Shown here piece by piece: positions 1-64,000 of a stretch of DNA of 64,000 nt. Origin of the DNA: an uncultured virus (IMG/VR IMGVR_UViG_3300027782_000075) (Duplodnaviria > Heunggongvirae > Uroviricota > Caudoviricetes); IMG/VR virus record IMGVR_UViG_3300027782_000075. The stretch is one strand, 5' to 3'. A model generated the notes under the pieces. That model was not told the DNA's origin and searched no databases. It saw only the letters and a list, made by a program, of their open reading frames with translations. Position 1 is the first letter of the stretch, and each line of letters opens with the position of its first letter. A program made the position numbers and the translations under genes.

Positions 1-2
1 CT

Positions 3-1361
3 CCGAGTGGATGTTACAGAATTATTAATAAGATTGTTGCTACCCCAACAGATACAGGTGCTCCACTTAATTTCTATTTGAACTGTGATGATTGTGAAGC
101 TTCATTACCAACACCAACACCAACTCCTACTAATACTCCAACAAATACAGAAACTCCTACTAATACTCCAACAAATACAGAAACTCCAACTAATACTCCG
201 ACACCAACAATAACTGAAACTCCAACCAATACTCCTACGGAGACCGAAACGCCTACTCCAACTCCAACCACAACTGACTTAACTTCAGTTACAACATTCA
301 CAATTTCGGGATGTACCAACTTGAACGTATTAGTTGCTGACTTAGGACCATCATCTTTAGCACCTGGTGACGTATTCAATCTAACATTCACAGGAGGAAC
401 ACCAAGTGGATGCTATAGAATTGTTGAAAAGACCGTGGCAACTCCAACAGATGGAGCAACACCACTTCTTTTCTATGTTAATTGTGCAGCATGTCAAGCA
501 ACTTTAGTAACACCAACTCCAACAAACACAAAAACTCCAACTGTAACACCAACTAATACCGCTACACCGTCTTCAACACCAACTGAAACACCAACTAACA
601 CTCCTACTCAAACTACAACTCAAACTTCAACTTTAACACCATCTCCAACCCCTACAGACCCGTTAGACGGAGGATTATATGAAGTTTCTACTTCACCTGA
701 CGCGGTATGTTATGGGACTTCTCCAACAACAACAATATATGTTCAAGGAACAATTGATATTAATGAGTTGATTTATCAAAATAACGCGGGAACTGACCCA
801 TATACTATATCTGAACTTCAAACTTTAACATCCACATTGGCAACAACATTCTACTTCCAATCTGTTAGTGGTGGAACTGTTTATACAATAACTGATAATG
901 GTTCAGGACAAGCTGAGTGTACCTCAATTGATGTGTGTCCAACTCCAACCCCGACTCCGACAGTAACAAGTACGGCAACACCGACTCCAACTAATACTCT
1001 TACCCCAACTAATACTCCAAGCGTAACACCAAACTATAACTTAACATTTACCAATGGATCGACAATATGTGAAATTCAGGCATTCCAGGACGATTTGGGA
1101 TTAGTTCCATTGACCGGAGCAACTCAAAGTTTCCCGATAAATCAAGGACAAACTTTGAGAGCAATACATGGTACAACTAACGCATTTCCAAGTGTTTATG
1201 TTACAGGTACTGGTTCTATCGATTGGCAATTTTTTATAAATGGCGTTTTTAATGGTTTTGGTTCGATTGTGTTACCTGACATATTACAATTTACGTTTGA
1301 GGGGGCACCAATATTAGCATCCGAAAATATAGTTTTAGAAATTACAGATACTCCTGGTTGA
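3..1361 (+). CDS. Pro/Thr-repeat (mucin-like) protein with repeated Cys-containing modules, 5'-truncated; possible virion fibre or decoration protein
   Basis: Frame is open from base 3. The module (PSGCYRI...FYxNCxxC) occurs twice, separated by TPT linkers. Confidence 0.75.
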   Translation, partial: PSGCYRIINKIVATPTDTGAPLNFYLNCDDCEASLPTPTPTPTNTPTNTETPTNTPTNTETPTNTPTPTITETPTNTPTETETPTPTPTTTDLTSVTTFTISGCTNLNVLVADLGPSSLAPGDVFNLTFTGGTPSGCYRIVEKTVATPTDGATPLLFYVNCAACQATLVTPTPTNTKTPTVTPTNTATPSSTPTETPTNTPTQTTTQTSTLTPSPTPTDPLDGGLYEVSTSPDAVCYGTSPTTTIYVQGTIDINELIYQNNAGTDPYTISELQTLTSTLATTFYFQSVSGGTVYTITDNGSGQAECTSIDVCPTPTPTPTVTSTATPTPTNTLTPTNTPSVTPNYNLTFTNGSTICEIQAFQDDLGLVPLTGATQSFPINQGQTLRAIHGTTNAFPSVYVTGTGSIDWQFFINGVFNGFGSIVLPDILQFTFEGAPILASENIVLEITDTPG

Positions 1362-1415
1362 CGATAAAAGTTACATAGTTGTGATATTTATTGGTAAGTA
1401 AATTACCAATATACT

Positions 1416-1667
1416 ATGAAAAAATTCTTATCTCAGTTGTTCGATGACAACAACACAATCAATGAAAAAAGCGTCGTAGGGTTTATGGCGTTTGTAATGA
1501 TGACAGGATTCGCAATTGCGGATATTGTTACAGGAACTTTAGGTAAAGACCTAGTGATAAACGAATTCATCTTTAACGCCTTCCTATGGCTAGTTCTTGG
1601 TTCCTTCGGAATCGGGTCAGTCGACAAATGGATTAACAAAGGAAAGTCAGACCAAATCGAGGAGTAA
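1416..1667 (+). CDS. Small two-TM membrane protein, possible holin
   Basis: Two hydrophobic segments and a charged C-terminus. TATTTAT upstream and a terminator downstream. Confidence 0.5.
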   Translation: MKKFLSQLFDDNNTINEKSVVGFMAFVMMTGFAIADIVTGTLGKDLVINEFIFNAFLWLVLGSFGIGSVDKWINKGKSDQIEE

Positions 1668-1671
1668 TCTT

Positions 1672-1707
1672 AAAATCCCCACTCTTTTTAGTGGGGATTT
1701 TTTTTTT
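1672..1707 (+). terminator. Intrinsic terminator
   Basis: AAAATCCCCACT/AGTGGGGATTTT stem followed by a T run. Confidence 0.8.
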
Positions 1708-1733
1708 ATTAGATATTTTCGTACATTTGTTTC

Positions 1734-1967
1734 ATGAAAATATCGGGAAACACCAAGTCAGAAACTGTGTCAAAAAAGTGGGAGGTCACTTTTGAAGATG
1801 AAGAAAGTGTATCAGTATTCAAATACAATACTGACGTGTCAAAGAATGGTCCAGTATCGGTTGAATTTAGATACAAAACAGGATACAAACACCCAACAGA
1901 GCAAAAGAAGAAAACCATAGGAGAATTGGCTAAGGAAGCAAGAAAACAAACTAGAGTTAAAAAATAA
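1734..1967 (+). CDS. Hypothetical protein
   Basis: 77-aa ORF preceded by TACATTTG (Bacteroidota -7 promoter motif). Confidence 0.6.
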   Translation: MKISGNTKSETVSKKWEVTFEDEESVSVFKYNTDVSKNGPVSVEFRYKTGYKHPTEQKKKTIGELAKEARKQTRVKK

Positions 1968-1992
1968 AAAGATGGATTTCTCCATCTTTTTT

Positions 1993-2418
1993 TTATGCTG
2001 TGAATTTTGTAATTCTTATTTCACAGGTTTCGGGTAATCCACAACTTTTTAAGTAGTTGTTGATTAAACTCATCATATTCACCCGACCAACAGGATTAGA
2101 TGAGTGAACGTAAACTTGAGGTAATGGAGTATTGGTTTCAACACTTTCCTCCACCAAAAACTTACAAGAATCCATACCAGTTTTTTCTAAAATATTGTCA
2201 TAATTTAGAGTGTTATTAGGTTTAGCGTTTGCATAGTATTCTGCAATTGCACTTTCTCCCAAATCATGGTCAAGTGATATTTCCTCAATATTTCCTAAGC
2301 CCAATTTTTGAACGGTTTCAACGAACTCATCATGATTTCTTACAACAACCCATTCATTATCTATTGGCGTACGTACGTCATCAAGATAGATACGGTAAGA
2401 CATTAAATTTTTTTCCAT
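1993..2418 (-). CDS. Cyclic-phosphate-processing receiver-like domain protein
   Basis: Motifs YLDDVR, ISLDHDLG and VHSSNPVG. Confidence 0.7.
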   Translation of the reverse strand: MEKNLMSYRIYLDDVRTPIDNEWVVVRNHDEFVETVQKLGLGNIEEISLDHDLGESAIAEYYANAKPNNTLNYDNILEKTGMDSCKFLVEESVETNTPLPQVYVHSSNPVGRVNMMSLINNYLKSCGLPETCEIRITKFTA

Positions 2419-2421
2419 AGT

Positions 2422-3102
2422 TCAAATATAAGTAATTTCTTTTGTTTCAGTATCATACTCCACAACTATAGGTTTGTGTGCATGTTCGTAACTATCGTTA
2501 AGAACAGATGCATTTAGAAATTCAATTCCACCCATTGTCTTTTGACCGTAACCATCATGGATGTGACCACAAACGTGAATTTTTGGTTTAACCTCCACGA
2601 TTTTACGATATAATTCTTCACAACCGACACGACCTCCGATCGGAGCGTAATCCAAAATACCGTATGCTGGCCCGTGAGTGATTAGGATGTCGACATCATC
2701 TGGTATTTTTTCCCATTTTGCTGCCAATTCTTCTCCTCTTGGAAGATTAAACGCCCAATTATGAAATTCAGGTTGCCAAGGACTACCATAAAATTTGATT
2801 CCATCAATGGTCACATCATTGTCAAACAAATAGATTACTCCCAAATCTTTGAACTCTATATCGATATCAGTTTGTTGTTCAAATCCAAAGTCGTGATTTC
2901 CTGCAATGAAAATTTTATGTTCAAATTCGGTATTTGAAAACCACTCCAAAAACCCGTTGATTTCGTGTTTTTGTCCCATACTTGTACAGTCACCCGCGTG
3001 TACGAGGATATCACCACTACCCAATATGTTTCCCATCCCCTTACTTGTAAGGTGTTTGTGTTTGTTGTGAGTGTCAGAGATGAATGTTATTTTCTTTTTC
3101 AT
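2422..3102 (-). CDS. Calcineurin-like metallophosphoesterase
   Basis: Motifs SDTH, HAGD, GNHD, THGP and CGHIH. Start placed at MKKKIT. Confidence 0.9.
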   Translation of the reverse strand: MKKKITFISDTHNKHKHLTSKGMGNILGSGDILVHAGDCTSMGQKHEINGFLEWFSNTEFEHKIFIAGNHDFGFEQQTDIDIEFKDLGVIYLFDNDVTIDGIKFYGSPWQPEFHNWAFNLPRGEELAAKWEKIPDDVDILITHGPAYGILDYAPIGGRVGCEELYRKIVEVKPKIHVCGHIHDGYGQKTMGGIEFLNASVLNDSYEHAHKPIVVEYDTETKEITYI

Positions 3103-3231
3103 AATCTTATTGCTAATTCCCATTTTAACCAACCAATAATTAGTTCCAAATCACCGTTAAGTTTTCTTGTATGGGTTATTTTTACAAAAGGAAAAATATA
3201 GATTTGCCCGTATACTTCAAATATTTTCATA

Positions 3232-3732
3232 TCAATCCCACCAATAACGAATGTTGTGTCCTATAAATTTCCATAGTAATTGTTCGGCTTTCTTTTGTTT
3301 TTGTCTTGATTTAAGCATAAGTTCACGTTTCAACAAATCAATCTCATCAACATTATCCCAATATTCATATTTGGATTTTATAAAAGATGTCCCATCACCC
3401 CTACCAGTATCCACAAACTCCCAATTAAATACATCATTACCATATTTTTCTCTAATGGTATCCATCCATTCAATCTCATAATCTCCATTATAAACTTTAT
3501 CCATCAAACTAATTGCAGTTCGGATTCGTGAAGCGTTTTGTTTTGATCTGTCGGGGTTCAGTTTATCTGATTCAAATAATTCTGCTTGTCTTTCCAATTG
3601 TTTTTTGAAAAGTTCAATAGAATACATGTAATCGAAGTCAAACCCATTCCAAATAATCGGTAAAAAGTCAATTACTCGTTGAATTTGTTGATATTTTCGT
3701 CTGAAGAAATGTTTTATGTTATTTAAGTTCAT
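3232..3732 (-). CDS. Hypothetical phage protein
   Basis: ORF; start moved to MNLNN because the upstream part overlaps a terminator and a TATATTTG promoter. Confidence 0.65.
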   Translation of the reverse strand: MNLNNIKHFFRRKYQQIQRVIDFLPIIWNGFDFDYMYSIELFKKQLERQAELFESDKLNPDRSKQNASRIRTAISLMDKVYNGDYEIEWMDTIREKYGNDVFNWEFVDTGRGDGTSFIKSKYEYWDNVDEIDLLKRELMLKSRQKQKKAEQLLWKFIGHNIRYWWD

Positions 3733-3761
3733 AATGTTATTGAGGTTTAGACAAATATACG

Positions 3762-3840
3762 AAAAAAAGCAAGACCCACCAAATAAATTTGTGGGTCTTG
3801 TAAAAGGGATATATGAGAACACTCACTTTGTGAGCGATTG
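3762..3840 (-). ncRNA. Candidate small RNA
   Basis: TATTTAT motif upstream (3846-3852, minus strand), a short CTCAC/GTGAG hairpin, then a terminator (CAAGACCCAC/GTGGGTCTTG plus U run). Confidence 0.4.
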
Positions 3841-3884
3841 TATAAATAAATATGATGATTTGTAAAAAAGTCCATGCTGTACTA

Positions 3885-4139
3885 TCAACAGAACAATTTT
3901 TCTACATTGTACAAATCATATCTTGAATTTTTATTTCTAAATAGGCTCCAAAATTCGTATCTCAAATATTTGATAACCTCTTTGTCTGAATCACTAAGAT
4001 TATCATTGACGTGTTTGGATTCCCAAAGGTTAAAACACTTCATTGTGGCATTCAAATGCTCTTTGCTTTGAGAAGATTTAAGTACTCTAAGTACCCACTT
4101 GAAATCTGAGATTGCTGAGGAAATGTTCATTGTCGTCAT
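3885..4139 (-). CDS. Hypothetical protein
   Basis: 84-aa ORF with TATATTTG upstream. Confidence 0.55.
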   Translation of the reverse strand: MTTMNISSAISDFKWVLRVLKSSQSKEHLNATMKCFNLWESKHVNDNLSDSDKEVIKYLRYEFWSLFRNKNSRYDLYNVEKLFC

Positions 4140-4230
4140 GTTTAGTTTTGTTTAACAAATATAAAATAAAAATTTACTCCGACAAAATTATCGGAGTAAA
4201 TAATTATTTTTTTTTTTATCGTAATACGAC

Positions 4231-5058
4231 TTATTTCAAAAGTGCGAAATACTCTTTGAAATGTTTGATTCTGTCAGAAATTCCTATGGTTCCGCCATTA
4301 ACTCTTTTGGTTACTGCTGTTACTGTAGCGTCATCCGCTCCTTTGTCACAAATTGCCCACAATTTGTTTGAATCAAAGAAGAATGCTGCAGATGCTAAAG
4401 GATATTTTGTTGCAACTAAATCTGGATTAGCAACTGTGTCTTCACCGATAAATTTAGCAAATTTTGTATAGTTGTCTTTACCAGTCAATTGGATATATCC
4501 ACGACCTCTAAACTTGAAACCTTCTTTTGTTGTTTCATCTCCATTACCCATTCTACTTCCATAAACTTTGGATGCGATTTTTTCAGGATTTTTAGCGTAA
4601 CCTTCTGCCAAGTTTCCAGGGAAATATTTTGGAAATATTTTTTTCAAACCATCCGCAGAATAATTTAGATTTTCTTGAATCGCTTTGAAACCAGCCGACT
4701 CATGTCCACACTGAGCTAAAAAGTGAGCCAATCTAAGTGGATTTGTAATGTTGAATTTCTTTGCCGCGTCAGGAATCTGAGCAATTACAGCATCAGGGAT
4801 ATGACCCTTCAGATTTTCTAACTTCAAAGGACCAGCATTAACAATCGGAGTTGATGGTTCAGTGATAAGTTGTTTAGTTCCAAACATCTTTGCCCAAGTC
4901 CCTTCACCAACAATACCGTCAGCAGTTAATCCATTAGACGATTGCCATTTTTTAACCGCAGCCTCTGTGCCAGAACCGAATACACCATCGGCTCCCAAAC
5001 CTAATTTTGCTTGGAGTTTTTTTACGTCTTCTCCTTTAGACCCAACTTTTAGTATCAT
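4231..5058 (-). CDS. Endolysin: peptidoglycan-binding domain plus GH19 lysozyme domain
   Basis: N-terminal DGVFGSGT..VKKWQ..GLTADGIVG. C-terminal FLAQCGHES, FRGRGYIQLTGKDNY and VTKRVNGG. Confidence 0.9.
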   Translation of the reverse strand: MILKVGSKGEDVKKLQAKLGLGADGVFGSGTEAAVKKWQSSNGLTADGIVGEGTWAKMFGTKQLITEPSTPIVNAGPLKLENLKGHIPDAVIAQIPDAAKKFNITNPLRLAHFLAQCGHESAGFKAIQENLNYSADGLKKIFPKYFPGNLAEGYAKNPEKIASKVYGSRMGNGDETTKEGFKFRGRGYIQLTGKDNYTKFAKFIGEDTVANPDLVATKYPLASAAFFFDSNKLWAICDKGADDATVTAVTKRVNGGTIGISDRIKHFKEYFALLK

Positions 5059-5181
5059 AGTAATTTATTTTATATTAATAAATATTGTCTAAAACCAATA
5101 AGATAATTTACCTTAACATAAACTAAAAATTTAGGACAAAATTAAATTTGGTGATATTTATGAATACCAAGATACTATCGA

Positions 5182-5676
5182 ATGAAAATTTTAACCCTTT
5201 TTATGGCGGGCATTATGCTATACATAATGCCTCACATCACCACAAATCTTACTGATGAAATATGGGTTGAATCTGTCGTAAACAAGATTCAAGTGGGAAA
5301 TCTCGCAGGAAATCGAAACTTAGAATTCGGTTTGAGAAATATCACAGAGGAATTTTTACAAGAAAAAAATTTCGATCTAAACCCTGACTCCAAACAAAAA
5401 CTATCTATTGAAATTGTCTACTTGGATGTATTAAAAACCAAGACGAATGTCTCTGTATTTCACAAAGACAGTGAATCTGTTGTAATACGTCTCAGAGGAG
5501 TTTTGAAGGTTGATGGAAAAAAAATCAAAGAAGTTATTGTTGAAGAAGAATCATCTGAGATTTCCATGTCAACACTAATTGTGGACAACGGAGGGAATTT
5601 CAATCAACAATCTTTGAGTAATGCGTTGAAAAAGGCTAGTGATACCTTGGTAACTAAACTATTTGAAACAAATTAA
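5182..5676 (+). CDS. Exported protein, first gene of the envelope operon
   Basis: N-terminal hydrophobic signal and an alpha/beta pattern. Confidence 0.6.
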   Translation: MKILTLFMAGIMLYIMPHITTNLTDEIWVESVVNKIQVGNLAGNRNLEFGLRNITEEFLQEKNFDLNPDSKQKLSIEIVYLDVLKTKTNVSVFHKDSESVVIRLRGVLKVDGKKIKEVIVEEESSEISMSTLIVDNGGNFNQQSLSNALKKASDTLVTKLFETN

Positions 5677-7782
5677 ATGAAAAATTTATTACTAATATCT
5701 TTTTTCTTAATCTCGTTCACTTCATTTGGGCAAATTAAGTTTAAGTTCCCCGACACAAGAATTTTAACAGATATAAGCGGGGGAGTTATTGATAGAGGAG
5801 ACCAATTTGATGTTATGGTTCATGCAAATGGTAATGGTGATGCTGTTACAAGGCAATTACTATTTGACTTTCAATACGACCAAACAAACTTTGAGATAGT
5901 TTCAATCAATCATACAGGCACAGGTGGAAACGGAGGAGTGTTCCCTACAGGTTCAAATATACAACTATCTTGGCAAAACTACCCAGGATATACTTACGCA
6001 GGAAATAGTACTTTTACAAACGGTACACAAAGATATGTTTCCAACGCGACTTACACATATAATGCTAACGGATCCAATGCAATTATAAGAGCGACTCTAA
6101 CATGGGCAACAAATTCTCCAATGCCATTTAACGCTTTTTCTCAAATAATAATTGTAAGGTTTAGATTAAAGGCGGCGTCTACATCAAACGCATTCAACCC
6201 TGTTAAATTAAACTTTGTTGCAGGATGGAATGTGCAAGGGGCTGGTGTTGCGACCTTTATGGACACACCATTATCAACTGAGGTTATCATGAATCAAAAT
6301 ACAGGTAAATTGATAACCGCAAAAGTTGACGCAAATACGAATTTACTAAATTTAACTGGTTTAAGGGTTTCATTCAGAGATACTTTAACAAATACCAATC
6401 AAAACTTTAATGTTTTATCAAACGGTAATGTGGATATAAACCAATCCTTATTATCTGAAAATAAAGTATATGAGGTTTCGGTAATGCATGATACGGACAA
6501 ACTAAATACCATTTATAATAACGCAATAACAATTTCCGACTTTACATCGGCACAAGGAGAATTTGTGACAATGGGATTAGATGGAAGCAAAGGACAAACA
6601 ATCAATACCGGACAATCCCTATATGCCGCTGACATCAATAGAAATAAATTGATTGATGGTGGAGATTTACCAAGGTTGTTATCACAAGTCGTAGGTATTG
6701 ACGCATTAGTAACCGTTCCAAATGGATATACACAAGGTAGTGGTGGCTATATGAGTGTACCAACATGGATGTCTACCGATGCAACAACTATCGCTGGTCA
6801 AGTTGAGTGGGCGATAATTACACCAAATCATTATTCTCAAAATGTGTCCAGAATATTGGTTGATATGAGAGAATTCGATGCGACTAATACACCTGAAAAA
6901 ATAAAGTCACTCCAATTATTTGATTTGTATGTTGGACCTGTAGAATTTGTTTCGAAGGACGGAACTTGGGCGACATTTAGAATACCATCTGGTATATCTT
7001 CAATAGGCACGTCAACTTACACACCATACATAAGAAATATCAATGGAGGTCCAGACTTTGGGTTAAGGGCGGAATTTACATTTAATGACTCACCATCAAA
7101 TTCTTGGGGAGCTATAACAACAACTAATTGGAATTCTTTTGATTTCCCTAAAACTTATATTAAAACAGGGACAATAGGAACTAACACGGTTGTAGACCTG
7201 AAATATCTTTTATGGGGAGATGTGAATCGTTCTCACTCATCACAAGTTGTTGTAAGTAATAATGGAGTTGCATCTGTAGTTAGTAGAGCCCTAAATAGTT
7301 TGAAGTCGAACACGACATTCAGAAATATGGCAACAGAATCATTCATCAATACTCCAAATGATGTTCCATCAATAGATGTAAATCTATCTAATTTGACTGT
7401 GACATCGAATAATATTGAAATCCCTATAAGTGTAACGACAAATGGAAATCCTGTTACAGGACTACAATTTGAATTTGATTACGACCCAACAAAGATAAAG
7501 TTTGAGGAGTTTTTCCCAAATGTACCAAATACATGGTACTTGTTTGTTAACTCTGTTGACGGTAAAGTCAAATTTGGTGGGATAGACCCAAATGAAAAAA
7601 CTCCAGTAACTGGAACGGCAATTCCATTCAAATTGAAATTTTCAACAATTGGTAATGGTGTTGATATTTTGACTTCCATCAAAGTATCCTCCACTATGGA
7701 CGCTAACACAATCAAGGGTTCTCAATTAGGAATAAAATTGAATACAACTCAAATAAAATTAACGGGATATAATAATTTCTAA
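5677..7782 (+). CDS. Secreted protein with cohesin-like and dockerin-like domains
   Basis: Signal peptide. Dockerin/EF-hand-like ADINRNKLIDGGD and GDVNRS. Cohesin-like IEIPISV...GLQFEFDYDPTKIKF at the C-terminus and a similar FDFQYDQTNFE at the N-terminus. Confidence 0.65.
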   Translation: MKNLLLISFFLISFTSFGQIKFKFPDTRILTDISGGVIDRGDQFDVMVHANGNGDAVTRQLLFDFQYDQTNFEIVSINHTGTGGNGGVFPTGSNIQLSWQNYPGYTYAGNSTFTNGTQRYVSNATYTYNANGSNAIIRATLTWATNSPMPFNAFSQIIIVRFRLKAASTSNAFNPVKLNFVAGWNVQGAGVATFMDTPLSTEVIMNQNTGKLITAKVDANTNLLNLTGLRVSFRDTLTNTNQNFNVLSNGNVDINQSLLSENKVYEVSVMHDTDKLNTIYNNAITISDFTSAQGEFVTMGLDGSKGQTINTGQSLYAADINRNKLIDGGDLPRLLSQVVGIDALVTVPNGYTQGSGGYMSVPTWMSTDATTIAGQVEWAIITPNHYSQNVSRILVDMREFDATNTPEKIKSLQLFDLYVGPVEFVSKDGTWATFRIPSGISSIGTSTYTPYIRNINGGPDFGLRAEFTFNDSPSNSWGAITTTNWNSFDFPKTYIKTGTIGTNTVVDLKYLLWGDVNRSHSSQVVVSNNGVASVVSRALNSLKSNTTFRNMATESFINTPNDVPSIDVNLSNLTVTSNNIEIPISVTTNGNPVTGLQFEFDYDPTKIKFEEFFPNVPNTWYLFVNSVDGKVKFGGIDPNEKTPVTGTAIPFKLKFSTIGNGVDILTSIKVSSTMDANTIKGSQLGIKLNTTQIKLTGYNNF

Positions 7783-7783
7783 C

Positions 7784-8146
7784 ATGAAAAAAATATTATC
7801 AATACTAATTTTCTCAGTTCTCTTTTTACAAGGATGTTTCAACCCTTACTACGATGAGATGCCGGAAATTGATTTAGGGGCTAAATCAACTTCTACAAAC
7901 ATAAAATCTGTTTTTCAGAATGGAAACATAGTGTTTATAGAGTTCGAAACAACTGTCGGAGCAAAATATTCAGTACAAATAATACCTTTTGGTCAAGAAA
8001 TACCAATAAAAAAAGAAGGCTTCACGGCAGTTGACACAACCACAAAAAGGGTATATAATTTAACAGAAGAACCAAAAGGGTATTATGACTTGGTTTTTTT
8101 GGACATTTCGGGGAAAGATATAAAATATCCGTTAATTATTAAATAA
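7784..8146 (+). CDS. Putative lipoprotein
   Basis: Lipobox LQGC after a signal peptide. Confidence 0.7.
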   Translation: MKKILSILIFSVLFLQGCFNPYYDEMPEIDLGAKSTSTNIKSVFQNGNIVFIEFETTVGAKYSVQIIPFGQEIPIKKEGFTAVDTTTKRVYNLTEEPKGYYDLVFLDISGKDIKYPLIIK

Positions 8147-8171
8147 AATAAATAAACTAAATAATAATACC

Positions 8172-8498
8172 ATGAGTGAAGAAACAGAAAACCATAATGA
8201 CGGAACTTGGTCAGGATTGAAAAAGACAATTATCGGATTGTTAACTACGGCAGTGTTGGGTGCCGGAGGAGTTATTACAAATAAATTGATTAACGGTGGT
8301 GAAGAAGAAGTTGTAGCCCCTGTTCAACAACAAACTCCAATTATTATTAACAACAATAACCAACAACAACAATCTGGTGGTGACAAAACTGTAATCATCA
8401 GAGAAAAATCAAGTCAACCAGCATCACAACCCGCAGCGACGGATAAACCTAATAAAAAAGAAGGAGACGAGTTCAAAGAAACCGCTCCAAAATGGTAA
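8172..8498 (+). CDS. Single-TM membrane protein
   Basis: Hydrophobic helix followed by a Q/N-rich tail. Confidence 0.65.
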   Translation: MSEETENHNDGTWSGLKKTIIGLLTTAVLGAGGVITNKLINGGEEEVVAPVQQQTPIIINNNNQQQQSGGDKTVIIREKSSQPASQPAATDKPNKKEGDEFKETAPKW

Positions 8499-8500
8499 AT

Positions 8501-8662
8501 ATGGAACAATTTTTAAGTTTTATGGTATTCCTCACATTGTTGATGGTATCCATGTTTGTATTTTATTCACCATCATTGTATTTGTTAATCTTCTTCGGAG
8601 GTGTGACTTACTTGATGTTGAGAGGTAAGAAGAAGGGTTGGGCTTGGCCAAAGAGACCTTAA
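8501..8662 (+). CDS. Small hydrophobic membrane protein (53 aa; not in ORF track)
   Basis: Translated by eye: MEQFLSFMVFLTLLMVS...GWAWPKRP*. Fills the operon gap. Confidence 0.6.
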   Translation: MEQFLSFMVFLTLLMVSMFVFYSPSLYLLIFFGGVTYLMLRGKKKGWAWPKRP

Positions 8663-8690
8663 TAAACATATAAAACAATTGAGGTTTAAT

Positions 8691-9413
8691 ATGAAAAAAT
8701 TTATATTATCGTCGATATTTGCTCTAATAGTACAAATATCGGCGTTTTCTCAAACTGTGGGAAGTACAAAAACAGAACAGTATCGTGCTTCTTTTGAAAC
8801 CGCAATTGACATAAGTCAATTTATGGATTATGAAGGAAAACAAATTCCAATTCAAATCCTAAAGGCAGGTATTTCAGATGAAATGTATGAGATGTATCCT
8901 GAACTCAAAGAAAAAAGAGTTGGTTTAGGTGTTGCGAACATTTCAATGGAATATCTTGAGAATCTTAACAGATTCAAATTCACTGAAGATAAGACTGAAA
9001 TCAAAAACCGAATGGTTAAGCAATTCCAAGCATCTCAGGCAGGAATTTCTGAAAACCAATTGGATGGTTTCGGTAAAATCAATTTGGCGGAATATTTTGT
9101 AACCATTGAATGTTATGATTACTCCATTTCAGAAGATGAAACTGTAAACCTGAAAGATGGTGTGAAAAATATGATGGTTACCCGTATTGGTCTACAAGTT
9201 AGATTTACAAATGCGGAAACTGGTGTTGTATTCGGAGCATCAGGACTTGGAGAAGCAGTTACAACAAGAGAATTAACACTTCTATCAGACGCAACAGTCG
9301 ATCCAGTTAAGTTTAATCAATCTACAATATCTATCGCAACAAAAAAAGCACTTGACATTGCTTGTGCCAGAATTTTAGATAGAATGATTAAAAAAGGGAT
9401 ATTCACAGAATAA
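8691..9413 (+). CDS. CsgG/HfaB-like protein
   Basis: Signal peptide. Pattern LGVANI..EYL..LNRFKFTE, AEYFV..ECYDYS and IGLQVRFTNAETG resembles the CsgG-family fold. Confidence 0.6.
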   Translation: MKKFILSSIFALIVQISAFSQTVGSTKTEQYRASFETAIDISQFMDYEGKQIPIQILKAGISDEMYEMYPELKEKRVGLGVANISMEYLENLNRFKFTEDKTEIKNRMVKQFQASQAGISENQLDGFGKINLAEYFVTIECYDYSISEDETVNLKDGVKNMMVTRIGLQVRFTNAETGVVFGASGLGEAVTTRELTLLSDATVDPVKFNQSTISIATKKALDIACARILDRMIKKGIFTE

Positions 9414-9436
9414 AATATTTCGAAAACCGATGATAC

Positions 9437-10765
9437 TTGAAAAGTTTGAAAATATTTTTGATGTTATTATTCATGGTATTAGTTTACCACGAGTCACAGG
9501 GGCAAGTTGTTACACAAACATACATTGACCCCTGTGATTCAAAAACTTATGTGGTATCCATACCCATACAATCTAACAATGGTGTATTAGTTGTAGTCAG
9601 AAACAAATCCAAAGTATTCAATTATCAACAATTTACCTCAGGAGAAGTAACCATTTGGATTAACGGAATTTTTTCAACTCCATGTCCCGCAAATGCGGTG
9701 GTAACACAAACTGTCACACAAGCTGTATCACAAGCCGCCTCCAACGCAGCATCGTCAGCGGCCTCATCTGCAGCATCTTCCGCAGCTTCATCCGCAGCAT
9801 CTTCATCAGCCTCCTCAACTGCGGCGTCTTCCGCAAGTAGTTCAACCCCTACATCCTCATCATCTTCTTCTTCATCTAGTTCGTCTAGTTCATCATCTCA
9901 ATCTTCTTCAGGAGAATCCTCATCATCTTCAAGTAGTAGTGAATCAAGTTCAAGTGAGTCAGGATCCAGTGAATCAAGTTCGAGTGAGGGTGGTTCCGAA
10001 GAAGGTGGTTCAGAAGGCGGAGATTCGGGAGAAAGTGAAGATGATAATTCAGATGGTAAAGGGAAAGGTGATAAAAAGAAAGTTGGTCCAGTGAATCCAA
10101 TGTTGGTTTCCTCAGACCTGACAACCGCACAGGGACCCGATTTGAAATATAGTGCCATCGCCTCCTTTGGCCTTAGTCAATCATCATTAGCAGGGAATGA
10201 AACATGGGGTGCAAACGCCATGATTTGGAGTACCTTAGACCAATTTGCTTTGGGTGGGGGATATACAAAAATGAATTTTCAACAAGGGAAATTAAACCAA
10301 ATCCACTCTTACTCATTCACCGCAGCTTACTTAGATGGAACTTATATGGGATTACTTGGATACACAAATATTAAACCAAGTGAAAAATATGGGACATACG
10401 GATATAACGTTGGTTTAATAACTTTATTGTTGAAAGATACTGAAGTTAATACTGAAACAAGAACAATTAAAAGAGTATTCAACTTATCTCTTGCCACCTC
10501 AGCGGTTGTATTTTGGACAAAACCATATGTCGTAAATACCAAACTTACATTATCTCCACAAGTCTTCTTAATGAACTCACCAATTTCATATAACCCTAAA
10601 ACAGGTGAATCAACGGTGAATAGACAATTTTCCTTCTTAGTCGGTTCATCATTTGACTATAAAATAAGTAAACGATTCGGATTGAGTATAAACTATAGAG
10701 CATTGGGTAACTCAAGTTCTCCAATACTTAGTAATTTCTTGATTGGATCAAGATTAATGTTATAA
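9437..10765 (+). CDS. Exported protein with Ser/Ala-rich linker and C-terminal outer-membrane beta-barrel-like domain
   Basis: Signal peptide, long poly-Ser linker, and amphipathic beta strands at the C-terminus. Confidence 0.6.
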   Translation: MKSLKIFLMLLFMVLVYHESQGQVVTQTYIDPCDSKTYVVSIPIQSNNGVLVVVRNKSKVFNYQQFTSGEVTIWINGIFSTPCPANAVVTQTVTQAVSQAASNAASSAASSAASSAASSAASSSASSTAASSASSSTPTSSSSSSSSSSSSSSSQSSSGESSSSSSSSESSSSESGSSESSSSEGGSEEGGSEGGDSGESEDDNSDGKGKGDKKKVGPVNPMLVSSDLTTAQGPDLKYSAIASFGLSQSSLAGNETWGANAMIWSTLDQFALGGGYTKMNFQQGKLNQIHSYSFTAAYLDGTYMGLLGYTNIKPSEKYGTYGYNVGLITLLLKDTEVNTETRTIKRVFNLSLATSAVVFWTKPYVVNTKLTLSPQVFLMNSPISYNPKTGESTVNRQFSFLVGSSFDYKISKRFGLSINYRALGNSSSPILSNFLIGSRLML

Positions 10766-10769
10766 CGAT

Positions 10770-11387
10770 ATGAAAAAAATATTTGACATCAGACACATAG
10801 TGATACTCCTAATGGTGGGTATAATAATATTCTTACAATTTTTCGTTCCTCCACAAATCGAAATAGAAGAAAAATTGGTTTATGATACAATACCTCAGGA
10901 AGTTATTTATGAAGTAGAGGTCGAAGTTCCATACGAGGTTGAAGTGGAGAAAATTGTTGAAGTACCAGCACCAACTCCACTTGTTGACACATCATTCATT
11001 CTACAGAAATATTACGTCAAAAACTTCAAATCAGACACAATAACATTGAATAATAATCAGGGGGTCATATATTTGTTTGACTCCATTTCACAAAATAAAG
11101 TTGTTTCAAGAAATTTTAGTGCTACCATCAAACCAAAAATAGTTAGAGAACCAGCGCCTGAACCATCGAAAGTTAGAAATCAAGTTTATGTGGGATTGAA
11201 CGGAGCTTTGAGTCATCAAGATTGGGTTAACTCACTCGGGACAAGTATATTGTTAAAAACAAAAGATGACAAAGTGTTCCAACTTGGCGGAGGAGTGGCA
11301 AATCGAACATTCGATGGTGTTACAGGTAAATTTTACCCATATGTGACAGGAGGAGTGTATTGGAAGTTAAAATTTAATAGAGAGTAA
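10770..11387 (+). CDS. N-terminally anchored envelope protein (possibly spanin-like)
   Basis: N-terminal TM, VEVEV repeats, and C-terminal beta strands ending GVYWKL. Confidence 0.5.
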   Translation: MKKIFDIRHIVILLMVGIIIFLQFFVPPQIEIEEKLVYDTIPQEVIYEVEVEVPYEVEVEKIVEVPAPTPLVDTSFILQKYYVKNFKSDTITLNNNQGVIYLFDSISQNKVVSRNFSATIKPKIVREPAPEPSKVRNQVYVGLNGALSHQDWVNSLGTSILLKTKDDKVFQLGGGVANRTFDGVTGKFYPYVTGGVYWKLKFNRE

Positions 11388-11413
11388 GAGTATTTATAAG
11401 AAATAACAACCCG

Positions 11414-12037
11414 ATGGATTTAAGAGAACTTATCAAAGAAACATTAGAAGAACATTTGAACAAATCTTTAATTATTAAAGAATCTGTTGAAGTTTCACAG
11501 TCATTGAAATATCATGTTGATAATGAGTTAACTTTAACTAATAATATTTTTCGTGCATACTCTGAAAGTTATTTTGATTTGGTGAATGAAGTTAGACAAT
11601 TGTGGGAGGAAGGTAAGATTGACCTTAACGAAGAAGATACTTTGATGGTGGAATCAGATTTGGGTAAGAAAGTATCAATCAAAGGTAAATTAATTTATCT
11701 TGATGCTCCATTCATTTACGAAGAAGAAGATGAGGAGGATGTTTTGGAAGAAGCAAAACATAGAGGCAAGAATGTTAAGTTAAATAAACCATTCAGAACT
11801 TCAGGTGGGCCGAAGAAATTCGCAGTTTATGTAAAATCAAAAAGTGGTGGGATAAAAAAAGTATCTTTTGGAGATCCGAATTTGAGAGTTAGAAATGCGA
11901 ATAAAAAGGCTGCAAAGTCATTCAGAGCAAGACACAAGTGTGACCAAAAGAAAGATAGAACTACGGCCGGTTATTGGAGTTGTTCAATCGGAAGATATGC
12001 CAAACAATTAGGTTTATCATCCTCAAATTCTTGGTAA
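11414..12037 (+). CDS. Conserved phage protein, probable head internal protein
   Basis: I/L-x-E motifs and a basic C-terminal domain (KKFAVYVK, SFRARHKC, AGYWSC). TATTTAT upstream. Confidence 0.65.
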   Translation: MDLRELIKETLEEHLNKSLIIKESVEVSQSLKYHVDNELTLTNNIFRAYSESYFDLVNEVRQLWEEGKIDLNEEDTLMVESDLGKKVSIKGKLIYLDAPFIYEEEDEEDVLEEAKHRGKNVKLNKPFRTSGGPKKFAVYVKSKSGGIKKVSFGDPNLRVRNANKKAAKSFRARHKCDQKKDRTTAGYWSCSIGRYAKQLGLSSSNSW

Positions 12038-12306
12038 TGGATTTTCCGTTTGAACAAGTTGAAAAAAACGGTAAACTGATTAGGACGTTTACTACCGATG
12101 TTGAAGTTGAAGAACTTAAATGGCATCAAGACCTTAAGGATAGAAATGTTACAGTAATAGAAGATGGTGGATGGTCATTCCAAATGGAAAATGAACTGCC
12201 AGTCAAATTGTTTAAGTCCAGTCAAATTCACATTCCTAAATTTGTTTGGCACAGAGTCATAAAAGGACCGGACCAATTAGTGGTCGAAATTGAAGAATTA
12301 GAATAG
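12037..12306 (+). CDS. Small cupin-like protein
   Basis: Motifs WHQD and IPKFVWHRVIKG. Start at MDFPF overlaps the previous stop. Confidence 0.6.
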   Translation: MDFPFEQVEKNGKLIRTFTTDVEVEELKWHQDLKDRNVTVIEDGGWSFQMENELPVKLFKSSQIHIPKFVWHRVIKGPDQLVVEIEELE

Positions 12307-12307
12307 A

Positions 12308-12688
12308 ATGGAACCATCAGATAAGTTGTGGAATAGAATAAATGAATTTTTGGAGAATCATATATTCCAAATTGATTCGGATTATAATTTCGATACAAAT
12401 TTCAAAATAAAACTAACAGGAACCAAAAACTATATTACGATTGGACAAGAAACAAAATTTATTCAATATACTTTGTATATCTTACCATCTAACAAACAGT
12501 CCGATTTATACTTCAGTATGTTCAAGAAACACACAGGTGAAGAAATAGATATTTCAACCACATCTACCATTTACGAAGTAATTAGGTATAAAATTGATAA
12601 GTTATTAAATCGTTTTTTGGAATTGTTCGGAGTAGACGAATACGTGATTTGTACAAAAGTAATTAATTTGGTCGAACTGGAAGATTAA
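12308..12688 (+). CDS. Hypothetical protein
   Basis: 126-aa ORF in operon. Confidence 0.6.
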   Translation: MEPSDKLWNRINEFLENHIFQIDSDYNFDTNFKIKLTGTKNYITIGQETKFIQYTLYILPSNKQSDLYFSMFKKHTGEEIDISTTSTIYEVIRYKIDKLLNRFLELFGVDEYVICTKVINLVELED

Positions 12689-12689
12689 C

Positions 12690-13310
12690 TTATTTTAATT
12701 TCTCTAAAACTCTCTTAACTGTTTCTGTTAAAGCCTGAGAACTCATCAATACAACACCTGACGCAATCAATCTTTCCGCAATCAAAATTGCCGCCTCATC
12801 GATATCTTGTGTTTCCATAATAACAGATTGAATGTCTGTAATAATAGGAATCATGAAACTATATGCTATGGTGTCTATAAATGATGAGGAACCAGTACCC
12901 ACAGAGGACATAAAATTTAAGAACGCTTCTTTCAACTGACTTCCTTTTCTTAATCCAACTTTGAAAATTTCTTCCAATCCCTCTTCTTTGATTACTGAAA
13001 ATAATTTCATGGACGGTCTTTTAGTTTCAAAAAATAATGAAAATGCTAAACCGGCTAAAACCAACATTCTTTGGTCTTCAGTTAAATCGAAATTTTGATT
13101 CCTTAAAAATTGGTCTAATGGAATCGCCATTCCACCCACAGCAGTACCCCAAGTTAGAAGCATTCTTAAATTAATGCCGTACGATTTGAATGCCCGATTT
13201 ACAATTTGTTTTGTAAATGTATTCAATTGTTTCATGTAGTTTCCAAGCATCGATTTTTCTTCTTCAGTAAGAAGTGCTCTTAGTTGAGATTCTGTAATTA
13301 AAAATTCCAT
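12690..13310 (-). CDS. Hypothetical protein, probable virion internal protein
   Basis: N-terminal LITESQ..LLTEE motif; TATTTAT upstream. Confidence 0.65.
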   Translation of the reverse strand: MEFLITESQLRALLTEEEKSMLGNYMKQLNTFTKQIVNRAFKSYGINLRMLLTWGTAVGGMAIPLDQFLRNQNFDLTEDQRMLVLAGLAFSLFFETKRPSMKLFSVIKEEGLEEIFKVGLRKGSQLKEAFLNFMSSVGTGSSSFIDTIAYSFMIPIITDIQSVIMETQDIDEAAILIAERLIASGVVLMSSQALTETVKRVLEKLK

Positions 13311-13343
13311 ATAACAATAAATATATTACTTATATTTATTGTT

Positions 13344-13571
13344 ATGAAAGGAACGTTGAATCCACCGTTAAAAGTCGGAGATAAAATTATATGTTATCAC
13401 TTGGAAGGAGAACTTGGAGTTCCTCCAGGAACATCAGGTAGAGTTACTAGTATTTCAAAAGATCCATTTGAGTTTGATTCGGATGAACAAATTATTGGTG
13501 TCGATTGGGAGAATGGAAGTAAACTAAGTATGATTAGTTCTACAGACGCTTGGAAAAAAATTAGTGAATAA
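13344..13571 (+). CDS. Small SH3-like hypothetical protein (DUF4314-like)
   Basis: Motifs VPPGTSGRV and VDWENGSKL. Confidence 0.55.
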   Translation: MKGTLNPPLKVGDKIICYHLEGELGVPPGTSGRVTSISKDPFEFDSDEQIIGVDWENGSKLSMISSTDAWKKISE

Positions 13572-13599
13572 GGAGAGGAGGAATACTCCTCTTCCCTAA

Positions 13600-13797
13600 T
13601 TATACAGTATGAAAGGATCGGACTTTCAAAAATGCCTTTCCGATTGATTCGTCAAGCAATTTTTCTAATTCCAAACTCGCATTCTTTTTTTCGGAATACT
13701 TTTTACTGAATAATATCTCTCGGAAAAATCCGTATCCATCGTAGTATCCATTAGTGTATGGATTATAAATTACAAATATTTTTTTACCTTTTTTCAT
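13600..13797 (-). CDS. Hypothetical protein
   Basis: ORF in tightly packed minus-strand operon. Confidence 0.5.
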   Translation of the reverse strand: MKKGKKIFVIYNPYTNGYYDGYGFFREILFSKKYSEKKNASLELEKLLDESIGKAFLKVRSFHTV

Positions 13798-13798
13798 T

Positions 13799-14035
13799 TT
13801 ACATAAAGTTTATAACAATTTTAGTTCCGTAATCATCTATTTTATATCCGATCCATCTATTATCAAGAGCAAAGTATTTGTTGAAGTTGAATATTGTAAT
13901 TTCTTGACCGTTGTAATAGGAGACCAATGAATTTAATGCGTAATCAATCGAATATCCTCCCTCCAACCTATGATTAAGTATGAGATTAGCGATATCAGGT
14001 TCAACATCTATATTAAGTAAAATGACAATCTGCAT
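13799..14035 (-). CDS. Hypothetical protein
   Basis: ORF in operon. Confidence 0.5.
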   Translation of the reverse strand: MQIVILLNIDVEPDIANLILNHRLEGGYSIDYALNSLVSYYNGQEITIFNFNKYFALDNRWIGYKIDDYGTKIVINFM

Positions 14036-14038
14036 AAT

Positions 14039-14353
14039 CTATTTAACTCTTGTAAAATATTCCATAGGGTAAGGGTAATCCAATTCAATATCCCATCCCT
14101 TATGTGTAGTGTTTATGAAAAGTAGGATGGAACTAGCTTTATCCCCATGTTTCATATCGAGTAGTCTAAAGGTGGCTTCCTTGACAAACTTTTTATTATC
14201 CAAAGAGTATTCAACATTAGTTAATTTTGCTACAGTATCTCCTTTATAAAGGATATACTCTTTGTAAGTAGTGAACCCTTCGGTGTTAGCCTTCTTTACT
14301 GTAGTACAAGAAGCTAAACTTAGAATCGAAAATAATAGAATTGTTTTTTTCAT
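14039..14353 (-). CDS. Putative lipoprotein
   Basis: Lipobox LASC. Confidence 0.7.
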   Translation of the reverse strand: MKKTILLFSILSLASCTTVKKANTEGFTTYKEYILYKGDTVAKLTNVEYSLDNKKFVKEATFRLLDMKHGDKASSILLFINTTHKGWDIELDYPYPMEYFTRVK

Positions 14354-14379
14354 AATAATAGAATTGTTTTTTTTATAAA

Positions 14380-15498
14380 TTAATTTGATAATGGGGCTTT
14401 TATGGCTTTATGTGATTGATAATTTAATAACTCGAAGCATTCTGGTCTATAAGACATGATTTTTTCGGTGAATGTTTTTTCTCCAAAATGTTCTTTTACT
14501 TTTTCATGTTGGTACCAATTTCTTTCCGTGATTTGAACTTTGGGCAAATCATAAGGTCTTCTATGCATTTGTTCTTTTGCTTGTTCAATATGGTTTGAAT
14601 ACAAATGAACATCACCTAAGTTTCCAATCAATTCATCAGGAATCATATTGACTTCTTTCGCAATTATTTCAAGTAACAGAGCATAAGAAGCAATATTGAA
14701 TGGTAACCCCAAGAATGTATCAACAGAACGTTGATTCCACATAAGAGAGATTGATCTTTTAGGAACAGGATATAATTTATCTATATCATCATGTTCAATG
14801 TTTGCCATCGGTAATCCAAAATCAAATGGGTCAAATGTATCATAAGTTTTTGCCGCTAAATCTAACCTTTCTCCAACCCGCAACTCTCTTGTATACATTT
14901 GAAATCCATAATGACAAGGTGGAAGAACCATTTCGTCTAATTGACCCACATTCCAAGCACTTACCATTAATCTTCTACTATCTGGATTTGTTTTAAGTTG
15001 TTCAATCAATAATCTAATTTGGTCTACATATATGGGGAAAGAGTCATTTGGTCCTACGCTATGCAATGTCCAATTTCTCCATTGTGCCCCATAAATTGGG
15101 CCCAAATCACCCCACTTCTTAGCAAACTCATCATCTGTTTTGATACGATTGATGAATTCTTTCTGTGTATGTGGTGTCAAATCTTCACCACAATCTTCTA
15201 CCATTGGTCTCCAATTAAACCAATATCGCTTATACGCATCTCCATCCCAAATATGACAATCATAATCCAATAAGAATTTGATATTAGTATCCCCACGTAG
15301 AAACCACAGGAGTTCCGTGACCATAGTTTTCCATGCCATCTTCTTTGTGGTTAGTAACGGAAACCCTTCACTCATCTTATGACGCATTTGTCTACCAAAA
15401 ACGGAAAGGGTACCAGTACCTGTTCTATCTTTTTTCTCAACACCATTATCTAAAATGTCTTTGAGTAGTTGTTGATATTGTCTTTCTATATTAATCAT
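14380..15498 (-). CDS. thyA: Thymidylate synthase
   Basis: Motifs DRTGTGT, ELLWFLRG, LPPCH, QRSVDTFLGLPFNIASY and HLYSNH. Confidence 0.97.
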   Translation of the reverse strand: MINIERQYQQLLKDILDNGVEKKDRTGTGTLSVFGRQMRHKMSEGFPLLTTKKMAWKTMVTELLWFLRGDTNIKFLLDYDCHIWDGDAYKRYWFNWRPMVEDCGEDLTPHTQKEFINRIKTDDEFAKKWGDLGPIYGAQWRNWTLHSVGPNDSFPIYVDQIRLLIEQLKTNPDSRRLMVSAWNVGQLDEMVLPPCHYGFQMYTRELRVGERLDLAAKTYDTFDPFDFGLPMANIEHDDIDKLYPVPKRSISLMWNQRSVDTFLGLPFNIASYALLLEIIAKEVNMIPDELIGNLGDVHLYSNHIEQAKEQMHRRPYDLPKVQITERNWYQHEKVKEHFGEKTFTEKIMSYRPECFELLNYQSHKAIKAPLSN

Positions 15499-15800
15499 TT
15501 TTCAAAATCACTAAATTTTAATCCCCACATTAACGAAACCATTCCCATTTCTCTTTCGCATAAGGTTTTATTCCAACGAAATACTCGTTTCATATAATCC
15601 ATACCCCACTTTTTCCATTCCTCATTTTGTTCCATGGTCATTGTCCATTGGGCATACCAATCATCTTTTCTATCCTTTACATCATCGTAGGTTACTTGGT
15701 ACCCTGCGATTTCAAACATTTTGTTGATTACATCTACAACAAATTGTTCTTGTTTCTGTTTTGTAGTCAATCGTTTTGTCATAATTTTATAGTTTACCAA
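15495..15800 (-). CDS. Hypothetical protein
   Basis: ORF overlapping the thyA start. Confidence 0.6.
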   Translation of the reverse strand: MVNYKIMTKRLTTKQKQEQFVVDVINKMFEIAGYQVTYDDVKDRKDDWYAQWTMTMEQNEEWKKWGMDYMKRVFRWNKTLCEREMGMVSLMWGLKFSDFEK

Positions 15801-16025
15801 ATTGTTGGTGATTTTGTTGAATATAATTGGAAATGGAGAATCCTAACCAAATCTCTTTTAGAATAACCTTAATCTTTTGAATCATCTTTTTCATCTTCGT
15901 CTTCATCGAATAAATCATATCCTTTGTAATCAGGATGATTTTTATGCATGTAATCTATACCTCTTACCCACAGAAAAGAAATAACGATGGGAGTTATAAG
16001 TAAAAAGAAAATCGCTACTAATATT

Positions 16026-16676
16026 TCAACTGATATAGTCATAAACATCTTCGTTTGTTTTATCCATCAAATCATTATACTGTTTTACAAGTCGGTTTAC
16101 ATCTCCCCAAATAATATTGGCATTTGGGTCAAGTTCCTTGATTTGTTCCGCCAATTCCTTTTGTCTTCCTTGAGAAAAATATTCTCCTTCTATTGCGTTT
16201 GCCAGATTATGAAGATGTTCAGGAGCACTTATTGAAATTCTCAAATCATAATCCGCCCACTTTGTTTTATAATCATTCATCATGATACCTTTGGTCAGTT
16301 TCACTTTCAAATTATGTAAAGTTAGGTTACGAACTCTGATAATAGAATTATCTGACCCAAACAAGTGCAAGAAACGAAGAAACCATCTTGGGCAACCTTT
16401 AGGTTTCGCTTCGTAATCCATTGCTAGTACCAAAGGGTACATTGCTTTGAATACAGTTCCGAGTTCTATGTAAGGTACAGAACCCAAATATTTATACTTC
16501 TCGTAAAAATTTTCTGGAAAAAATACTGCACGAATATCGTCCAAAGTAATATCTCTGGTATAAATCATTCCTTTTTTTCTACCTCTCCAAAATAGAAGGC
16601 TTTGTAGAAAATTCAAAGCTTTCTCATCAAAAGGTCTATTGTCCTTGAATGGACCGAATTTACTAGTTGTTTTCAT
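16026..16676 (-). CDS. Hypothetical protein
   Basis: 216-aa ORF in operon. Confidence 0.65.
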   Translation of the reverse strand: MKTTSKFGPFKDNRPFDEKALNFLQSLLFWRGRKKGMIYTRDITLDDIRAVFFPENFYEKYKYLGSVPYIELGTVFKAMYPLVLAMDYEAKPKGCPRWFLRFLHLFGSDNSIIRVRNLTLHNLKVKLTKGIMMNDYKTKWADYDLRISISAPEHLHNLANAIEGEYFSQGRQKELAEQIKELDPNANIIWGDVNRLVKQYNDLMDKTNEDVYDYIS

Positions 16677-16995
16677 TTTGTTTAGATAGTTTATTTTCTA
16701 ATTTACTTATTTTTTTCCCAAAAAGTTTGAATATTTTATATCTGATGTTTTCTACGTGTCTCATCGCAATCCACTTTCCAATAACACTACCACCAACGTA
16801 AAATGGAATAACCCACCAATCACCTTCAAACAGAAGGTCCAATGACCAATAAACTGTTGCTAAGGAGACTAAGTTAATGTAAACAGAATTATATAACAAT
16901 AGAGTCAACCTGTTCTCGTACGTGTATTTTATCTCCAACACCTTAAAGATATTGAACATAATTTGAAACACCAAAACCAAAAGATAATATTTCAT
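16663..16995 (-). CDS. Small multi-pass membrane protein
   Basis: Three hydrophobic segments. Confidence 0.6.
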   Translation of the reverse strand: MKYYLLVLVFQIMFNIFKVLEIKYTYENRLTLLLYNSVYINLVSLATVYWSLDLLFEGDWWVIPFYVGGSVIGKWIAMRHVENIRYKIFKLFGKKISKLENKLSKQNENN

Positions 16996-17213
16996 AATTT
17001 ATTTTGGTTCTCCCATTCTTCGATGATGTAGTTTATGTTGTCGGATAGATAATCTTGTTTTGATAACCATTCAATGAATTCTTTAGTCCCCAAATCATAA
17101 GATTGTTCCATACATTTTTCAACTGAATTTCTATCAAAAAATCCAGTATGCACAATGTGATTATTTAATATTTTTTCTAAACTCGGTTTCATGATTCGAT
17201 TTCTTTTTGCCAA
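16992..17213 (-). CDS. Hypothetical protein
   Basis: ORF in operon. Confidence 0.5.
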   Translation of the reverse strand: MAKRNRIMKPSLEKILNNHIVHTGFFDRNSVEKCMEQSYDLGTKEFIEWLSKQDYLSDNINYIIEEWENQNKL

Positions 17214-18244
17214 AATGGTCTACTGTACTCCGGTTTTATTAATTTCCAAATAAATGGAGAAACGTCTTTCCCGTTCAACATACTGAATAATATTGATGGA
17301 TGGTCATATCCTTTCGCATTCTCAGCAAAATCCTTTTGTTCTAAATTATTTGATTTCAGTTCATTGAAGATTTCAGTGTAATCTTTGAGTATATTTTCAT
17401 ATCTGGCAACCAAATCTTTAACCGTAGTTTTCACCCAAGAATCAAATTCATCAGGGACTCTGTCCAACAATACATTCAAGTCCTTATTGTCTTTCAAATA
17501 TTCCCAAATGTCCACATTTGAAAACTCGGTCAATAATCTGTGAAGATAAACGTAATCTTCACCCTTTATCTTCATTCTAAGACCACTTCTGAATTTAACA
17601 ACATAACCCTCCCTTTCTTTGGAGATAGAGGATTTGAGGTTCTTATAATCTTGAATTCCGTCGTATTTTTTGATTACAGGTAATCCCGTTTCTTTATTTA
17701 TCAATAATAATGAATCATGTTCGAGTTCTTTGCCATTAGCATTACTAATCATCGACAAAACAACCAAAGATTCATCACTACCGTAATCACATACAATTCT
17801 ATTCTGAGGGTAGATTATTTCGACTAAAGTAGTATATCCTTTCGGGATAGGCTCCACATTATACTTCTCATCTAATATTTGTCTTGCTCTTATTGATTGT
17901 GAAGAAGTAAATGACCCTTTACTAGCGATAATCCATTTACCTTGATACCAAAACAAAATACCTAAAGATCCATCAAGTTTTTCATATACTTCGAAATCTT
18001 CGTTGGGAATTTCTTGAGGGGAATGTTCTTCCAAATTGAAAAACTTATCAAATGATTTTGCTATCACATTACCTTGATTGTCCAAAATTAATCCTCTACA
18101 ACTTTTGGTGATATTATCCCACAATTTTTCGTATTGGGTTTTTCTGGTGTAGTTGTATATAGATAAAGAAAGGGTTGGATGGTCATTTTTGACCACCAAA
18201 CCCTTTTCAATGTAATCATTCAATATGTTTAAGTCGAAGTTCAT
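17189..18244 (-). CDS. RNA ligase (T4 Rnl1-like)
   Basis: Motifs CRGLIL, FDKFFN, motif I EKLDGS, EGYVV and KIKGEDY. Confidence 0.88.
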   Translation of the reverse strand: MNFDLNILNDYIEKGLVVKNDHPTLSLSIYNYTRKTQYEKLWDNITKSCRGLILDNQGNVIAKSFDKFFNLEEHSPQEIPNEDFEVYEKLDGSLGILFWYQGKWIIASKGSFTSSQSIRARQILDEKYNVEPIPKGYTTLVEIIYPQNRIVCDYGSDESLVVLSMISNANGKELEHDSLLLINKETGLPVIKKYDGIQDYKNLKSSISKEREGYVVKFRSGLRMKIKGEDYVYLHRLLTEFSNVDIWEYLKDNKDLNVLLDRVPDEFDSWVKTTVKDLVARYENILKDYTEIFNELKSNNLEQKDFAENAKGYDHPSILFSMLNGKDVSPFIWKLIKPEYSRPFWQKEIES

Positions 18245-18444
18245 TTTTTTTCAGTACCCCTAAAGATACGAAAAAAAAGTAGATAAAACACAAGTGAAAT
18301 TAAAATTCCTCCCAAAATTGTCGAGATTGTCGAAACAAAAAAATTTGTAGATTCCGTCAATGGTATAAGAGAAAAAACTAAAAAGATTCCCAACAAAAGT
18401 GGTGGCAAAAATCTTTTGATTAAAATTACAATTTTTTTCGTCAT
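18241..18444 (-). CDS. Small two-TM protein
   Basis: Hydrophobic ORF in operon. Confidence 0.5.
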   Translation of the reverse strand: MTKKIVILIKRFLPPLLLGIFLVFSLIPLTESTNFFVSTISTILGGILISLVFYLLFFRIFRGTEKK

Positions 18445-18447
18445 AAT

Positions 18448-18672
18448 TTAATTTTGGATTAGCATGTTTGTATTAGAGACTGGAAATCTACCTACAGGTA
18501 CTCTTATCTCTCCTTCTTCACTTGCTTGTTTAACCATGACTTCGTAGTATGTGTCCAAAACTTTTACGGTTGGAACGTCTTGGAAAGTATAAAGAATTTT
18601 TGAATGATGTTCTCCTTCGTAAACTACGACGGATTTTGTTTTTGTGTTGAAAATTAGTGTTTGTAGTGCCAT
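18448..18672 (-). CDS. Hypothetical protein
   Basis: ORF in operon. Confidence 0.6.
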   Translation of the reverse strand: MALQTLIFNTKTKSVVVYEGEHHSKILYTFQDVPTVKVLDTYYEVMVKQASEEGEIRVPVGRFPVSNTNMLIQN

Positions 18673-18683
18673 ATTTTTTTATT

Positions 18684-18872
18684 TTAGTAATATTGTTTTT
18701 GTATAACTATTCCGTAAGCAAAATTATAAAAAGAAACATTAAGACCAAAGGCCGGAGTGTTTACTCCTGATTCCAAGAAGTAATATTGATCATACCAAAT
18801 AGATATACAGGGAATTAACCAATATTTTCCTATAACTTTTCTAAGTTTACTGTGATTTACTTTCCATTTCAT
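18684..18872 (-). CDS. Hypothetical protein
   Basis: ORF in operon. Confidence 0.45.
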   Translation of the reverse strand: MKWKVNHSKLRKVIGKYWLIPCISIWYDQYYFLESGVNTPAFGLNVSFYNFAYGIVIQKQYY

Positions 18873-18902
18873 ATTGTTCTTTTTTATAAAGATAAGAAAA
18901 AA

Positions 18903-19157
18903 TTACTCAGAAACCAAAAATACTGGATTTTGTTCACCAGCATAAAGCCCGATGATGTTATAATCAAAAAATTCCATCGCTTCAGTCATAGTCATTAAAT
19001 CTCTTTCACATAAAATGTTAAGGATTTTGTTTTTGGAATAAAGGATGCGAGGTCCGTTTCCGAACTCCTCAACAATCCCAATGATTGCCTCGTCAAGTCC
19101 ATCAAGGATGATGGCACCTTCAGCGTATTCGTGGATGTCGTAGTCGTTGATTGTCAT
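18903..19157 (-). CDS. Conserved hypothetical phage protein
   Basis: Motifs DGLDEAIIG and EFFDYNIIG.Y.GE..P. Confidence 0.7.
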   Translation of the reverse strand: MTINDYDIHEYAEGAIILDGLDEAIIGIVEEFGNGPRILYSKNKILNILCERDLMTMTEAMEFFDYNIIGLYAGEQNPVFLVSE

Positions 19158-19169
19158 AGTAGTTAAATA

Positions 19170-19244
19170 ACAAGTGAGCCCGTAAACTGAGGCGATAAAT
19201 AAATTACCAAGATACTATCGGATGAAAATACGGAACTCACTTGT
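19170..19244 (-). ncRNA. Hairpin leader or small RNA with loop antisense to late-gene start regions
   Basis: Stems ACAAGTGAG/CTCACTTGT and CCGTA/TACGG. 19205-19229 matches 5165-5189 at 24/25 nt. Confidence 0.6.
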
Positions 19245-19252
19245 ATATTACA

Positions 19253-19281
19253 ATAATAGATTTTCCACTTAAAATTGTCAA
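19253..19281 (-). promoter_or_regulatory. Promoter TTGACA-N17-TATTAT driving the minus-strand operon
   Basis: Consensus-like -35 and -10 elements with 17-bp spacing; start would fall at the hairpin base. Confidence 0.6.
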
Positions 19282-19329
19282 ATGAAAAAAATGAAAAAAT
19301 AAAAGTATTTATAAATAAAACTATTAGTT

Positions 19330-21033
19330 ATGAGAGGATACTTTGGATTAGGACAGTTGTCTGCTGCTGAGAAGTCAGATATTTTAGACCAACACAAAAG
19401 TTTGTATAATGGATACCAAACCATGCAACCACAGGTCTCAAACACTCAACCATTATATACTTACGATTTCGCTGGTGATAAAGACGGATTGGTGGTAAAC
19501 AACAAAGGTGAAGTAAAGAAATATACAAATATGGGAATTAACGAACAAGTTAACCAATCTACAGGTCCGTATGATGAATGTTTCATTTCACAAGGAATAC
19601 CTAAAGAAAAGATTCCTCAATTTTGTAAATCATGGGAAACTATGGGAAAGTGTGCAAGTGAAATGATGAAAGGGGAATTTTATAAGACTACCGAATTTAT
19701 GGATAAAGTTGATGCCGCACTTGATTGTATGTTTAAGAAAATCAGAGAGGAGAAAGACTATGGAATTAACGAACAAGTTGAATCCAAAGAAATGTGTGAG
19801 CAATGTGGAGGTCGAATGACCGAAGGCATTTGTGAACAATGTGGTGGAGGAGAAATGGAAGAAGCCACTGGTAAATTGGACGACATCTATGATGAGGAGG
19901 ATTTGAATCCAAGCGCAGGTTTTGACTACATCGAAGGACCATCCAATAGTATTGATACCTTTGAAAAAATGCACCACATGAAAAAAATAAAATCAGAAGG
20001 TAAATACGAAGACGATGATAATGAAGATGACGCAGTTGTAGGATCAGAAGACATGCAAATCGATTCAAGTGAAATGTATGAAGATGAGACAGATGACAAA
20101 CCTTATGAAAAAGGTAAAAGAGGTATGAAAGCATCCCGAGCAAGAGCTTCGTTCACTCCAACACCACAAGAAAATGAAATTCTAAATAATTTATTCGGAC
20201 AATATGGAGAAGATATTCCACCAATTGTAATCAGATACTTAAGAAAATTACCAAGAAAAACATTATTAAACCGTTTAGTTAAAGTAGGTCTTATTGATAA
20301 AGATTTATTACAGGGGAAAGAAACTATCGACGAACAAGGATATACAGGTGGTGGAAACGCTCCCGACATGGATATAAGTAACATCGAACCAGCTTACAAC
20401 TTTAGAAGTAACGGTCCTGATGAAGTTTATCCAACTGAAGGAGAAATGGAAGAACAAACTCCTGAGGATAATACGAGGTATAGAAGAAGAGGAATTACTT
20501 ATGACAACCTATTAAGTTTTATTGATTATGAAAAAACTCAATGGGATGCGTGTCATGATTTTAGTGATGAATTCGAATACGCTGACAACATTATTTCTTC
20601 GGCAATTGATAATTTCTTCGCTGAAACAGGACAAGATTATGAAAATGATGATCTTTTTGATGAATTACATGATATTTGTAAAGATTGGTTTGGAGAGGAG
20701 TTACTTTCAAGTTATTACGAAGAGTGCGGAGGTCAAGAAGAGGAAGAAGAAGAGGACTTCATGTTTATGGAATCAGCATTCGCAGATGAAATAGACGAAG
20801 TCGATGTATCAGGTTCTCAAGGTATTTACGGTGAAATGGAACCACCTTATGTTTTTGATCCCGAAGGACCTGGAAAAGCAGGACCATACCAAAGATCAAG
20901 TTATTACGAGGAAGAAGATGAGGATGAAGAATCCGAAGAAGATTTTGAACTTGATGAAGATTTGAAAGAATCTTTTATGGAACAAAAAAATAAAGTCATG
21001 AAAATGATGAATCGAATGAAAATAATAAAATAA
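19330..21033 (+). CDS. Acidic modular protein, probable head internal protein
   Basis: Repeated GINEQV, a CxxC-CxxC pair, acidic composition; TATTTAT at 19306. Confidence 0.7.
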   Translation: MRGYFGLGQLSAAEKSDILDQHKSLYNGYQTMQPQVSNTQPLYTYDFAGDKDGLVVNNKGEVKKYTNMGINEQVNQSTGPYDECFISQGIPKEKIPQFCKSWETMGKCASEMMKGEFYKTTEFMDKVDAALDCMFKKIREEKDYGINEQVESKEMCEQCGGRMTEGICEQCGGGEMEEATGKLDDIYDEEDLNPSAGFDYIEGPSNSIDTFEKMHHMKKIKSEGKYEDDDNEDDAVVGSEDMQIDSSEMYEDETDDKPYEKGKRGMKASRARASFTPTPQENEILNNLFGQYGEDIPPIVIRYLRKLPRKTLLNRLVKVGLIDKDLLQGKETIDEQGYTGGGNAPDMDISNIEPAYNFRSNGPDEVYPTEGEMEEQTPEDNTRYRRRGITYDNLLSFIDYEKTQWDACHDFSDEFEYADNIISSAIDNFFAETGQDYENDDLFDELHDICKDWFGEELLSSYYEECGGQEEEEEEDFMFMESAFADEIDEVDVSGSQGIYGEMEPPYVFDPEGPGKAGPYQRSSYYEEEDEDEESEEDFELDEDLKESFMEQKNKVMKMMNRMKIIK

Positions 21034-21131
21034 AAAAAACCCCTCCGAAACGAGGGGTTTTTTTATTAAATTATATGAAAAATATGACTTTTCATATATT
21101 TTTTAATATTTGTTTATAAATTGATATTGTT

Positions 21132-21431
21132 ATGGAAATCAAGGAAATCGTATCTTATTATTTTAATAATGAGACCAATTTAGTAGATGTATCATTTAGA
21201 ACCATCGAAGATGAAGAAGATGTTGTAAGAATCGATACAATAGATTATAGTGTAATAGAGAGTTATGGGTTTGACTTAATCACAGAATCTTTTGATTTTT
21301 TTGATGATGACCTTGAGGATGATTTATTTGAAGAAACAAAAATTGAATTAGATGAAGATATACTAATAACTTTTCTAAACGAATATTATATCATTAATCC
21401 ATCGTCAATACCTAACCCTGAATTTTATTAA
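21132..21431 (+). CDS. Acidic hypothetical protein
   Basis: 99-aa ORF. Confidence 0.6.
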   Translation: MEIKEIVSYYFNNETNLVDVSFRTIEDEEDVVRIDTIDYSVIESYGFDLITESFDFFDDDLEDDLFEETKIELDEDILITFLNEYYIINPSSIPNPEFY

Positions 21432-21958
21432 GGACCGACTCGAGTTAATGACATGGTCATAACTTGTTTCTCACCTAATTTACCAGCAAACCAAGCTCCC
21501 GACGATTTCAATTGGATAGTTTCCAATCCGTCATCTTCAATGATAAATTTCATTGGGACATAACTACCGTTTTTGGTGGTGTAATGATATTGAATGTATC
21601 CCGAATGAAATGGAGTTGTTCCTGTTATTGTATAAAAAATATAATTGGGATTTGTACCATAAAACCAAATGTCTTCACCTGAAGGAGTAACCCCTTGAAA
21701 TTTCATTCTTACAGTTGAATAGTCAAAATGAATGTAAAAATTATTTATTTTAATTTCGTTAAACGGGTCAGGTAATTTGGAATTTTTGTACGTTGACCCT
21801 AACAAATACGACTCATCTCTAGTCTGATTTTGGTCAACATTCGTTATCTCCAACTTGGATACAACATACTTCCCACTCAACGTGACATCTTTGATTTCGG
21901 TCACGTAAAGTTGGCATGAAGTAAAAAATAGAAGAGTTATTAGTATAATCTTTTTCAT
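21428..21958 (-). CDS. Putative lipoprotein
   Basis: MKKII...FTSC lipobox; TATATTTG upstream. Confidence 0.65.
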   Translation of the reverse strand: MKKIILITLLFFTSCQLYVTEIKDVTLSGKYVVSKLEITNVDQNQTRDESYLLGSTYKNSKLPDPFNEIKINNFYIHFDYSTVRMKFQGVTPSGEDIWFYGTNPNYIFYTITGTTPFHSGYIQYHYTTKNGSYVPMKFIIEDDGLETIQLKSSGAWFAGKLGEKQVMTMSLTRVGP

Positions 21959-22006
21959 CCGCCAAATATAAAAAAAATTTTTTGATAACACAAAATATTT
22001 ATTGAT

Positions 22007-22243
22007 ATGATATTAGACATCGACTTCCTTATTGATTTTTTTAATAAAAATTCCTTTACAGGAACCAAAGATGAAATGGGGGAACAAGAAGCCGCAGCAG
22101 CACCTACAGGAGGCGGAGGAGGTAAAGTTCCAAAATGGGCTGATTCATATCCAATAACAAGAGGTAAAGCAAATCGATTGGGAGCTTCGGGAGAAAAGTG
22201 GAATACCGACCTTAAAAGAGGATCCGCCAATCAGATTTGGTAA
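22007..22243 (+). CDS. Hypothetical late protein
   Basis: TATTTAT upstream; repeated W....RG.AN motif. Confidence 0.6.
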   Translation: MILDIDFLIDFFNKNSFTGTKDEMGEQEAAAAPTGGGGGKVPKWADSYPITRGKANRLGASGEKWNTDLKRGSANQIW

Positions 22244-22277
22244 TTAACGTATATTTATAAAATAAAATATTAAAACT

Positions 22278-23189
22278 ATGGTACAACCAAAGTATAGCCC
22301 AGAGGAAGCACTAGAACGAGTGAAACTGATGATGAAGTATGATACTTCAAAAACTTTGAATGAGAACAGAGAAATAATTTTTGAACAAAGTTATATTGAT
22401 CCGTCCGCTGTTGGGGCGGGAGCCGTAACCGCTGCTGCTGGAGCATATGCTGGCGCCGCTATCGGAACTGGCATATTTCCAATAGCCGGAACTGCCATAG
22501 GTGCCTTAGTTGGACTTGGTTTGGGGGCCTTAGGAAATTGGGCAACTAGTGCTGATAAAGGTGAAGATGGGTTCAGAAAAGTGATGGAGGCATGTAATGC
22601 CTCGGGTGCCTCTAAATTAGTTCCTAAATTATCTAAAACTGAGGTTAGAAATATTGCGTACAAAATTGAAGACGCTAAAGGCGCTTGGAACGATGATGAA
22701 GATGCGATCGTAAGTGCTTTGATGGAAATACCAACAATTGCCGATTTATGTGCTGTTGATAAGAAAATCGCTGGCGGTCTTGCGGAGTTTTTGGATAATT
22801 TGACAGATGATCCTGAGGAGTGGAAGATGTTTACTCGGCCTTTGGAAGGAATAATTGAAGATTCTGAGATTGTCTTAACACCTGAAGATCAAGAACAAGC
22901 CGATGGTGTATCAAATAGTGGAGGTTCTACTACAAGTGGATATAAATCTTGTTCAGGTACATATAGTTACGGATGTAAATCAGATGCAATTAAAACTGTA
23001 CAGGGATGTTTGAGTTTAGTTACGGACGGTAAGTTTGGCCCAAAAACACAGGCAGCTCTCAAAGCTAAGGGTTTCGATTCATTCACAGATGCTGACGTAA
23101 ATAAAATTTGCAGTAAAACTACAGAAGAAGAACCTGAAGTTTCAGGAGAGTCGCCTTCGGACGCTGACCAAAACAATCTTGAATTCTAA
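22278..23189 (+). CDS. Virion-associated protein with glycine-zipper segment and C-terminal peptidoglycan-binding-like motif
   Basis: GAAIGT..GALVGLGLG; VQGCL..TDGKFGPKTQAAL; N-terminal TLNE/IFEQ motifs. Confidence 0.6.
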   Translation: MVQPKYSPEEALERVKLMMKYDTSKTLNENREIIFEQSYIDPSAVGAGAVTAAAGAYAGAAIGTGIFPIAGTAIGALVGLGLGALGNWATSADKGEDGFRKVMEACNASGASKLVPKLSKTEVRNIAYKIEDAKGAWNDDEDAIVSALMEIPTIADLCAVDKKIAGGLAEFLDNLTDDPEEWKMFTRPLEGIIEDSEIVLTPEDQEQADGVSNSGGSTTSGYKSCSGTYSYGCKSDAIKTVQGCLSLVTDGKFGPKTQAALKAKGFDSFTDADVNKICSKTTEEEPEVSGESPSDADQNNLEF

Positions 23190-23201
23190 ATTCATACATA
23201 T

Positions 23202-24191
23202 ATGAAAAATTCTAATTATAAAATAAAAAAATCTTTGATTTCAGAACAAACAACCCCCAACGTAAGACAACAATTGGAGAAATTTTTGTCAGACGGTTGT
23301 GTAAAAGTTGGTAAAATTGTTTCTATGCAATCAAAAAATCCGTTATTACAATTTGCAATCAAACAAGAAAGTACAAAAACACCTGGTAAATTTAGATATT
23401 TATTCGCAGATAATAGGATTGGATCTTTTAATGAAAACGGGAAATTCGAGTTTAATCCTTCTAAATTTTCTTGCCAAGGAGTACTACAATCTGCGGCTGC
23501 GGCAGTGACAGCATCACAACAAGCAGAAATAGATTCTAAAATTGCAACTGAAATGAAAAAAGGTTGGAAAAAATTAGAAACTTTGAAGTCGGAAGGTGTT
23601 GATTTGACAACTTTAGATAAAGTTTTCGACAAAATAGTAATAGGTAATGTGGCTCTTTTCAGACCAAAAGGGTCTTCAACAACTTTTACTCCAGGAACTT
23701 CAACTGTTGATTTTAATAATGACCAACAATCTTTTGTCGATACATTTATCGCTAAAGGATATAAATTAAATCCAACAAGGTTAGAACAAAATTCTTTAGT
23801 TAAAGTTACTGGTGAACAACTAGGAGCACCGGCAGACCTTTTCCCTAATGGATTAGTTATGTGGTATGATCCAAATCAACAATCTACAATCAGAGGTGGA
23901 GAAAATAGTATTTTAAGTGATATCTTGGATAATCAATCTATCAATAGAACCACTTGTAGAAAAAATGTTAAGGATTTCTTCGAATTGTATCGAAGAAGAA
24001 ATAGTGCTCAAGTCGATCCAGCAACAGTTGACAGAGCAAAAAGAATTGTACAAGCGTGTAGAGATGAGCATTATGGTAAATGGGGTGTTACAGGTGGCAA
24101 AAACGTTGATGACATGTTAGATGTTTTATCAGGACGTAAAGAAGGTGGACCATTATCAACAGGACCAACCGCAATTTTCAGAATTAAGTAA
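23202..24191 (+). CDS. Hypothetical protein, probable internal virion protein
   Basis: LISEQ motif near the N-terminus. Confidence 0.65.
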   Translation: MKNSNYKIKKSLISEQTTPNVRQQLEKFLSDGCVKVGKIVSMQSKNPLLQFAIKQESTKTPGKFRYLFADNRIGSFNENGKFEFNPSKFSCQGVLQSAAAAVTASQQAEIDSKIATEMKKGWKKLETLKSEGVDLTTLDKVFDKIVIGNVALFRPKGSSTTFTPGTSTVDFNNDQQSFVDTFIAKGYKLNPTRLEQNSLVKVTGEQLGAPADLFPNGLVMWYDPNQQSTIRGGENSILSDILDNQSINRTTCRKNVKDFFELYRRRNSAQVDPATVDRAKRIVQACRDEHYGKWGVTGGKNVDDMLDVLSGRKEGGPLSTGPTAIFRIK

Positions 24192-24199
24192 TTATAGAT

Positions 24200-24907
24200 A
24201 TGTTACAGAAAAAAATTAAAAAAAGTCTGATCGAGACCAAAAACAAAAAAGAATCTATTTTGATTGAACAAAAATTAATCAAAAGCAGAATCATGATGAT
24301 TGTTGAAAATGAAGATAATATCAAAAATTTCAAATCATTACCCAAGTCAAAGCAAGAAAAAATTGCACACAAACTTTTCGAAGAAATAAATTATCTTCAA
24401 GAAACCAATATATTAAACGAGCAATTAATGGACTTCTTGAGTAAAATTTTTGGAAATGCTTTCGGTGGTATCGCTCAAACAATAGTTGAACCTATGGTTA
24501 ACTCTCTTTTGAGTGGAATAGGTCTTGAAGGATATTTCAAAGATTTTCTAGTTTCATTTATTACTTCCAACCCTGCGAGACTGGCAAAGGCTCTCAAAAG
24601 TTGTGACGAACTAACAAAGTTAGTCGCAGAATCTTTGTCAGAAGCGGTGTTTATGATGATTCAAAGACAACAAGGATTGGAAGGTCAAGGATATACATTC
24701 TTGAGGAATGCTTTAGGTGGAGCAGTAAAAGATACTGCGTTTATCAAAAGCATAGAAACCCAAATAAGTGGTATTGTTTGTCAGTTGTTCGGTAAAATGA
24801 ACGACAAAGCATCAGGTGTATATGACAAACTTAAAACCGATGTTGGGACACAGGGTCTTGGAGGTATATTACCTTCATTATCTTCATTAACGGGCCAAAG
24901 TAAGTAA
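24200..24907 (+). CDS. Hypothetical protein, probable internal virion protein
   Basis: Multiple L/I-x-E motifs. Confidence 0.65.
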   Translation: MLQKKIKKSLIETKNKKESILIEQKLIKSRIMMIVENEDNIKNFKSLPKSKQEKIAHKLFEEINYLQETNILNEQLMDFLSKIFGNAFGGIAQTIVEPMVNSLLSGIGLEGYFKDFLVSFITSNPARLAKALKSCDELTKLVAESLSEAVFMMIQRQQGLEGQGYTFLRNALGGAVKDTAFIKSIETQISGIVCQLFGKMNDKASGVYDKLKTDVGTQGLGGILPSLSSLTGQSK

Positions 24908-24975
24908 AATTATTTTGTGATAAACTGACGAGCAAAAAGTAAAGGGGGTGTTCTAAAGTCTAAGAAAAAGAAGGG

Positions 24976-25656
24976 TTATTTACCCTTCTTTTTTGATTTT
25001 ACGACCTCGTCAATGATACCGTATTCGAGAGCTTGGTTACTATCCAACCACAAATCTCTACTAGCATCAATTTTAACTTGTTCAGGGTCTTTCCCACAGA
25101 ACTCACCAAGTAAACCAAATAGAATATCATTCAATTTAGCCCACTCTCTCATTGTGATTTCCGCATCTTGGATGTTACCCACAGCACCACCCGAAGATTG
25201 GTGTAGCATTGTTCTAGAGTACTTCAAAGAACTTCTTTTTCCTTTGGTACCTGCTCCCAACAATACAGACCCCATAGATGCCGCCATTCCTGTGTTCACA
25301 GTTCTAATGTCACAAGCAATGTAGTTCATTACATCAACCATAGATAGTCCTGATTTCACACTTCCACCTGGACTGTCAATGTGCATCGTGATATCGGTTT
25401 TATCAACATTGTCCATGAACATCAATTGTGCCTGTACAATAGTTGACATTCTATCATCGACAGGGCCAGCAACCCAAATGATTCTGTCTCTCATCAATCT
25501 TGAGAAGATGTCAATCTGAGTAGCTCTCATCTCTCTTTCTTCAAGAATGTAAGGAGTCATAGACGACTGAATTTGATTTGAGAAGTTGTGAAGATCCAAT
25601 GATCCTTTACCCAAATGGTTTACGTAATAATTTTGAAATTCTTGTCCGATGTTCAT
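24976..25656 (-). CDS. clpP: ATP-dependent Clp protease proteolytic subunit
   Basis: Motifs DIFSRLMRDRII, IDSPGG, GMAASMG, MLHQ and RDLWL. Confidence 0.95.
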   Translation of the reverse strand: MNIGQEFQNYYVNHLGKGSLDLHNFSNQIQSSMTPYILEEREMRATQIDIFSRLMRDRIIWVAGPVDDRMSTIVQAQLMFMDNVDKTDITMHIDSPGGSVKSGLSMVDVMNYIACDIRTVNTGMAASMGSVLLGAGTKGKRSSLKYSRTMLHQSSGGAVGNIQDAEITMREWAKLNDILFGLLGEFCGKDPEQVKIDASRDLWLDSNQALEYGIIDEVVKSKKKGK

Positions 25657-25695
25657 ATCTGTTTTATTTTTTACAAAGTTAATACATTTTTTAGT

Positions 25696-26181
25696 TTATC
25701 CAAAAGATTTTTGAAATTCTGTCCAAACGTTTAATAAGACCACGTCATCGTACATTATAGGTGGTTCATATGCTGACCTACTCATTGACATTTTAGCCTC
25801 CTCAGGGGTCTTATTATCCTTCTGTCGATTACATTTGGAACAACAAGTTACCAAGTTTGTCCATTCGTTTGTTCCTCCTCTAGATTTTGGTAATACGTGG
25901 TCTAAGGTTAAATGTTTTTTTGACCCACAATAAACACATTCATATCCATCTCTTTTGTAGATTCTGCTACGGTTTGGTTTATTCAATCTTGTCCTATGTT
26001 TGATATATTTCAAAAGACGTATGATAACTGGTCGTACGTATTTGTTATACCCAGTAATGATTGGATTTTCCCCAGATCTTACAATTTCTGCCTTACCTTT
26101 GGTGACCAACACAAATCCTCTATGAACACTTGTCACGTTCAAGGGTGTGTAGTCAGAATTCAAAACTAATACTCTACTCAT
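25696..26181 (-). CDS. HNH endonuclease (McrA-like)
   Basis: Motifs VLVLNSDY.PL, CVYCG, TLDHVLPKSRGG and CCSKCN. Confidence 0.9.
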   Translation of the reverse strand: MSRVLVLNSDYTPLNVTSVHRGFVLVTKGKAEIVRSGENPIITGYNKYVRPVIIRLLKYIKHRTRLNKPNRSRIYKRDGYECVYCGSKKHLTLDHVLPKSRGGTNEWTNLVTCCSKCNRQKDNKTPEEAKMSMSRSAYEPPIMYDDVVLLNVWTEFQKSFG

Positions 26182-26334
26182 TTATCAAATGTTTCAACAA
26201 AAGTAATTTATTTTTTTTAGAAACGAAAGTTGTTGTGAATGAAAAATTTTATTACCTTTGTCATGTTGATTTGATGGAAGTACATCGTTGATTTTTACGA
26301 TAAAGAATATTATCATTGAAAACGAAGATAATAT

Positions 26335-26406
26335 GGACCCGTAGCTCAGAGGAAGAGCAGCGCTCTCATAAAGCGAAGGTCGGGATATCATGATTCCCCG
26401 GGTCCA
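26335..26406 (+). tRNA. tRNA with CAT anticodon (Met or Ile2), non-canonical T-loop
   Basis: Acceptor GGACCCG/CGGGTCC; loop CT-CAT-AA; T-loop ATCATGA. Confidence 0.7.
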
Positions 26407-26433
26407 CAAACAATTAAACTAAAACAAACTACA

Positions 26434-27165
26434 ATGAAAATCAAAAAATTAATCCTATCAGTTGTAACCCTATCCGTATTTTTAATTTCTTGTTCTAAAG
26501 AAGAAATTAATGGTAGTGAAATCACTCCTATCAATAATATGGAACATGCGACCATGTCAACATCAAGTATTGGTGGAGAACAAACACCTTTGAGAGCATA
26601 TATTTTTGTGGAACCAATGTCGAAACATGTGATGATTAAAAACCATTTGAATAAGTTACCATTTATTGGAAGACTCCCATTTGTTGGATTTCATGGTGTT
26701 AATGCAGGTGCATGGAAAGATAACTTACCAAATTATATTAATATGACTCATTGGATTGATGGTAGATTACCACAAATTATGCAAGTTGACATTCCCCAAA
26801 CAAGTGGAGGAATCGATACATTTGGTAATCCTGTTCAAGCTTTCAATTTCAAAACTGTTAAAATAACAAAAAATACAGTAAATGATAAATTTTCTTGGAT
26901 TATAGTTCTTATACCAATTAATGCGATGAGTAACGATACAAAAAGACAAAGAAGGATACGTATTGATGAAAAGGCGGGTAATATAACAAAATCTTCAACA
27001 ATTTTTACAACTGATAATGTTATGTCAGAAACTGTGATTAACTATAATGGTAATCGTATTCCGGCAGGTCAATATAGGGTTTATTCAACTTATCCATCAA
27101 GTGGTATGAGACTGAATTTGAACTCAACAAATGATGTTTATATTAGAGGTTTTAGTAACCAATAA
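26434..27165 (+). CDS. Putative lipoprotein
   Basis: Lipobox LISC. Confidence 0.7.
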   Translation: MKIKKLILSVVTLSVFLISCSKEEINGSEITPINNMEHATMSTSSIGGEQTPLRAYIFVEPMSKHVMIKNHLNKLPFIGRLPFVGFHGVNAGAWKDNLPNYINMTHWIDGRLPQIMQVDIPQTSGGIDTFGNPVQAFNFKTVKITKNTVNDKFSWIIVLIPINAMSNDTKRQRRIRIDEKAGNITKSSTIFTTDNVMSETVINYNGNRIPAGQYRVYSTYPSSGMRLNLNSTNDVYIRGFSNQ

Positions 27166-27172
27166 TTAATAC

Positions 27173-27247
27173 GCTCCTAAAGCATTGCTGGCGATGCACA
27201 TGACTTGTAATCATGATAACTTGGTTCGATTCCGAGTGGGAGCTCCA
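27173..27247 (+). tRNA. tRNA-Thr(TGT)
   Basis: Cloverleaf; CATGA-CTTGTAA-TCATG; encoded CCA. Confidence 0.9.
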
Positions 27248-27250
27248 ACA

Positions 27251-27426
27251 GTACTTACTACGCTACCCATAAGAACAGCGTCCCAGGGTAAGTCGTGTAC
27301 CTCGATGTTAACCGTAAGAACAACACAGAGGTTGTATCGTGATATAAGTGAATAGCCCAAGGTATAAGCTAAAATCACACCCCTAACCTCTATTCAAATG
27401 ACGATTTGATTATGTTAGGTTTTTTT
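27251..27426 (+). ncRNA. Candidate structured RNA with tandem hairpins sharing a 12-nt loop
   Basis: Loops ACCCATAAGAAC and AACCGTAAGAAC on different stems. Confidence 0.5.
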
Positions 27427-27514
27427 GGAGAGATGGCAGAGTTGGCCGATTGCACCTGACTTGAAATCAGGAGTACCTGTGAGGGTACCGTGGGTTCGAA
27501 TCCTACTCTCTCCT
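27427..27514 (+). tRNA. tRNA-Ser(TGA)
   Basis: CCTGA-CTTGAAA-TCAGG, long variable arm, GGTTCGAATCC. Confidence 0.92.
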
Positions 27515-27521
27515 CATCATA

Positions 27522-27616
27522 ATTGTGACGATTCGAAAGAATGACGGAACGGACGCTAAGAATGAAATGGAAACTGAAGGATTATCCTTGGAAACAAACC
27601 GTACAGACGTTACAAT
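27522..27616 (+). ncRNA. Candidate structured RNA, GGA-rich
   Basis: Closing stem ATTGTGACG/CGTTACAAT, a GAAA tetraloop hairpin and five GGA motifs. Confidence 0.4.
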
Positions 27617-27638
27617 CTTTTTCACAAATTAAATCATA

Positions 27639-27992
27639 ATGGCACATCCAAACTTACATGCAAAATCATCCGCCAAAAAGTTTGGTGGAAAACCTGAGGA
27701 CTACATTCATTTACATGAATGGTTAGACGAAACCAAGTCATGGTTTGGTGATTCCTTACATAGAATGTTTCGGCACCATAGTGAGGGGATATTCGAAATG
27801 GAAAAAAGGTTTGGTACCGAATTCAAAAACTCAGATGGAAAAACGGTTTATACTCGTTATGTTGGAGAACAACATATCAAGGAAGATTGTAATAACTACA
27901 TTCCATCAGCCAAAGAATGGGTTAACAACATGATGTCCAATCAAAGACCACAGTGGATGTTGAAGACCATTAAATTAGAATTCGAAGACTGA
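27639..27992 (+). CDS. DUF6915-like protein
   Basis: MAHP..HAKSSAKKFGG..EDY..LH.W.D; HR..RHHSEGIF. Confidence 0.75.
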   Translation: MAHPNLHAKSSAKKFGGKPEDYIHLHEWLDETKSWFGDSLHRMFRHHSEGIFEMEKRFGTEFKNSDGKTVYTRYVGEQHIKEDCNNYIPSAKEWVNNMMSNQRPQWMLKTIKLEFED

Positions 27993-28003
27993 TATTTATT
28001 TGT

Positions 28004-28702
28004 ATGTCACAAAATATATTAACACCAGAAGAAAAAAAATATTTAGGAAAAATATCAAGGTTTCTTAGATCGATGGGAATGAGATATGGAGAAATTCAAT
28101 TTGAAATGGAACCGGACCAAGAGGGAATTGCGTACAGTCCAAACGATTTTCCAACTCATTTTGAAAATAATTATACCGCAGAAATACCGGACGGCCTTGT
28201 ACCAATATTGAAAAAAATTATTGACTATGTTGATGATGATGGGTTATATAGCGAGGTACCTTATGATGGTTACCTCATTTATCAAAGATTTGACATTACA
28301 ATTAATGCTATGTCAGGAGAAATATCTTTAACACACTCCTATAGTTATCAAATTGAGGGAGGTTCACAAGGTATCGAATACGATGATATGATTGAAGAGT
28401 GGGAAGAAAAAGGAGTTTTCAATGATACCGAAATTCCTGAAGACAATTATTTGGTCTTGAAGTATAATGGAGGTGGAGATAGTGGATACATCGAATCGAA
28501 TTTTGAGAATGGAGAACCTGTACCAACCGAAGTAGAAGAATGGTGTTATCAACAATTGGAAGATAACTTCGCAGGCTGGGAGATAAATGAAGGATCTCAA
28601 GGTGAATTCCAATTTGATTTTAATGAAAAAACAGTTATATTATCACACGCATACAACATTGAAGAATCTAGATCCAACACACTGTGGGAAGAAGAATTTT
28701 AG
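28004..28702 (+). CDS. Acidic protein with DUF6878-like C-terminus
   Basis: Motifs YNGGGDSGYIE and GWEINEGSQG. Confidence 0.6.
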   Translation: MSQNILTPEEKKYLGKISRFLRSMGMRYGEIQFEMEPDQEGIAYSPNDFPTHFENNYTAEIPDGLVPILKKIIDYVDDDGLYSEVPYDGYLIYQRFDITINAMSGEISLTHSYSYQIEGGSQGIEYDDMIEEWEEKGVFNDTEIPEDNYLVLKYNGGGDSGYIESNFENGEPVPTEVEEWCYQQLEDNFAGWEINEGSQGEFQFDFNEKTVILSHAYNIEESRSNTLWEEEF

Positions 28703-28719
28703 AATGATTTATTAAATTT

Positions 28720-29370
28720 ATGGTGGAAACAACAATTATCAACGAAGATTTTAGAAACTGCGACATACCAACAGGATTAACAATAACCGACCCACCTTAT
28801 AATCAAGAATATTCATACAACGAATACAAAGACAAGTTAACTGAACAGGATTATATTGAGTTATTATCCAAAATCCCAACTCCTTGTGTCATTATTCATT
28901 ACCCAGAAGAAACAATCAACTTGTTACCAAAGGCAATAAATGATAAATGTGAACAGGTTGTTTGTTGGGTGTATAACTCCAACACAGGGAAACAAAGTCG
29001 ATTGATATCATGGTGGGGTTGTAAGCCGGACTTCAGGAAAGTCAGACAGGAATATAAAAATCTCAAAGACAAACGTATTCAAAAAAGAATTGCTGAAGGA
29101 AAGACTGGTGCCAAACTTTATGATTGGTGGGAAATTAATCAGGTAAAGAATGTCAGCAAAGAAAAAACCGAACACCCTTGTCAAATTCCTGAGGAAGTAA
29201 TCCGAAGAATTATTTTGACAACCGCACAACCAAATCAAACAATTATTGATGTGTTCGGTGGAAGTGGGACGACAAGTAAGGTAGCTCAAGAGTTGGGATT
29301 CAACTCAATTAGTTATGAAATCGATGAGAAGTATTGTGAAATTATGAAACATCGGGTTGAAAGTATCTGA
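28720..29370 (+). CDS. DNA methyltransferase (N6-A/N4-C, beta-type)
   Basis: TDPPY precedes HPCQIP and DVFGGSGTT. Confidence 0.9.
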   Translation: MVETTIINEDFRNCDIPTGLTITDPPYNQEYSYNEYKDKLTEQDYIELLSKIPTPCVIIHYPEETINLLPKAINDKCEQVVCWVYNSNTGKQSRLISWWGCKPDFRKVRQEYKNLKDKRIQKRIAEGKTGAKLYDWWEINQVKNVSKEKTEHPCQIPEEVIRRIILTTAQPNQTIIDVFGGSGTTSKVAQELGFNSISYEIDEKYCEIMKHRVESI

Positions 29371-29379
29371 AACTTTCAT

Positions 29380-29387
29380 TATATTTG
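29380..29387 (+). promoter_or_regulatory. Bacteroidota sigma-A -7 element TAnnTTTG (also at 26253, 30299, 30664, 33799, and 39081 on minus)
   Basis: Motif recurs upstream of RNA genes and early-type genes. Confidence 0.65.
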
Positions 29388-29396
29388 TAGAATAAT

Positions 29397-29717
29397 GTCC
29401 GGGTGATGAAATCGGTAGACATGCAAGACTTTAGAGGTAGACATGAATACTTTTATTAAAGTATTAAAGTTTACAAAATTGAGTGCCTGAGGGGAAACCT
29501 TCAGAGTAGAATTCCTCAAATTCGGTGAACCTTTTGAAATGGGAATACCGAGCGAAGCCCGAGAGGGAACGTGTAGAGACTAGACGGGGAACACCTAAAT
29601 CGAGAGATATGGTGAAGGTATAGTCCAGACCACAAACCGTGAGGGTAGTGAAAACTATAGTGGTAAGAAAATCTTGTGGCTTAGGCCGTGCGGGTTCAAG
29701 TCCCGCCCCGGATACCA
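29397..29717 (+). tRNA. trnL: tRNA-Leu(TAA) split by a group I intron (exons 29397-29431 and 29668-29717)
   Basis: Joined exons give CAAGA-CT T^AA AA-TCTTG, a Leu-type variable arm, T-arm and CCA. Confidence 0.9.
29432..29667 (+). mobile_element. Group I self-splicing intron (trnL-UAA type), no ORF
   Basis: P AAATTCGGTGAA, Q AATACCGAGC, R GTGTAGAGACTAGACGGG, S GAAGGTATAGTCC. Exon ends in U and intron ends in G. Confidence 0.9.
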
Positions 29718-29753
29718 AACACTATCGTTCTTTGGAATAAAGGAGAAAATTAT

Positions 29754-30005
29754 ATGGATTTAGTATCATTTATTTTAGGAATGTCTATAGTTGTGGTCAT
29801 TGCTGTGGCAGTGGTTGCGGTTATTGCTTTTGTTAGAGTGAATAAACAGAAGGAAGAAATTAAACAAATAAATCAGTTTCTCGCAAGAGAAATTGAAAAT
29901 CAAATGAGAGATCGTGATAGAATTATTGACGATATTTATCGAACAATCGATTCACGACTTGATAAACTTGAAAGTAGATTGAACGCCGCAAGGCATAAAG
30001 ATTAA
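29754..30005 (+). CDS. N-terminal TM coiled-coil protein
   Basis: Start at MDLVS with AAGGAG upstream; enclosed by a long inverted repeat. Confidence 0.65.
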   Translation: MDLVSFILGMSIVVVIAVAVVAVIAFVRVNKQKEEIKQINQFLAREIENQMRDRDRIIDDIYRTIDSRLDKLESRLNAARHKD

Positions 30006-30043
30006 ATAAAAACTTTCAAAGACGATAGTGTTATTCACATATT

Positions 30044-30205
30044 ATGTTCGGATTATTCAAGAAAAAAACAGAAAAAGAAAAATTACAGGAAACTTATGAG
30101 AAAATGATGGCAGATGCTTATAAATTATCTCATACAAACAGAACCGCATCTGACAAACTTCTGGCTGAAGCCGAAGAACTTGCGAAAAAAATATACGGTC
30201 AGTAA
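30044..30205 (+). CDS. Lacal_2735-family-like small protein (53 aa; not in ORF track)
   Basis: MFGLFKKKTEKEKLQETYEKMMADAYKLSHTNRTASDKLLAEAEELAKKIYGQ resembles the flavobacterial family from memory. Confidence 0.7.
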   Translation: MFGLFKKKTEKEKLQETYEKMMADAYKLSHTNRTASDKLLAEAEELAKKIYGQ

Positions 30206-30210
30206 TATTT

Positions 30211-30285
30211 GTCCCCGTAGCTCAGCTGGATAGTAGCGATTGCCTTCTAAGCAATAGGTCACACGTTCGAATCGTGTCGGGGATA
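30211..30285 (+). tRNA. tRNA-Arg(TCT)
   Basis: ATTGC-CTTCTAA-GCAAT; full cloverleaf. Confidence 0.92.
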
Positions 30286-30310
30286 CAAAATATTTCAGTA
30301 TATTTGTATT

Positions 30311-30399
30311 GTGATTGAGGAGCACGATTTAGATACACAAGCTCAATTACAAACTGGGTGACACGGGAACGATTCAGATACTAGTGTTACCCTTTTTTT
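30311..30399 (+). ncRNA. Candidate ~90-nt small RNA of two hairpins with shared ACGATTYAGATAC loop
   Basis: Own TATATTTG promoter; the second hairpin is followed by a U tract. Confidence 0.55.
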
Positions 30400-30468
30400 A
30401 TTAGATATCAGAATAAATAATTTTACAAAATAAAAATATTTCATACATTAGAAGTACTTATCAATACA

Positions 30469-30558
30469 ATGAGAACTACAAGTCAACATATTAACAGTAA
30501 TAGTCAACAAGAGAATTGTTGTTATGAAAGTATTTGCCCTGTAGTTCGGATGTCATAG
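30469..30558 (+). CDS. Putative attenuator leader peptide (29 aa)
   Basis: MRTTSQHINSNSQQENCCYESICPVVRMS*, overlapping alternative pairing segments. Confidence 0.55.
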   Translation: MRTTSQHINSNSQQENCCYESICPVVRMS

Positions 30559-30594
30559 AAAGTAATTTTTTAATTTAAGTTAAATTAAATTTTT

Positions 30595-30631
30595 AGACCC
30601 CGAACTCTTAAAAAAAGTTTGGGGTTTTTTT
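30595..30631 (+). terminator. Intrinsic terminator (attenuator 3:4 hairpin)
   Basis: AGACCCCGAACT/AGTTTGGGGTTT plus T run. Confidence 0.75.
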
Positions 30632-30683
30632 ATGACATGTTTTTGTTCTTTGAAATATTGTAGTATCTTTGTAAGACAAACAT

Positions 30684-30757
30684 GCTCCGGTCGTCTAATT
30701 GGTTAGGACATCCCCCTTTCACGGGGAAGCTTACGGGTTCGAGTCCCGTCCGGAGTA
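30684..30757 (+). tRNA. tRNA-Glu(TTC)
   Basis: TCCCC-CTTTCAC-GGGGA; cloverleaf. Confidence 0.92.
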
Positions 30758-30882
30758 CTGACACGAGAGGCAACCGAAGGCATACTAGACACTGTTTAGG
30801 CAATGGGAACGATCACACAGAATACCTCTCTCTCGTAGGTAAGTTTCAAGTTCTGTTGACTGTGGGGAAAGTCCCACTCTAT

Positions 30883-30971
30883 AGTCAGGTGGTGTAATGG
30901 TAGCACTCGGTGAAGTAGACGCAGTAATGTAGTCCCAATCCGTAGTACAGGTTCGAATCCTGTTCTTACTA
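30883..30971 (+). ncRNA. tRNA-like RNA 1 (AGTCAGG family), no canonical anticodon arm
   Basis: D-arm, T-arm ACAGG-TTCGAAT-CCTGT and acceptor-like stem; central arm ~35 nt. Confidence 0.6.
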
Positions 30972-30985
30972 CAAATAAAAAATAT

Positions 30986-31120
30986 ATGAAATGGATTATT
31001 AGACAATTTGGAAACGTATGGTGTTTATTTGTACATGGCTTTGTTTTAGATAAACACAAAATGCATAAAGCATATGGACCACAAGAATGTCAAAAATGTG
31101 GTAGGTGGTGGGATTTATAA
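30986..31120 (+). CDS. Small putative zinc-binding protein (44 aa; not in ORF track)
   Basis: MKWIIRQFGNVWCLFVHG...ECQKCGRWWDL*. Confidence 0.5.
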   Translation: MKWIIRQFGNVWCLFVHGFVLDKHKMHKAYGPQECQKCGRWWDL

Positions 31121-31127
31121 TAGTCAG

Positions 31128-31352
31128 GTGAAAAAATTAAAAGTTGTGGAAAAAGAAATAAGTAAAGAAACTGATGAGTTTATTGATAAATTAGACCATC
31201 TGTGTTGGGAACATGGCTTTGAAATTTGGCCAACTGACACTATTAACAAAAGAAATGAAGACGGCTCATATCCCACCTTTACTATTCATAATATAGGTAG
31301 TGGTGAAACAGTAAGATTGATATATGTCGATGGTGACGGAAGAGGTAAATAA
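31128..31352 (+). CDS. Hypothetical protein
   Basis: Likely GTG start inside an AGTCAGGTG copy. Confidence 0.45.
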   Translation: MKKLKVVEKEISKETDEFIDKLDHLCWEHGFEIWPTDTINKRNEDGSYPTFTIHNIGSGETVRLIYVDGDGRGK

Positions 31353-31359
31353 TTAGGCT

Positions 31360-31468
31360 AGTCAGGTGGCGGAATTGGTAGACGCTAGGGAGTTGGTACA
31401 AAAACTCTATCAGATGCATTGATAATGTACCTCATACATCATACAGGTTCGAATCCGGTTCTAACTAC
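31360..31468 (+). ncRNA. tRNA-like RNA 2 (AGTCAGG family) with extra central hairpins
   Basis: Leu-like D-arm GCGGAATTGGTAGACGC and GGTTCGAATCC. Confidence 0.6.
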
Positions 31469-31538
31469 GCAAAAAACAAATAAGATGGAGTTTCTTTACC
31501 CTTTCGAGGATGAGTTTTAGAAATCTAAATTATTATAT

Positions 31539-31610
31539 GGTGGCCGTAGCCTAGTGGGAGGGCGGAAGTTTGTGGCACTTCAGGTAAGAGTTCGATTCTC
31601 TTCGGTCACA
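31539..31610 (+). tRNA. tRNA-His(GTG)
   Basis: GAAGT-TTGTGGC-ACTTC; encoded G-1; A at position 73. Confidence 0.85.
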
Positions 31611-31614
31611 CAAC

Positions 31615-31682
31615 AGTCAGGTGGTGTAAATGGCAGCACACAGTAGTTAACTGAGGAGCGGGTTAGAAACCCGTCCTGACAC
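31615..31682 (+). ncRNA. tRNA-like RNA 3 (AGTCAGG family), shortened anticodon arm
   Basis: GTCAGG/CCTGAC stem, D-arm, CAG-TAGTTAA-CTG arm, T-loop TTAGAAA. Confidence 0.55.
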
Positions 31683-31691
31683 CTTATCAAT

Positions 31692-31765
31692 GGTCAGATA
31701 CCCAAGTGGCTTAAGGGGCTTGTCTGCAAAACAAGTATCCATCGGTTCGAATCCGATTCTGACCT
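31692..31765 (+). tRNA. tRNA-Cys(GCA)
   Basis: CTTGT-CTGCAAA-ACAAG; U73. Confidence 0.92.
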
Positions 31766-31783
31766 CATTTAATTAATTAAAAT

Positions 31784-32200
31784 ATGAAAATTGTAATTGT
31801 AAGCGGTTATTTTAATCCTGTTCATAAGGGACATATTGAATATTTCAATAAGTCCAAAGAACATGGTGATAAACTCTATGTTATCGTCAATAACGACAAA
31901 CAGAGAGAGTTGAAAGGTAGTAAAGAATTCCAAGATGAAGATGAAAGAATGTTCATCATCCAAAACCTTAAAATGGTTGATAGAGTATTTCTTTCAGTTG
32001 ACACAGATCGAACTGTGTGTAAGACAATCGAATTGATCCATTCTTTTGGGGATAGGGACGACGAATTCTTATTTGCCAATGGTGGGGACCAAAACAATAA
32101 TAGCATCCCTGAGACACCTATTTGTGATTGGTTGGGGGTTAAATTGATTGATGGACTTGGAGATAAAATCCAATCTTCATCTTGGTTGTTGAAGAAGTAA
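31784..32200 (+). CDS. Cytidylyltransferase-family (HxGH) nucleotidyltransferase
   Basis: Motifs SGYFNPVHKGH, VIVNND, FANGGD and KIQSSS. Confidence 0.85.
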   Translation: MKIVIVSGYFNPVHKGHIEYFNKSKEHGDKLYVIVNNDKQRELKGSKEFQDEDERMFIIQNLKMVDRVFLSVDTDRTVCKTIELIHSFGDRDDEFLFANGGDQNNNSIPETPICDWLGVKLIDGLGDKIQSSSWLLKK

Positions 32201-32271
32201 ACATCTATGGTGAAATGGCATCATACCGGATTCCAAACCCGTTGTTCCAAGTTCGAGTCTTGGTGGGTGTG
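32201..32271 (+). tRNA. tRNA-Trp(CCA), weak anticodon stem
   Basis: Acceptor ACATCTA/TGGGTGT; loop TT-CCA-AA; T-arm intact. Confidence 0.7.
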
Positions 32272-32282
32272 CAAAATGTAAA

Positions 32283-32487
32283 CTTCAGTACCCACACAGC
32301 AGTGGAGATGGGCTAAGTTAGATACGATTCCTCGTAGCTGGGAGTAGAATGCTGAAGAACATTTATAGGTTGATTGGGGAAGGAATGTATGTTAACCTGA
32401 TGATGGAGGTGGTACATTTGGAGTTTGGAATCATCGTAGTAATGCCAATCGTAAAAGGAGATGTCCACTGAACCATCTTCTCCTTTT
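32283..32487 (+). ncRNA. Candidate structured RNA(s)
   Basis: Stems CTTCAGTA/TGCTGAAG and GATTGG/CCAATC, a possible GATGAT/ATCATC pseudoknot, and a terminal hairpin. Confidence 0.4.
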
Positions 32488-32562
32488 CCTAATCTTTCAA
32501 AAAAAAATAAATAATTTTTTATTTTGATAGAAAAGTTTTATCTTTGTCTAAAATAATAAATT

Positions 32563-32991
32563 ATGACCATTTCTGAGACACAAAAAAATAAATTTTATGA
32601 GTTAGGGAATACATTACCAAAATGTGTAAATCCTGGATGTGAAAATGATGTTGCAGTCAGAAACTGGGGAAATTGGTCATTCAAATCAGAATGTTCTCGG
32701 TGTCAATCAGACAGAAAAAAGGGATTAATAAGGGAGGGTATCACAATTCATAAAAAAGAATATTGTGAAAATATTGACGGTCATTTAGGATTCAAATGCC
32801 CTGTTCCCACAAAAGAAAGTTGGAAAGGGTTTGAAATAGGATGTTTAGATTTGGACCACATAAATGGAGACCATAATAATAATTCAATTGAAAATGTTAA
32901 AACATATTGTAAATTGTGCCATAATAAAAAGAGCGTCGAAAGCGGCGATTGTTCTAATAAAAAAAAATCCGCAAGAATTTTTAATCACTAA
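32563..32991 (+). CDS. HNH endonuclease
   Basis: LDLDHINGDHNNN..ENVKTYCKLCH with N-terminal Cys pairs. Confidence 0.8.
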   Translation: MTISETQKNKFYELGNTLPKCVNPGCENDVAVRNWGNWSFKSECSRCQSDRKKGLIREGITIHKKEYCENIDGHLGFKCPVPTKESWKGFEIGCLDLDHINGDHNNNSIENVKTYCKLCHNKKSVESGDCSNKKKSARIFNH

Positions 32992-33788
32992 TGGAACAAA
33001 AAATTATTCATGAAGATTGTATTCAGGGGCTTAAAAAAATAAAAAATGAGATTATAAATCTAACATGGACATCACCACCATATTATAACGCTAAATCATA
33101 TAGTGAATGGCCAACATATCAAGACTATCTTGATTTCTTAAAAGATGTTTTCTCTGAAGTTTTTAGAGTTACTTTGCCAGGTAGAATGTGTATTGTGAAT
33201 CTTTCACCTGTAATTGTTCAAAGAGAATCTAGATCACATGAAAGTAAAAGATTGGCAATCCCTTTTCATTTTTTCACAATTATGGAATCTTTGGGTTGGA
33301 AATATATTGATGATATTGTTTGGGTTAAACCCGAAGGTTCTGCCATAAATAGAAACGGGGGGTTTTATCAACATCGTAAACCTGTTGCGTATAAACCTAA
33401 TTTAGTATCTGAAACTATTTTTGTATTTCAAAAACCAGCGAATTTTTTGATAGACAAAATTGTTAGGTCATATAATGGTGAAGATTTGGAAAAATCATTA
33501 GTTAAAGGTCACTATGAAAGGAGTAATGTTTGGTTAATCAACCCTGAAACAAAATCAAAACATTTAGCTCCATACCCTGAAAAACTATCGGATAATATAA
33601 TCCAATATTATTCTTTCTACGGAGATATTGTTTTAGACCCTTTTTTGGGATCAGGAACAACTTTACTTTCCTGTGAAAAATATGGTAGGAATGGTATTGG
33701 TTATGAAATTCATAAGGAATATGTGGAAATGTCTGAAAAAAGAATAGAAGAATATAGAAAGAACAATAATCAACAAGAATTATTTTAA
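32991..33788 (+). CDS. DNA methyltransferase (N4-C type, beta)
   Basis: Motifs TSPPY, HLAPYP and LDPFLGSGTT. Confidence 0.92.
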   Translation: MEQKIIHEDCIQGLKKIKNEIINLTWTSPPYYNAKSYSEWPTYQDYLDFLKDVFSEVFRVTLPGRMCIVNLSPVIVQRESRSHESKRLAIPFHFFTIMESLGWKYIDDIVWVKPEGSAINRNGGFYQHRKPVAYKPNLVSETIFVFQKPANFLIDKIVRSYNGEDLEKSLVKGHYERSNVWLINPETKSKHLAPYPEKLSDNIIQYYSFYGDIVLDPFLGSGTTLLSCEKYGRNGIGYEIHKEYVEMSEKRIEEYRKNNNQQELF

Positions 33789-33815
33789 GAAAACTTACTA
33801 TCTTTGTCGCGATTT

Positions 33816-33850
33816 GGACTCTACAGCAGGTTCGAGTCCTATCGGTCCCA
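33816..33850 (+). pseudogene. Mini tRNA remnant (acceptor plus T-arm only)
   Basis: GGACT...AGGTTCGAGTCCT...GGTCC behind a TATCTTTG promoter. Confidence 0.45.
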
Positions 33851-33851
33851 C

Positions 33852-33932
33852 AAGACAGACACACGCTTCCCACGGTGTTAAAGTACAAGGATAATGAAGA
33901 GAATAATACGTCTCCTAAGGTCTGTCTAAACT
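33852..33932 (+). repeat. 81-nt structured element, copy 1
   Basis: Identical to 35105-35185; closed by AGACAGAC/GTCTGTCT. Confidence 0.9.
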
Positions 33933-34002
33933 GTCTCATGGTGTAACGGTAGCACAAGTCACTTTGGTTGACTTAGTTCAGGTTCGAATCCTGATGAGAT
34001 AT
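33932..34002 (+). tRNA. tRNA-Gln(TTG)
   Basis: AGTCA-CTTTGGT-TGACT; cloverleaf. Confidence 0.9.
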
Positions 34003-34007
34003 CAAGT

Positions 34008-34056
34008 TATTCATGTTCCAAAACATGAAAAAACAGTAAGTTTTGGAACATGAATA
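34008..34056. repeat. Perfect 17-bp inverted repeat between tRNAs
   Basis: TATTCATGTTCCAAAAC / GTTTTGGAACATGAATA. Confidence 0.8.
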
Positions 34057-34140
34057 GAGAATTGCCTGAGTGGTTAAAGGAGCAGATTGCTAATCTGTCA
34101 TCTCGAAAGGGATGCATTGGTTCGAATCCAATATTCTCTG
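34056..34140 (+). tRNA. tRNA-Ser(GCT)
   Basis: GCAGA-TTGCTAA-TCTGT, long variable arm, G73. Confidence 0.9.
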
Positions 34141-34145
34141 CATTT

Positions 34146-34288
34146 TGTAAGGTGTTGAAATTGGCAGACAATCCCCGCCTGTCTCGTGGGGGAGGATCAT
34201 CTGATAAACGAAGGATAATGGGTTGACCACAATCATGTAATGTCCTTTGGCTAAAGACCTCGTGGTGGTTCGAATCCATCTCTTACAG
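34146..34288 (+). tRNA. tRNA-Asp(GTC)-like RNA with ~70-nt variable-region expansion
   Basis: Acceptor TGTAAGG/TCTTACA, G73, CCCCGC-CTGTCTC-GTGGGG, T-arm GGTGG-TTCGAAT-CCATC. Confidence 0.65.
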
Positions 34289-34297
34289 CATAAAAAA

Positions 34298-34371
34298 GCG
34301 GGTATAGCTCAATTGGCTAGAGTGCCGTCCTTCCAAGTCGGAAGTTGTGAGTTCGAATCTCACTACCCGCT
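34298..34371 (+). tRNA. tRNA-Gly(TCC)
   Basis: GCGGGTA/TACCCGC; CT-TCC-AA; U73. Confidence 0.92.
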
Positions 34372-34387
34372 CTTTTACTTACAATAA

Positions 34388-34461
34388 TGGAATATAGCTC
34401 AGTTGGTTAGAGCGCTATCCTGATACGGTAGATGTCGGTGGTTCGAGTCCACCTATTCCAA
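34388..34461 (+). tRNA. tRNA-Ile(GAT)
   Basis: CTATC-CTGATAC-GGTAG; cloverleaf. Confidence 0.9.
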
Positions 34462-34462
34462 C

Positions 34463-34798
34463 ATGGAAAATGTAATCAAGAAAAATAAAAACAAGGTAAA
34501 ACTTGAGAAGATTGTAAAGGAGTATAATGATGCAAGTTCTTATGAAATTTGGGAGGGTGTCCGAGATAATTTTATCTTTGGATTCATCGCGGCAACCTTG
34601 GTTGTTTTTATCGCAACTCAGACTGATTTGGCGGTTTTAATAGGTTATTTGACTTATTATTTCTTTATGGGTAAAATTGTTAATAGACCTAAATATGTTA
34701 CAGATTTGGGTAAGTTAATTGTATTTCCAATACCCTCGGCTCTCGGTGCTTTTGCGGGGTATAAACTTTCATATTACTTTTTACAATATTTAAGTTAA
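34463..34798 (+). CDS. Membrane protein
   Basis: Three hydrophobic segments. Confidence 0.65.
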   Translation: MENVIKKNKNKVKLEKIVKEYNDASSYEIWEGVRDNFIFGFIAATLVVFIATQTDLAVLIGYLTYYFFMGKIVNRPKYVTDLGKLIVFPIPSALGAFAGYKLSYYFLQYLS

Positions 34799-34896
34799 AA
34801 AAAAGGTTTGAAAAAAAACTAAATTATTTGACTCTTCCGTGAAAATTCAATATATTTATAGTTCGTAAATTAAATTAAAAACAAAAAACAAAAAAA

Positions 34897-35088
34897 ATGA
34901 AAAAAATTTTAGTAGTATTCACAATCCTTTCTACAATCGTTCTTGCTTCTTGTGGAGGTAAGGGTGTTTCAACTGAAGGAACTGATTCTGTATCAGTAGA
35001 TTCAACTGAAGTAGCTGTTGACACAGTTGCTGTTGAAGTTGTAGATAGCGTTGAGGTTGAAGCCGATCTAGTTGAGGCTGTAAAGTAA
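34897..35088 (+). CDS. Small acidic lipoprotein
   Basis: Lipobox LASC; VDS/T repeats. Confidence 0.7.
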   Translation: MKKILVVFTILSTIVLASCGGKGVSTEGTDSVSVDSTEVAVDTVAVEVVDSVEVEADLVEAVK

Positions 35089-35104
35089 TTTTACCACAAC
35101 AAAA

Positions 35105-35185
35105 AAGACAGACACACGCTTCCCACGGTGTTAAAGTACAAGGATAATGAAGAGAATAATACGTCTCCTAAGGTCTGTCTAAACT
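35105..35185 (+). repeat. 81-nt structured element, copy 2
   Basis: Identical to 33852-33932. Confidence 0.9.
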
Positions 35186-35227
35186 ATCCTATGGTGTAAC
35201 GGTAGCACAAGAGATTTTGGTTCTCTT
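35185..35227 (+). pseudogene. 5' half of a second tRNA-Gln(TTG), truncated after the anticodon arm
   Basis: TATCCTA-TGGTGTAACGGTAGCACA-AGAGA-TTTTGGT-TCTCT, then a terminator. Confidence 0.7.
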
Positions 35228-35259
35228 AAAAAAAAACCCACCTTTCGGTGGGTTTTTTT
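35228..35259. terminator. Bidirectional terminator
   Basis: A run, ACCCACC-TTTC-GGTGGGT, T run, between convergent units. Confidence 0.8.
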
Positions 35260-36499
35260 ATAACATCTTTTTTATTTTTTCTATATTCTCGTTTACTTTT
35301 TTTCGATTGAATGGGTCTTTCAAAAAGTTTAATACGAATGGGTCAACTTGTTTTTTATCTGCGACACCACCAAATCGTTTTTCAGTTCTATCACCTTCTT
35401 TGTTATATTTATCTTGGAATATGCTGAGAGGTGCCTTCATTAATGCCGCCATTAATGGATCCCAATATTCAGGTTCTGACGAACCTTTCTTTTTTTCAGA
35501 GTCTTTTTCAACTTCTTTTCCTATTGTTTTTACATTCTCATATGTAATAGGTATTCTAGACCATTTATGATCATACAATGTAACCTCAACATCAGAATCT
35601 GTGTTACCTAATACACTACCGGCACTTACAACATCTCCAGTTGAAAGGGAAGGATTTGATATTCCACAATATTGTAGATATTTGGTCCCATTATTATCAT
35701 ATTCAATTGTTGTCTGATTTACACAACCTGAAAAAAATTTTCTATTATTAATTTTTCCCGAAATAGGAGATTTAATTTTTGGATTGTCATCTTTTGGAAT
35801 TATAATTCTACCATATCTGTCCGAGGTATTTTTCCCAAAATTTCTATTTTCAAATATCCCTAGTTTTTCATAATTTACGTTACCGACTAATGGTGCGTAT
35901 TCTGTTGGGCCACTTGGTCCAAATGAAATAACATCTGACACGTCGCTCGATGATGTACTCGAACTTGTTGTTGTTCCTGATTTTTTTTCTGGAGTTGTGA
36001 TAGGGCCTGTCAAATTTATCCCTTCTTTGTTTAAGTAGTCCATCGGATTAATCGGTTGACCATCTTTTTCCAATCCAAAGTGCAAATGTGGCCCATCACT
36101 TCTGCCTCGTCCAACATCATTCGGGCCTCCTCCGCTTATACCTATAATGTCGCCTTGTCTTACTTGTTGACCAGGAGAAACATTAATTTTTTTCAAATGA
36201 CAATATTTAGTTTTGAACCCGCTAGAGTGATTGATTTTTACAGTACCTCCACAATCATCATCCAATATTGCTCCAACTTCTACAATACCGTCGGCTGCGG
36301 ATTTGACATTTGCATTATTCGCAGTCAAATCTACTCCACGATGAAGTCTTCCCCACCTCGGGCCAAATGGTGAGGTTACGGATGTATTATCCACAGGAGA
36401 AATAAACGCAGCCTCATTAATTGATGAAACTTCTTTGATAGAATTTTTTAACAATTCAAGTTCCTCAAATATTCTTGAAATATTTTTTTCGATACTCAT
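35258..36499 (-). CDS. M23-family peptidase, probably virion-associated
   Basis: Motifs HRGVD, YCHL and GPHLHF; second degenerate M23-like domain; start at MSIEK. Confidence 0.85.
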   Translation of the reverse strand: MSIEKNISRIFEELELLKNSIKEVSSINEAAFISPVDNTSVTSPFGPRWGRLHRGVDLTANNANVKSAADGIVEVGAILDDDCGGTVKINHSSGFKTKYCHLKKINVSPGQQVRQGDIIGISGGGPNDVGRGRSDGPHLHFGLEKDGQPINPMDYLNKEGINLTGPITTPEKKSGTTTSSSTSSSDVSDVISFGPSGPTEYAPLVGNVNYEKLGIFENRNFGKNTSDRYGRIIIPKDDNPKIKSPISGKINNRKFFSGCVNQTTIEYDNNGTKYLQYCGISNPSLSTGDVVSAGSVLGNTDSDVEVTLYDHKWSRIPITYENVKTIGKEVEKDSEKKKGSSEPEYWDPLMAALMKAPLSIFQDKYNKEGDRTEKRFGGVADKKQVDPFVLNFLKDPFNRKKVNENIEKIKKML

Positions 36500-36538
36500 A
36501 TTAATAAATACCCGAGTTAAATAAAAAAAGACCAACTA

Positions 36539-36865
36539 TTAGTCGGCCTTCTTTGTATACGTAAGTCTTTTAATTTTAACTTGAGTCGGTTCAGGTAATC
36601 CTGTTAATAAGGTTGATTCCTCTTCCTTAACTGGTTTTGGGTTTTCATCCGGTTTAACCTCGGTCAATCCAAATCTAATATGTTTGTACCAAACTCGTTC
36701 ATGTATGTAATATTGAATTGGTTTCCATACTAATTCAATTATACTAAAGGCGGCTCCTATTTCTATGGAGTCGGTTACTAACCACATAGTAATAAATCCA
36801 ATACTCGTACTCAAAATACGATATGATATGGTTTTTGCTAAGTGTCTTTTTGGTGAAACGGTCAT
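36539..36865 (-). CDS. DUF2061-like membrane protein
   Basis: RHLAKTISYRIL...YYIHERVW. Confidence 0.75.
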   Translation of the reverse strand: MTVSPKRHLAKTISYRILSTSIGFITMWLVTDSIEIGAAFSIIELVWKPIQYYIHERVWYKHIRFGLTEVKPDENPKPVKEEESTLLTGLPEPTQVKIKRLTYTKKAD

Positions 36866-36906
36866 GGAATTTGTATTAAAATTTATTATAAAATAATAGT
36901 ATATTA

Positions 36907-37101
36907 TTAACTATTATCAAAGTTAGTTTTGTTTAATTCTTTTATAGTAATTTCATTATGTTTCCACATTTTCCATGTGTTAAATTCTTTGAGAGATTCT
37001 AAAGTTTTTTCATGTACTAAGATAAAACCTTCGGGAGCAACTCCACCAAACTTACGAACTTCACCTTCTTCTTCCAATATTTTTTTTATGTTAACTAGCA
37101 T
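36907..37101 (-). CDS. Hypothetical protein
   Basis: ORF in operon. Confidence 0.5.
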   Translation of the reverse strand: MLVNIKKILEEEGEVRKFGGVAPEGFILVHEKTLESLKEFNTWKMWKHNEITIKELNKTNFDNS

Positions 37102-37700
37102 GATAAATATTTTATTATTTTTTCTTTTATTCCACTTTGTTTGATTCCTTCATCACATTGAGGAGTCCAAACAAAGTTCTCCAATCCCCAATCTCTGTCG
37201 TATGGCCCATAATAACTCGCATCAACATGAGTACCCATATGAAGGTCATCAACTGCAACCCAATGTGTAACTTCGGGATGTGATTTTAACCATTCTTTAA
37301 TCTCAAAGTGTCTTTCTTGTTCTTGACCATCGGTCCTATTCCAATCAAAATCAGACGGAACACGACCTTCATCTAACCAATTTGTGTAATGAAACACTTC
37401 GGTGAATCCGATTGGTTTTTTGATGATACCTTGAGATGTGTAGTATTCTCCCAACTCTTCCAATGTACCATGTAATCTCCAATCGGAACTTACCACGATT
37501 TCAGCACCAGTGGTTTCCAATATTTGATTTAGGATTTTAACCGCCTTTACGTCAAAGTTATCGAAACGATACTCAACTGGTAATTGGTTATTATGGTCAA
37601 AGACTGGATTTTCACCTAATTTTTTTTGTTTTTTATGTCGGGAACCCCAGTTATTACTGAGACAAATTACCCCATCATTATCTAAGAATATTACTTTCAT
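37095..37700 (-). CDS. HAD-superfamily phosphatase of the RNA-repair (Swiss-army-knife) type
   Basis: Motifs FLDNDGV, VVSSDWR and VAVDD. Confidence 0.8.
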   Translation of the reverse strand: MKVIFLDNDGVICLSNNWGSRHKKQKKLGENPVFDHNNQLPVEYRFDNFDVKAVKILNQILETTGAEIVVSSDWRLHGTLEELGEYYTSQGIIKKPIGFTEVFHYTNWLDEGRVPSDFDWNRTDGQEQERHFEIKEWLKSHPEVTHWVAVDDLHMGTHVDASYYGPYDRDWGLENFVWTPQCDEGIKQSGIKEKIIKYLSC

Positions 37701-37701
37701 T

Positions 37702-38049
37702 TTATTTCCAAAATACTTGTACTGAAACAATTATGAATGCTAAAATTAAACAGATTATTGTCTTCGGAGTCATATTTTCTTGAAACAAGGTAGATGACAA
37801 AATTGTGAATATGACAACACCTAAAGCAAATCCAATCAATCTGCTAGGCCAAATCTGACCTCCAAATCCTTGTACATAAAGATTAACGGATTTGATGTAA
37901 AGGTAACTGATTGGAATACCTGATAGTAAGAGTAACCAAAGGTATTTCTCTGACCAACCATATTTGATTGACCCTTGTAGCTGTATAAATGATCCTATTT
38001 GACCTAAAATCATTAACAGTGTCGCTAGTATTATTTTTGTGATATCCAT
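37702..38049 (-). CDS. Four-TM small membrane protein (DMT/SMR-like)
   Basis: Four hydrophobic helices. Confidence 0.6.
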   Translation of the reverse strand: MDITKIILATLLMILGQIGSFIQLQGSIKYGWSEKYLWLLLLSGIPISYLYIKSVNLYVQGFGGQIWPSRLIGFALGVVIFTILSSTLFQENMTPKTIICLILAFIIVSVQVFWK

Positions 38050-38091
38050 TTTGTAAAGATAAAAAAAATCCCTTGAATATTCGAGGGATTT

Positions 38092-38538
38092 TTAATTTTT
38101 GATAAGGTTTATGATTTTTTTTATTTTCGTTTTATTTTCTCTGACACCTGCTTTGAGAGAAAGAATTTTTTCTACTTCGAATCGTAAAAGTTCTTTGGAA
38201 TTTGTTGAGGACACTCCATGTTTGAGAACCTCTTCCACCCCATGGGATCTGTGATACGCATCCAAGTGAGTTGAGGACACTCCATGTTTGAGAACCTCTT
38301 CCACCCATTCCTCTATAACAGGTTCATATTCTTTCCGTTCCATGCCAAACAACGGAAAAAAATCATTGAAGAATGAGTATCTCCACCATAGAACTCCCAC
38401 ACTTTTTAGTTCCAAATACCAATACTTATTTGCACGATCGATGAACCAAATCGAGTTATTATCATCCACAATGATTTCAGCCTGACCTAAATCTTGGTCT
38501 AACTTTTTGAAAATGATTTTTTTAAGCCTTTCGTGCAT
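38092..38538 (-). CDS. Hypothetical protein with in-frame repeat VEEVLKHGVSST x2
   Basis: 148-aa ORF. Confidence 0.65.
   Translation of the reverse strand: MHERLKKIIFKKLDQDLGQAEIIVDDNNSIWFIDRANKYWYLELKSVGVLWWRYSFFNDFFPLFGMERKEYEPVIEEWVEEVLKHGVSSTHLDAYHRSHGVEEVLKHGVSSTNSKELLRFEVEKILSLKAGVRENKTKIKKIINLIKN
38204..38306. repeat. Two identical 37-bp direct repeats with a 29-bp spacer
   Basis: GTTGAGGACACTCCATGTTTGAGAACCTCTTCCACCC at 38204 and 38270. Confidence 0.9.
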
Positions 38539-38658
38539 ATTGGTTGATGTCTATGTGATACAAAAATACTAATATTTTACGTAATTCAAAAATTAAGGTT
38601 TCCTTCGAAAGGGAATTAAAAAAAAAAGGGAGTCATTGACTCCCTTTTTTATTGATTG

Positions 38659-39071
38659 TGGAGGTGCAGGTTACCGCCACCTGGTCTTACCCGCCATATC
38701 AAAAATGGACTACACGTTTAGGTCAAGGTTTGTGATACCTTCCGAAATAGATGGTTCCTATTTTGACATCGTTACCAACAACTGTGTCGAGTTCACTTGT
38801 AATAAGGTAGCCCTCTGAACGTGACCTTTGATACGCTTCGGGTGGTATCGCACCTTGGAGGGCTTCTGTTCCTAGGTTATATGCCCATTCGACCTGACGT
38901 TGTATCTACTTATCAAGCAGTTACAACAGATGCTTCTCTAGTTAAACCTAAAGCAGACATCTTAGCAAGAGTATTGCCGTTTACTTTCTTCACCGTGGAT
39001 TTAAGTCATAGATGAATTCTGACTACGTGCCCATTGATTATACAAACGTTAATCAATTCTATTTCACCCCC
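38659..39071 (-). ncRNA. ssrA: tmRNA
   Basis: Acceptor GGGGGTG/CACCTCC-A with G3:U70. Tag ORF 38978-38913 encodes GNTLAKMSALGLTREASVVTA**. Own promoter and terminator. Confidence 0.88.
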
Positions 39072-39132
39072 ATTGTTGTACAAATGTAAGTATAAATATC
39101 TCCAAATCCAACCGAATTGATATTTATTTCAT

Positions 39133-40179
39133 ATGATAAGTTTAGAAACATTTGTTGCTCTGAGAAATTACGTCAAAGGAAAAATTGACGCTCATCAACT
39201 TATGGATGCAGACAAATTGTTTGATTCGATTAAAGAGAATTATAGATATCCTGCTGAAAGTATTATTCGTATTGACTTCAGAAACAAAGAAGATCTTCTC
39301 AAAACCTTGGGATTAGCGGATGACGATATATATTTTTATTTTGATGTGACAAGTCCTTATAATAGTTATGAGTTCATAGATCATTACTCCGCTATAGAAG
39401 AGTTCAAAGATGGGTATGGATTTTACAATTATTTAGATGAAGAAAATAAATATACCTTGTCTCAAATATCTCGTGCGATTTTACCAAAAAAAGTTGACTT
39501 TGGAGATGATGAATTTTTACAAGAATTATCCGCAGTTTTATTACAAAACTTCAAACAAGAAACTGAAGATATAATTGATGAATACGCGGCCGAGAAAAAT
39601 TATCAAATGAACCGAGAGGCATATAAAGTTGTAGAAAAGGAATTACAGGATTACACTGATTCATTAGCATTTGAGGTCACCGATTCGGGATTAAGAATTA
39701 GTGTTGGTCAACTAATACAACTTTATTTGATGGAGAATGCAATTCATATACCATTAAAAAAATTGCTTGAAAAAGTTTTTGAATCTAACAAACAATATTT
39801 TGGATGGTCTGATGATATCTACGAATACGCCAATGATGACGATTTTGATTCGGTAAGTTTTAATAAATATGCTGGAAGAATATTAGATAATATTTTAGAC
39901 AGAATCGTAGACGCTGGAGAAGAATTGGGAGTAGACATAAATGACTTTACCTCCATGACGGCAAGAATCGAAAAAAAGTTCAAAGCTGGAGAATGGTATT
40001 TTTTACCAAAAGACAAGACCAAACAGACTAGATTCAAAGTGGAGGGATTTGAATTTCCTAATATGAAAATATCGGTATTATTACAAAAAGGATTGAAAGA
40101 AAAAAAAGTATCATTATCAGAACAAAATTTTTATAATTTATTATATCAACCATCATTATTCAGTTTGGATGAAATCTAA
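39133..40179 (+). CDS. Hypothetical protein
   Basis: 348-aa ORF; TATTTAT upstream. Confidence 0.7.
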   Translation: MISLETFVALRNYVKGKIDAHQLMDADKLFDSIKENYRYPAESIIRIDFRNKEDLLKTLGLADDDIYFYFDVTSPYNSYEFIDHYSAIEEFKDGYGFYNYLDEENKYTLSQISRAILPKKVDFGDDEFLQELSAVLLQNFKQETEDIIDEYAAEKNYQMNREAYKVVEKELQDYTDSLAFEVTDSGLRISVGQLIQLYLMENAIHIPLKKLLEKVFESNKQYFGWSDDIYEYANDDDFDSVSFNKYAGRILDNILDRIVDAGEELGVDINDFTSMTARIEKKFKAGEWYFLPKDKTKQTRFKVEGFEFPNMKISVLLQKGLKEKKVSLSEQNFYNLLYQPSLFSLDEI

Positions 40180-40199
40180 TTTATTTGTATCTTTATAAG

Positions 40200-41033
40200 A
40201 TGAACGATATAAATTTGCTCAAAGAAGTTTTGAGCGTACCTACAAAAACTAATCAAGAACATCGGATGGTTGAATTTTTGGTTAATTGGTTAACTGAAAA
40301 CAACATTGAACATTATGTCGATGACAAAATGAATGTCTATGCTACCAAGCAAGAGACATCTGATATTCCTGAAGATTTTTATTTTCCTTGTGTAATTTCA
40401 CACACTGATACTGTCCACCACATAGATACAATTAACATCAGAGAAATGATGTTGGAAAATGCTCAAGGAGAACTTAAACCTTCTTTGAAAGCATTCAACG
40501 ATATAGATTTGCCTACAGGTATTGGAGGAGATGATAAATGTGGTGTATTTGCTTGTTTAACTTTATTAAAGGAATTACCAAATCTTAAAGCAGCATTCTT
40601 TGTTTCAGAAGAAACTGGATGTCACGGATCTCGTGCTGCAGATTCTAAATTTTTCGAAAATGTTGGATATGGTATTCAGTTTGATGCTCCTGAAAATTGG
40701 ATGATTACTGAAAAATGTTTTGGACAAGTATTATTCGACAGAGAAACAGAATTTTTTGAAAAAATTGATAAGGTTTTGACTGAGGGTATGGATAATGATA
40801 GAATGCAATATATGGTTCATCCGTACACAGATGTTTATGCTTTGAGAAGTAAATTTGACTTTTCTTGTATCAATTTTTCTATTGGTTATTATGATTACCA
40901 TACTCCGAACGAATACGTAGTAATCGAAGATGTATTCAACGGAATAGAAATGGGTAGAAAAATGATTGAAGAATTAGGATATAAGTTACATTTCAAAAAA
41001 TCAGTCCCTAAAGGACAGTGGCATCCATTTTAA
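40200..41033 (+). CDS. M20/M28-family zinc peptidase
   Basis: Motifs SHTDTV, GGDDKCG, SEETG, QFD and YHT. Confidence 0.85.
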   Translation: MNDINLLKEVLSVPTKTNQEHRMVEFLVNWLTENNIEHYVDDKMNVYATKQETSDIPEDFYFPCVISHTDTVHHIDTINIREMMLENAQGELKPSLKAFNDIDLPTGIGGDDKCGVFACLTLLKELPNLKAAFFVSEETGCHGSRAADSKFFENVGYGIQFDAPENWMITEKCFGQVLFDRETEFFEKIDKVLTEGMDNDRMQYMVHPYTDVYALRSKFDFSCINFSIGYYDYHTPNEYVVIEDVFNGIEMGRKMIEELGYKLHFKKSVPKGQWHPF

Positions 41034-41642
41034 TTAGATAAAATCCTCTAACTTATCTATGTGTCTTTTAACAATCGGGTGGTCTTGAATATCTTCATAT
41101 TGACCTCCCGATTTTTTTATTTGTTTAATGTCGTTTATAATTTGTTGGATACCTCCACGAACCATTTTGGACATCGAAGGATATTGTTGTACGTAAGGAG
41201 AAAGAGAAAATAATTTTTTCGCGATTTCTATTGGTATATTTAACTCGATTACGATTTTTGCCACCATATTTTTAGCAAACGCATCCGCATCCAATTCCAT
41301 TTCCCAATATTGTTTATATAGTGCCTCAAAATCTTCTAAGTCGAAATCAGTTAGTGGATTGAGCATTTTCAAATCTCTCATTTGTTCTTCGTGCCTGAGT
41401 TCGTGAAATATGGTATACAGGAAATCTCCGATAGTCTCCATTTGTATTGGAGAACATATAATTACTTGGTCACGAGTTCTCACTCCTTTGAATCCCGACG
41501 AACAAGAGTTCAAAAATTTTACGTTAATCTCATTATCTCGAATATAGTTTACGACAAAGTTTTCGATTGCATCAACTTTGGATTCTAATTCTGATGGGAA
41601 AGAATTTTTGAACTTTTCTAATAGTCTGGAAAAATTACTCAT
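41034..41642 (-). CDS. Putative zinc metallopeptidase (HExxH)
   Basis: FHELRHEEQ followed by ELDADAFA. Confidence 0.65.
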   Translation of the reverse strand: MSNFSRLLEKFKNSFPSELESKVDAIENFVVNYIRDNEINVKFLNSCSSGFKGVRTRDQVIICSPIQMETIGDFLYTIFHELRHEEQMRDLKMLNPLTDFDLEDFEALYKQYWEMELDADAFAKNMVAKIVIELNIPIEIAKKLFSLSPYVQQYPSMSKMVRGGIQQIINDIKQIKKSGGQYEDIQDHPIVKRHIDKLEDFI

Positions 41643-41685
41643 AATTATAAATATAAAAAAAGGGGGAATTATCCCCCTTTTTAAT

Positions 41686-43701
41686 TTACCGTCCTTTCTT
41701 GACTACTTTGACTACTTCATCTTCGACTTTAATCACATAGGTTTTACCTGGTATGATTTTGTCGGTCAGAACTTCTTCAGATAATAAGTCTTCAACCTTA
41801 TCTTGAATCGCTCTCTTGAGTGGTCTAGCACCGTATACCTCATCATATCCGATTTTTGATAGGTAATTCAAAAGTGATTCATCGTAAGTAATCTTATACT
41901 TCATTTCTTCAAGACGCTTCATCAACTTTTTAAGTTCGATGTCGGTGATTTTCTTGATGTCATCTTGTGATAGAGAATTGAAAACGATAGTATCGTCGAT
42001 ACGATTGATGAATTCAGGAGAGAAGAAATTTTTCATTTCTTTCATCAAGATTTCCTTCTTCGCTTCTTCGTTACTATAGGTATTGTTGGAGAATCCAATA
42101 CCAGTTCCAAAGTCTTGTAATTTCTTCACACCAAGATTTGAGGTCAAGATGATAAGGGTATTCTTGAAGTTAATCTTTCTACCCAAACTATCTGTAACGT
42201 GACCATCGTCCAAGATTTGAAGTAATACTGTAAACACATCTTTGTGAGCTTTTTCAACCTCATCAAACAAGATGACAGAGTAAGGTTTATTCTTAACCTT
42301 TTCGGTCAACAATCCACCTTCTTCGTATCCAACATAGCCTGGAGGTGCCCCAACCAATTTGGATACGGTGTGTTTTTCTTGATATTCGGACATATCAACA
42401 CGGATTAACGAATCTTCACTACCGAACATTTCTTTCGCTAGTTGTTTCGCTAAGTGAGTTTTACCAACACCTGTGGAACCCAAGAATACGAACGAACCAA
42501 TTGGACGATTTGGATCTTTGATACCAAGTCGATTTCTCTTGATGGATTTTGCGACCTTGATTACCGCAGCATCTTGACCAATTACGGTTCCAACAATATG
42601 TTTGTCCAAATTGATAAGTGCTTTAGTATCGTCAACCGACATTCTGCTCACAGGGATTTTAGTCATGTTTGATACCACATCATAAACATCCTCCAAGGTA
42701 ATCTTTTGTTTGTCTTTGGACATTTGTTCTTCAAACTTTTGTTTTTCTTGTTCCAATTTGTCCAACAACTTTTTCTCTTTGTCTCTTAGATGTGCCGCTT
42801 GTTCGTAATTCTGTTTCTTAACAACATCCATTTTCTGTTGTTTAAGTTCTGCAGCTTTACGTTTCAAGTCTTCAATCGCTTCAGGAACTTTAAGTTCAGT
42901 CTGCATCTTAGCTCCAACTTCATCCAAAATGTCGAATGCTTTGTCAGGAAATTCACGGTCGGTAATATATCTGTCCGCCAACTTCACACAAGTTTCGATT
43001 ACTTCATTTGAATAAATTACCTTGTGGTATGTTTCGTATTTATCTCGAACGTTATTCAAAATTTGAATTGTTTCTGCTACGGTAGAAGGTTCCACAATCA
43101 CTTTCTGAAATCTACGCTCCAACGCTCCATCTTTTTCAATGTGTTTTCTGAACTCATCCAAAGTTGTTGCACCGATTACTTGAATTTCACCACGAGATAA
43201 TGCCGGTTTGAAGATGTTGGAACCATCCATAGTTCCTGATGAATTACCTGAACCAACTAAAGTATGAATTTCATCGATGAACACGATAATGTTCGGGTTC
43301 GCCTGAAGTTCTTCAATGATTACTTTCATTCTTTCCTCGAATTGACCACGGTATTTTGTACCGGCAACAACTGAAGTCAAGTCCAAATTCACAAGTCGTT
43401 TATCCAACAAATTACGTGGACATTCACCATTCACAATTTTCATTGCTAAACCTTCAGCAATAGCGGTCTTACCACAACCAGGTTCTCCGATAATGATTGG
43501 GTTATTCTTTTTTCTTCGTGAAAGAATCTGAGCAATTCTTAGGATTTCTCTATCCCTTCCGATTACGGGATCTAGCTTACCTTCTTCGGCAAGTTTATTC
43601 AAATCTCTACTGAAATTGTCTAGTACAGGAGTCGAGCTGTCCGCAGCGGACTTCTGTTTTTTACTCATCATTTTGTCTTCGTCGTCCATTAAGTCGTTCA
43701 T
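41686..43701 (-). CDS. clpC: ClpC-like AAA+ unfoldase lacking the N-terminal domain
   Basis: Two Walker A motifs (GEPGCGKT, GSTGVGKT), UVR middle domain (QNYEQAAHLRD), IGF loop (GIGFS). Confidence 0.9.
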   Translation of the reverse strand: MNDLMDDEDKMMSKKQKSAADSSTPVLDNFSRDLNKLAEEGKLDPVIGRDREILRIAQILSRRKKNNPIIIGEPGCGKTAIAEGLAMKIVNGECPRNLLDKRLVNLDLTSVVAGTKYRGQFEERMKVIIEELQANPNIIVFIDEIHTLVGSGNSSGTMDGSNIFKPALSRGEIQVIGATTLDEFRKHIEKDGALERRFQKVIVEPSTVAETIQILNNVRDKYETYHKVIYSNEVIETCVKLADRYITDREFPDKAFDILDEVGAKMQTELKVPEAIEDLKRKAAELKQQKMDVVKKQNYEQAAHLRDKEKKLLDKLEQEKQKFEEQMSKDKQKITLEDVYDVVSNMTKIPVSRMSVDDTKALINLDKHIVGTVIGQDAAVIKVAKSIKRNRLGIKDPNRPIGSFVFLGSTGVGKTHLAKQLAKEMFGSEDSLIRVDMSEYQEKHTVSKLVGAPPGYVGYEEGGLLTEKVKNKPYSVILFDEVEKAHKDVFTVLLQILDDGHVTDSLGRKINFKNTLIILTSNLGVKKLQDFGTGIGFSNNTYSNEEAKKEILMKEMKNFFSPEFINRIDDTIVFNSLSQDDIKKITDIELKKLMKRLEEMKYKITYDESLLNYLSKIGYDEVYGARPLKRAIQDKVEDLLSEEVLTDKIIPGKTYVIKVEDEVVKVVKKGR

Positions 43702-43756
43702 AATGTTTTTTAGTTTTTACAAAGTAATAACAAATTTAGTTCTTATCCAAATGATT

Positions 43757-43811
43757 TGACAAATTGTCAGAAATATTTATTTTTATTAAATCTTTTTCTG
43801 ACATAATGTCA
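43757..43811. promoter_or_regulatory. Pair of TGACA-N3-TGTCA palindromic operators in the divergent clpC/UVR intergenic region
   Basis: TGACAAATTGTCA (43757) and TGACATAATGTCA (43799). Confidence 0.6.
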
Positions 43812-43879
43812 TATAAAAACCATCGGCATAAATCTTGAAACAAAGATAACAAATAAACTTAAAATAAAAAACTAAAATT

Positions 43880-44251
43880 ATGTTTGGTAACAGAAGATCG
43901 TATAACGACATTTTTAGAGCATTCGATGAAATGTTCACACAATTAACCCCAAATAACGGTGAGTGGAAAACTCAAAGTAAAGTTTCAGAAGATGGAACAA
44001 TGAAAATAACTACGTATTACTACGACAACGCTAAAACAAACCCAACTTCAAAAAATCTGAAACAACAACTTGAAATCGCAATTGAAAATGAAGATTTTGA
44101 AAAAGCGGTTGAACTAAGAGACCAAATCAAGAAATTGGATATCAATCAAAAGGAAATCAACAAACTTGAAGAGGAACTCAAAAAATCAATCGAACAACAA
44201 AACTTTGAAAAATCAATTGAGATTCGAGACCAACTCAAAAAACTAAAGTAA
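43880..44251 (+). CDS. Tandem UVR-motif protein (McsA-like ClpC adaptor candidate)
   Basis: AIENEDFEKAVELRDQI and SIEQQNFEKSIEIRDQL. Confidence 0.8.
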   Translation: MFGNRRSYNDIFRAFDEMFTQLTPNNGEWKTQSKVSEDGTMKITTYYYDNAKTNPTSKNLKQQLEIAIENEDFEKAVELRDQIKKLDINQKEINKLEEELKKSIEQQNFEKSIEIRDQLKKLK

Positions 44252-44330
44252 AATAATCCCCACTCAAAAGGTGGGGATTTTTATTTTATATTGATTATCA
44301 TACATAAAAAGTTTTATAATATTTATATTT

Positions 44331-44663
44331 ATGAAACCATTCGAAAGATATCTGACTCACTTAACCGACTTAAGAAAATTTTTGGACATATATTTGGAAA
44401 TGAGACAATATTTCCAAGAATTAAATTTTTCTGAAAAGGACATGGAAAGCCCTCCAATGTATACTGAAAAAATGTTTTTATATCATGAGAGATTAAATAG
44501 ACTCCATACTGACGTATTAAAACAAGTTAATGATTTTGGGTTTGATGTTTCTGAAGAAGAATTTGATGATTTTATAGTACCACGACTGAAAAAGATAAAC
44601 GAACTAATACCCCTTAAAGATGGCAATAGTAAAAGAACAGATATTGGGAACGAAGATTATTAA
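44331..44663 (+). CDS. Hypothetical protein
   Basis: 110-aa ORF. Confidence 0.55.
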   Translation: MKPFERYLTHLTDLRKFLDIYLEMRQYFQELNFSEKDMESPPMYTEKMFLYHERLNRLHTDVLKQVNDFGFDVSEEEFDDFIVPRLKKINELIPLKDGNSKRTDIGNEDY

Positions 44664-44862
44664 TGAAATTAAATCTTCCAATATAAAAAAAACTGAATAC
44701 GACACCGAAACCAAAAAACTCGTTATAGAATTTAATAATGGATTCAAATATGAGTACGATGATGTTCCACATCAGATTTACACTAAATTTAGAATGTCAG
44801 AGTCTCAAGGGAAGTTTTTTACCACTGACATATCCAAGGCCTACAAGTACAAGAAGTTGTAG
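44620..44862 (+). CDS. KTSC-domain protein
   Basis: SSNI....YD.....L.IEF.NG..Y.Y..VP......F..S.S.GKFF. Confidence 0.85.
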   Translation: MAIVKEQILGTKIINEIKSSNIKKTEYDTETKKLVIEFNNGFKYEYDDVPHQIYTKFRMSESQGKFFTTDISKAYKYKKL

Positions 44863-44873
44863 TATTTATATAA

Positions 44874-45617
44874 ATGAATAACTTCCAAAAAATTCTTAAT
44901 AGTTTTTCAGTACAGGAAACTCTCAACCCAAAAATTTGGCAGAATCCTGATGACCCTCAGAAATCAAAAATGATTCCTAAGGTGAAAAACGCATTGATGA
45001 GAATTGCGGAAGAATTTATTGAATATCTTGGAGAAGAAGTCTTTGTTGAAGATATTGTTTTGACTGGTTCATTAGCAAATTTTAATTGGTCTGAGTATTC
45101 AGATTTTGATTTACACATTATTGTTGATTTTCAACAATTCGAAGATGAGTCACCATTATATAAAGAACTATATAATCTAAAGAAACAAGTATTCAACGAC
45201 AAACACGATATCAAAATATTTGGATATGACGTTGAACTCTATGCTCAAGATAACGAGGAACCACATTTTGCAACAGGTGTCTATTCTGTGATGAACGATG
45301 AATGGGTGACAAAACCTAAAAAGTTAGAAAATGAAATCGACAAAGCAGTTTTGGAGAAGAAAATCAAAAACTGGACAGAAAAAATAGACAAAGTAATTGA
45401 GACCGATGAACCTGAAGATGATAAAAAGTTAATCGATTCAATTAAAGATAAATTGAAAGATTATAGAAAATCTGGATTAGAAAAGGAGGGGGAGCTCTCA
45501 TATGAAAACTTGGTTTTTAAGTTTTTAAGAAGGTCAGGGCATATTCAAAAATTATTTGATATTTCGAATAAAGCTCTCGATAAAGAGCTTTCTATCGAGA
45601 GAAAAATAGAAGACTGA
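44874..45617 (+). CDS. Pol-beta-superfamily nucleotidyltransferase-like protein
   Basis: TGSLANFNWSEYSDFDLH (GS...DxD) and VELY. Confidence 0.7.
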   Translation: MNNFQKILNSFSVQETLNPKIWQNPDDPQKSKMIPKVKNALMRIAEEFIEYLGEEVFVEDIVLTGSLANFNWSEYSDFDLHIIVDFQQFEDESPLYKELYNLKKQVFNDKHDIKIFGYDVELYAQDNEEPHFATGVYSVMNDEWVTKPKKLENEIDKAVLEKKIKNWTEKIDKVIETDEPEDDKKLIDSIKDKLKDYRKSGLEKEGELSYENLVFKFLRRSGHIQKLFDISNKALDKELSIERKIED

Positions 45618-45670
45618 TACTTAGAACTTAATAATTGTGAATAATCATATATTTATAAAGAAAAACTTAA

Positions 45671-47080
45671 ATGGCTTTTAATTATTATATTGCGTCTTCT
45701 TGTAACTCTTCCACAAATTTATATGTAAAGTCGGAGGAAAATCTTATTGTGGGTAAAATCTACGACTTAATCATCGAAGGTGGTGGGAACGGATGTTATT
45801 CAATTGATCCTGGTGTTGAAACACCATTGGCATTGACCGCAACAATTTTTAATGGACCATGGAATAATTGTCCTGAATGTTTGGGAGATATAACCCCAAC
45901 CCCAACGGCATCAAATACTCCAACACCAACTGTTACTACAACTAATACTCAAACTCCAACTAACACTGCAACAAAAACTCCAACACCTACGCCAACTAAT
46001 ACACAAACTGCGACACAAACTTCTACTCCTACAGTAACTCCAACTAATACTACAACTCCGACTGTAACTCCAACAAAAACAACAACTCCAACTAATACTA
46101 CAACTCCGACTGTAACTCCAACAAAAACAACAACTCCGACTGTTACTACAACTAATACTCAAACTCCAACTAACACTGCAACAAAAACTCCAACACCTAC
46201 GCCAACTAATACTACAACTCCGACTGTAACTCCAACAAAAACAACAACTCCGACTGTAACACCAACTAATACCTCTACTCCAACAGTTACTCCAACAAAT
46301 ACTGTCACACCAACAAAATCTCCTTTACCTTTCACTTATTATATTATAACTCCGTGTGCGGGTGGAGAAGCGTTCTATGCCAAATTTATAGGTAACCTCA
46401 TAAATAATAAAATTTATGATTTATCATTCGAAGACGCAAGTCATCAATGTTATACTGTTGTTGATGGATTTGAAACTCCATTAGCCCTAACAGTGACAAT
46501 TTTTAACGGTCCTTGGAATACTTGTGTCGAGTGTCTTGATGATATAACTCCAACACCAACGGCATCAAATACTCCAACACCAACTCTTACTCCAACTAAT
46601 ACTCAAACACCAACTAACACTGCTACAAAAACTCCAACACCTACGCCAACTAACACACAAACGCCAACTAATACTTCAACACAAACTCAAACACCAACTA
46701 ACACATCGTCGGCAACAAGAACACCGACACCAAGTGTAACGTCAACTCAAACACAGACACCAACAAATACCGCAACAAGAACTCCGACTCCGAGCATCAC
46801 TTCATCACCTACAGGAACAGCTGGACTGACACCTACACCAACAGGAACACCGGCATCGACTCCAACATCGACTCCAACACCAAGTGTAACTCCGTATCTT
46901 GTTATTGAAGTGAACCAACAATATGAATATACTCTTGGTATGTTGGGTTCATTTAGCGGAGGAACTGCACCGTCAGGTTCAACAGTTCCATATCAAGTCA
47001 TGACTAGTGAAGATGGGGATGAAGTAATTGTACAACTAAACGCAATTTCTTTAGGAGGATTTCAAGGATTAAATAATTAA
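45671..47080 (+). CDS. Pro/Thr-repeat protein with two Cys-containing modules
   Basis: KIYDL...CY...ETPLALT.TIFNGPWN.C.ECL.DITPTPT occurs twice; long TPT arrays. Confidence 0.8.
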   Translation: MAFNYYIASSCNSSTNLYVKSEENLIVGKIYDLIIEGGGNGCYSIDPGVETPLALTATIFNGPWNNCPECLGDITPTPTASNTPTPTVTTTNTQTPTNTATKTPTPTPTNTQTATQTSTPTVTPTNTTTPTVTPTKTTTPTNTTTPTVTPTKTTTPTVTTTNTQTPTNTATKTPTPTPTNTTTPTVTPTKTTTPTVTPTNTSTPTVTPTNTVTPTKSPLPFTYYIITPCAGGEAFYAKFIGNLINNKIYDLSFEDASHQCYTVVDGFETPLALTVTIFNGPWNTCVECLDDITPTPTASNTPTPTLTPTNTQTPTNTATKTPTPTPTNTQTPTNTSTQTQTPTNTSSATRTPTPSVTSTQTQTPTNTATRTPTPSITSSPTGTAGLTPTPTGTPASTPTSTPTPSVTPYLVIEVNQQYEYTLGMLGSFSGGTAPSGSTVPYQVMTSEDGDEVIVQLNAISLGGFQGLNN

Positions 47081-47110
47081 AAAAAACAAAAAATATAAAT
47101 AAATCATAAT

Positions 47111-48340
47111 ATGGGAGATTTGAAACCACTTGGCAGTGAAAAATTGACTGGACAAGACAAAATAAAAAGAATCATGGAAATTGCTCGTTTCAATGAAGTG
47201 ATACCAACAAATATTAATGAAACCGCAAAATCTGAATATTCAATTTCTTTAGCCGATGGTAATCGGTATGAAATCGTTAAGGAAAGACAGGGTTATATTA
47301 TTAAAAAAACCATTTCGGAATCTGAGACTGATTATATTGAGCCAATGAAAAATAGAAAATACTATTCTTCATATTCTCAAGCATTCAAAAGACTAAATTT
47401 AGTTGCCGGAGAGTTGAACAGAATAAACGAAAACGAAGAAGGAGTTTCTTTATACGGAGAACAAAAAAAGTTCACGTTAAAAACTCCTAAACCTGCTGAA
47501 GCTCCAGCGCCAGCGGCTGAAGTACCTGCAACTCCACCACCAGTTCCCGCTCCAGCATTACCTCCATCCCCAAGTGCAGAAATGCCTGCAGGTGATGATA
47601 TGGGTATGGGAGATATGGGTATGGAAGATATGGGTATGGCCCCTGAAGCGGAAGTTGAGGTTGACGCAACTATGGATGTTGAATCTCCTGAAACTGGTGA
47701 AGAAGAGACAGTAAGTTTCAGAACTATCCAAAAACTTACAGGTAAATTGACACAGAAAATCAGAACTTTGGATACACAAGAAGGAATGACTTCTGAAGAT
47801 ATTAAGTATGTAATCAACATGGTATTATCATCATTAGACCTTAAATCATTGTCTGAAGAGGATAAAGAAGACATCATGGGTAAGTTCGATGAAGAATCTG
47901 AAGACTTAAGTGGTGATGATATGGGTGGATTGGATATGACTGACGATAGTGAAGTTGAAGATATCCAAGCTGACATGGACGTTCCAGTGGAATCCGAAAT
48001 GGAAGAAGGTGGATATGGAAATGGAGCTATCATCGATAGTATTTTCGGAGAATCTACGGTTGACAAAGTAATCTCTAAGTATTTCGAAATATCTAAAAAA
48101 GAAATTCTTGAAAGTAAGGAAAAAAATTTACAAAAGAAAAAAAGTGTAATTTCTCAATCAAAAAAACAGATGGAAGAAGTTATTAGACTGAGTGAAACTA
48201 TTGAACAAGAATTAACGGCTAAAAAATTCTTAAATGAAAACTCCAACGCAAAAATTGTTGGACTTACAAATAAGAAAAATTTAGTGTTTGAGAATAAAGG
48301 AAAACAGATTAAAATATCACCTGAAGGATTATTAGTATGA
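47111..48340 (+). CDS. Hypothetical head-module protein
   Basis: 409-aa ORF; acidic linker and I-x-E motifs. Confidence 0.7.
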   Translation: MGDLKPLGSEKLTGQDKIKRIMEIARFNEVIPTNINETAKSEYSISLADGNRYEIVKERQGYIIKKTISESETDYIEPMKNRKYYSSYSQAFKRLNLVAGELNRINENEEGVSLYGEQKKFTLKTPKPAEAPAPAAEVPATPPPVPAPALPPSPSAEMPAGDDMGMGDMGMEDMGMAPEAEVEVDATMDVESPETGEEETVSFRTIQKLTGKLTQKIRTLDTQEGMTSEDIKYVINMVLSSLDLKSLSEEDKEDIMGKFDEESEDLSGDDMGGLDMTDDSEVEDIQADMDVPVESEMEEGGYGNGAIIDSIFGESTVDKVISKYFEISKKEILESKEKNLQKKKSVISQSKKQMEEVIRLSETIEQELTAKKFLNENSNAKIVGLTNKKNLVFENKGKQIKISPEGLLV

Positions 48341-48732
48341 GCAATTTGATATACGTAAATGGTTTAGGACCCAACTATAAGGGAGACAATCTTTACGAAT
48401 TCATTTTCTCTGATAGTCTTGATGTTTGGGGAGATTCTTGGGAAAGTAGACCGGCTAACGGTTATCCAAGTCCTCCCGAATTACATCATATTAAAAAAGT
48501 AGGAGTTCTGAGAAATACTGATGTAAAATTGGAATTGATTCAGAACTCCGATTTTTTTTCTATGGAAGATGCAATTGACGATGTGGTCGCATTAGCCTGG
48601 GAAACAGACGAAGATGGAAATCATAAAAGAATGGTTTTTAGATTTGGAATGTCCGAACAACAAATAAAAGACAAACTCTACGAAAGAGATTTGATATTAG
48701 AATTCGAAAAAAAAGTAGTTTATGAAAGTTAA
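48337..48732 (+). CDS. Hypothetical protein
   Basis: ORF overlapping both neighbours. Confidence 0.7.
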   Translation: MSNLIYVNGLGPNYKGDNLYEFIFSDSLDVWGDSWESRPANGYPSPPELHHIKKVGVLRNTDVKLELIQNSDFFSMEDAIDDVVALAWETDEDGNHKRMVFRFGMSEQQIKDKLYERDLILEFEKKVVYES

Positions 48733-49564
48733 TAAAAAAGCACTTGAATTAATCGATAAAGGATTATCCGCAAATACTGTTAAAAAATTAACAGAATCTC
48801 AAATTAACATTCTTCATTCCAAACTATTCAATGAAGCAGTTACAACTACCACAACTACATCATATAACATATCGACTGATGATGTAAAAAAAGGTGTAAC
48901 ATTACCAGAGGTACCTGGGAAAAAAATGACAATTCAACAAACTCAAACAGGAATAAAGGCTACTCCAACTGAAGAAGTAAAAGAAACTGATGAGGTTGAA
49001 GTAACCTCCGACCCAAACAAGGAAACTGAAACTCAAGACCCAAAACAAGTGGGACCATCATCAGATGATGGATTTGGTGATGAAACTGATGGAATGGGTA
49101 TGTTTGAAAGTGAAGCAGACCTTAAGCCAGGACAACCAAATCCATGGGCAATATGTCATGCTCAGGTTGGGCCTAAAAAAACAAGAAAATTTGAAAGATG
49201 CGTAAAATCAGTAAAAAAACAGTTGGAAGAAGGAAAAAATCCTGTATCTTTGTTTATAGAATCTGAAATTACTAAAATCGTGGAAAGAAACATACTACCG
49301 AGAATTACGAAAGGTGACTTATTGAAATATCTTTCAGAGGCATCTCATACCAAAATGAAGAAGGATACTGTAGAAGCAGCGGAACCAACTATTGCTCCGT
49401 CTAAACCAATTACTAAACCTGACACAAAACCAAGAACGAGACCATCTCACCCTGGCAAAAATCCATTCCCTGGTGAAAAAGAAGCTCCGAGAGCTGGTAA
49501 AGTTTCGCCTGATGAAGCTAAGGACAAATTAATTGATGTGATATTAAATTTACTAAAAAAATAA
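48722..49564 (+). CDS. Hypothetical head-module protein
   Basis: NPWAIC...KFERCV motif. Confidence 0.7.
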   Translation: MKVNKKALELIDKGLSANTVKKLTESQINILHSKLFNEAVTTTTTTSYNISTDDVKKGVTLPEVPGKKMTIQQTQTGIKATPTEEVKETDEVEVTSDPNKETETQDPKQVGPSSDDGFGDETDGMGMFESEADLKPGQPNPWAICHAQVGPKKTRKFERCVKSVKKQLEEGKNPVSLFIESEITKIVERNILPRITKGDLLKYLSEASHTKMKKDTVEAAEPTIAPSKPITKPDTKPRTRPSHPGKNPFPGEKEAPRAGKVSPDEAKDKLIDVILNLLKK

Positions 49565-49566
49565 TC

Positions 49567-50898
49567 ATGGCTAAGAAATTAAAAGAACAAATAGATTACG
49601 GAAATACTCCTGAAAGAATGGACCCTAATCTTGAAAGAAAATTAGGAGATCCTGAAAGTCTATATGCTCAGAACCCTGCAATGAAAAAAGGAGCTGAAGA
49701 TGTTCAGAGGTTAGTTAGCCAAAGATTTCAGAAAGTTGCGGACAAACTGAGACAAGTTACCGGAATTGGAAATCTTAACTCCAAACAAGTTCAAGGAATG
49801 ATTTATCAGGAAATGATGAGTAAACTTCCAAGAATTATGTCAATCGAAGCCCGCCATAAAGATGAATTAATTCAATTAGCAATTGACGCTAGTTTGGAGG
49901 AGGGTGAGGTTCCTGAAAACACCTATCAGATTGAAGGATTTTTAGGTGAAAGTATTGACGCTTCGAATTTTAGATATCAACCTGACGAAGAAGAGGACGA
50001 AGAAGAAGAGGATGACGAAGATGAAAAAATGAGTATCCCTTCTTTTGATGTCGAAGATTTAACCGATGAAGAAGAATTAGAATTAGAAAAACACAAAAGA
50101 AATATAATTAACGCTATCATTCAAGGAGCGGCAAAAAAAGGACATTACCTTTTTCAGAAGCCCAATGTGAAGGCAAGATTAGATGCAATTGACCCATCAC
50201 TATATCCAAGTTATTTGGGTATAATGGCAATAAACGACTTTATGTACTTCACCATGGAACAGATGATTGAAATGATGAGTCAGACCGGTCAAGGTGTCGC
50301 AGGTAAAATGTCATTAGAAGATGCTGATGATGAAGGTGGAGAAGGTGATGATGATGCCCCCGACACAAAAATTGTTGCAGAAGGAATGATTTTTCCAATT
50401 TTGTGCCATGAGATTATCAAAGGATTAGAGGCGGTTAAAGGTAGATACGGACAATCACAAAATCCAAGTATCAGACAAAAAGTGAAAGGTGCCGTGGATT
50501 TGTTATCAAACGAACCAATGCAACTTAGAATCGGTCCTGAAATTGTAGAAAAAATTAGACTTGCATTACCTGATGAGATGTTCTCTGAGTCAAATAAGGG
50601 ATTAATCAATTGGTTTCATATTTCATTATATCAGTTAGCCGCTCAAGAATTTTTACAACTTATGGGAGATGTTATCTCTGCAGATGGATCTAAAGTCAAA
50701 AGAGCGACTTCAAGATTTAGGGAAATTATGAAAGAAGCGATGCAACTTAAGGCGGAATATGACGAGTATGTTGCCAGCAAAGAAGAGGAAGAAATGGGAG
50801 ATTTCTTAGGAAGTTTAGGGCCTAATGAACCTGATGATGACGATGACGATTTTCTCGATGATTTCTTAGGTAGTATGAACATATCAAGACCTAAATAA
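49567..50898 (+). CDS. Hypothetical acidic protein upstream of terminase
   Basis: 443-aa ORF. Confidence 0.7.
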   Translation: MAKKLKEQIDYGNTPERMDPNLERKLGDPESLYAQNPAMKKGAEDVQRLVSQRFQKVADKLRQVTGIGNLNSKQVQGMIYQEMMSKLPRIMSIEARHKDELIQLAIDASLEEGEVPENTYQIEGFLGESIDASNFRYQPDEEEDEEEEDDEDEKMSIPSFDVEDLTDEEELELEKHKRNIINAIIQGAAKKGHYLFQKPNVKARLDAIDPSLYPSYLGIMAINDFMYFTMEQMIEMMSQTGQGVAGKMSLEDADDEGGEGDDDAPDTKIVAEGMIFPILCHEIIKGLEAVKGRYGQSQNPSIRQKVKGAVDLLSNEPMQLRIGPEIVEKIRLALPDEMFSESNKGLINWFHISLYQLAAQEFLQLMGDVISADGSKVKRATSRFREIMKEAMQLKAEYDEYVASKEEEEMGDFLGSLGPNEPDDDDDDFLDDFLGSMNISRPK

Positions 50899-50906
50899 TT
50901 CAGTGT

Positions 50907-52667
50907 GTGAACAAAGAACAATTAATTATAGAATATACGAAGTGTATGAGGAGTACTCCTTATGCACTTCGTTCTTATTTACAGACATACGATAATACAG
51001 TATCAAAGTATGTCCCATTAGAACTTTTTCCTGACCAAGTTTCACTACTTGAAGATTACGAAAGCTACAACGAAAACATTGCATTAAAATACAGACAAGC
51101 GGGGGTTTCAACTGTAACCGCGGCTTGGGCGTCAAAAAAACTTGCGTTTGCAAGAAAGGAAAAACCTGAAAAAGTTCTAATCATCGCCAACAAGTTGGAT
51201 ACTTCTGTGGAAATGGCCAACAAAATAAGGGCATTTATTGAACAATGGCCTGATTGGGTTGATATAAGATTCTCTGTGGAAAAAAACTCCCAAAGACATT
51301 TCAAACTAAATAATGGATGTGAAGTTAAAGCGGTGGCAACATCCAAAGATGCTCTTAGAGGTTATACACCAACAATTCTTATTTTTGACGAAGCCGCCTT
51401 TATCGAGGCAGATGGAGACTTTTGGTCTGCTTGTATGGCTTCACTATCCACGGGTGGTAAAGTTATTGTAGTTTCCACACCAAACGGTTACGACCCAATC
51501 TATTATGAAATATATGACCAAGCATTAAGAGGAATGAATGATTTCAAAATCTCTGAAATGTTTTGGTATCGAGACCCTCGTTATACCAAAGATTTGTACA
51601 TGGTAAAGACAAATGATTTGGTTCATTATCTTTTGAATCGAGAAGATTATCCAATAGATACCGTAATTAACTTATCCAATAATAATCCTTATGATAGAGA
51701 CCATACTATTGTAACAGATTATATTTCCCAAGGATATAAACCTTGTTCTGCATGGTTTGAGGGAATGGTAAAAAAGCTCAAGTACGATAGACGTAAAGTT
51801 GCTCAAGAACTTGAATGTAACTTCTTAGGATCGGGTGATAACGTATTCGATTCAGATCTAATGCAGAACATTTCCAAAAACCAATTAAGACCTCCACAAG
51901 CTAAACTTATGGGTAACGCTCTGTGGATTTTTAAGGAACCTGTAAATGGACATAAATATGTTATGGGGGTTGACGTTTCTCGTGGTGACTCTGAGGATTT
52001 TTCATCAATCCAAATTATTGATTTTGATGAACGGGAACAAGTATTAGAATATGTTGGTAAAATCCCTCCCGATGTTTTAGCAGAAATTGCTTATAAGTGG
52101 GGGACAATGTACAATGCATTCTGTGTAATTGATATTACAGGAGGTATGGGAGTTTCAACCGCCAGAAAAATGCAAGAATTACAATATCAACCCGGATTGT
52201 ATGTTGATGGAGTCGATACTTCTAACAAATGGAAGTGGGACCCGAAAATAAATGAAAAAATTCCTGGTATCAACTTCAACACAAAAAGAGTTCAAATTAT
52301 AGCCGCATTTGAAGAGGGGGTTAGACACGGATTTAAGATATATTCACATAGAACGTATAATGAGATGAATACCTTTGTATATATTCATGGAAGACCTGAT
52401 CACCAAAAAGGACAACATGATGATTGTATCATGGGTCTTTCCATGGCAATTTATGTTGCAGAGAAGTCATTTCAGTCATTAACAAAAGTTGTTAACCACA
52501 CAAAAGCCATGTTGAATTCGTGGTCTACTGTGATGAATGAAAATAAAAATACTTCAGATTTTTTTAATCCATTGGTACCTCAGATGGGAAGAGACTCCAA
52601 CTTGAGTAATAATGGGGCATCCAAAGCGGATTACCAAAAATATGGTTGGTTATTTGGTGCTAAATAA
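50907..52667 (+). CDS. Terminase large subunit (T4 gp17-like)
   Basis: Motifs KYRQAGVST, IFDEAAF, VSTPNG, QELECNF, GVDVSRG and HDDC. Confidence 0.93.
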   Translation: MNKEQLIIEYTKCMRSTPYALRSYLQTYDNTVSKYVPLELFPDQVSLLEDYESYNENIALKYRQAGVSTVTAAWASKKLAFARKEKPEKVLIIANKLDTSVEMANKIRAFIEQWPDWVDIRFSVEKNSQRHFKLNNGCEVKAVATSKDALRGYTPTILIFDEAAFIEADGDFWSACMASLSTGGKVIVVSTPNGYDPIYYEIYDQALRGMNDFKISEMFWYRDPRYTKDLYMVKTNDLVHYLLNREDYPIDTVINLSNNNPYDRDHTIVTDYISQGYKPCSAWFEGMVKKLKYDRRKVAQELECNFLGSGDNVFDSDLMQNISKNQLRPPQAKLMGNALWIFKEPVNGHKYVMGVDVSRGDSEDFSSIQIIDFDEREQVLEYVGKIPPDVLAEIAYKWGTMYNAFCVIDITGGMGVSTARKMQELQYQPGLYVDGVDTSNKWKWDPKINEKIPGINFNTKRVQIIAAFEEGVRHGFKIYSHRTYNEMNTFVYIHGRPDHQKGQHDDCIMGLSMAIYVAEKSFQSLTKVVNHTKAMLNSWSTVMNENKNTSDFFNPLVPQMGRDSNLSNNGASKADYQKYGWLFGAK

Positions 52668-52668
52668 C

Positions 52669-52675
52669 TATTTAT
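52669..52675 (+). promoter_or_regulatory. Putative late promoter TATTTAT (also 5155, 11391, 19306, 22252, 45650, 56008, 57052, 60516)
   Basis: Recurs shortly upstream of structural gene starts, on the coding strand in both orientations. Confidence 0.6.
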
Positions 52676-52703
52676 ATTACTGAGGTAAAGAGTAAATTAG
52701 ATT

Positions 52704-54548
52704 ATGGCAGAACAAAATATGACGGTTTGGCAAAGACTGTCACAAACATTTGGACCTAACTCATTATTAAATCAAGACTATCCAACATTCAAGTTTGATA
52801 AAAAGGAACTCCTACGCACAAAAAGTAGAGAGGAGTATGAGAAAGAAAAACTTCAAGCACAACAAACATATTATCTTACCAATCAGTGGTCTAAGGTTGA
52901 AAATAACCTTTATTCTCAGGCGATTTATTATGAACCTACAAGGTTATCTGCTCAGTATGACTACGAATCAATGGAATACACTCCTGAGATTTCCGCAGCA
53001 TTAGACATTTATGCCGAAGAGTCAACTACAACAAATGAGGACGGTTTCATATTACAAATTTATTCAGAATCTAAAAGAATTAAGGGAGTTCTTGCCGATT
53101 TATTTAACAATGCTTTAGACATCAACACCAATTTACCTATGTGGACAAGAAACACATGTAAATATGGTGATAACTTTGTATATCTGAAATTAGACCCTGA
53201 AAAAGGAATTGTTGGGGTACAACAATTACCGACTATTGAAATTGAAAGACATGAGGTTGGAGCAAGTGGTAAAATATCTGTCGATGTAAAAAATGAAGTA
53301 GATAAAGATAAAAAGGCGTTACACTTCACATGGAAAAATAAAAATATGGAATTCCAATCTTGGGAAATTGCTCACTTCAGATTATTAGGTGATGACAGAA
53401 AACTTCCATATGGAACTTCCATGTTAGAAAAAGCAAGACGTATTTGGAAACAACTTTTACTATCAGAAGATGCGATGTTAATTTATCGTACATCAAGAGC
53501 CCCTGAGAGAAGAATGTTCAAAGTATTCGTTGGAAACATGAATGATGACGATGTTGAGGCTTATGTACAACGTGTTGCCAACAAGTTCAAAAGAGAACAA
53601 ATTGTTGATAGTAAAACAGGTAACGTAGATATGAGATTCAATCAAATGGCGGTTGACCAAGATTATTTTATTCCTGTAAGAGACCCCGCAGCGCCAGACC
53701 CAATCTCAACATTACCTGGAGCAACTAACTTATCTGAAATTGCCGATATTGAATATATCCAAAAGAAATTGTTAACCGCCCTCCGAGTACCAAAGGCTTT
53801 CTTAGGATTTGAAGAAGTTGTTGGTGATGGTAAAAATTTGGCGTTACAAGATATACGATTTGCTCGTACCATCAACAGAATTCAAAAGAGTATGATTGCC
53901 GAATTGAATAAAATTGCAATTGTACATTTATTTTTATTAGGATTTGAAGACGAACTTTCAAATTTCACAATTGGATTAACAAATCCATCTACTCAAGCGG
54001 ATTTACTTAAAATTGATGTTTGGAAAGAGAAAGTATTATTGTATAAAGATTTGGTTTCTGATCCAGGAAATGGAATTCAGGCAACTTCATCTACATGGGC
54101 TAAGAAGCATATTTTTGGATGGTCAGATGACGAAGTTCGTTTGGACTTACAACAACAAAGAATTGAAAGAGCCGTTGGAGAAGAATTAAAAGCGACTCCA
54201 ACTGTTATAACAAAAACTGGATTGTTTGATAATATTGACAAATTATATGGTAGCCAAACAGGGTCAACACCAACGGCAGGAGCTTCTACGACAATGGACG
54301 GAGGAGAGGAATTAGGATCTCCACCATCATTTGGAGGAGGTGGTGGTGAGATACCTGGAGGAGAACCCGAGTTACCTCCAGCAGGTGAAGCTCCTCCCGC
54401 CGAAATAACACCAGAATCAAGGAAAAAAGATCTAAATATTTTAGTGGAAAATAATTTAATTGAAGGGTCTCGAATAATAAATTTGGGTCAGGGACAAGAT
54501 TCTTTAGGAGAAATTTCAAAACACTTAGATAAGTTATTAAATTCATAA
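52704..54548 (+). CDS. Portal protein (T4 gp20-like)
   Basis: LSEDAMLIYRTSRAPERRMF, DYFIPVR, TLPGATNL, IEYIQKKL..ALRVP. Confidence 0.93.
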   Translation: MAEQNMTVWQRLSQTFGPNSLLNQDYPTFKFDKKELLRTKSREEYEKEKLQAQQTYYLTNQWSKVENNLYSQAIYYEPTRLSAQYDYESMEYTPEISAALDIYAEESTTTNEDGFILQIYSESKRIKGVLADLFNNALDINTNLPMWTRNTCKYGDNFVYLKLDPEKGIVGVQQLPTIEIERHEVGASGKISVDVKNEVDKDKKALHFTWKNKNMEFQSWEIAHFRLLGDDRKLPYGTSMLEKARRIWKQLLLSEDAMLIYRTSRAPERRMFKVFVGNMNDDDVEAYVQRVANKFKREQIVDSKTGNVDMRFNQMAVDQDYFIPVRDPAAPDPISTLPGATNLSEIADIEYIQKKLLTALRVPKAFLGFEEVVGDGKNLALQDIRFARTINRIQKSMIAELNKIAIVHLFLLGFEDELSNFTIGLTNPSTQADLLKIDVWKEKVLLYKDLVSDPGNGIQATSSTWAKKHIFGWSDDEVRLDLQQQRIERAVGEELKATPTVITKTGLFDNIDKLYGSQTGSTPTAGASTTMDGGEELGSPPSFGGGGGEIPGGEPELPPAGEAPPAEITPESRKKDLNILVENNLIEGSRIINLGQGQDSLGEISKHLDKLLNS

Positions 54549-54569
54549 TATTTATTTGAAAAAGACACA

Positions 54570-55268
54570 ATGACCTTCGGAATAGTAAAATCCCTAATAG
54601 AAAAAAATCTCTTGGAATCATACAAAAATGAAATGGAATTCAAGAAGACTTTACGAGAATTCAAACACAACGTTTTGAATAATAAAGCTATGTCTAAAGC
54701 GTACGACATTTATAGTCAACTGAGTTCACCTCAAGGTTTAGGTGAACAAGATGCAAAAGATTTTATTGAAGAAGGGATTTCTTTATTAAACAAAATTTTA
54801 CCAAGTATTAAACTTCCAATTACTCTTTCCGAAAAAACTGAAAACAATTATACCGAAATTGATACATTAGTTTATAACCAAGGTGTTAATTTACTTGAAA
54901 GATTAAATGCGAAGAAAAATATTTTGAAGGTGGTTACATCAACTAAAGAAACAATTAAAGAAAATATTAATATTCCGATTAGTTCTATGGTTACCATAGC
55001 AAACCAAACAGTTAATAACTACATACTTAGTTTAGATGAAAATTCTAAAAAAGAATTTTTTCAAATAGTTTCTGAAGATGTCAAAACTTTGGAAGCAAAA
55101 TTTGAAACAATTAAGGAAAGTGCAATATCTAAATTGACGGAACTCCAAAATAGTGAAGATTCGCAAGATATTAAAACAAAAATTTCAGAAACAATCGATA
55201 AAGTTAAGTCTGAAAAGTTTGACCAATTGAATTTTTTGAAATTAAAAAATTTGGAAGAATCAATTTGA
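54570..55268 (+). CDS. Hypothetical head-module protein
   Basis: 232-aa ORF. Confidence 0.7.
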   Translation: MTFGIVKSLIEKNLLESYKNEMEFKKTLREFKHNVLNNKAMSKAYDIYSQLSSPQGLGEQDAKDFIEEGISLLNKILPSIKLPITLSEKTENNYTEIDTLVYNQGVNLLERLNAKKNILKVVTSTKETIKENINIPISSMVTIANQTVNNYILSLDENSKKEFFQIVSEDVKTLEAKFETIKESAISKLTELQNSEDSQDIKTKISETIDKVKSEKFDQLNFLKLKNLEESI

Positions 55269-55451
55269 TTGGTCTTTAATACTTTGAATATATTTCGCTT
55301 TTAGAATCTGTGCTCTTCTAAGTACAGATTTTTTTGTATATTCTCTTTTCTCGAATAAAATCTGATTTTGCTTTGTTTTGATTACTTTTGACTTTAGGGT
55401 TTTGAGGGCTTTCTCAATATTGTTACCCTGATTAATTTTAATTATTATCAT
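55260..55451 (-). CDS. rpsU: Ribosomal protein bS21 homolog
   Basis: NIEKALK.LK.KV.KT.....L..K.EYTKKSV.RR....KAKY; located between portal and prohead protease. Confidence 0.85.
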   Translation of the reverse strand: MIIIKINQGNNIEKALKTLKSKVIKTKQNQILFEKREYTKKSVLRRAQILKAKYIQSIKDQSN

Positions 55452-55550
55452 ATATTAGAAATATCTTCAAGTATAAAAAAATTTTGACATTTATGTATAT
55501 ATTGTATATTTTTTCATTAACAAAAATAAACATACGTAATATCATTATTA

Positions 55551-55988
55551 ATGAAAAAAGGAAAAAGTGTTAAACTTAACCTATTCAATCCTATTAAGTC
55601 CCAATACGGGACAGTAGATTCCAAAAACTTAAAATCGGTTTATATAAATATTCAATCATGGGTTACACCAAAAGATGAGTTAGATAATTGGAACCGAATT
55701 GTATCTGGTTTAGGAAGAGAAATAAAAAATTCAGTTTTTGAATCAATTGATTCAAAAATTTTTCAAGAAAAAAATATTGTTGATTTGGACCTAAGAACAA
55801 GTGGAATTTCTAAAGGGAAAAAATCATTTTTCAACTTAGAAATTAATCTATACACTCTCCGAGAGATGGATTTCAAATCTGATGAAATAAAAGAATCCAT
55901 AAAAAACATTGTCAAATCAATCTATAAAAATAACGTAGTTCAGAACAAATACTTCGAATTTTCAATTTCTAAAAAAGACGAAATTTAG
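55551..55988 (+). CDS. Hypothetical protein
   Basis: 145-aa ORF. Confidence 0.7.
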   Translation: MKKGKSVKLNLFNPIKSQYGTVDSKNLKSVYINIQSWVTPKDELDNWNRIVSGLGREIKNSVFESIDSKIFQEKNIVDLDLRTSGISKGKKSFFNLEINLYTLREMDFKSDEIKESIKNIVKSIYKNNVVQNKYFEFSISKKDEI

Positions 55989-56027
55989 CAAACTATCTGA
56001 ATCCGTATATTTATCTTAAAAGATTAG

Positions 56028-56744
56028 ATGAAAAATTTAAGAATTTTAGAAGCGAGCGAGCTTGGCCACGGTATATTAATTGAAATGGACGCTGGTTGGG
56101 TTTCTCCGAAAGATGCTCAGAATATTGACATTATAAAAGAAGCATCCAATTTAGATTATAGAAATCCATTTGAATTTTACGCAGTACTTCAAAAATATGA
56201 TACTCCAAATAGAAATGGTAGAACATATCCTGAGAGGATTCTAAAAAGAGAGGCAGATAGATATAAACAATCTATTTCTAAGGGGTTGTCAACATCTGAA
56301 TTAAATCACCCTGAATCATCATTAATTGACTTGGACAGAGTATCTCACATCATTACCGATATATGGTGGGATAAAAATATACTCATGGGAAAACTCAAAT
56401 TATTGACATCTCCAGGGTTTCACGAAAGAGGGATTGTTTCGACTAAAGGAGACCAAGCCGCCAACCTAATGAGACAAGGGGTAACTTTAGGTATTTCTTC
56501 AAGAGGTGTTGGGTCGTTGAAGAAAGTAGGAGAAAGAAATGAAGTACAAGATGACTTTGAACTAATCTGTTTTGATTTGGTATCTTCACCTTCAACTCCA
56601 GGAGCATATCTTTTTACTAATCCTGATGAACGAAGTAAATATGAAGAAAATTTAGAGGAGGAAATAAAATCTAAACAAAATAATGAGTACGCTGAAAAGT
56701 CAGTTGACTTAATGAAAAAATTAGACGATTTTTTAAGAAAATAA
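56028..56744 (+). CDS. Prohead core protease (T4 gp21-like)
   Basis: Motifs NRNGRTYP, ELNHP, GISSRGVGS and DLVSSPS. Confidence 0.93.
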   Translation: MKNLRILEASELGHGILIEMDAGWVSPKDAQNIDIIKEASNLDYRNPFEFYAVLQKYDTPNRNGRTYPERILKREADRYKQSISKGLSTSELNHPESSLIDLDRVSHIITDIWWDKNILMGKLKLLTSPGFHERGIVSTKGDQAANLMRQGVTLGISSRGVGSLKKVGERNEVQDDFELICFDLVSSPSTPGAYLFTNPDERSKYEENLEEEIKSKQNNEYAEKSVDLMKKLDDFLRK

Positions 56745-56748
56745 AATT

Positions 56749-56958
56749 ATGGAAGAAAAATATTTTGTAGCAAAAATTCAGTACGATTTTCCTGATGAAA
56801 ACACAGGTAAGATTAAAAAAGTTAGAGAAGAGAAACTAGTAAAAGGTTACTCTGTCACAGACGTTGAAGCAAAAGTAACCAAGAAATATGAGGGGTTTAC
56901 TCATGATTGGAGAATCACTGCTGTGTCTGAAAGTAAAATCGACGAGGTAATTGAGTAA
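56749..56958 (+). CDS. Small conserved protein
   Basis: SVTDVEAKV...I.AV.ESKI. Confidence 0.65.
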   Translation: MEEKYFVAKIQYDFPDENTGKIKKVREEKLVKGYSVTDVEAKVTKKYEGFTHDWRITAVSESKIDEVIE

Positions 56959-57083
56959 TCAACATTATTAAACTGAAACAAATGAAGTGGTCTATTGACC
57001 ACTTTTTTTATTTTAGGGATATCGTGAAATGACTTTTTTTCATTTTGGTACTATTTATATGATAAATTAAACAATTTTTTTCT

Positions 57084-58622
57084 ATGCAAGAAAATAAAAA
57101 CTTAGTACAGGAGGCGTTAATTCAAATGAAAAATGTTGAAGAAGCTATCGCCCAGAACGCAAAAGGAATACTTGCTTCTACTATGAAGGAAGAAATCAAC
57201 CAATTAGTAAAAGAATCTCTATCAGAACAAGACATGGAAGATGAGGTTGAATTAGATACAGACATCGAAATGGATGAACCTGTTGATAATGAAGATGATA
57301 TGGAAATGGACATGGAATTTGACATGGACATGGATATGGATTCAGAAGAAAGTCCAATAGATTTGACTGACGCTTCTGACGAAGAAATTCTGAAGGTGTT
57401 CAAGGCCATGGGTGAAGAAGATGGCATCATCGTAAAAAAAGATGGTGAAGATATTCACTTAACCGATAATGACACCGATTCTGAATACTTAGTTAAGCTT
57501 GGTGAGTCTGAAGAAGACGAAGAAGAATTAGACGAAACAATGCACATGGATGAAATGGATGACATGGATCTTGACACAGAAGATGTTATCAATGCAATTT
57601 TCTCTAAAGATGGCGATGTTGAAGACATCGACATGGAGGATGAAGAAGTTATGTACGAAATTGAATTTAACGAAGAAGATGATGACATGATGGAACAAGA
57701 AGATGATGACATGATGGAAGAAGAAGATGACGACATGATGGAAGAAGAAGATTTGGACGAATCTTACAACCACAGAAGATCTGTTAGAGAAGGTAAATCG
57801 ACAGTAAAACCTAAGGGTGTTGGAATTGGGTCTGGACCAAAATTCACTTACAAAGATAAAGCTAAAGGCGGATTCGATGAAAAGAAGAAAGAAGGACCAA
57901 AATCAGTTGGTACTGGTAAACCAAAATTCGAATACAAGAAAGGTGAAAATATGGAACAAAAATCCAAAGTTGTTAAGGCAGAAACAAAAGAAGGTCAAGG
58001 ATACAAAGACAAAGAGGATGAAAGATTGGCAATGAAACATGGTAAAATTGCTTCAAAAGATCTTAAAACTACTAAGGCTCGTAGAGATGACGCAGGTTTT
58101 GAAAAAAGAGAAACCAAAGAGGCGGCTAGAACTTATGGAATGGGTTCAAAAGAAGGACGAGGACTAAGAAAAGGTATTACTAATAACAGAAATTATGTTT
58201 ATGGTAAAAACGGAGTAAAAGTTGAATCCACAGAATCAGAAGTTAATGTGTTGAGAGAAAAGAATGAAGAGTACAGAAAAGCATTAAATATTTTCAGAGA
58301 AAAACTTAATGAAGTTGCTATCTTCAACTCAAACTTGGCATATGCTACAAGATTGTTCACTGAACATTCGACCACTAAAAAAGAGAAAATTAATATTCTT
58401 AGAAGATTCGATAATGTAGATACTTTGAAAGAATCTAAAAATCTTTATAGGTCAATTAAAGATGAATTGTCTAAAACTGAAAGTACACCAATTAACGAAT
58501 CAGTAGAAGCTAAATTAAACAAGAATGTTTCTACAGGTTCATCAACTACCCTAATTGAATCAAAAACTTATGAGAATCCTCAATTCTTAAGAATGAAAGA
58601 TTTGATGAGTAAAATTGGGTAA
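57084..58622 (+). CDS. Prohead scaffolding/core protein
   Basis: Acidic coiled-coil protein between protease and capsid genes. Confidence 0.7.
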   Translation: MQENKNLVQEALIQMKNVEEAIAQNAKGILASTMKEEINQLVKESLSEQDMEDEVELDTDIEMDEPVDNEDDMEMDMEFDMDMDMDSEESPIDLTDASDEEILKVFKAMGEEDGIIVKKDGEDIHLTDNDTDSEYLVKLGESEEDEEELDETMHMDEMDDMDLDTEDVINAIFSKDGDVEDIDMEDEEVMYEIEFNEEDDDMMEQEDDDMMEEEDDDMMEEEDLDESYNHRRSVREGKSTVKPKGVGIGSGPKFTYKDKAKGGFDEKKKEGPKSVGTGKPKFEYKKGENMEQKSKVVKAETKEGQGYKDKEDERLAMKHGKIASKDLKTTKARRDDAGFEKRETKEAARTYGMGSKEGRGLRKGITNNRNYVYGKNGVKVESTESEVNVLREKNEEYRKALNIFREKLNEVAIFNSNLAYATRLFTEHSTTKKEKINILRRFDNVDTLKESKNLYRSIKDELSKTESTPINESVEAKLNKNVSTGSSTTLIESKTYENPQFLRMKDLMSKIG

Positions 58623-58664
58623 TCAAAATTAAATAAACAAATAAAACAAAACAAAATACTAAAA

Positions 58665-60458
58665 ATGGGAGCATTATTAGAATCAGGTCTTGTAGGTAAC
58701 ATCGGTCTTAAGCACCTTAAAGTTATCAAAGAAGACACAATCAACAAATGGGACAAATTAGGATTCTTAGAGGGTCTTAAGGGTCACATGAGAGAGAACG
58801 TAGCTCAACTTTATGAAAACCAAGCTTCTCACTTAATCAACGAAGCATCATCTACATCTGATACAGGTGCATTTGAGACAGTGGTTTTCCCTATCGTTAG
58901 AAGAGTTTTCTCTAAATTATTAGCAAACGATATCGTTTCAGTACAAGCAATGAACTTACCAATCGGTAAATTATTCTACTTCGTACCTAACATCCAATCT
59001 TATGAGAATGGACAGAATCAACACTGGGCTCCTTACGGATCACCAAACGCTGCGGCTGACCAAACTCCTAATTCAGGATATGATTACAACTTAACTAAAG
59101 ACCTTTACGATAGATTCTACGAAGGTAACGAACCAGCGTTGGATCCACCAGGTTTATTCGACTATTCAAAAGGACAGTTTTCAGCGATTACTGCTGACGT
59201 TACAACTGTAGCATGGGCTGGAAGCAACTTGATTCCTTCAGCGTATACTCTTTCTGATTACAGAAAAGTATTGATAGTTATGTCAGGTTTTGCTTCTGAT
59301 GGAGCAGGTAAGTTAATTGGTCCTGATGGTCAACCAATGGATAACGAAGCATTCTTATCTGATTTGACTGTTTATGGTTCAGCTGGTAACGTTTACACTT
59401 CAGCTAACACATCAAACCCTTACTTATTCAGAGTTGTAACTCAGAGATATGGTAAAGGTATTGTAGAATATGGTAATAACAACCAAACGTTGGTATTCCC
59501 TAACAGTAAGACAGATGGTGGTCAGTTTGACAACGTTTGTGACGCTGAAGGTAAAATCTACTTAGAAGTTGATTTACAAGTACCAGTATGTATCACTTGC
59601 GGTGGTTCATTAGATGGTTACACTGGTTCAACATTCGCGTCAACAATCGCAACTAACTCTCAAGCATTCTCAGCAACTTATAGAATCTATAAGAACTTGG
59701 AATTCGAAGACAGAATTGGTGAAGTTTCTTTTGACCTTATGTCTGTAACAGTTTCTGTAACTGAAAGAAAATTAAGAGCACAGTGGTCTCCAGAAATGGC
59801 ACAGGACGTTGCGGCATTCCACAACATCGACGCTGAGGCTGAATTAACAGCATTGTTATCTGAGCAAGTTGCAGCTGAAATCGATAGAGAAATCTTGAGA
59901 GACCTTAGAAAAGCTGCAGCTTGGAACTTAAGATGGGATTACAATGGATGGAAGAGATTAGGTTCTTCTGCAGTACCTTATACTCAGAAAGACTGGAACC
60001 AAACTCTTATCACAGCAATCAACCAAATTTCTGCACAAATCCACAAGTCAACATTGAGAGGTGGAGCTAACTGGATCGTTGTTTCTTCTGAAATCAGTGC
60101 TATCTTTGATGACTTGGAATACTTCCACGTATCAAACGCAGCTCCTGAGCAGGATCAGTACAACATGGGTATTGAAAGAGTTGGTACATTAGCAGGTCGT
60201 TACCAAGTGTATAGAGACCCTTACTTCCCACCAAACCAAGTATTGATGGGTCACAAAGGAACTTCTCTATTGGACACAGGTTACATCTACGCACCGTATG
60301 TACCTCTACAATTAACTCCTACAATGTACAATCCGTTTAACTTTACTCCGATTAAGGGTATTATGACGAGATACGCTAAGAAAGTTGTCAACAATCGCTT
60401 TTACGGACGAATTACAGTTGATGGTGTTAGAACATTTGACTTGAGAGAATTGAGATAA
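58665..60458 (+). CDS. Major capsid protein (T4 gp23-like)
   Basis: PIVRRVF, SVQAMNLP.G, RKLRAQWS.E.AQD, DAEAEL...LSE....EIDREI, YAPYVPL, GIMTRY. Confidence 0.96.
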   Translation: MGALLESGLVGNIGLKHLKVIKEDTINKWDKLGFLEGLKGHMRENVAQLYENQASHLINEASSTSDTGAFETVVFPIVRRVFSKLLANDIVSVQAMNLPIGKLFYFVPNIQSYENGQNQHWAPYGSPNAAADQTPNSGYDYNLTKDLYDRFYEGNEPALDPPGLFDYSKGQFSAITADVTTVAWAGSNLIPSAYTLSDYRKVLIVMSGFASDGAGKLIGPDGQPMDNEAFLSDLTVYGSAGNVYTSANTSNPYLFRVVTQRYGKGIVEYGNNNQTLVFPNSKTDGGQFDNVCDAEGKIYLEVDLQVPVCITCGGSLDGYTGSTFASTIATNSQAFSATYRIYKNLEFEDRIGEVSFDLMSVTVSVTERKLRAQWSPEMAQDVAAFHNIDAEAELTALLSEQVAAEIDREILRDLRKAAAWNLRWDYNGWKRLGSSAVPYTQKDWNQTLITAINQISAQIHKSTLRGGANWIVVSSEISAIFDDLEYFHVSNAAPEQDQYNMGIERVGTLAGRYQVYRDPYFPPNQVLMGHKGTSLLDTGYIYAPYVPLQLTPTMYNPFNFTPIKGIMTRYAKKVVNNRFYGRITVDGVRTFDLRELR

Positions 60459-60476
60459 TCGAAATTTCGATATGGT

Positions 60477-60506
60477 AAAAAGGGACAAGAAATTGTCCCT
60501 TTTTTT
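60477..60506 (+). terminator. Terminator after major capsid gene
   Basis: AAAAAGGGACAA/TTGTCCCTTTTT. Confidence 0.8.
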
Positions 60507-60537
60507 ATGTTCTGATATTTATAATAAATTGTATATT

Positions 60538-61716
60538 ATGATTAAGCAAACTTGGGAAATATCACAAGAAGAACGAAATAGAATTATTTCACTTCACGAA
60601 TCCGCAACAAAGAATCTTTATTTAGTGTCTGAACAAAATACTGCCGAACCTGAAAAAGATTCAATTAGTTTGACCAAACGGGTTGAATTTCCAAGTGGAT
60701 TTCATAGTTCATCTGCAGTAAATCTTGAAACCCTCATAGATTTGTCCAAAATTGAAGAATTCTTAAAAAAATATAAAGATAAAAAGATAGTTATTAAACT
60801 AAAGTCAAGTGAATCACAGGTTCCAAATAATGATAACGAGGTTACTCCAAAGAAAAGACTTAACCCTGGAGACCTTAGTAAAATGAGATATCAAACTATT
60901 CAAACTTTTATGACTGAATGGTTAAATGGTCTTGTTTCTAAAGGTATTATTTCTCAAGTTCCTAAATTTATAAACACTGAACCTCATATTGACACAACTA
61001 CGCCTTGGGATCCAAAATCATCTCCTAAAGATCCAAAATATACTAAACATCAGTTTGTTGAGATTGAGGTAAACGCGGAAGGTCAGATAGAGCCGAAAAA
61101 AACTTTAACACCTGAGTTTCAGAAGGTCGAAACTTCGAGAACAGAATATTCAACGACAAACAATTATAATACTGCTTTATTTTATAACTATAGTTATGCA
61201 CCAGGTGCTGTCCTTGGTATGAGTCAGTCGGAAGCTGAGTCTTTGCCTGGAGCTTTATTAACTATGAATAGGGAATTTGTACTTGATACTCCAGCACCAA
61301 AATTAAATCTACCATCATTCCCAATAAAAATAACCCCAAATGGTGGACAAACTGTACCCGTAATAGTTTTGAAACAAAAGAAAGGTAATGAAGTACCCGA
61401 TTCACCAAATTATTGGATAAAATGGAACGCATATGTTTCAGACTCATATACCCTTGAAATTCCATTTCCGAAAGATAGTAAAGAATTTCAATCTGCTTGG
61501 CTATTCATGTATTTTTATATTAATTCACCAAATTCATTCCCTCAAGATTGGAAATTTATTGCAAACAAACCTGAAAATGTAGATTGGAATTTAGTTGATG
61601 TTGAATTACAAAGTGGCGGGGAACAAAAATACAGTAAGACTATCGCAACCCAAAAAGATGTATGGAGTAAATATCCTATGGATTGGTATGCTAATATGGT
61701 AAAGAAAGTTTATTGA
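60538..61716 (+). CDS. Probable internal virion protein
   Basis: ISQEERNRIISLH...VSEQ leader; start at MIKQ after TATTTAT. Confidence 0.65.
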   Translation: MIKQTWEISQEERNRIISLHESATKNLYLVSEQNTAEPEKDSISLTKRVEFPSGFHSSSAVNLETLIDLSKIEEFLKKYKDKKIVIKLKSSESQVPNNDNEVTPKKRLNPGDLSKMRYQTIQTFMTEWLNGLVSKGIISQVPKFINTEPHIDTTTPWDPKSSPKDPKYTKHQFVEIEVNAEGQIEPKKTLTPEFQKVETSRTEYSTTNNYNTALFYNYSYAPGAVLGMSQSEAESLPGALLTMNREFVLDTPAPKLNLPSFPIKITPNGGQTVPVIVLKQKKGNEVPDSPNYWIKWNAYVSDSYTLEIPFPKDSKEFQSAWLFMYFYINSPNSFPQDWKFIANKPENVDWNLVDVELQSGGEQKYSKTIATQKDVWSKYPMDWYANMVKKVY

Positions 61717-61721
61717 ATTCA

Positions 61722-62243
61722 TCAATTCAACGCAATAAAAGAGAAATAATAATGATTTTCAGTTTTTTGATAAGAAAGGTAAAATCTTTTTGTTTTCTCA
61801 TCGAGAAGAAGTTCGTTGTGTGATTCGGAATGTTTCCATTTTAAGAAACAATATTTTACAACATCGTATTCTGTCGAAGTTTCCATTGACATCTTGTTCA
61901 AGATTTCTTCGATTTCTTTTACGTTTGAAAACCAATTTCCTATTCCGTCTTTTTTAGGGATATTTATTTTCATAATATTTTCCCCCCCGTATGTAAAATC
62001 AGAAATATACGAATGTATATTTTCATTAAATCCATTGTGACTGTAATCTTCCACTATACTTTTACTACGTAAATCGGCAAATTCTTTCATAGAGTAATCG
62101 ATTTTAACTGGATTCAATCCATTTGAACATCTATACTCATTTAAGATTTGTTCAAAATTAATAATAATGGGAGTACTGTCATTATTTGGATTCTTGAACC
62201 CAAATAATAAAAATGAAAGCAATAGAATAACAATTTTTTTCAC
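61722..62243 (-). CDS. CAP (SCP-like) domain exported protein
   Basis: Signal peptide; LNEYR..NGL, YSH, GENI, W.HS.SH..LLL. Confidence 0.75.
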   Translation of the reverse strand: MKKIVILLLSFLLFGFKNPNNDSTPIIINFEQILNEYRCSNGLNPVKIDYSMKEFADLRSKSIVEDYSHNGFNENIHSYISDFTYGGENIMKINIPKKDGIGNWFSNVKEIEEILNKMSMETSTEYDVVKYCFLKWKHSESHNELLLDEKTKRFYLSYQKTENHYYFSFIALN

Positions 62244-62248
62244 AAAGA

Positions 62249-62473
62249 TTATTTTTTTTCAGTAAAGTGGTTATTCATTATTCTTAATGATTTAGAAACA
62301 ATTTCAGATTCTTGTAATGAGAAAATTCTTGAATTGTGAGAGTATTCTAATGCTTTGATAATCATGTAATATGCCTGTTCCAAGTTCATGTCATCACACA
62401 GGGTGTTTACATCGTTTGGAGTGTAATACGCGATACTATCGAATAGTAATCCTATTGGTTGTTTTTGTTCCAT
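62249..62473 (-). CDS. Hypothetical protein
   Basis: 74-aa ORF. Confidence 0.55.
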   Translation of the reverse strand: MEQKQPIGLLFDSIAYYTPNDVNTLCDDMNLEQAYYMIIKALEYSHNSRIFSLQESEIVSKSLRIMNNHFTEKK

Positions 62474-62510
62474 TATTTTGAATTGACGGTATATTTATTG
62501 TTACAAAGTT

Positions 62511-63197
62511 ATGAAAAAAAATTCAATAAAAGAAGCGACAGGTTCTGGTAGTTCCGGAAAATTTAAGGTACCTATTGTTCTTGCCCCACAGCCATGGGAA
62601 AAGAATCAATTAGCACCATTCACAGACCCTTTATATTCGTATACAAATGCCGAATTAGCCTACGAAGAAGCGGACGGAGACTTCATAGAATCTCCTGAAA
62701 AAAGGGCTCAAATTGAAAAAAGAACTAAAAAATTATCTAAAATGACTGATTATTTGAAACAATTTTATACTGGACAAAATGACGAAGAGGGATCGGCACT
62801 TAATCCAACTATGAGTGGTGACCCATTAAAAGAATCATTATTGAAAGAAGATTTGGCGGTTTGGTTCGGTACTAAGAAAAAACCTAAAGGATCGAAACAG
62901 CCTTCAGGACCATGGGTTAATATTTGTAGAAAAAAGGAAGGAGGAGGGCATCCTCCTTGTGGTAGACCTGAAGCAGATAGTAAGGGATATCCTAAATGTC
63001 GTGCTAAAGGAGTCGCCGCAAACATGACCGACGCCCAAAAGAAATCAGCATGTTCACAGAAAAGACGTGCCGAGAAAAAAGACCCCAAAGTTGGAACTGG
63101 AAACAAACCAACTATGACATCTTATAAACCAAAAAAATCCCAAAATGAATCATTAAGGGATTTAATTCTTAAAATTTTGAAAGAAAACATTAGATAA
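62511..63197 (+). CDS. Conserved phage protein with basic C-terminal domain
   Basis: EDLAVWF, WVNIC, CGR, YPKCR. Confidence 0.65.
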   Translation: MKKNSIKEATGSGSSGKFKVPIVLAPQPWEKNQLAPFTDPLYSYTNAELAYEEADGDFIESPEKRAQIEKRTKKLSKMTDYLKQFYTGQNDEEGSALNPTMSGDPLKESLLKEDLAVWFGTKKKPKGSKQPSGPWVNICRKKEGGGHPPCGRPEADSKGYPKCRAKGVAANMTDAQKKSACSQKRRAEKKDPKVGTGNKPTMTSYKPKKSQNESLRDLILKILKENIR

Positions 63198-63585
63198 GCT
63201 TTTCTAAAATTTTCTTCAGTGAGTGTTGTACTTGGCTATGCATTTCCTTTTCAAATTTCATTCTTGCTTCTTCTACTTTGTTATCAAACATTCTGTTTAA
63301 TTTCTCAGACATCAAATCAGAAACTACAATGTCGTAGTTATACACGTGATTTGTTATATTTATCCTGTTTTCGTGAAGAACCACAAACATTTGTAGAAAC
63401 TCATTTTTGATATATCTTTTTTGTGAGAGAGGGGCAATTAAAAATTTAGAACTTTCATGATTGATTAACTTACGGCAAATTGAAGATGCAGTTTTTTCAT
63501 TCTCATCAAGTTCTACTTGTGGTACAAGTTTTCTTTTGAATCTAATAAAAAATCTAGTCCAAATTTTTTTGAAGAATTTTTTCAT
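63190..63585 (-). CDS. Hypothetical protein
   Basis: 131-aa ORF. Confidence 0.6.
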   Translation of the reverse strand: MKKFFKKIWTRFFIRFKRKLVPQVELDENEKTASSICRKLINHESSKFLIAPLSQKRYIKNEFLQMFVVLHENRINITNHVYNYDIVVSDLMSEKLNRMFDNKVEEARMKFEKEMHSQVQHSLKKILEKLI

Positions 63586-63670
63586 GATGATGGGTATGAT
63601 TTGATAGTCTTACAAAAGTAATAAAATTCTTCGACAAAAAAAAGAAGAACCTAAATTCTTCTTTTTATTT

Positions 63671-63997
63671 TTAACAATAAGCCCCTGAGCAATGTTTTTT
63701 ACCGTCTAAACCCGGCATCTTACCTTTACATACTTGGACTCCATAACCGTTCGAATAAGCGGAAGGAAAAACTTTGAATTTCCCTTTCGCAGCCGCGAGT
63801 CCTCTAGCACAAAGTTTGGTTCCAGTTTTCTTTCTACCTTCAGTCATTTCTTCATAATCAACATATTGGTCCATTTTTCTTTTCTCATTCATTATGAAAT
63901 CAAAAACTTGGTCCATGTTTGTCTTTGCTTCTGAAACGTGGTCGTCAGCCCAATCATGTCCATCTTGTATAATTTGGTCAATCATTTCTTCATCCAT
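63671..63997 (-). CDS. Hypothetical protein, probably continues beyond the window
   Basis: LCARG..AAK.KFKVFPSAY.NGY.VQVCKG. Confidence 0.6.
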   Translation of the reverse strand: MDEEMIDQIIQDGHDWADDHVSEAKTNMDQVFDFIMNEKRKMDQYVDYEEMTEGRKKTGTKLCARGLAAAKGKFKVFPSAYSNGYGVQVCKGKMPGLDGKKHCSGAYC

Positions 63998-64000
63998 TTC

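What the first reader, a model, noticed from the sequence alone, without database searches (positions are those of the whole stretch)
52679..52699. Portal leader may be a second target of the same antisense hairpin
Seen: portal 5' UTR ACTGAGG-TAAAGAG-TAAATTA versus 19186-19206 ACTGAGG-CGATAAA-TAAATTA. As a duplex with the minus-strand RNA, 19 of 21 positions pair. Three of the five differences become G-U wobbles in that orientation, against only one in the opposite orientation. Inference: the loop is a two-address guide (portal plus envelope operon), suggesting RNA-based timing of late gene translation.
Basis: partly seen in the sequence, partly recalled or inferred. Interest (0 to 1): 0.7.

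Follow-up and report, generated by a model that had tools for sequence, protein, structure and literature searches.

The report
Phage small RNA; portal not its target
The resemblance between the portal gene's leader and the hairpin loop is what chance gives, but the hairpin is a real, conserved phage small RNA whose loop is antisense to the start regions of two other late genes.

Summary
The match is no better than chance. It occurs in 41% of simulated windows. Of 54 control guides from other intergenic regions, 70% match some leader equally well. The portal leader ranks 5th of 98 by duplex energy. The two 7-mers are not conserved: both occur together in 2 of 77 related portal leaders, and CCTCAGT in 2 of 38 RNA variants. 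In 14 own-genome pairs only 4 portal leaders beat shuffles.

The hairpin itself (19170-19244) is real. On the minus strand it has a sigma-70-like promoter (11 of 12 matches). Its closing helix is kept in 38 of 38 variants with 36 different arm pairs, most relatives carry a U-run after it, and the 29-nt core is nearly invariant. It has no Rfam match and is single copy.

The core is antisense to the start regions of two late genes. Gene 5182 encodes a secreted protein with an LptE-like predicted fold, and gene 1416 encodes an 83-aa protein with two hydrophobic segments. This holds in 12 of 12 and 26 of 26 own-genome pairs, and two lineages show matching changes in RNA and target. The multi-target antisense idea survives; the portal address does not.

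The parts
52679..52699 (+). The reported 21-mer in the terminase-portal spacer
   Evidence: Chance-level match. Both 7-mers occur together in 2 of 77 related leaders.
52669..52676 (+). TATTTATA, a late-promoter-like motif directly before the 21-mer
   Evidence: TATTTAT is present in 77 of 77 related portal leaders. It occurs in 22 of 98 window leaders against 1.6 expected.
52704..54548 (+). Portal gene
   Evidence: phrog_213, E 6e-64. Distant T4-type gp20 relatives by tblastn.
19186..19206 (+). The reported 21-mer inside the hairpin. Its first 5 bases lie in the variable part and the rest in the conserved core.
19170..19244 (-). Hairpin body of the small RNA. Closing helix arms are 19170-19184 and 19229-19244.
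   Evidence: Fold z -3.9 and -4.1. Helix kept in 38 of 38 variants with 36 distinct arm pairs. 91.8% of cells paired against 76.0% in shuffles, 0 of 500 shuffles as high.
19191..19219 (-). Nearly invariant 29-nt core of the loop (the antisense 'guide')
   Evidence: Invariant and near-invariant columns in A1. The exact 25-mer occurs in 44 IMG/VR contigs, once each.
19253..19281 (-). Sigma-70-like promoter TTGACA-17-TATTAT pointing into the hairpin
   Evidence: 11 of 12 matches. Both hexamers recur at the same place in the variants printed.
19156..19254 (-). Extent of the covariance-model match (the RNA gene as modelled)
   Evidence: 93.9 bits, E 4e-17. It is the only full match in the window.
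5165..5189 (+). Best target: leader and start codon of gene 5182. 16 contiguous pairs, one mismatch, then ATGAAAAT.
   Evidence: Duplex -45.7 kcal/mol, rank 1 of 98. 20 of 21 identity. ACCAAGATACT in 30 of 32 homolog leaders.
5155..5161 (+). TATTTAT late-promoter-like motif of gene 5182
   Evidence: Present in 31 of 32 homolog leaders.
5182..5676 (+). Target gene: 164-aa protein with a hydrophobic N-terminus and an LptE/PelC-like predicted fold
   Evidence: Model pLDDT 71.8. Foldseek E 6.5e-6 to 5e-4, TM 0.4-0.56.
1392..1409 (+). Second target: leader of gene 1416, 18 contiguous pairs with the core
   Evidence: Duplex -30.9 kcal/mol, rank 2 of 98. Motif in 48 of 79 homolog leaders.
1416..1667 (+). 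Target gene: 83-aa protein with two hydrophobic segments
   Evidence: No Pfam, PHROG or NCBIfam family.
18903..19157 (-). 84-aa gene (phrog_13182) that starts 13 nt after the hairpin on the same strand
   Evidence: Contigs from lake-water RNA libraries bridge this gene and the hairpin.

Best explanation
The likeness between the portal leader and the loop is a chance-level resemblance. It is helped by AT-rich words that many leaders share, and it is not a conserved RNA-RNA address.

The hairpin at 19170-19244 is the body of a conserved small RNA of about 80-95 nt, read from the minus strand. Transcription comes from an early, host-type promoter at 19281-19253. In most relatives the closing helix is followed by a U-run. 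In this window the RNA runs straight into an 84-aa gene.

The nearly invariant 29-nt core of the loop is antisense to the 5' leader and start codon of two late genes, 5182..5676 and 1416..1667. Each of these sits directly behind a late-promoter-like TATTTAT.

Inferred mechanism: the early RNA pairs with these short leaders, covering the ribosome landing site and the AUG. This blocks or delays their translation, or exposes the duplex to a double-strand RNase, until late mRNA outnumbers it.

Shown here: the gene anatomy, the conservation, the complementarity and the joint changes in RNA and target. Inferred: expression, the ends of the RNA, pairing in vivo, and the sign of the effect.
For: Against the portal as a target:
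- 41% of simulated windows hold an equal match, and 70% of 54 pseudo-guides do as well.
- Rank 5 of 98 by duplex energy.
- A 12-nt run is one of about 35 in the window.
- ACTGAGG occurs in 24 of 77 related portal leaders, TAAATTA in 3 and both in 2. CCTCAGT occurs in 2 of 38 RNA variants.
- Own-genome best 21-mer identity is 13-16 in 14 pairs.
- 10 of 14 own-genome pairs are no better than shuffles.

For the RNA gene:
- Promoter with 11 of 12 matches, conserved in the variants printed.
- Closing helix in 38 of 38 variants with 36 distinct arm pairs; 35 of 38 beat all 100 shuffles.
- 6 of 7 aligned pairs carry double changes. Covariation score is 0.424 against 0.176 in shuffles, 0 of 500 as high, and slid controls pair only 37-55% of cells.
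- A U-run follows the helix in most variants.
- Core present in 65 of 79 loci next to the 567-aa gene's homologs.
- One full copy in the window.

For the two targets:
- Energies of -45.7 and -30.9 kcal/mol against a mean of -14.9, sd 5.4.
- 12 of 12 and 26 of 26 own-genome pairs, z -3.4 to -11.4.
- Joint changes in two lineages. In G004 three positions changed in both RNA and leader, and the two remaining differences are G-U compatible. In G017 and G018 the same 2-nt insertion is in both.
- In the 100% complete record G002 the 5182-pairing half of the core has drifted, no 5182 homolog is found, and the variant motif has no second copy.
- In complete records G009 and G012 the 14-mer at 1 mismatch or fewer hits 4 and 3 places, with 0 hits to the reversed control: the RNA locus and the 5182 leader in both, the 1416 leader in G009, and one stray place with no matching ORF start in each.
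- In G012 the target gene is inverted relative to the RNA gene, yet the match is kept.
Against: - No direct evidence of expression, strand or RNA ends. The RNA-library contigs that cover the hairpin cannot show strand and may contain DNA.
- In this window the U-run is degenerate and no terminator-like site was found. Here the element may be only a 5' untranslated region of the 84-aa gene's operon.
- The joint changes in RNA and target could come from gene conversion between two related copies rather than selection for pairing.
- The core is only about half unpaired in predicted ensembles (mean unpaired probability 0.52).
- A test on the direction of transitions was only suggestive: about 9-10 G-U compatible sites against 3.
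- For the portal: 4 of 14 own-genome pairs do beat shuffles (window 6 of 200, G002 0 of 200, G003 2 of 200, one more contig 1 of 200; G002 and G003 give the same leader and energy, so these are 3 distinct sequence pairs). AGTAAA, complementary to an invariant part of the core, is kept in 74 of 77 portal leaders. A weak short-seed contact is therefore not excluded.
- 31 of 79 leaders of 1416 homologs, mostly the more distant ones, lack the motif.
Confidence: 0.68

Rival explanations
1. One reading: the portal leader is a genuine second target of the minus-strand hairpin RNA, which would time portal translation.
For: - 19 of 21 pairs, with wobbles in the right orientation.
- The exact 21-nt duplex is the best non-self site in the window.
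- The window's portal leader beats 194 of 200 shuffles.
- AGTAAA is kept in 74 of 77 portal leaders and is complementary to an invariant part of the core.
- 4 of 14 own-genome pairs are significant.
Against: - Chance-level by three controls.
- Rank 5 of 98.
- The words are not conserved on either side.
- 10 of 14 own-genome pairs are at background, and 4 of them have positive z.
- In 2 of 3 partial records where the hairpin is absent from its usual place, the portal leader still carries AGTAAA.
Confidence: 0.1
2. There is no RNA-RNA regulation. The hairpin locus carries an old inverted copy of a late leader plus the first codons, kept alike by recombination. The hairpin serves only as a 5' stabiliser or attenuator of the early leftward operon.
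For: - The loop contains a leader-like stretch including ATGAA.
- In the window the RNA runs into the 84-aa gene with no clear terminator.
- RNA-library contigs bridge the gene and the hairpin.
- T4-type phages do shuffle promoter and stem-loop cassettes (PMC2839356, passages read).
Against: - The core is far better conserved than its neighbours. It is nearly invariant where the adjacent protein is 37-47% identical.
- The likeness stops at the transcribed leader and leaves out the TATTTAT promoter.
- One core matches two different leaders through different halves.
- The remaining differences lean towards G-U compatible ones.
- The 5182-pairing half has drifted in the one complete genome without a 5182 homolog.
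Confidence: 0.17
3. The shared sequence is a sense-strand operator for a protein, such as a translational repressor. The hairpin locus would display a decoy copy on a plus-strand RNA.
For: The motif sits at the start regions of two genes and in an exposed loop.
Against: No plus-strand promoter motif precedes the hairpin, whereas the minus strand has a conserved promoter and a U-run. The plus strand upstream is antisense to early genes.
Confidence: 0.05

Closest known systems
c4 antisense RNA of phages P1 and P7 (Rfam RF01695)
   Same: A small structured phage RNA whose exposed segments pair with short complementary segments at a ribosome binding site of the phage's own mRNA. The mechanism is recalled; the family, its Rfam number and the Citron and Schuster reference are listed in PMC2864571.
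   Different: - No match to RF01695 or any other Rfam model.
- c4 is cut from the operon it controls in a temperate phage (recalled). This RNA has its own early promoter in a roughly 320-kb T4-type phage and matches two unlinked late genes 14 and 18 kb away.
Cis-antisense RNAs of phages: P22 sar, lambda OOP and aQ, PAK_P4as15 opposite an endolysin gene
   Same: Antisense control of a phage's own genes by pairing at or near the start region, and a proposed role in delaying late or lysis functions (review PMC12197685, section 2 read).
   Different: Those RNAs are transcribed from the opposite strand of their target. Here the RNA gene is separate from both targets, and in one relative the target is inverted relative to it.
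PeSL cassettes (promoter-early stem-loop) of T4-type phages
   Same: A sigma-70-like early promoter next to a stem-loop in an intergenic region of a T4-type genome (PMC2839356, passages read; PMC4122927, abstract read).
   Different: - PeSLs number about 50 per genome, have G/C-tract stems that terminate upstream transcription, and mediate recombination.
- This element is single copy. It lies downstream of its promoter and encloses a conserved loop of about 45 nt.
Trans-acting base-pairing sRNAs of prophages and temperate phages (VpdS, PreS)
   Same: Own promoter, a short structured RNA, and pairing with mRNAs encoded elsewhere (review PMC12197685, section 2).
   Different: Those RNAs mainly act on host genes and depend on Hfq. 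Here the conserved matches are to the phage's own late leaders, with 16-18 contiguous pairs.

Membership tests
Trans-encoded antisense small RNA (general kind) | Own promoter directly upstream | tested here: met
   TTGACA-17-TATTAT, 11 of 12 matches. Hexamers are at the same place in the variants printed. This is a consensus match only; activity was not tested.
Trans-encoded antisense small RNA (general kind) | Defined 3' end (terminator) | tested here: inconclusive
   A U-run follows the closing helix in most relatives. In the window it is degenerate and no terminator-like site was found.
Trans-encoded antisense small RNA (general kind) | Conserved complementarity to a target's translation start region | tested here: met
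   12 of 12 (5182) and 26 of 26 (1416) own-genome pairs, z -3.4 to -11.4. For the portal, 4 of 14 pairs.
Trans-encoded antisense small RNA (general kind) | Joint (compensatory) change of RNA and target | tested here: met
   G004 has three shared substitutions. G017 and G018 share a 2-nt insertion. Gene conversion is not excluded.
Trans-encoded antisense small RNA (general kind) | The RNA is made and changes target expression | not testable with these tools
   Only unstranded contigs from RNA libraries were available.
c4 antisense RNA (RF01695) | Match to the family's covariance model | tested here: not met
   No hit at gathering score over the window. No hit at E up to 10 over 19100-19340.
PeSL cassette | Many repeated copies per genome | tested here: not met
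   One full model match in the window. One exact core per contig in 44 contigs.
PeSL cassette | Stem-loop that terminates transcription coming from upstream of the promoter | tested here: not met
   The helix lies downstream of the promoter's -10 element and encloses about 45 nt.
Intrinsic terminator | Short G+C-rich stem, loop of 3-8 nt, U-run | tested here: not met
   0 sites found in 18800-19500. The loop is about 45 nt.

The most novel reading that the evidence does not exclude
An early-transcribed small RNA of an uncultured clade of roughly 320-kb freshwater T4-type phages acts as a threshold timer. It holds back translation of two envelope-directed late proteins: a holin-like protein with two hydrophobic segments, and a secreted protein with an LptE-like fold. 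Both are released only once late mRNA outnumbers the RNA. This would be RNA-based control of late membrane events in a virulent phage. The portal could be a weak third client through the conserved AAGUAAA box.
Probability: 0.3. Interest if true: 0.75.

Novelty: new member of a known kind. Interest (0 to 1): 0.55.

Why it matters
The finding as given, the portal as a target, can be set aside. What stands in its place is an undescribed RNA family with no Rfam match. It has a clear gene anatomy and two conserved targets that change together with it.

According to the review read, known phage antisense RNAs are mostly cis-encoded or act on host genes. My two literature searches did not surface a separately encoded RNA aimed at a virulent phage's own late genes.

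If confirmed, this would give a testable case of RNA-based timing of membrane-active late proteins. It would also give a simple sequence rule (core against leader) for finding more such cases in metagenomes.

Tried and rejected
- DNA-level relatives in the phage collection: none for either locus.
- Rfam: only tRNAs at gathering score. At the locus, one weak chance-level hit (Ms_IGR-7, 18.5 bits against a cut-off of 45).
- Inner helix of the loop (CGATA with TATCG in the window): it is not kept in register in several variants (read), so I dropped it.
- Extra RNA gene copies: the model's matches at 5117-5210 and 1359-1450 (about 30 bits, mispaired stems) are the antisense of the two target leaders, not further genes.
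- Direction-of-transition test for the strand of pairing: about 9-10 G-U compatible sites against 3. These are not independent events, so the result is only suggestive. In the closing helix there are 20 G-U cells against 11 A-C cells, which is also not decisive.
- Metatranscriptomes: four lake or freshwater RNA libraries were laid. None of the contigs covers 19251-19277, and three stop at 19226-19232. No DNA run was laid beside them and contigs carry no strand, so this is not used as evidence.
- Records where the hairpin is missing from its usual place (G025-G029): the model finds it nowhere on them and no 1416 homolog is found. These records are only 24-47% complete, so this shows little.
- Function of the targets by sequence: nothing in Pfam, PHROGs, NCBIfam, PDB sequences or the Atlas.
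- The 14-mer search also returned stray hits without an ORF start (L303, L306, L307). I judged these to be chance.
- Rows dropped: 3 of the 80 portal loci were left out because they lack an upstream region or the first residues (L012, L052, L053). 3 of the 35 loci of 5182 homologs (L187, L191, L192) and 1 of the 80 loci of 1416 homologs (L208) were left out for the same reason.

Full report
**1. The observation**

Both 21-mers are at the stated coordinates and share 16 of 21 bases. Read directly, a duplex between the portal-leader mRNA and the minus-strand copy of 19186-19206 turns the five differences into U-G, A-C, A-A, G-U and G-U. That gives 19 of 21 pairs with three wobbles. The opposite orientation gives one wobble.

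The gene at 52704-54548 is a portal (phrog_213, E 6e-64). It is preceded by the large terminase gene at 50907-52667. The 'leader' is therefore a 36-nt spacer inside a late operon.

**2. Is the match more than chance? No.**

- The 16 of 21 match is the best hit of this 21-mer in the window, followed by five hits at 15. However, 82 of 200 simulated 64-kb windows with the same dinucleotide make-up contain a hit of 16 or more.
- I cut 54 'pseudo-guides' of 58 nt from 27 other intergenic regions. Of these, 38 (70%) have a 21-mer match of 16 or more to one of the 98 leaders.
- The exact 21-nt duplex (-17.9 kcal/mol) is the best non-self site among 127,960 positions. It is followed at once by -17.3, -17.2, -17.2, -16.8 and so on, so it heads a smooth tail.
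- With the whole loop as guide, the portal leader ranks 5th of 98 leaders (-22.0 kcal/mol; mean -14.9, sd 5.4).
- Its longest run of pairs with the conserved core is 12 nt, one of about 35 such runs in the window.
- TAAATTA occurs in 9 of 98 leaders against 1.6 expected. Half of the match is a common leader word.

**3. Conservation of the portal site**

The phage collection holds no DNA-level relative. IMG/VR holds hundreds of relatives. I read 77 of the 80 portal loci; three lacked an upstream region.

- TATTTAT directly after the terminase stop is present in 77 of 77, and AGTAAA in 74 of 77.
- ACTGAGG is present in only 24, TAAATTA in 3, and both in 2.
- On the other side, CCTCAGT is present in 2 of 38 distinct hairpin variants.
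- For 14 genomes or contigs I could pair the hairpin with the portal leader of the same record. The best 21-mer identity is 13-16. Duplex z-scores against 200 shuffles run from +0.58 to -3.4.
- Four pairs are better than about 97% of shuffles: the window, G002, G003 and one further contig. G002 and G003 give the same leader and energy, so they are not independent. Ten pairs are not better than shuffles.

The portal address is not conserved.

**4. What the hairpin is**

The region 19158-19262 folds well on either strand (z -3.9 and -4.1). It lies between an 84-aa gene on the minus strand and a 567-aa gene on the plus strand.

- In 65 of 79 loci fetched through the 567-aa gene's homologs, the same element sits at the same place.
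- It has 38 distinct versions including the window's. The adjacent protein's identity to the window's falls as low as 37%.
- A 29-nt core (19191-19219) is nearly invariant, while the flanks vary yet always pair.
- The closing helix is found in 38 of 38 versions, with 36 different arm pairs and a mean energy of -19.5 kcal/mol. In 35 of 38 versions no shuffle out of 100 does as well.
- On the alignment, 6 of 7 pairs show changes on both sides. 91.8% of cells pair, against 76.0% in shuffles (0 of 500 as high) and 37-55% when the partner is slid.
- On the minus strand a TTGACA-17-TATTAT promoter ends at 19253 (11 of 12 matches). Its hexamers recur in the variants printed.
- In most relatives the helix is followed by a run of 5-10 U.
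- The window holds a single full copy (93.9 bits). The exact 25-mer core occurs once in each of 44 IMG/VR contigs.
- No Rfam family matches.
- In the window the U-run is degenerate and the 84-aa gene starts 13 nt after the helix, so the RNA may continue as an mRNA leader there.
- Contigs from three lake-water RNA libraries do bridge that gene and the hairpin. They show neither strand nor transcription.

**5. What the loop matches**

A search for the core found two further copies on the plus strand. Both lie in the leaders of plus-strand genes, each directly behind TATTTAT. That motif stands before 22 of 98 ORF starts against 1.6 expected, including head genes. I read it as the late promoter. 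T4's late promoter is TATAAATA, which I recall rather than take from a tool.

- Gene 5182..5676: 16 contiguous pairs, one mismatch, then the start codon and five more bases. Duplex -45.7 kcal/mol, rank 1 of 98; 20 of 21 identity.
- Gene 1416..1667: 18 contiguous pairs. Duplex -30.9 kcal/mol, rank 2.
- The two leaders use different, overlapping halves of the core.
- The leader motifs are conserved: ACCAAGATACT in 30 of 32 leaders of 5182 homologs, and AGTAAATT(A/G)CCA in 48 of 79 leaders of 1416 homologs. The 31 without it are mostly the more distant ones.
- In pairs from the same record, 12 of 12 (5182) and 26 of 26 (1416) leaders beat the shuffles, with z -3.4 to -11.4.

**6. Joint change of RNA and target**

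- In G004 the core and the leader of the 5182 homolog share three derived substitutions relative to all other lineages. Their two remaining differences are both G-U compatible for a minus-strand RNA on a plus-strand mRNA.
- In G017 and G018 the same 2-nt insertion is present in both the core and the leader, although the protein is only 44% identical to the window's.
- In G002, rated 100% complete, the 5182-pairing half of the core has diverged. No 5182 homolog is found and the variant motif has no second copy.
- In complete records G009 and G012, the 14-mer with up to one mismatch hits 4 and 3 places, with 0 hits for the reversed control. These are the RNA locus and the 5182 leader in both records, the 1416 leader in G009, and one stray site without a matching ORF start in each.
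- In G012 the target gene is inverted relative to the RNA gene, so the relation does not depend on genome arrangement.

**7. The targets**

- The 83-aa product has two hydrophobic segments and a charged tail. This is a holin-like layout, which is my inference. It has no family hit.
- The 164-aa product has a hydrophobic N-terminus. Its model is of moderate confidence (pLDDT 71.8, pTM 0.67, from 13 sequences).
- The model's best structural matches are LptE, PelC, PqiC and similar envelope lipoproteins (Foldseek E 6.5e-6 to 5e-4, TM 0.4-0.56).
- An endolysin gene lies next to it, divergently, at 4231-5058.

**8. Mechanism and rivals**

Best reading (0.68): an early small RNA pairs with the very short leaders of two late, envelope-directed genes. 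It covers the ribosome site and the AUG, and so delays or limits their translation.

Rivals:
- The portal is a true weak client (0.10). It is kept alive by the conserved AGTAAA box and by 4 of 14 significant pairs.
- The shared sequence is a recombination relic, and the hairpin is only a 5' leader structure (0.17).
- The shared sequence is a sense-strand protein operator with a decoy copy (0.05).

Expression, RNA ends, pairing in vivo and the sign of the effect are all inferred.

**9. Comparison with known systems**

The element works like the c4 RNA of P1 and P7 and like the cis-antisense RNAs sar, OOP and PAK_P4as15 (review PMC12197685, section 2 read; c4 and RF01695 as listed in PMC2864571). 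It is not a member of RF01695. Unlike the cis-antisense RNAs, it is encoded apart from its targets.

It is not a PeSL cassette. PeSLs have about 50 copies per genome and stems that terminate upstream transcription (PMC2839356, passages read; PMC4122927, abstract read). This element is single copy and lies downstream of its promoter.

My literature searches returned no description of this RNA. They searched by general terms only, so this is not proof that none exists.

**10. Verdict**

The underlying hairpin is a new, well-supported small RNA family with two conserved late-gene targets.

Noticed in passing
window, 22 of 98 ORF starts (e.g. 11414, 19330, 22278, 44874, 45671, 54570, 56028, 57084, 62511): TATTTAT(A) lies 10-35 nt before many starts, including head genes, against 1.6 expected. 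It is probably this clade's late-promoter word. It differs from T4's TATAAATA, which I recall rather than take from a tool.
   Followed up: partly
window 26335-34462: A cluster of 12-13 tRNA genes on the plus strand. Rfam finds 13 and ARAGORN finds 12.
   Followed up: no
L282-L285 (records G002 and G003): The portal homolog is split in the alignment, at residues 3-93 and 91-614, by about 950 nt. It stays in one 939-aa open frame, which looks like an intein-type insertion.
   Followed up: no
window 5182-5676: A secreted 164-aa phage protein with a predicted LptE/PelC-like fold, next to a divergent endolysin gene at 4231-5058 (PG_binding_1 plus Glyco_hydro_19).
   Followed up: partly
records G002, G009, G012: Complete relatives are 309-326 kb, one with direct terminal repeats. 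The window therefore belongs to a jumbo, distantly T4-type freshwater phage clade. The closest portals among named phages are 37-39% identical.
   Followed up: partly
window 13311-13343 and 62474-62510: Two short divergent intergenic regions carry back-to-back TATTTAT motifs in an inverted repeat. They look like bidirectional late promoters.
   Followed up: no
window 52685-52699 and related portal leaders: An AGTAAA box 10-16 nt before the portal AUG is kept in 74 of 77 relatives while its flanks vary. Its role is unexplained. It persists in 2 of 3 partial records that lack the hairpin at its usual place.
   Followed up: partly
L101, L102, L104-L106, L109, L110, L113, L114, L144, L145: In these relatives the hairpin is missing and the two divergent genes abut. 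Whether the RNA has moved or been lost is open, because the records are 24-47% complete.
   Followed up: partly
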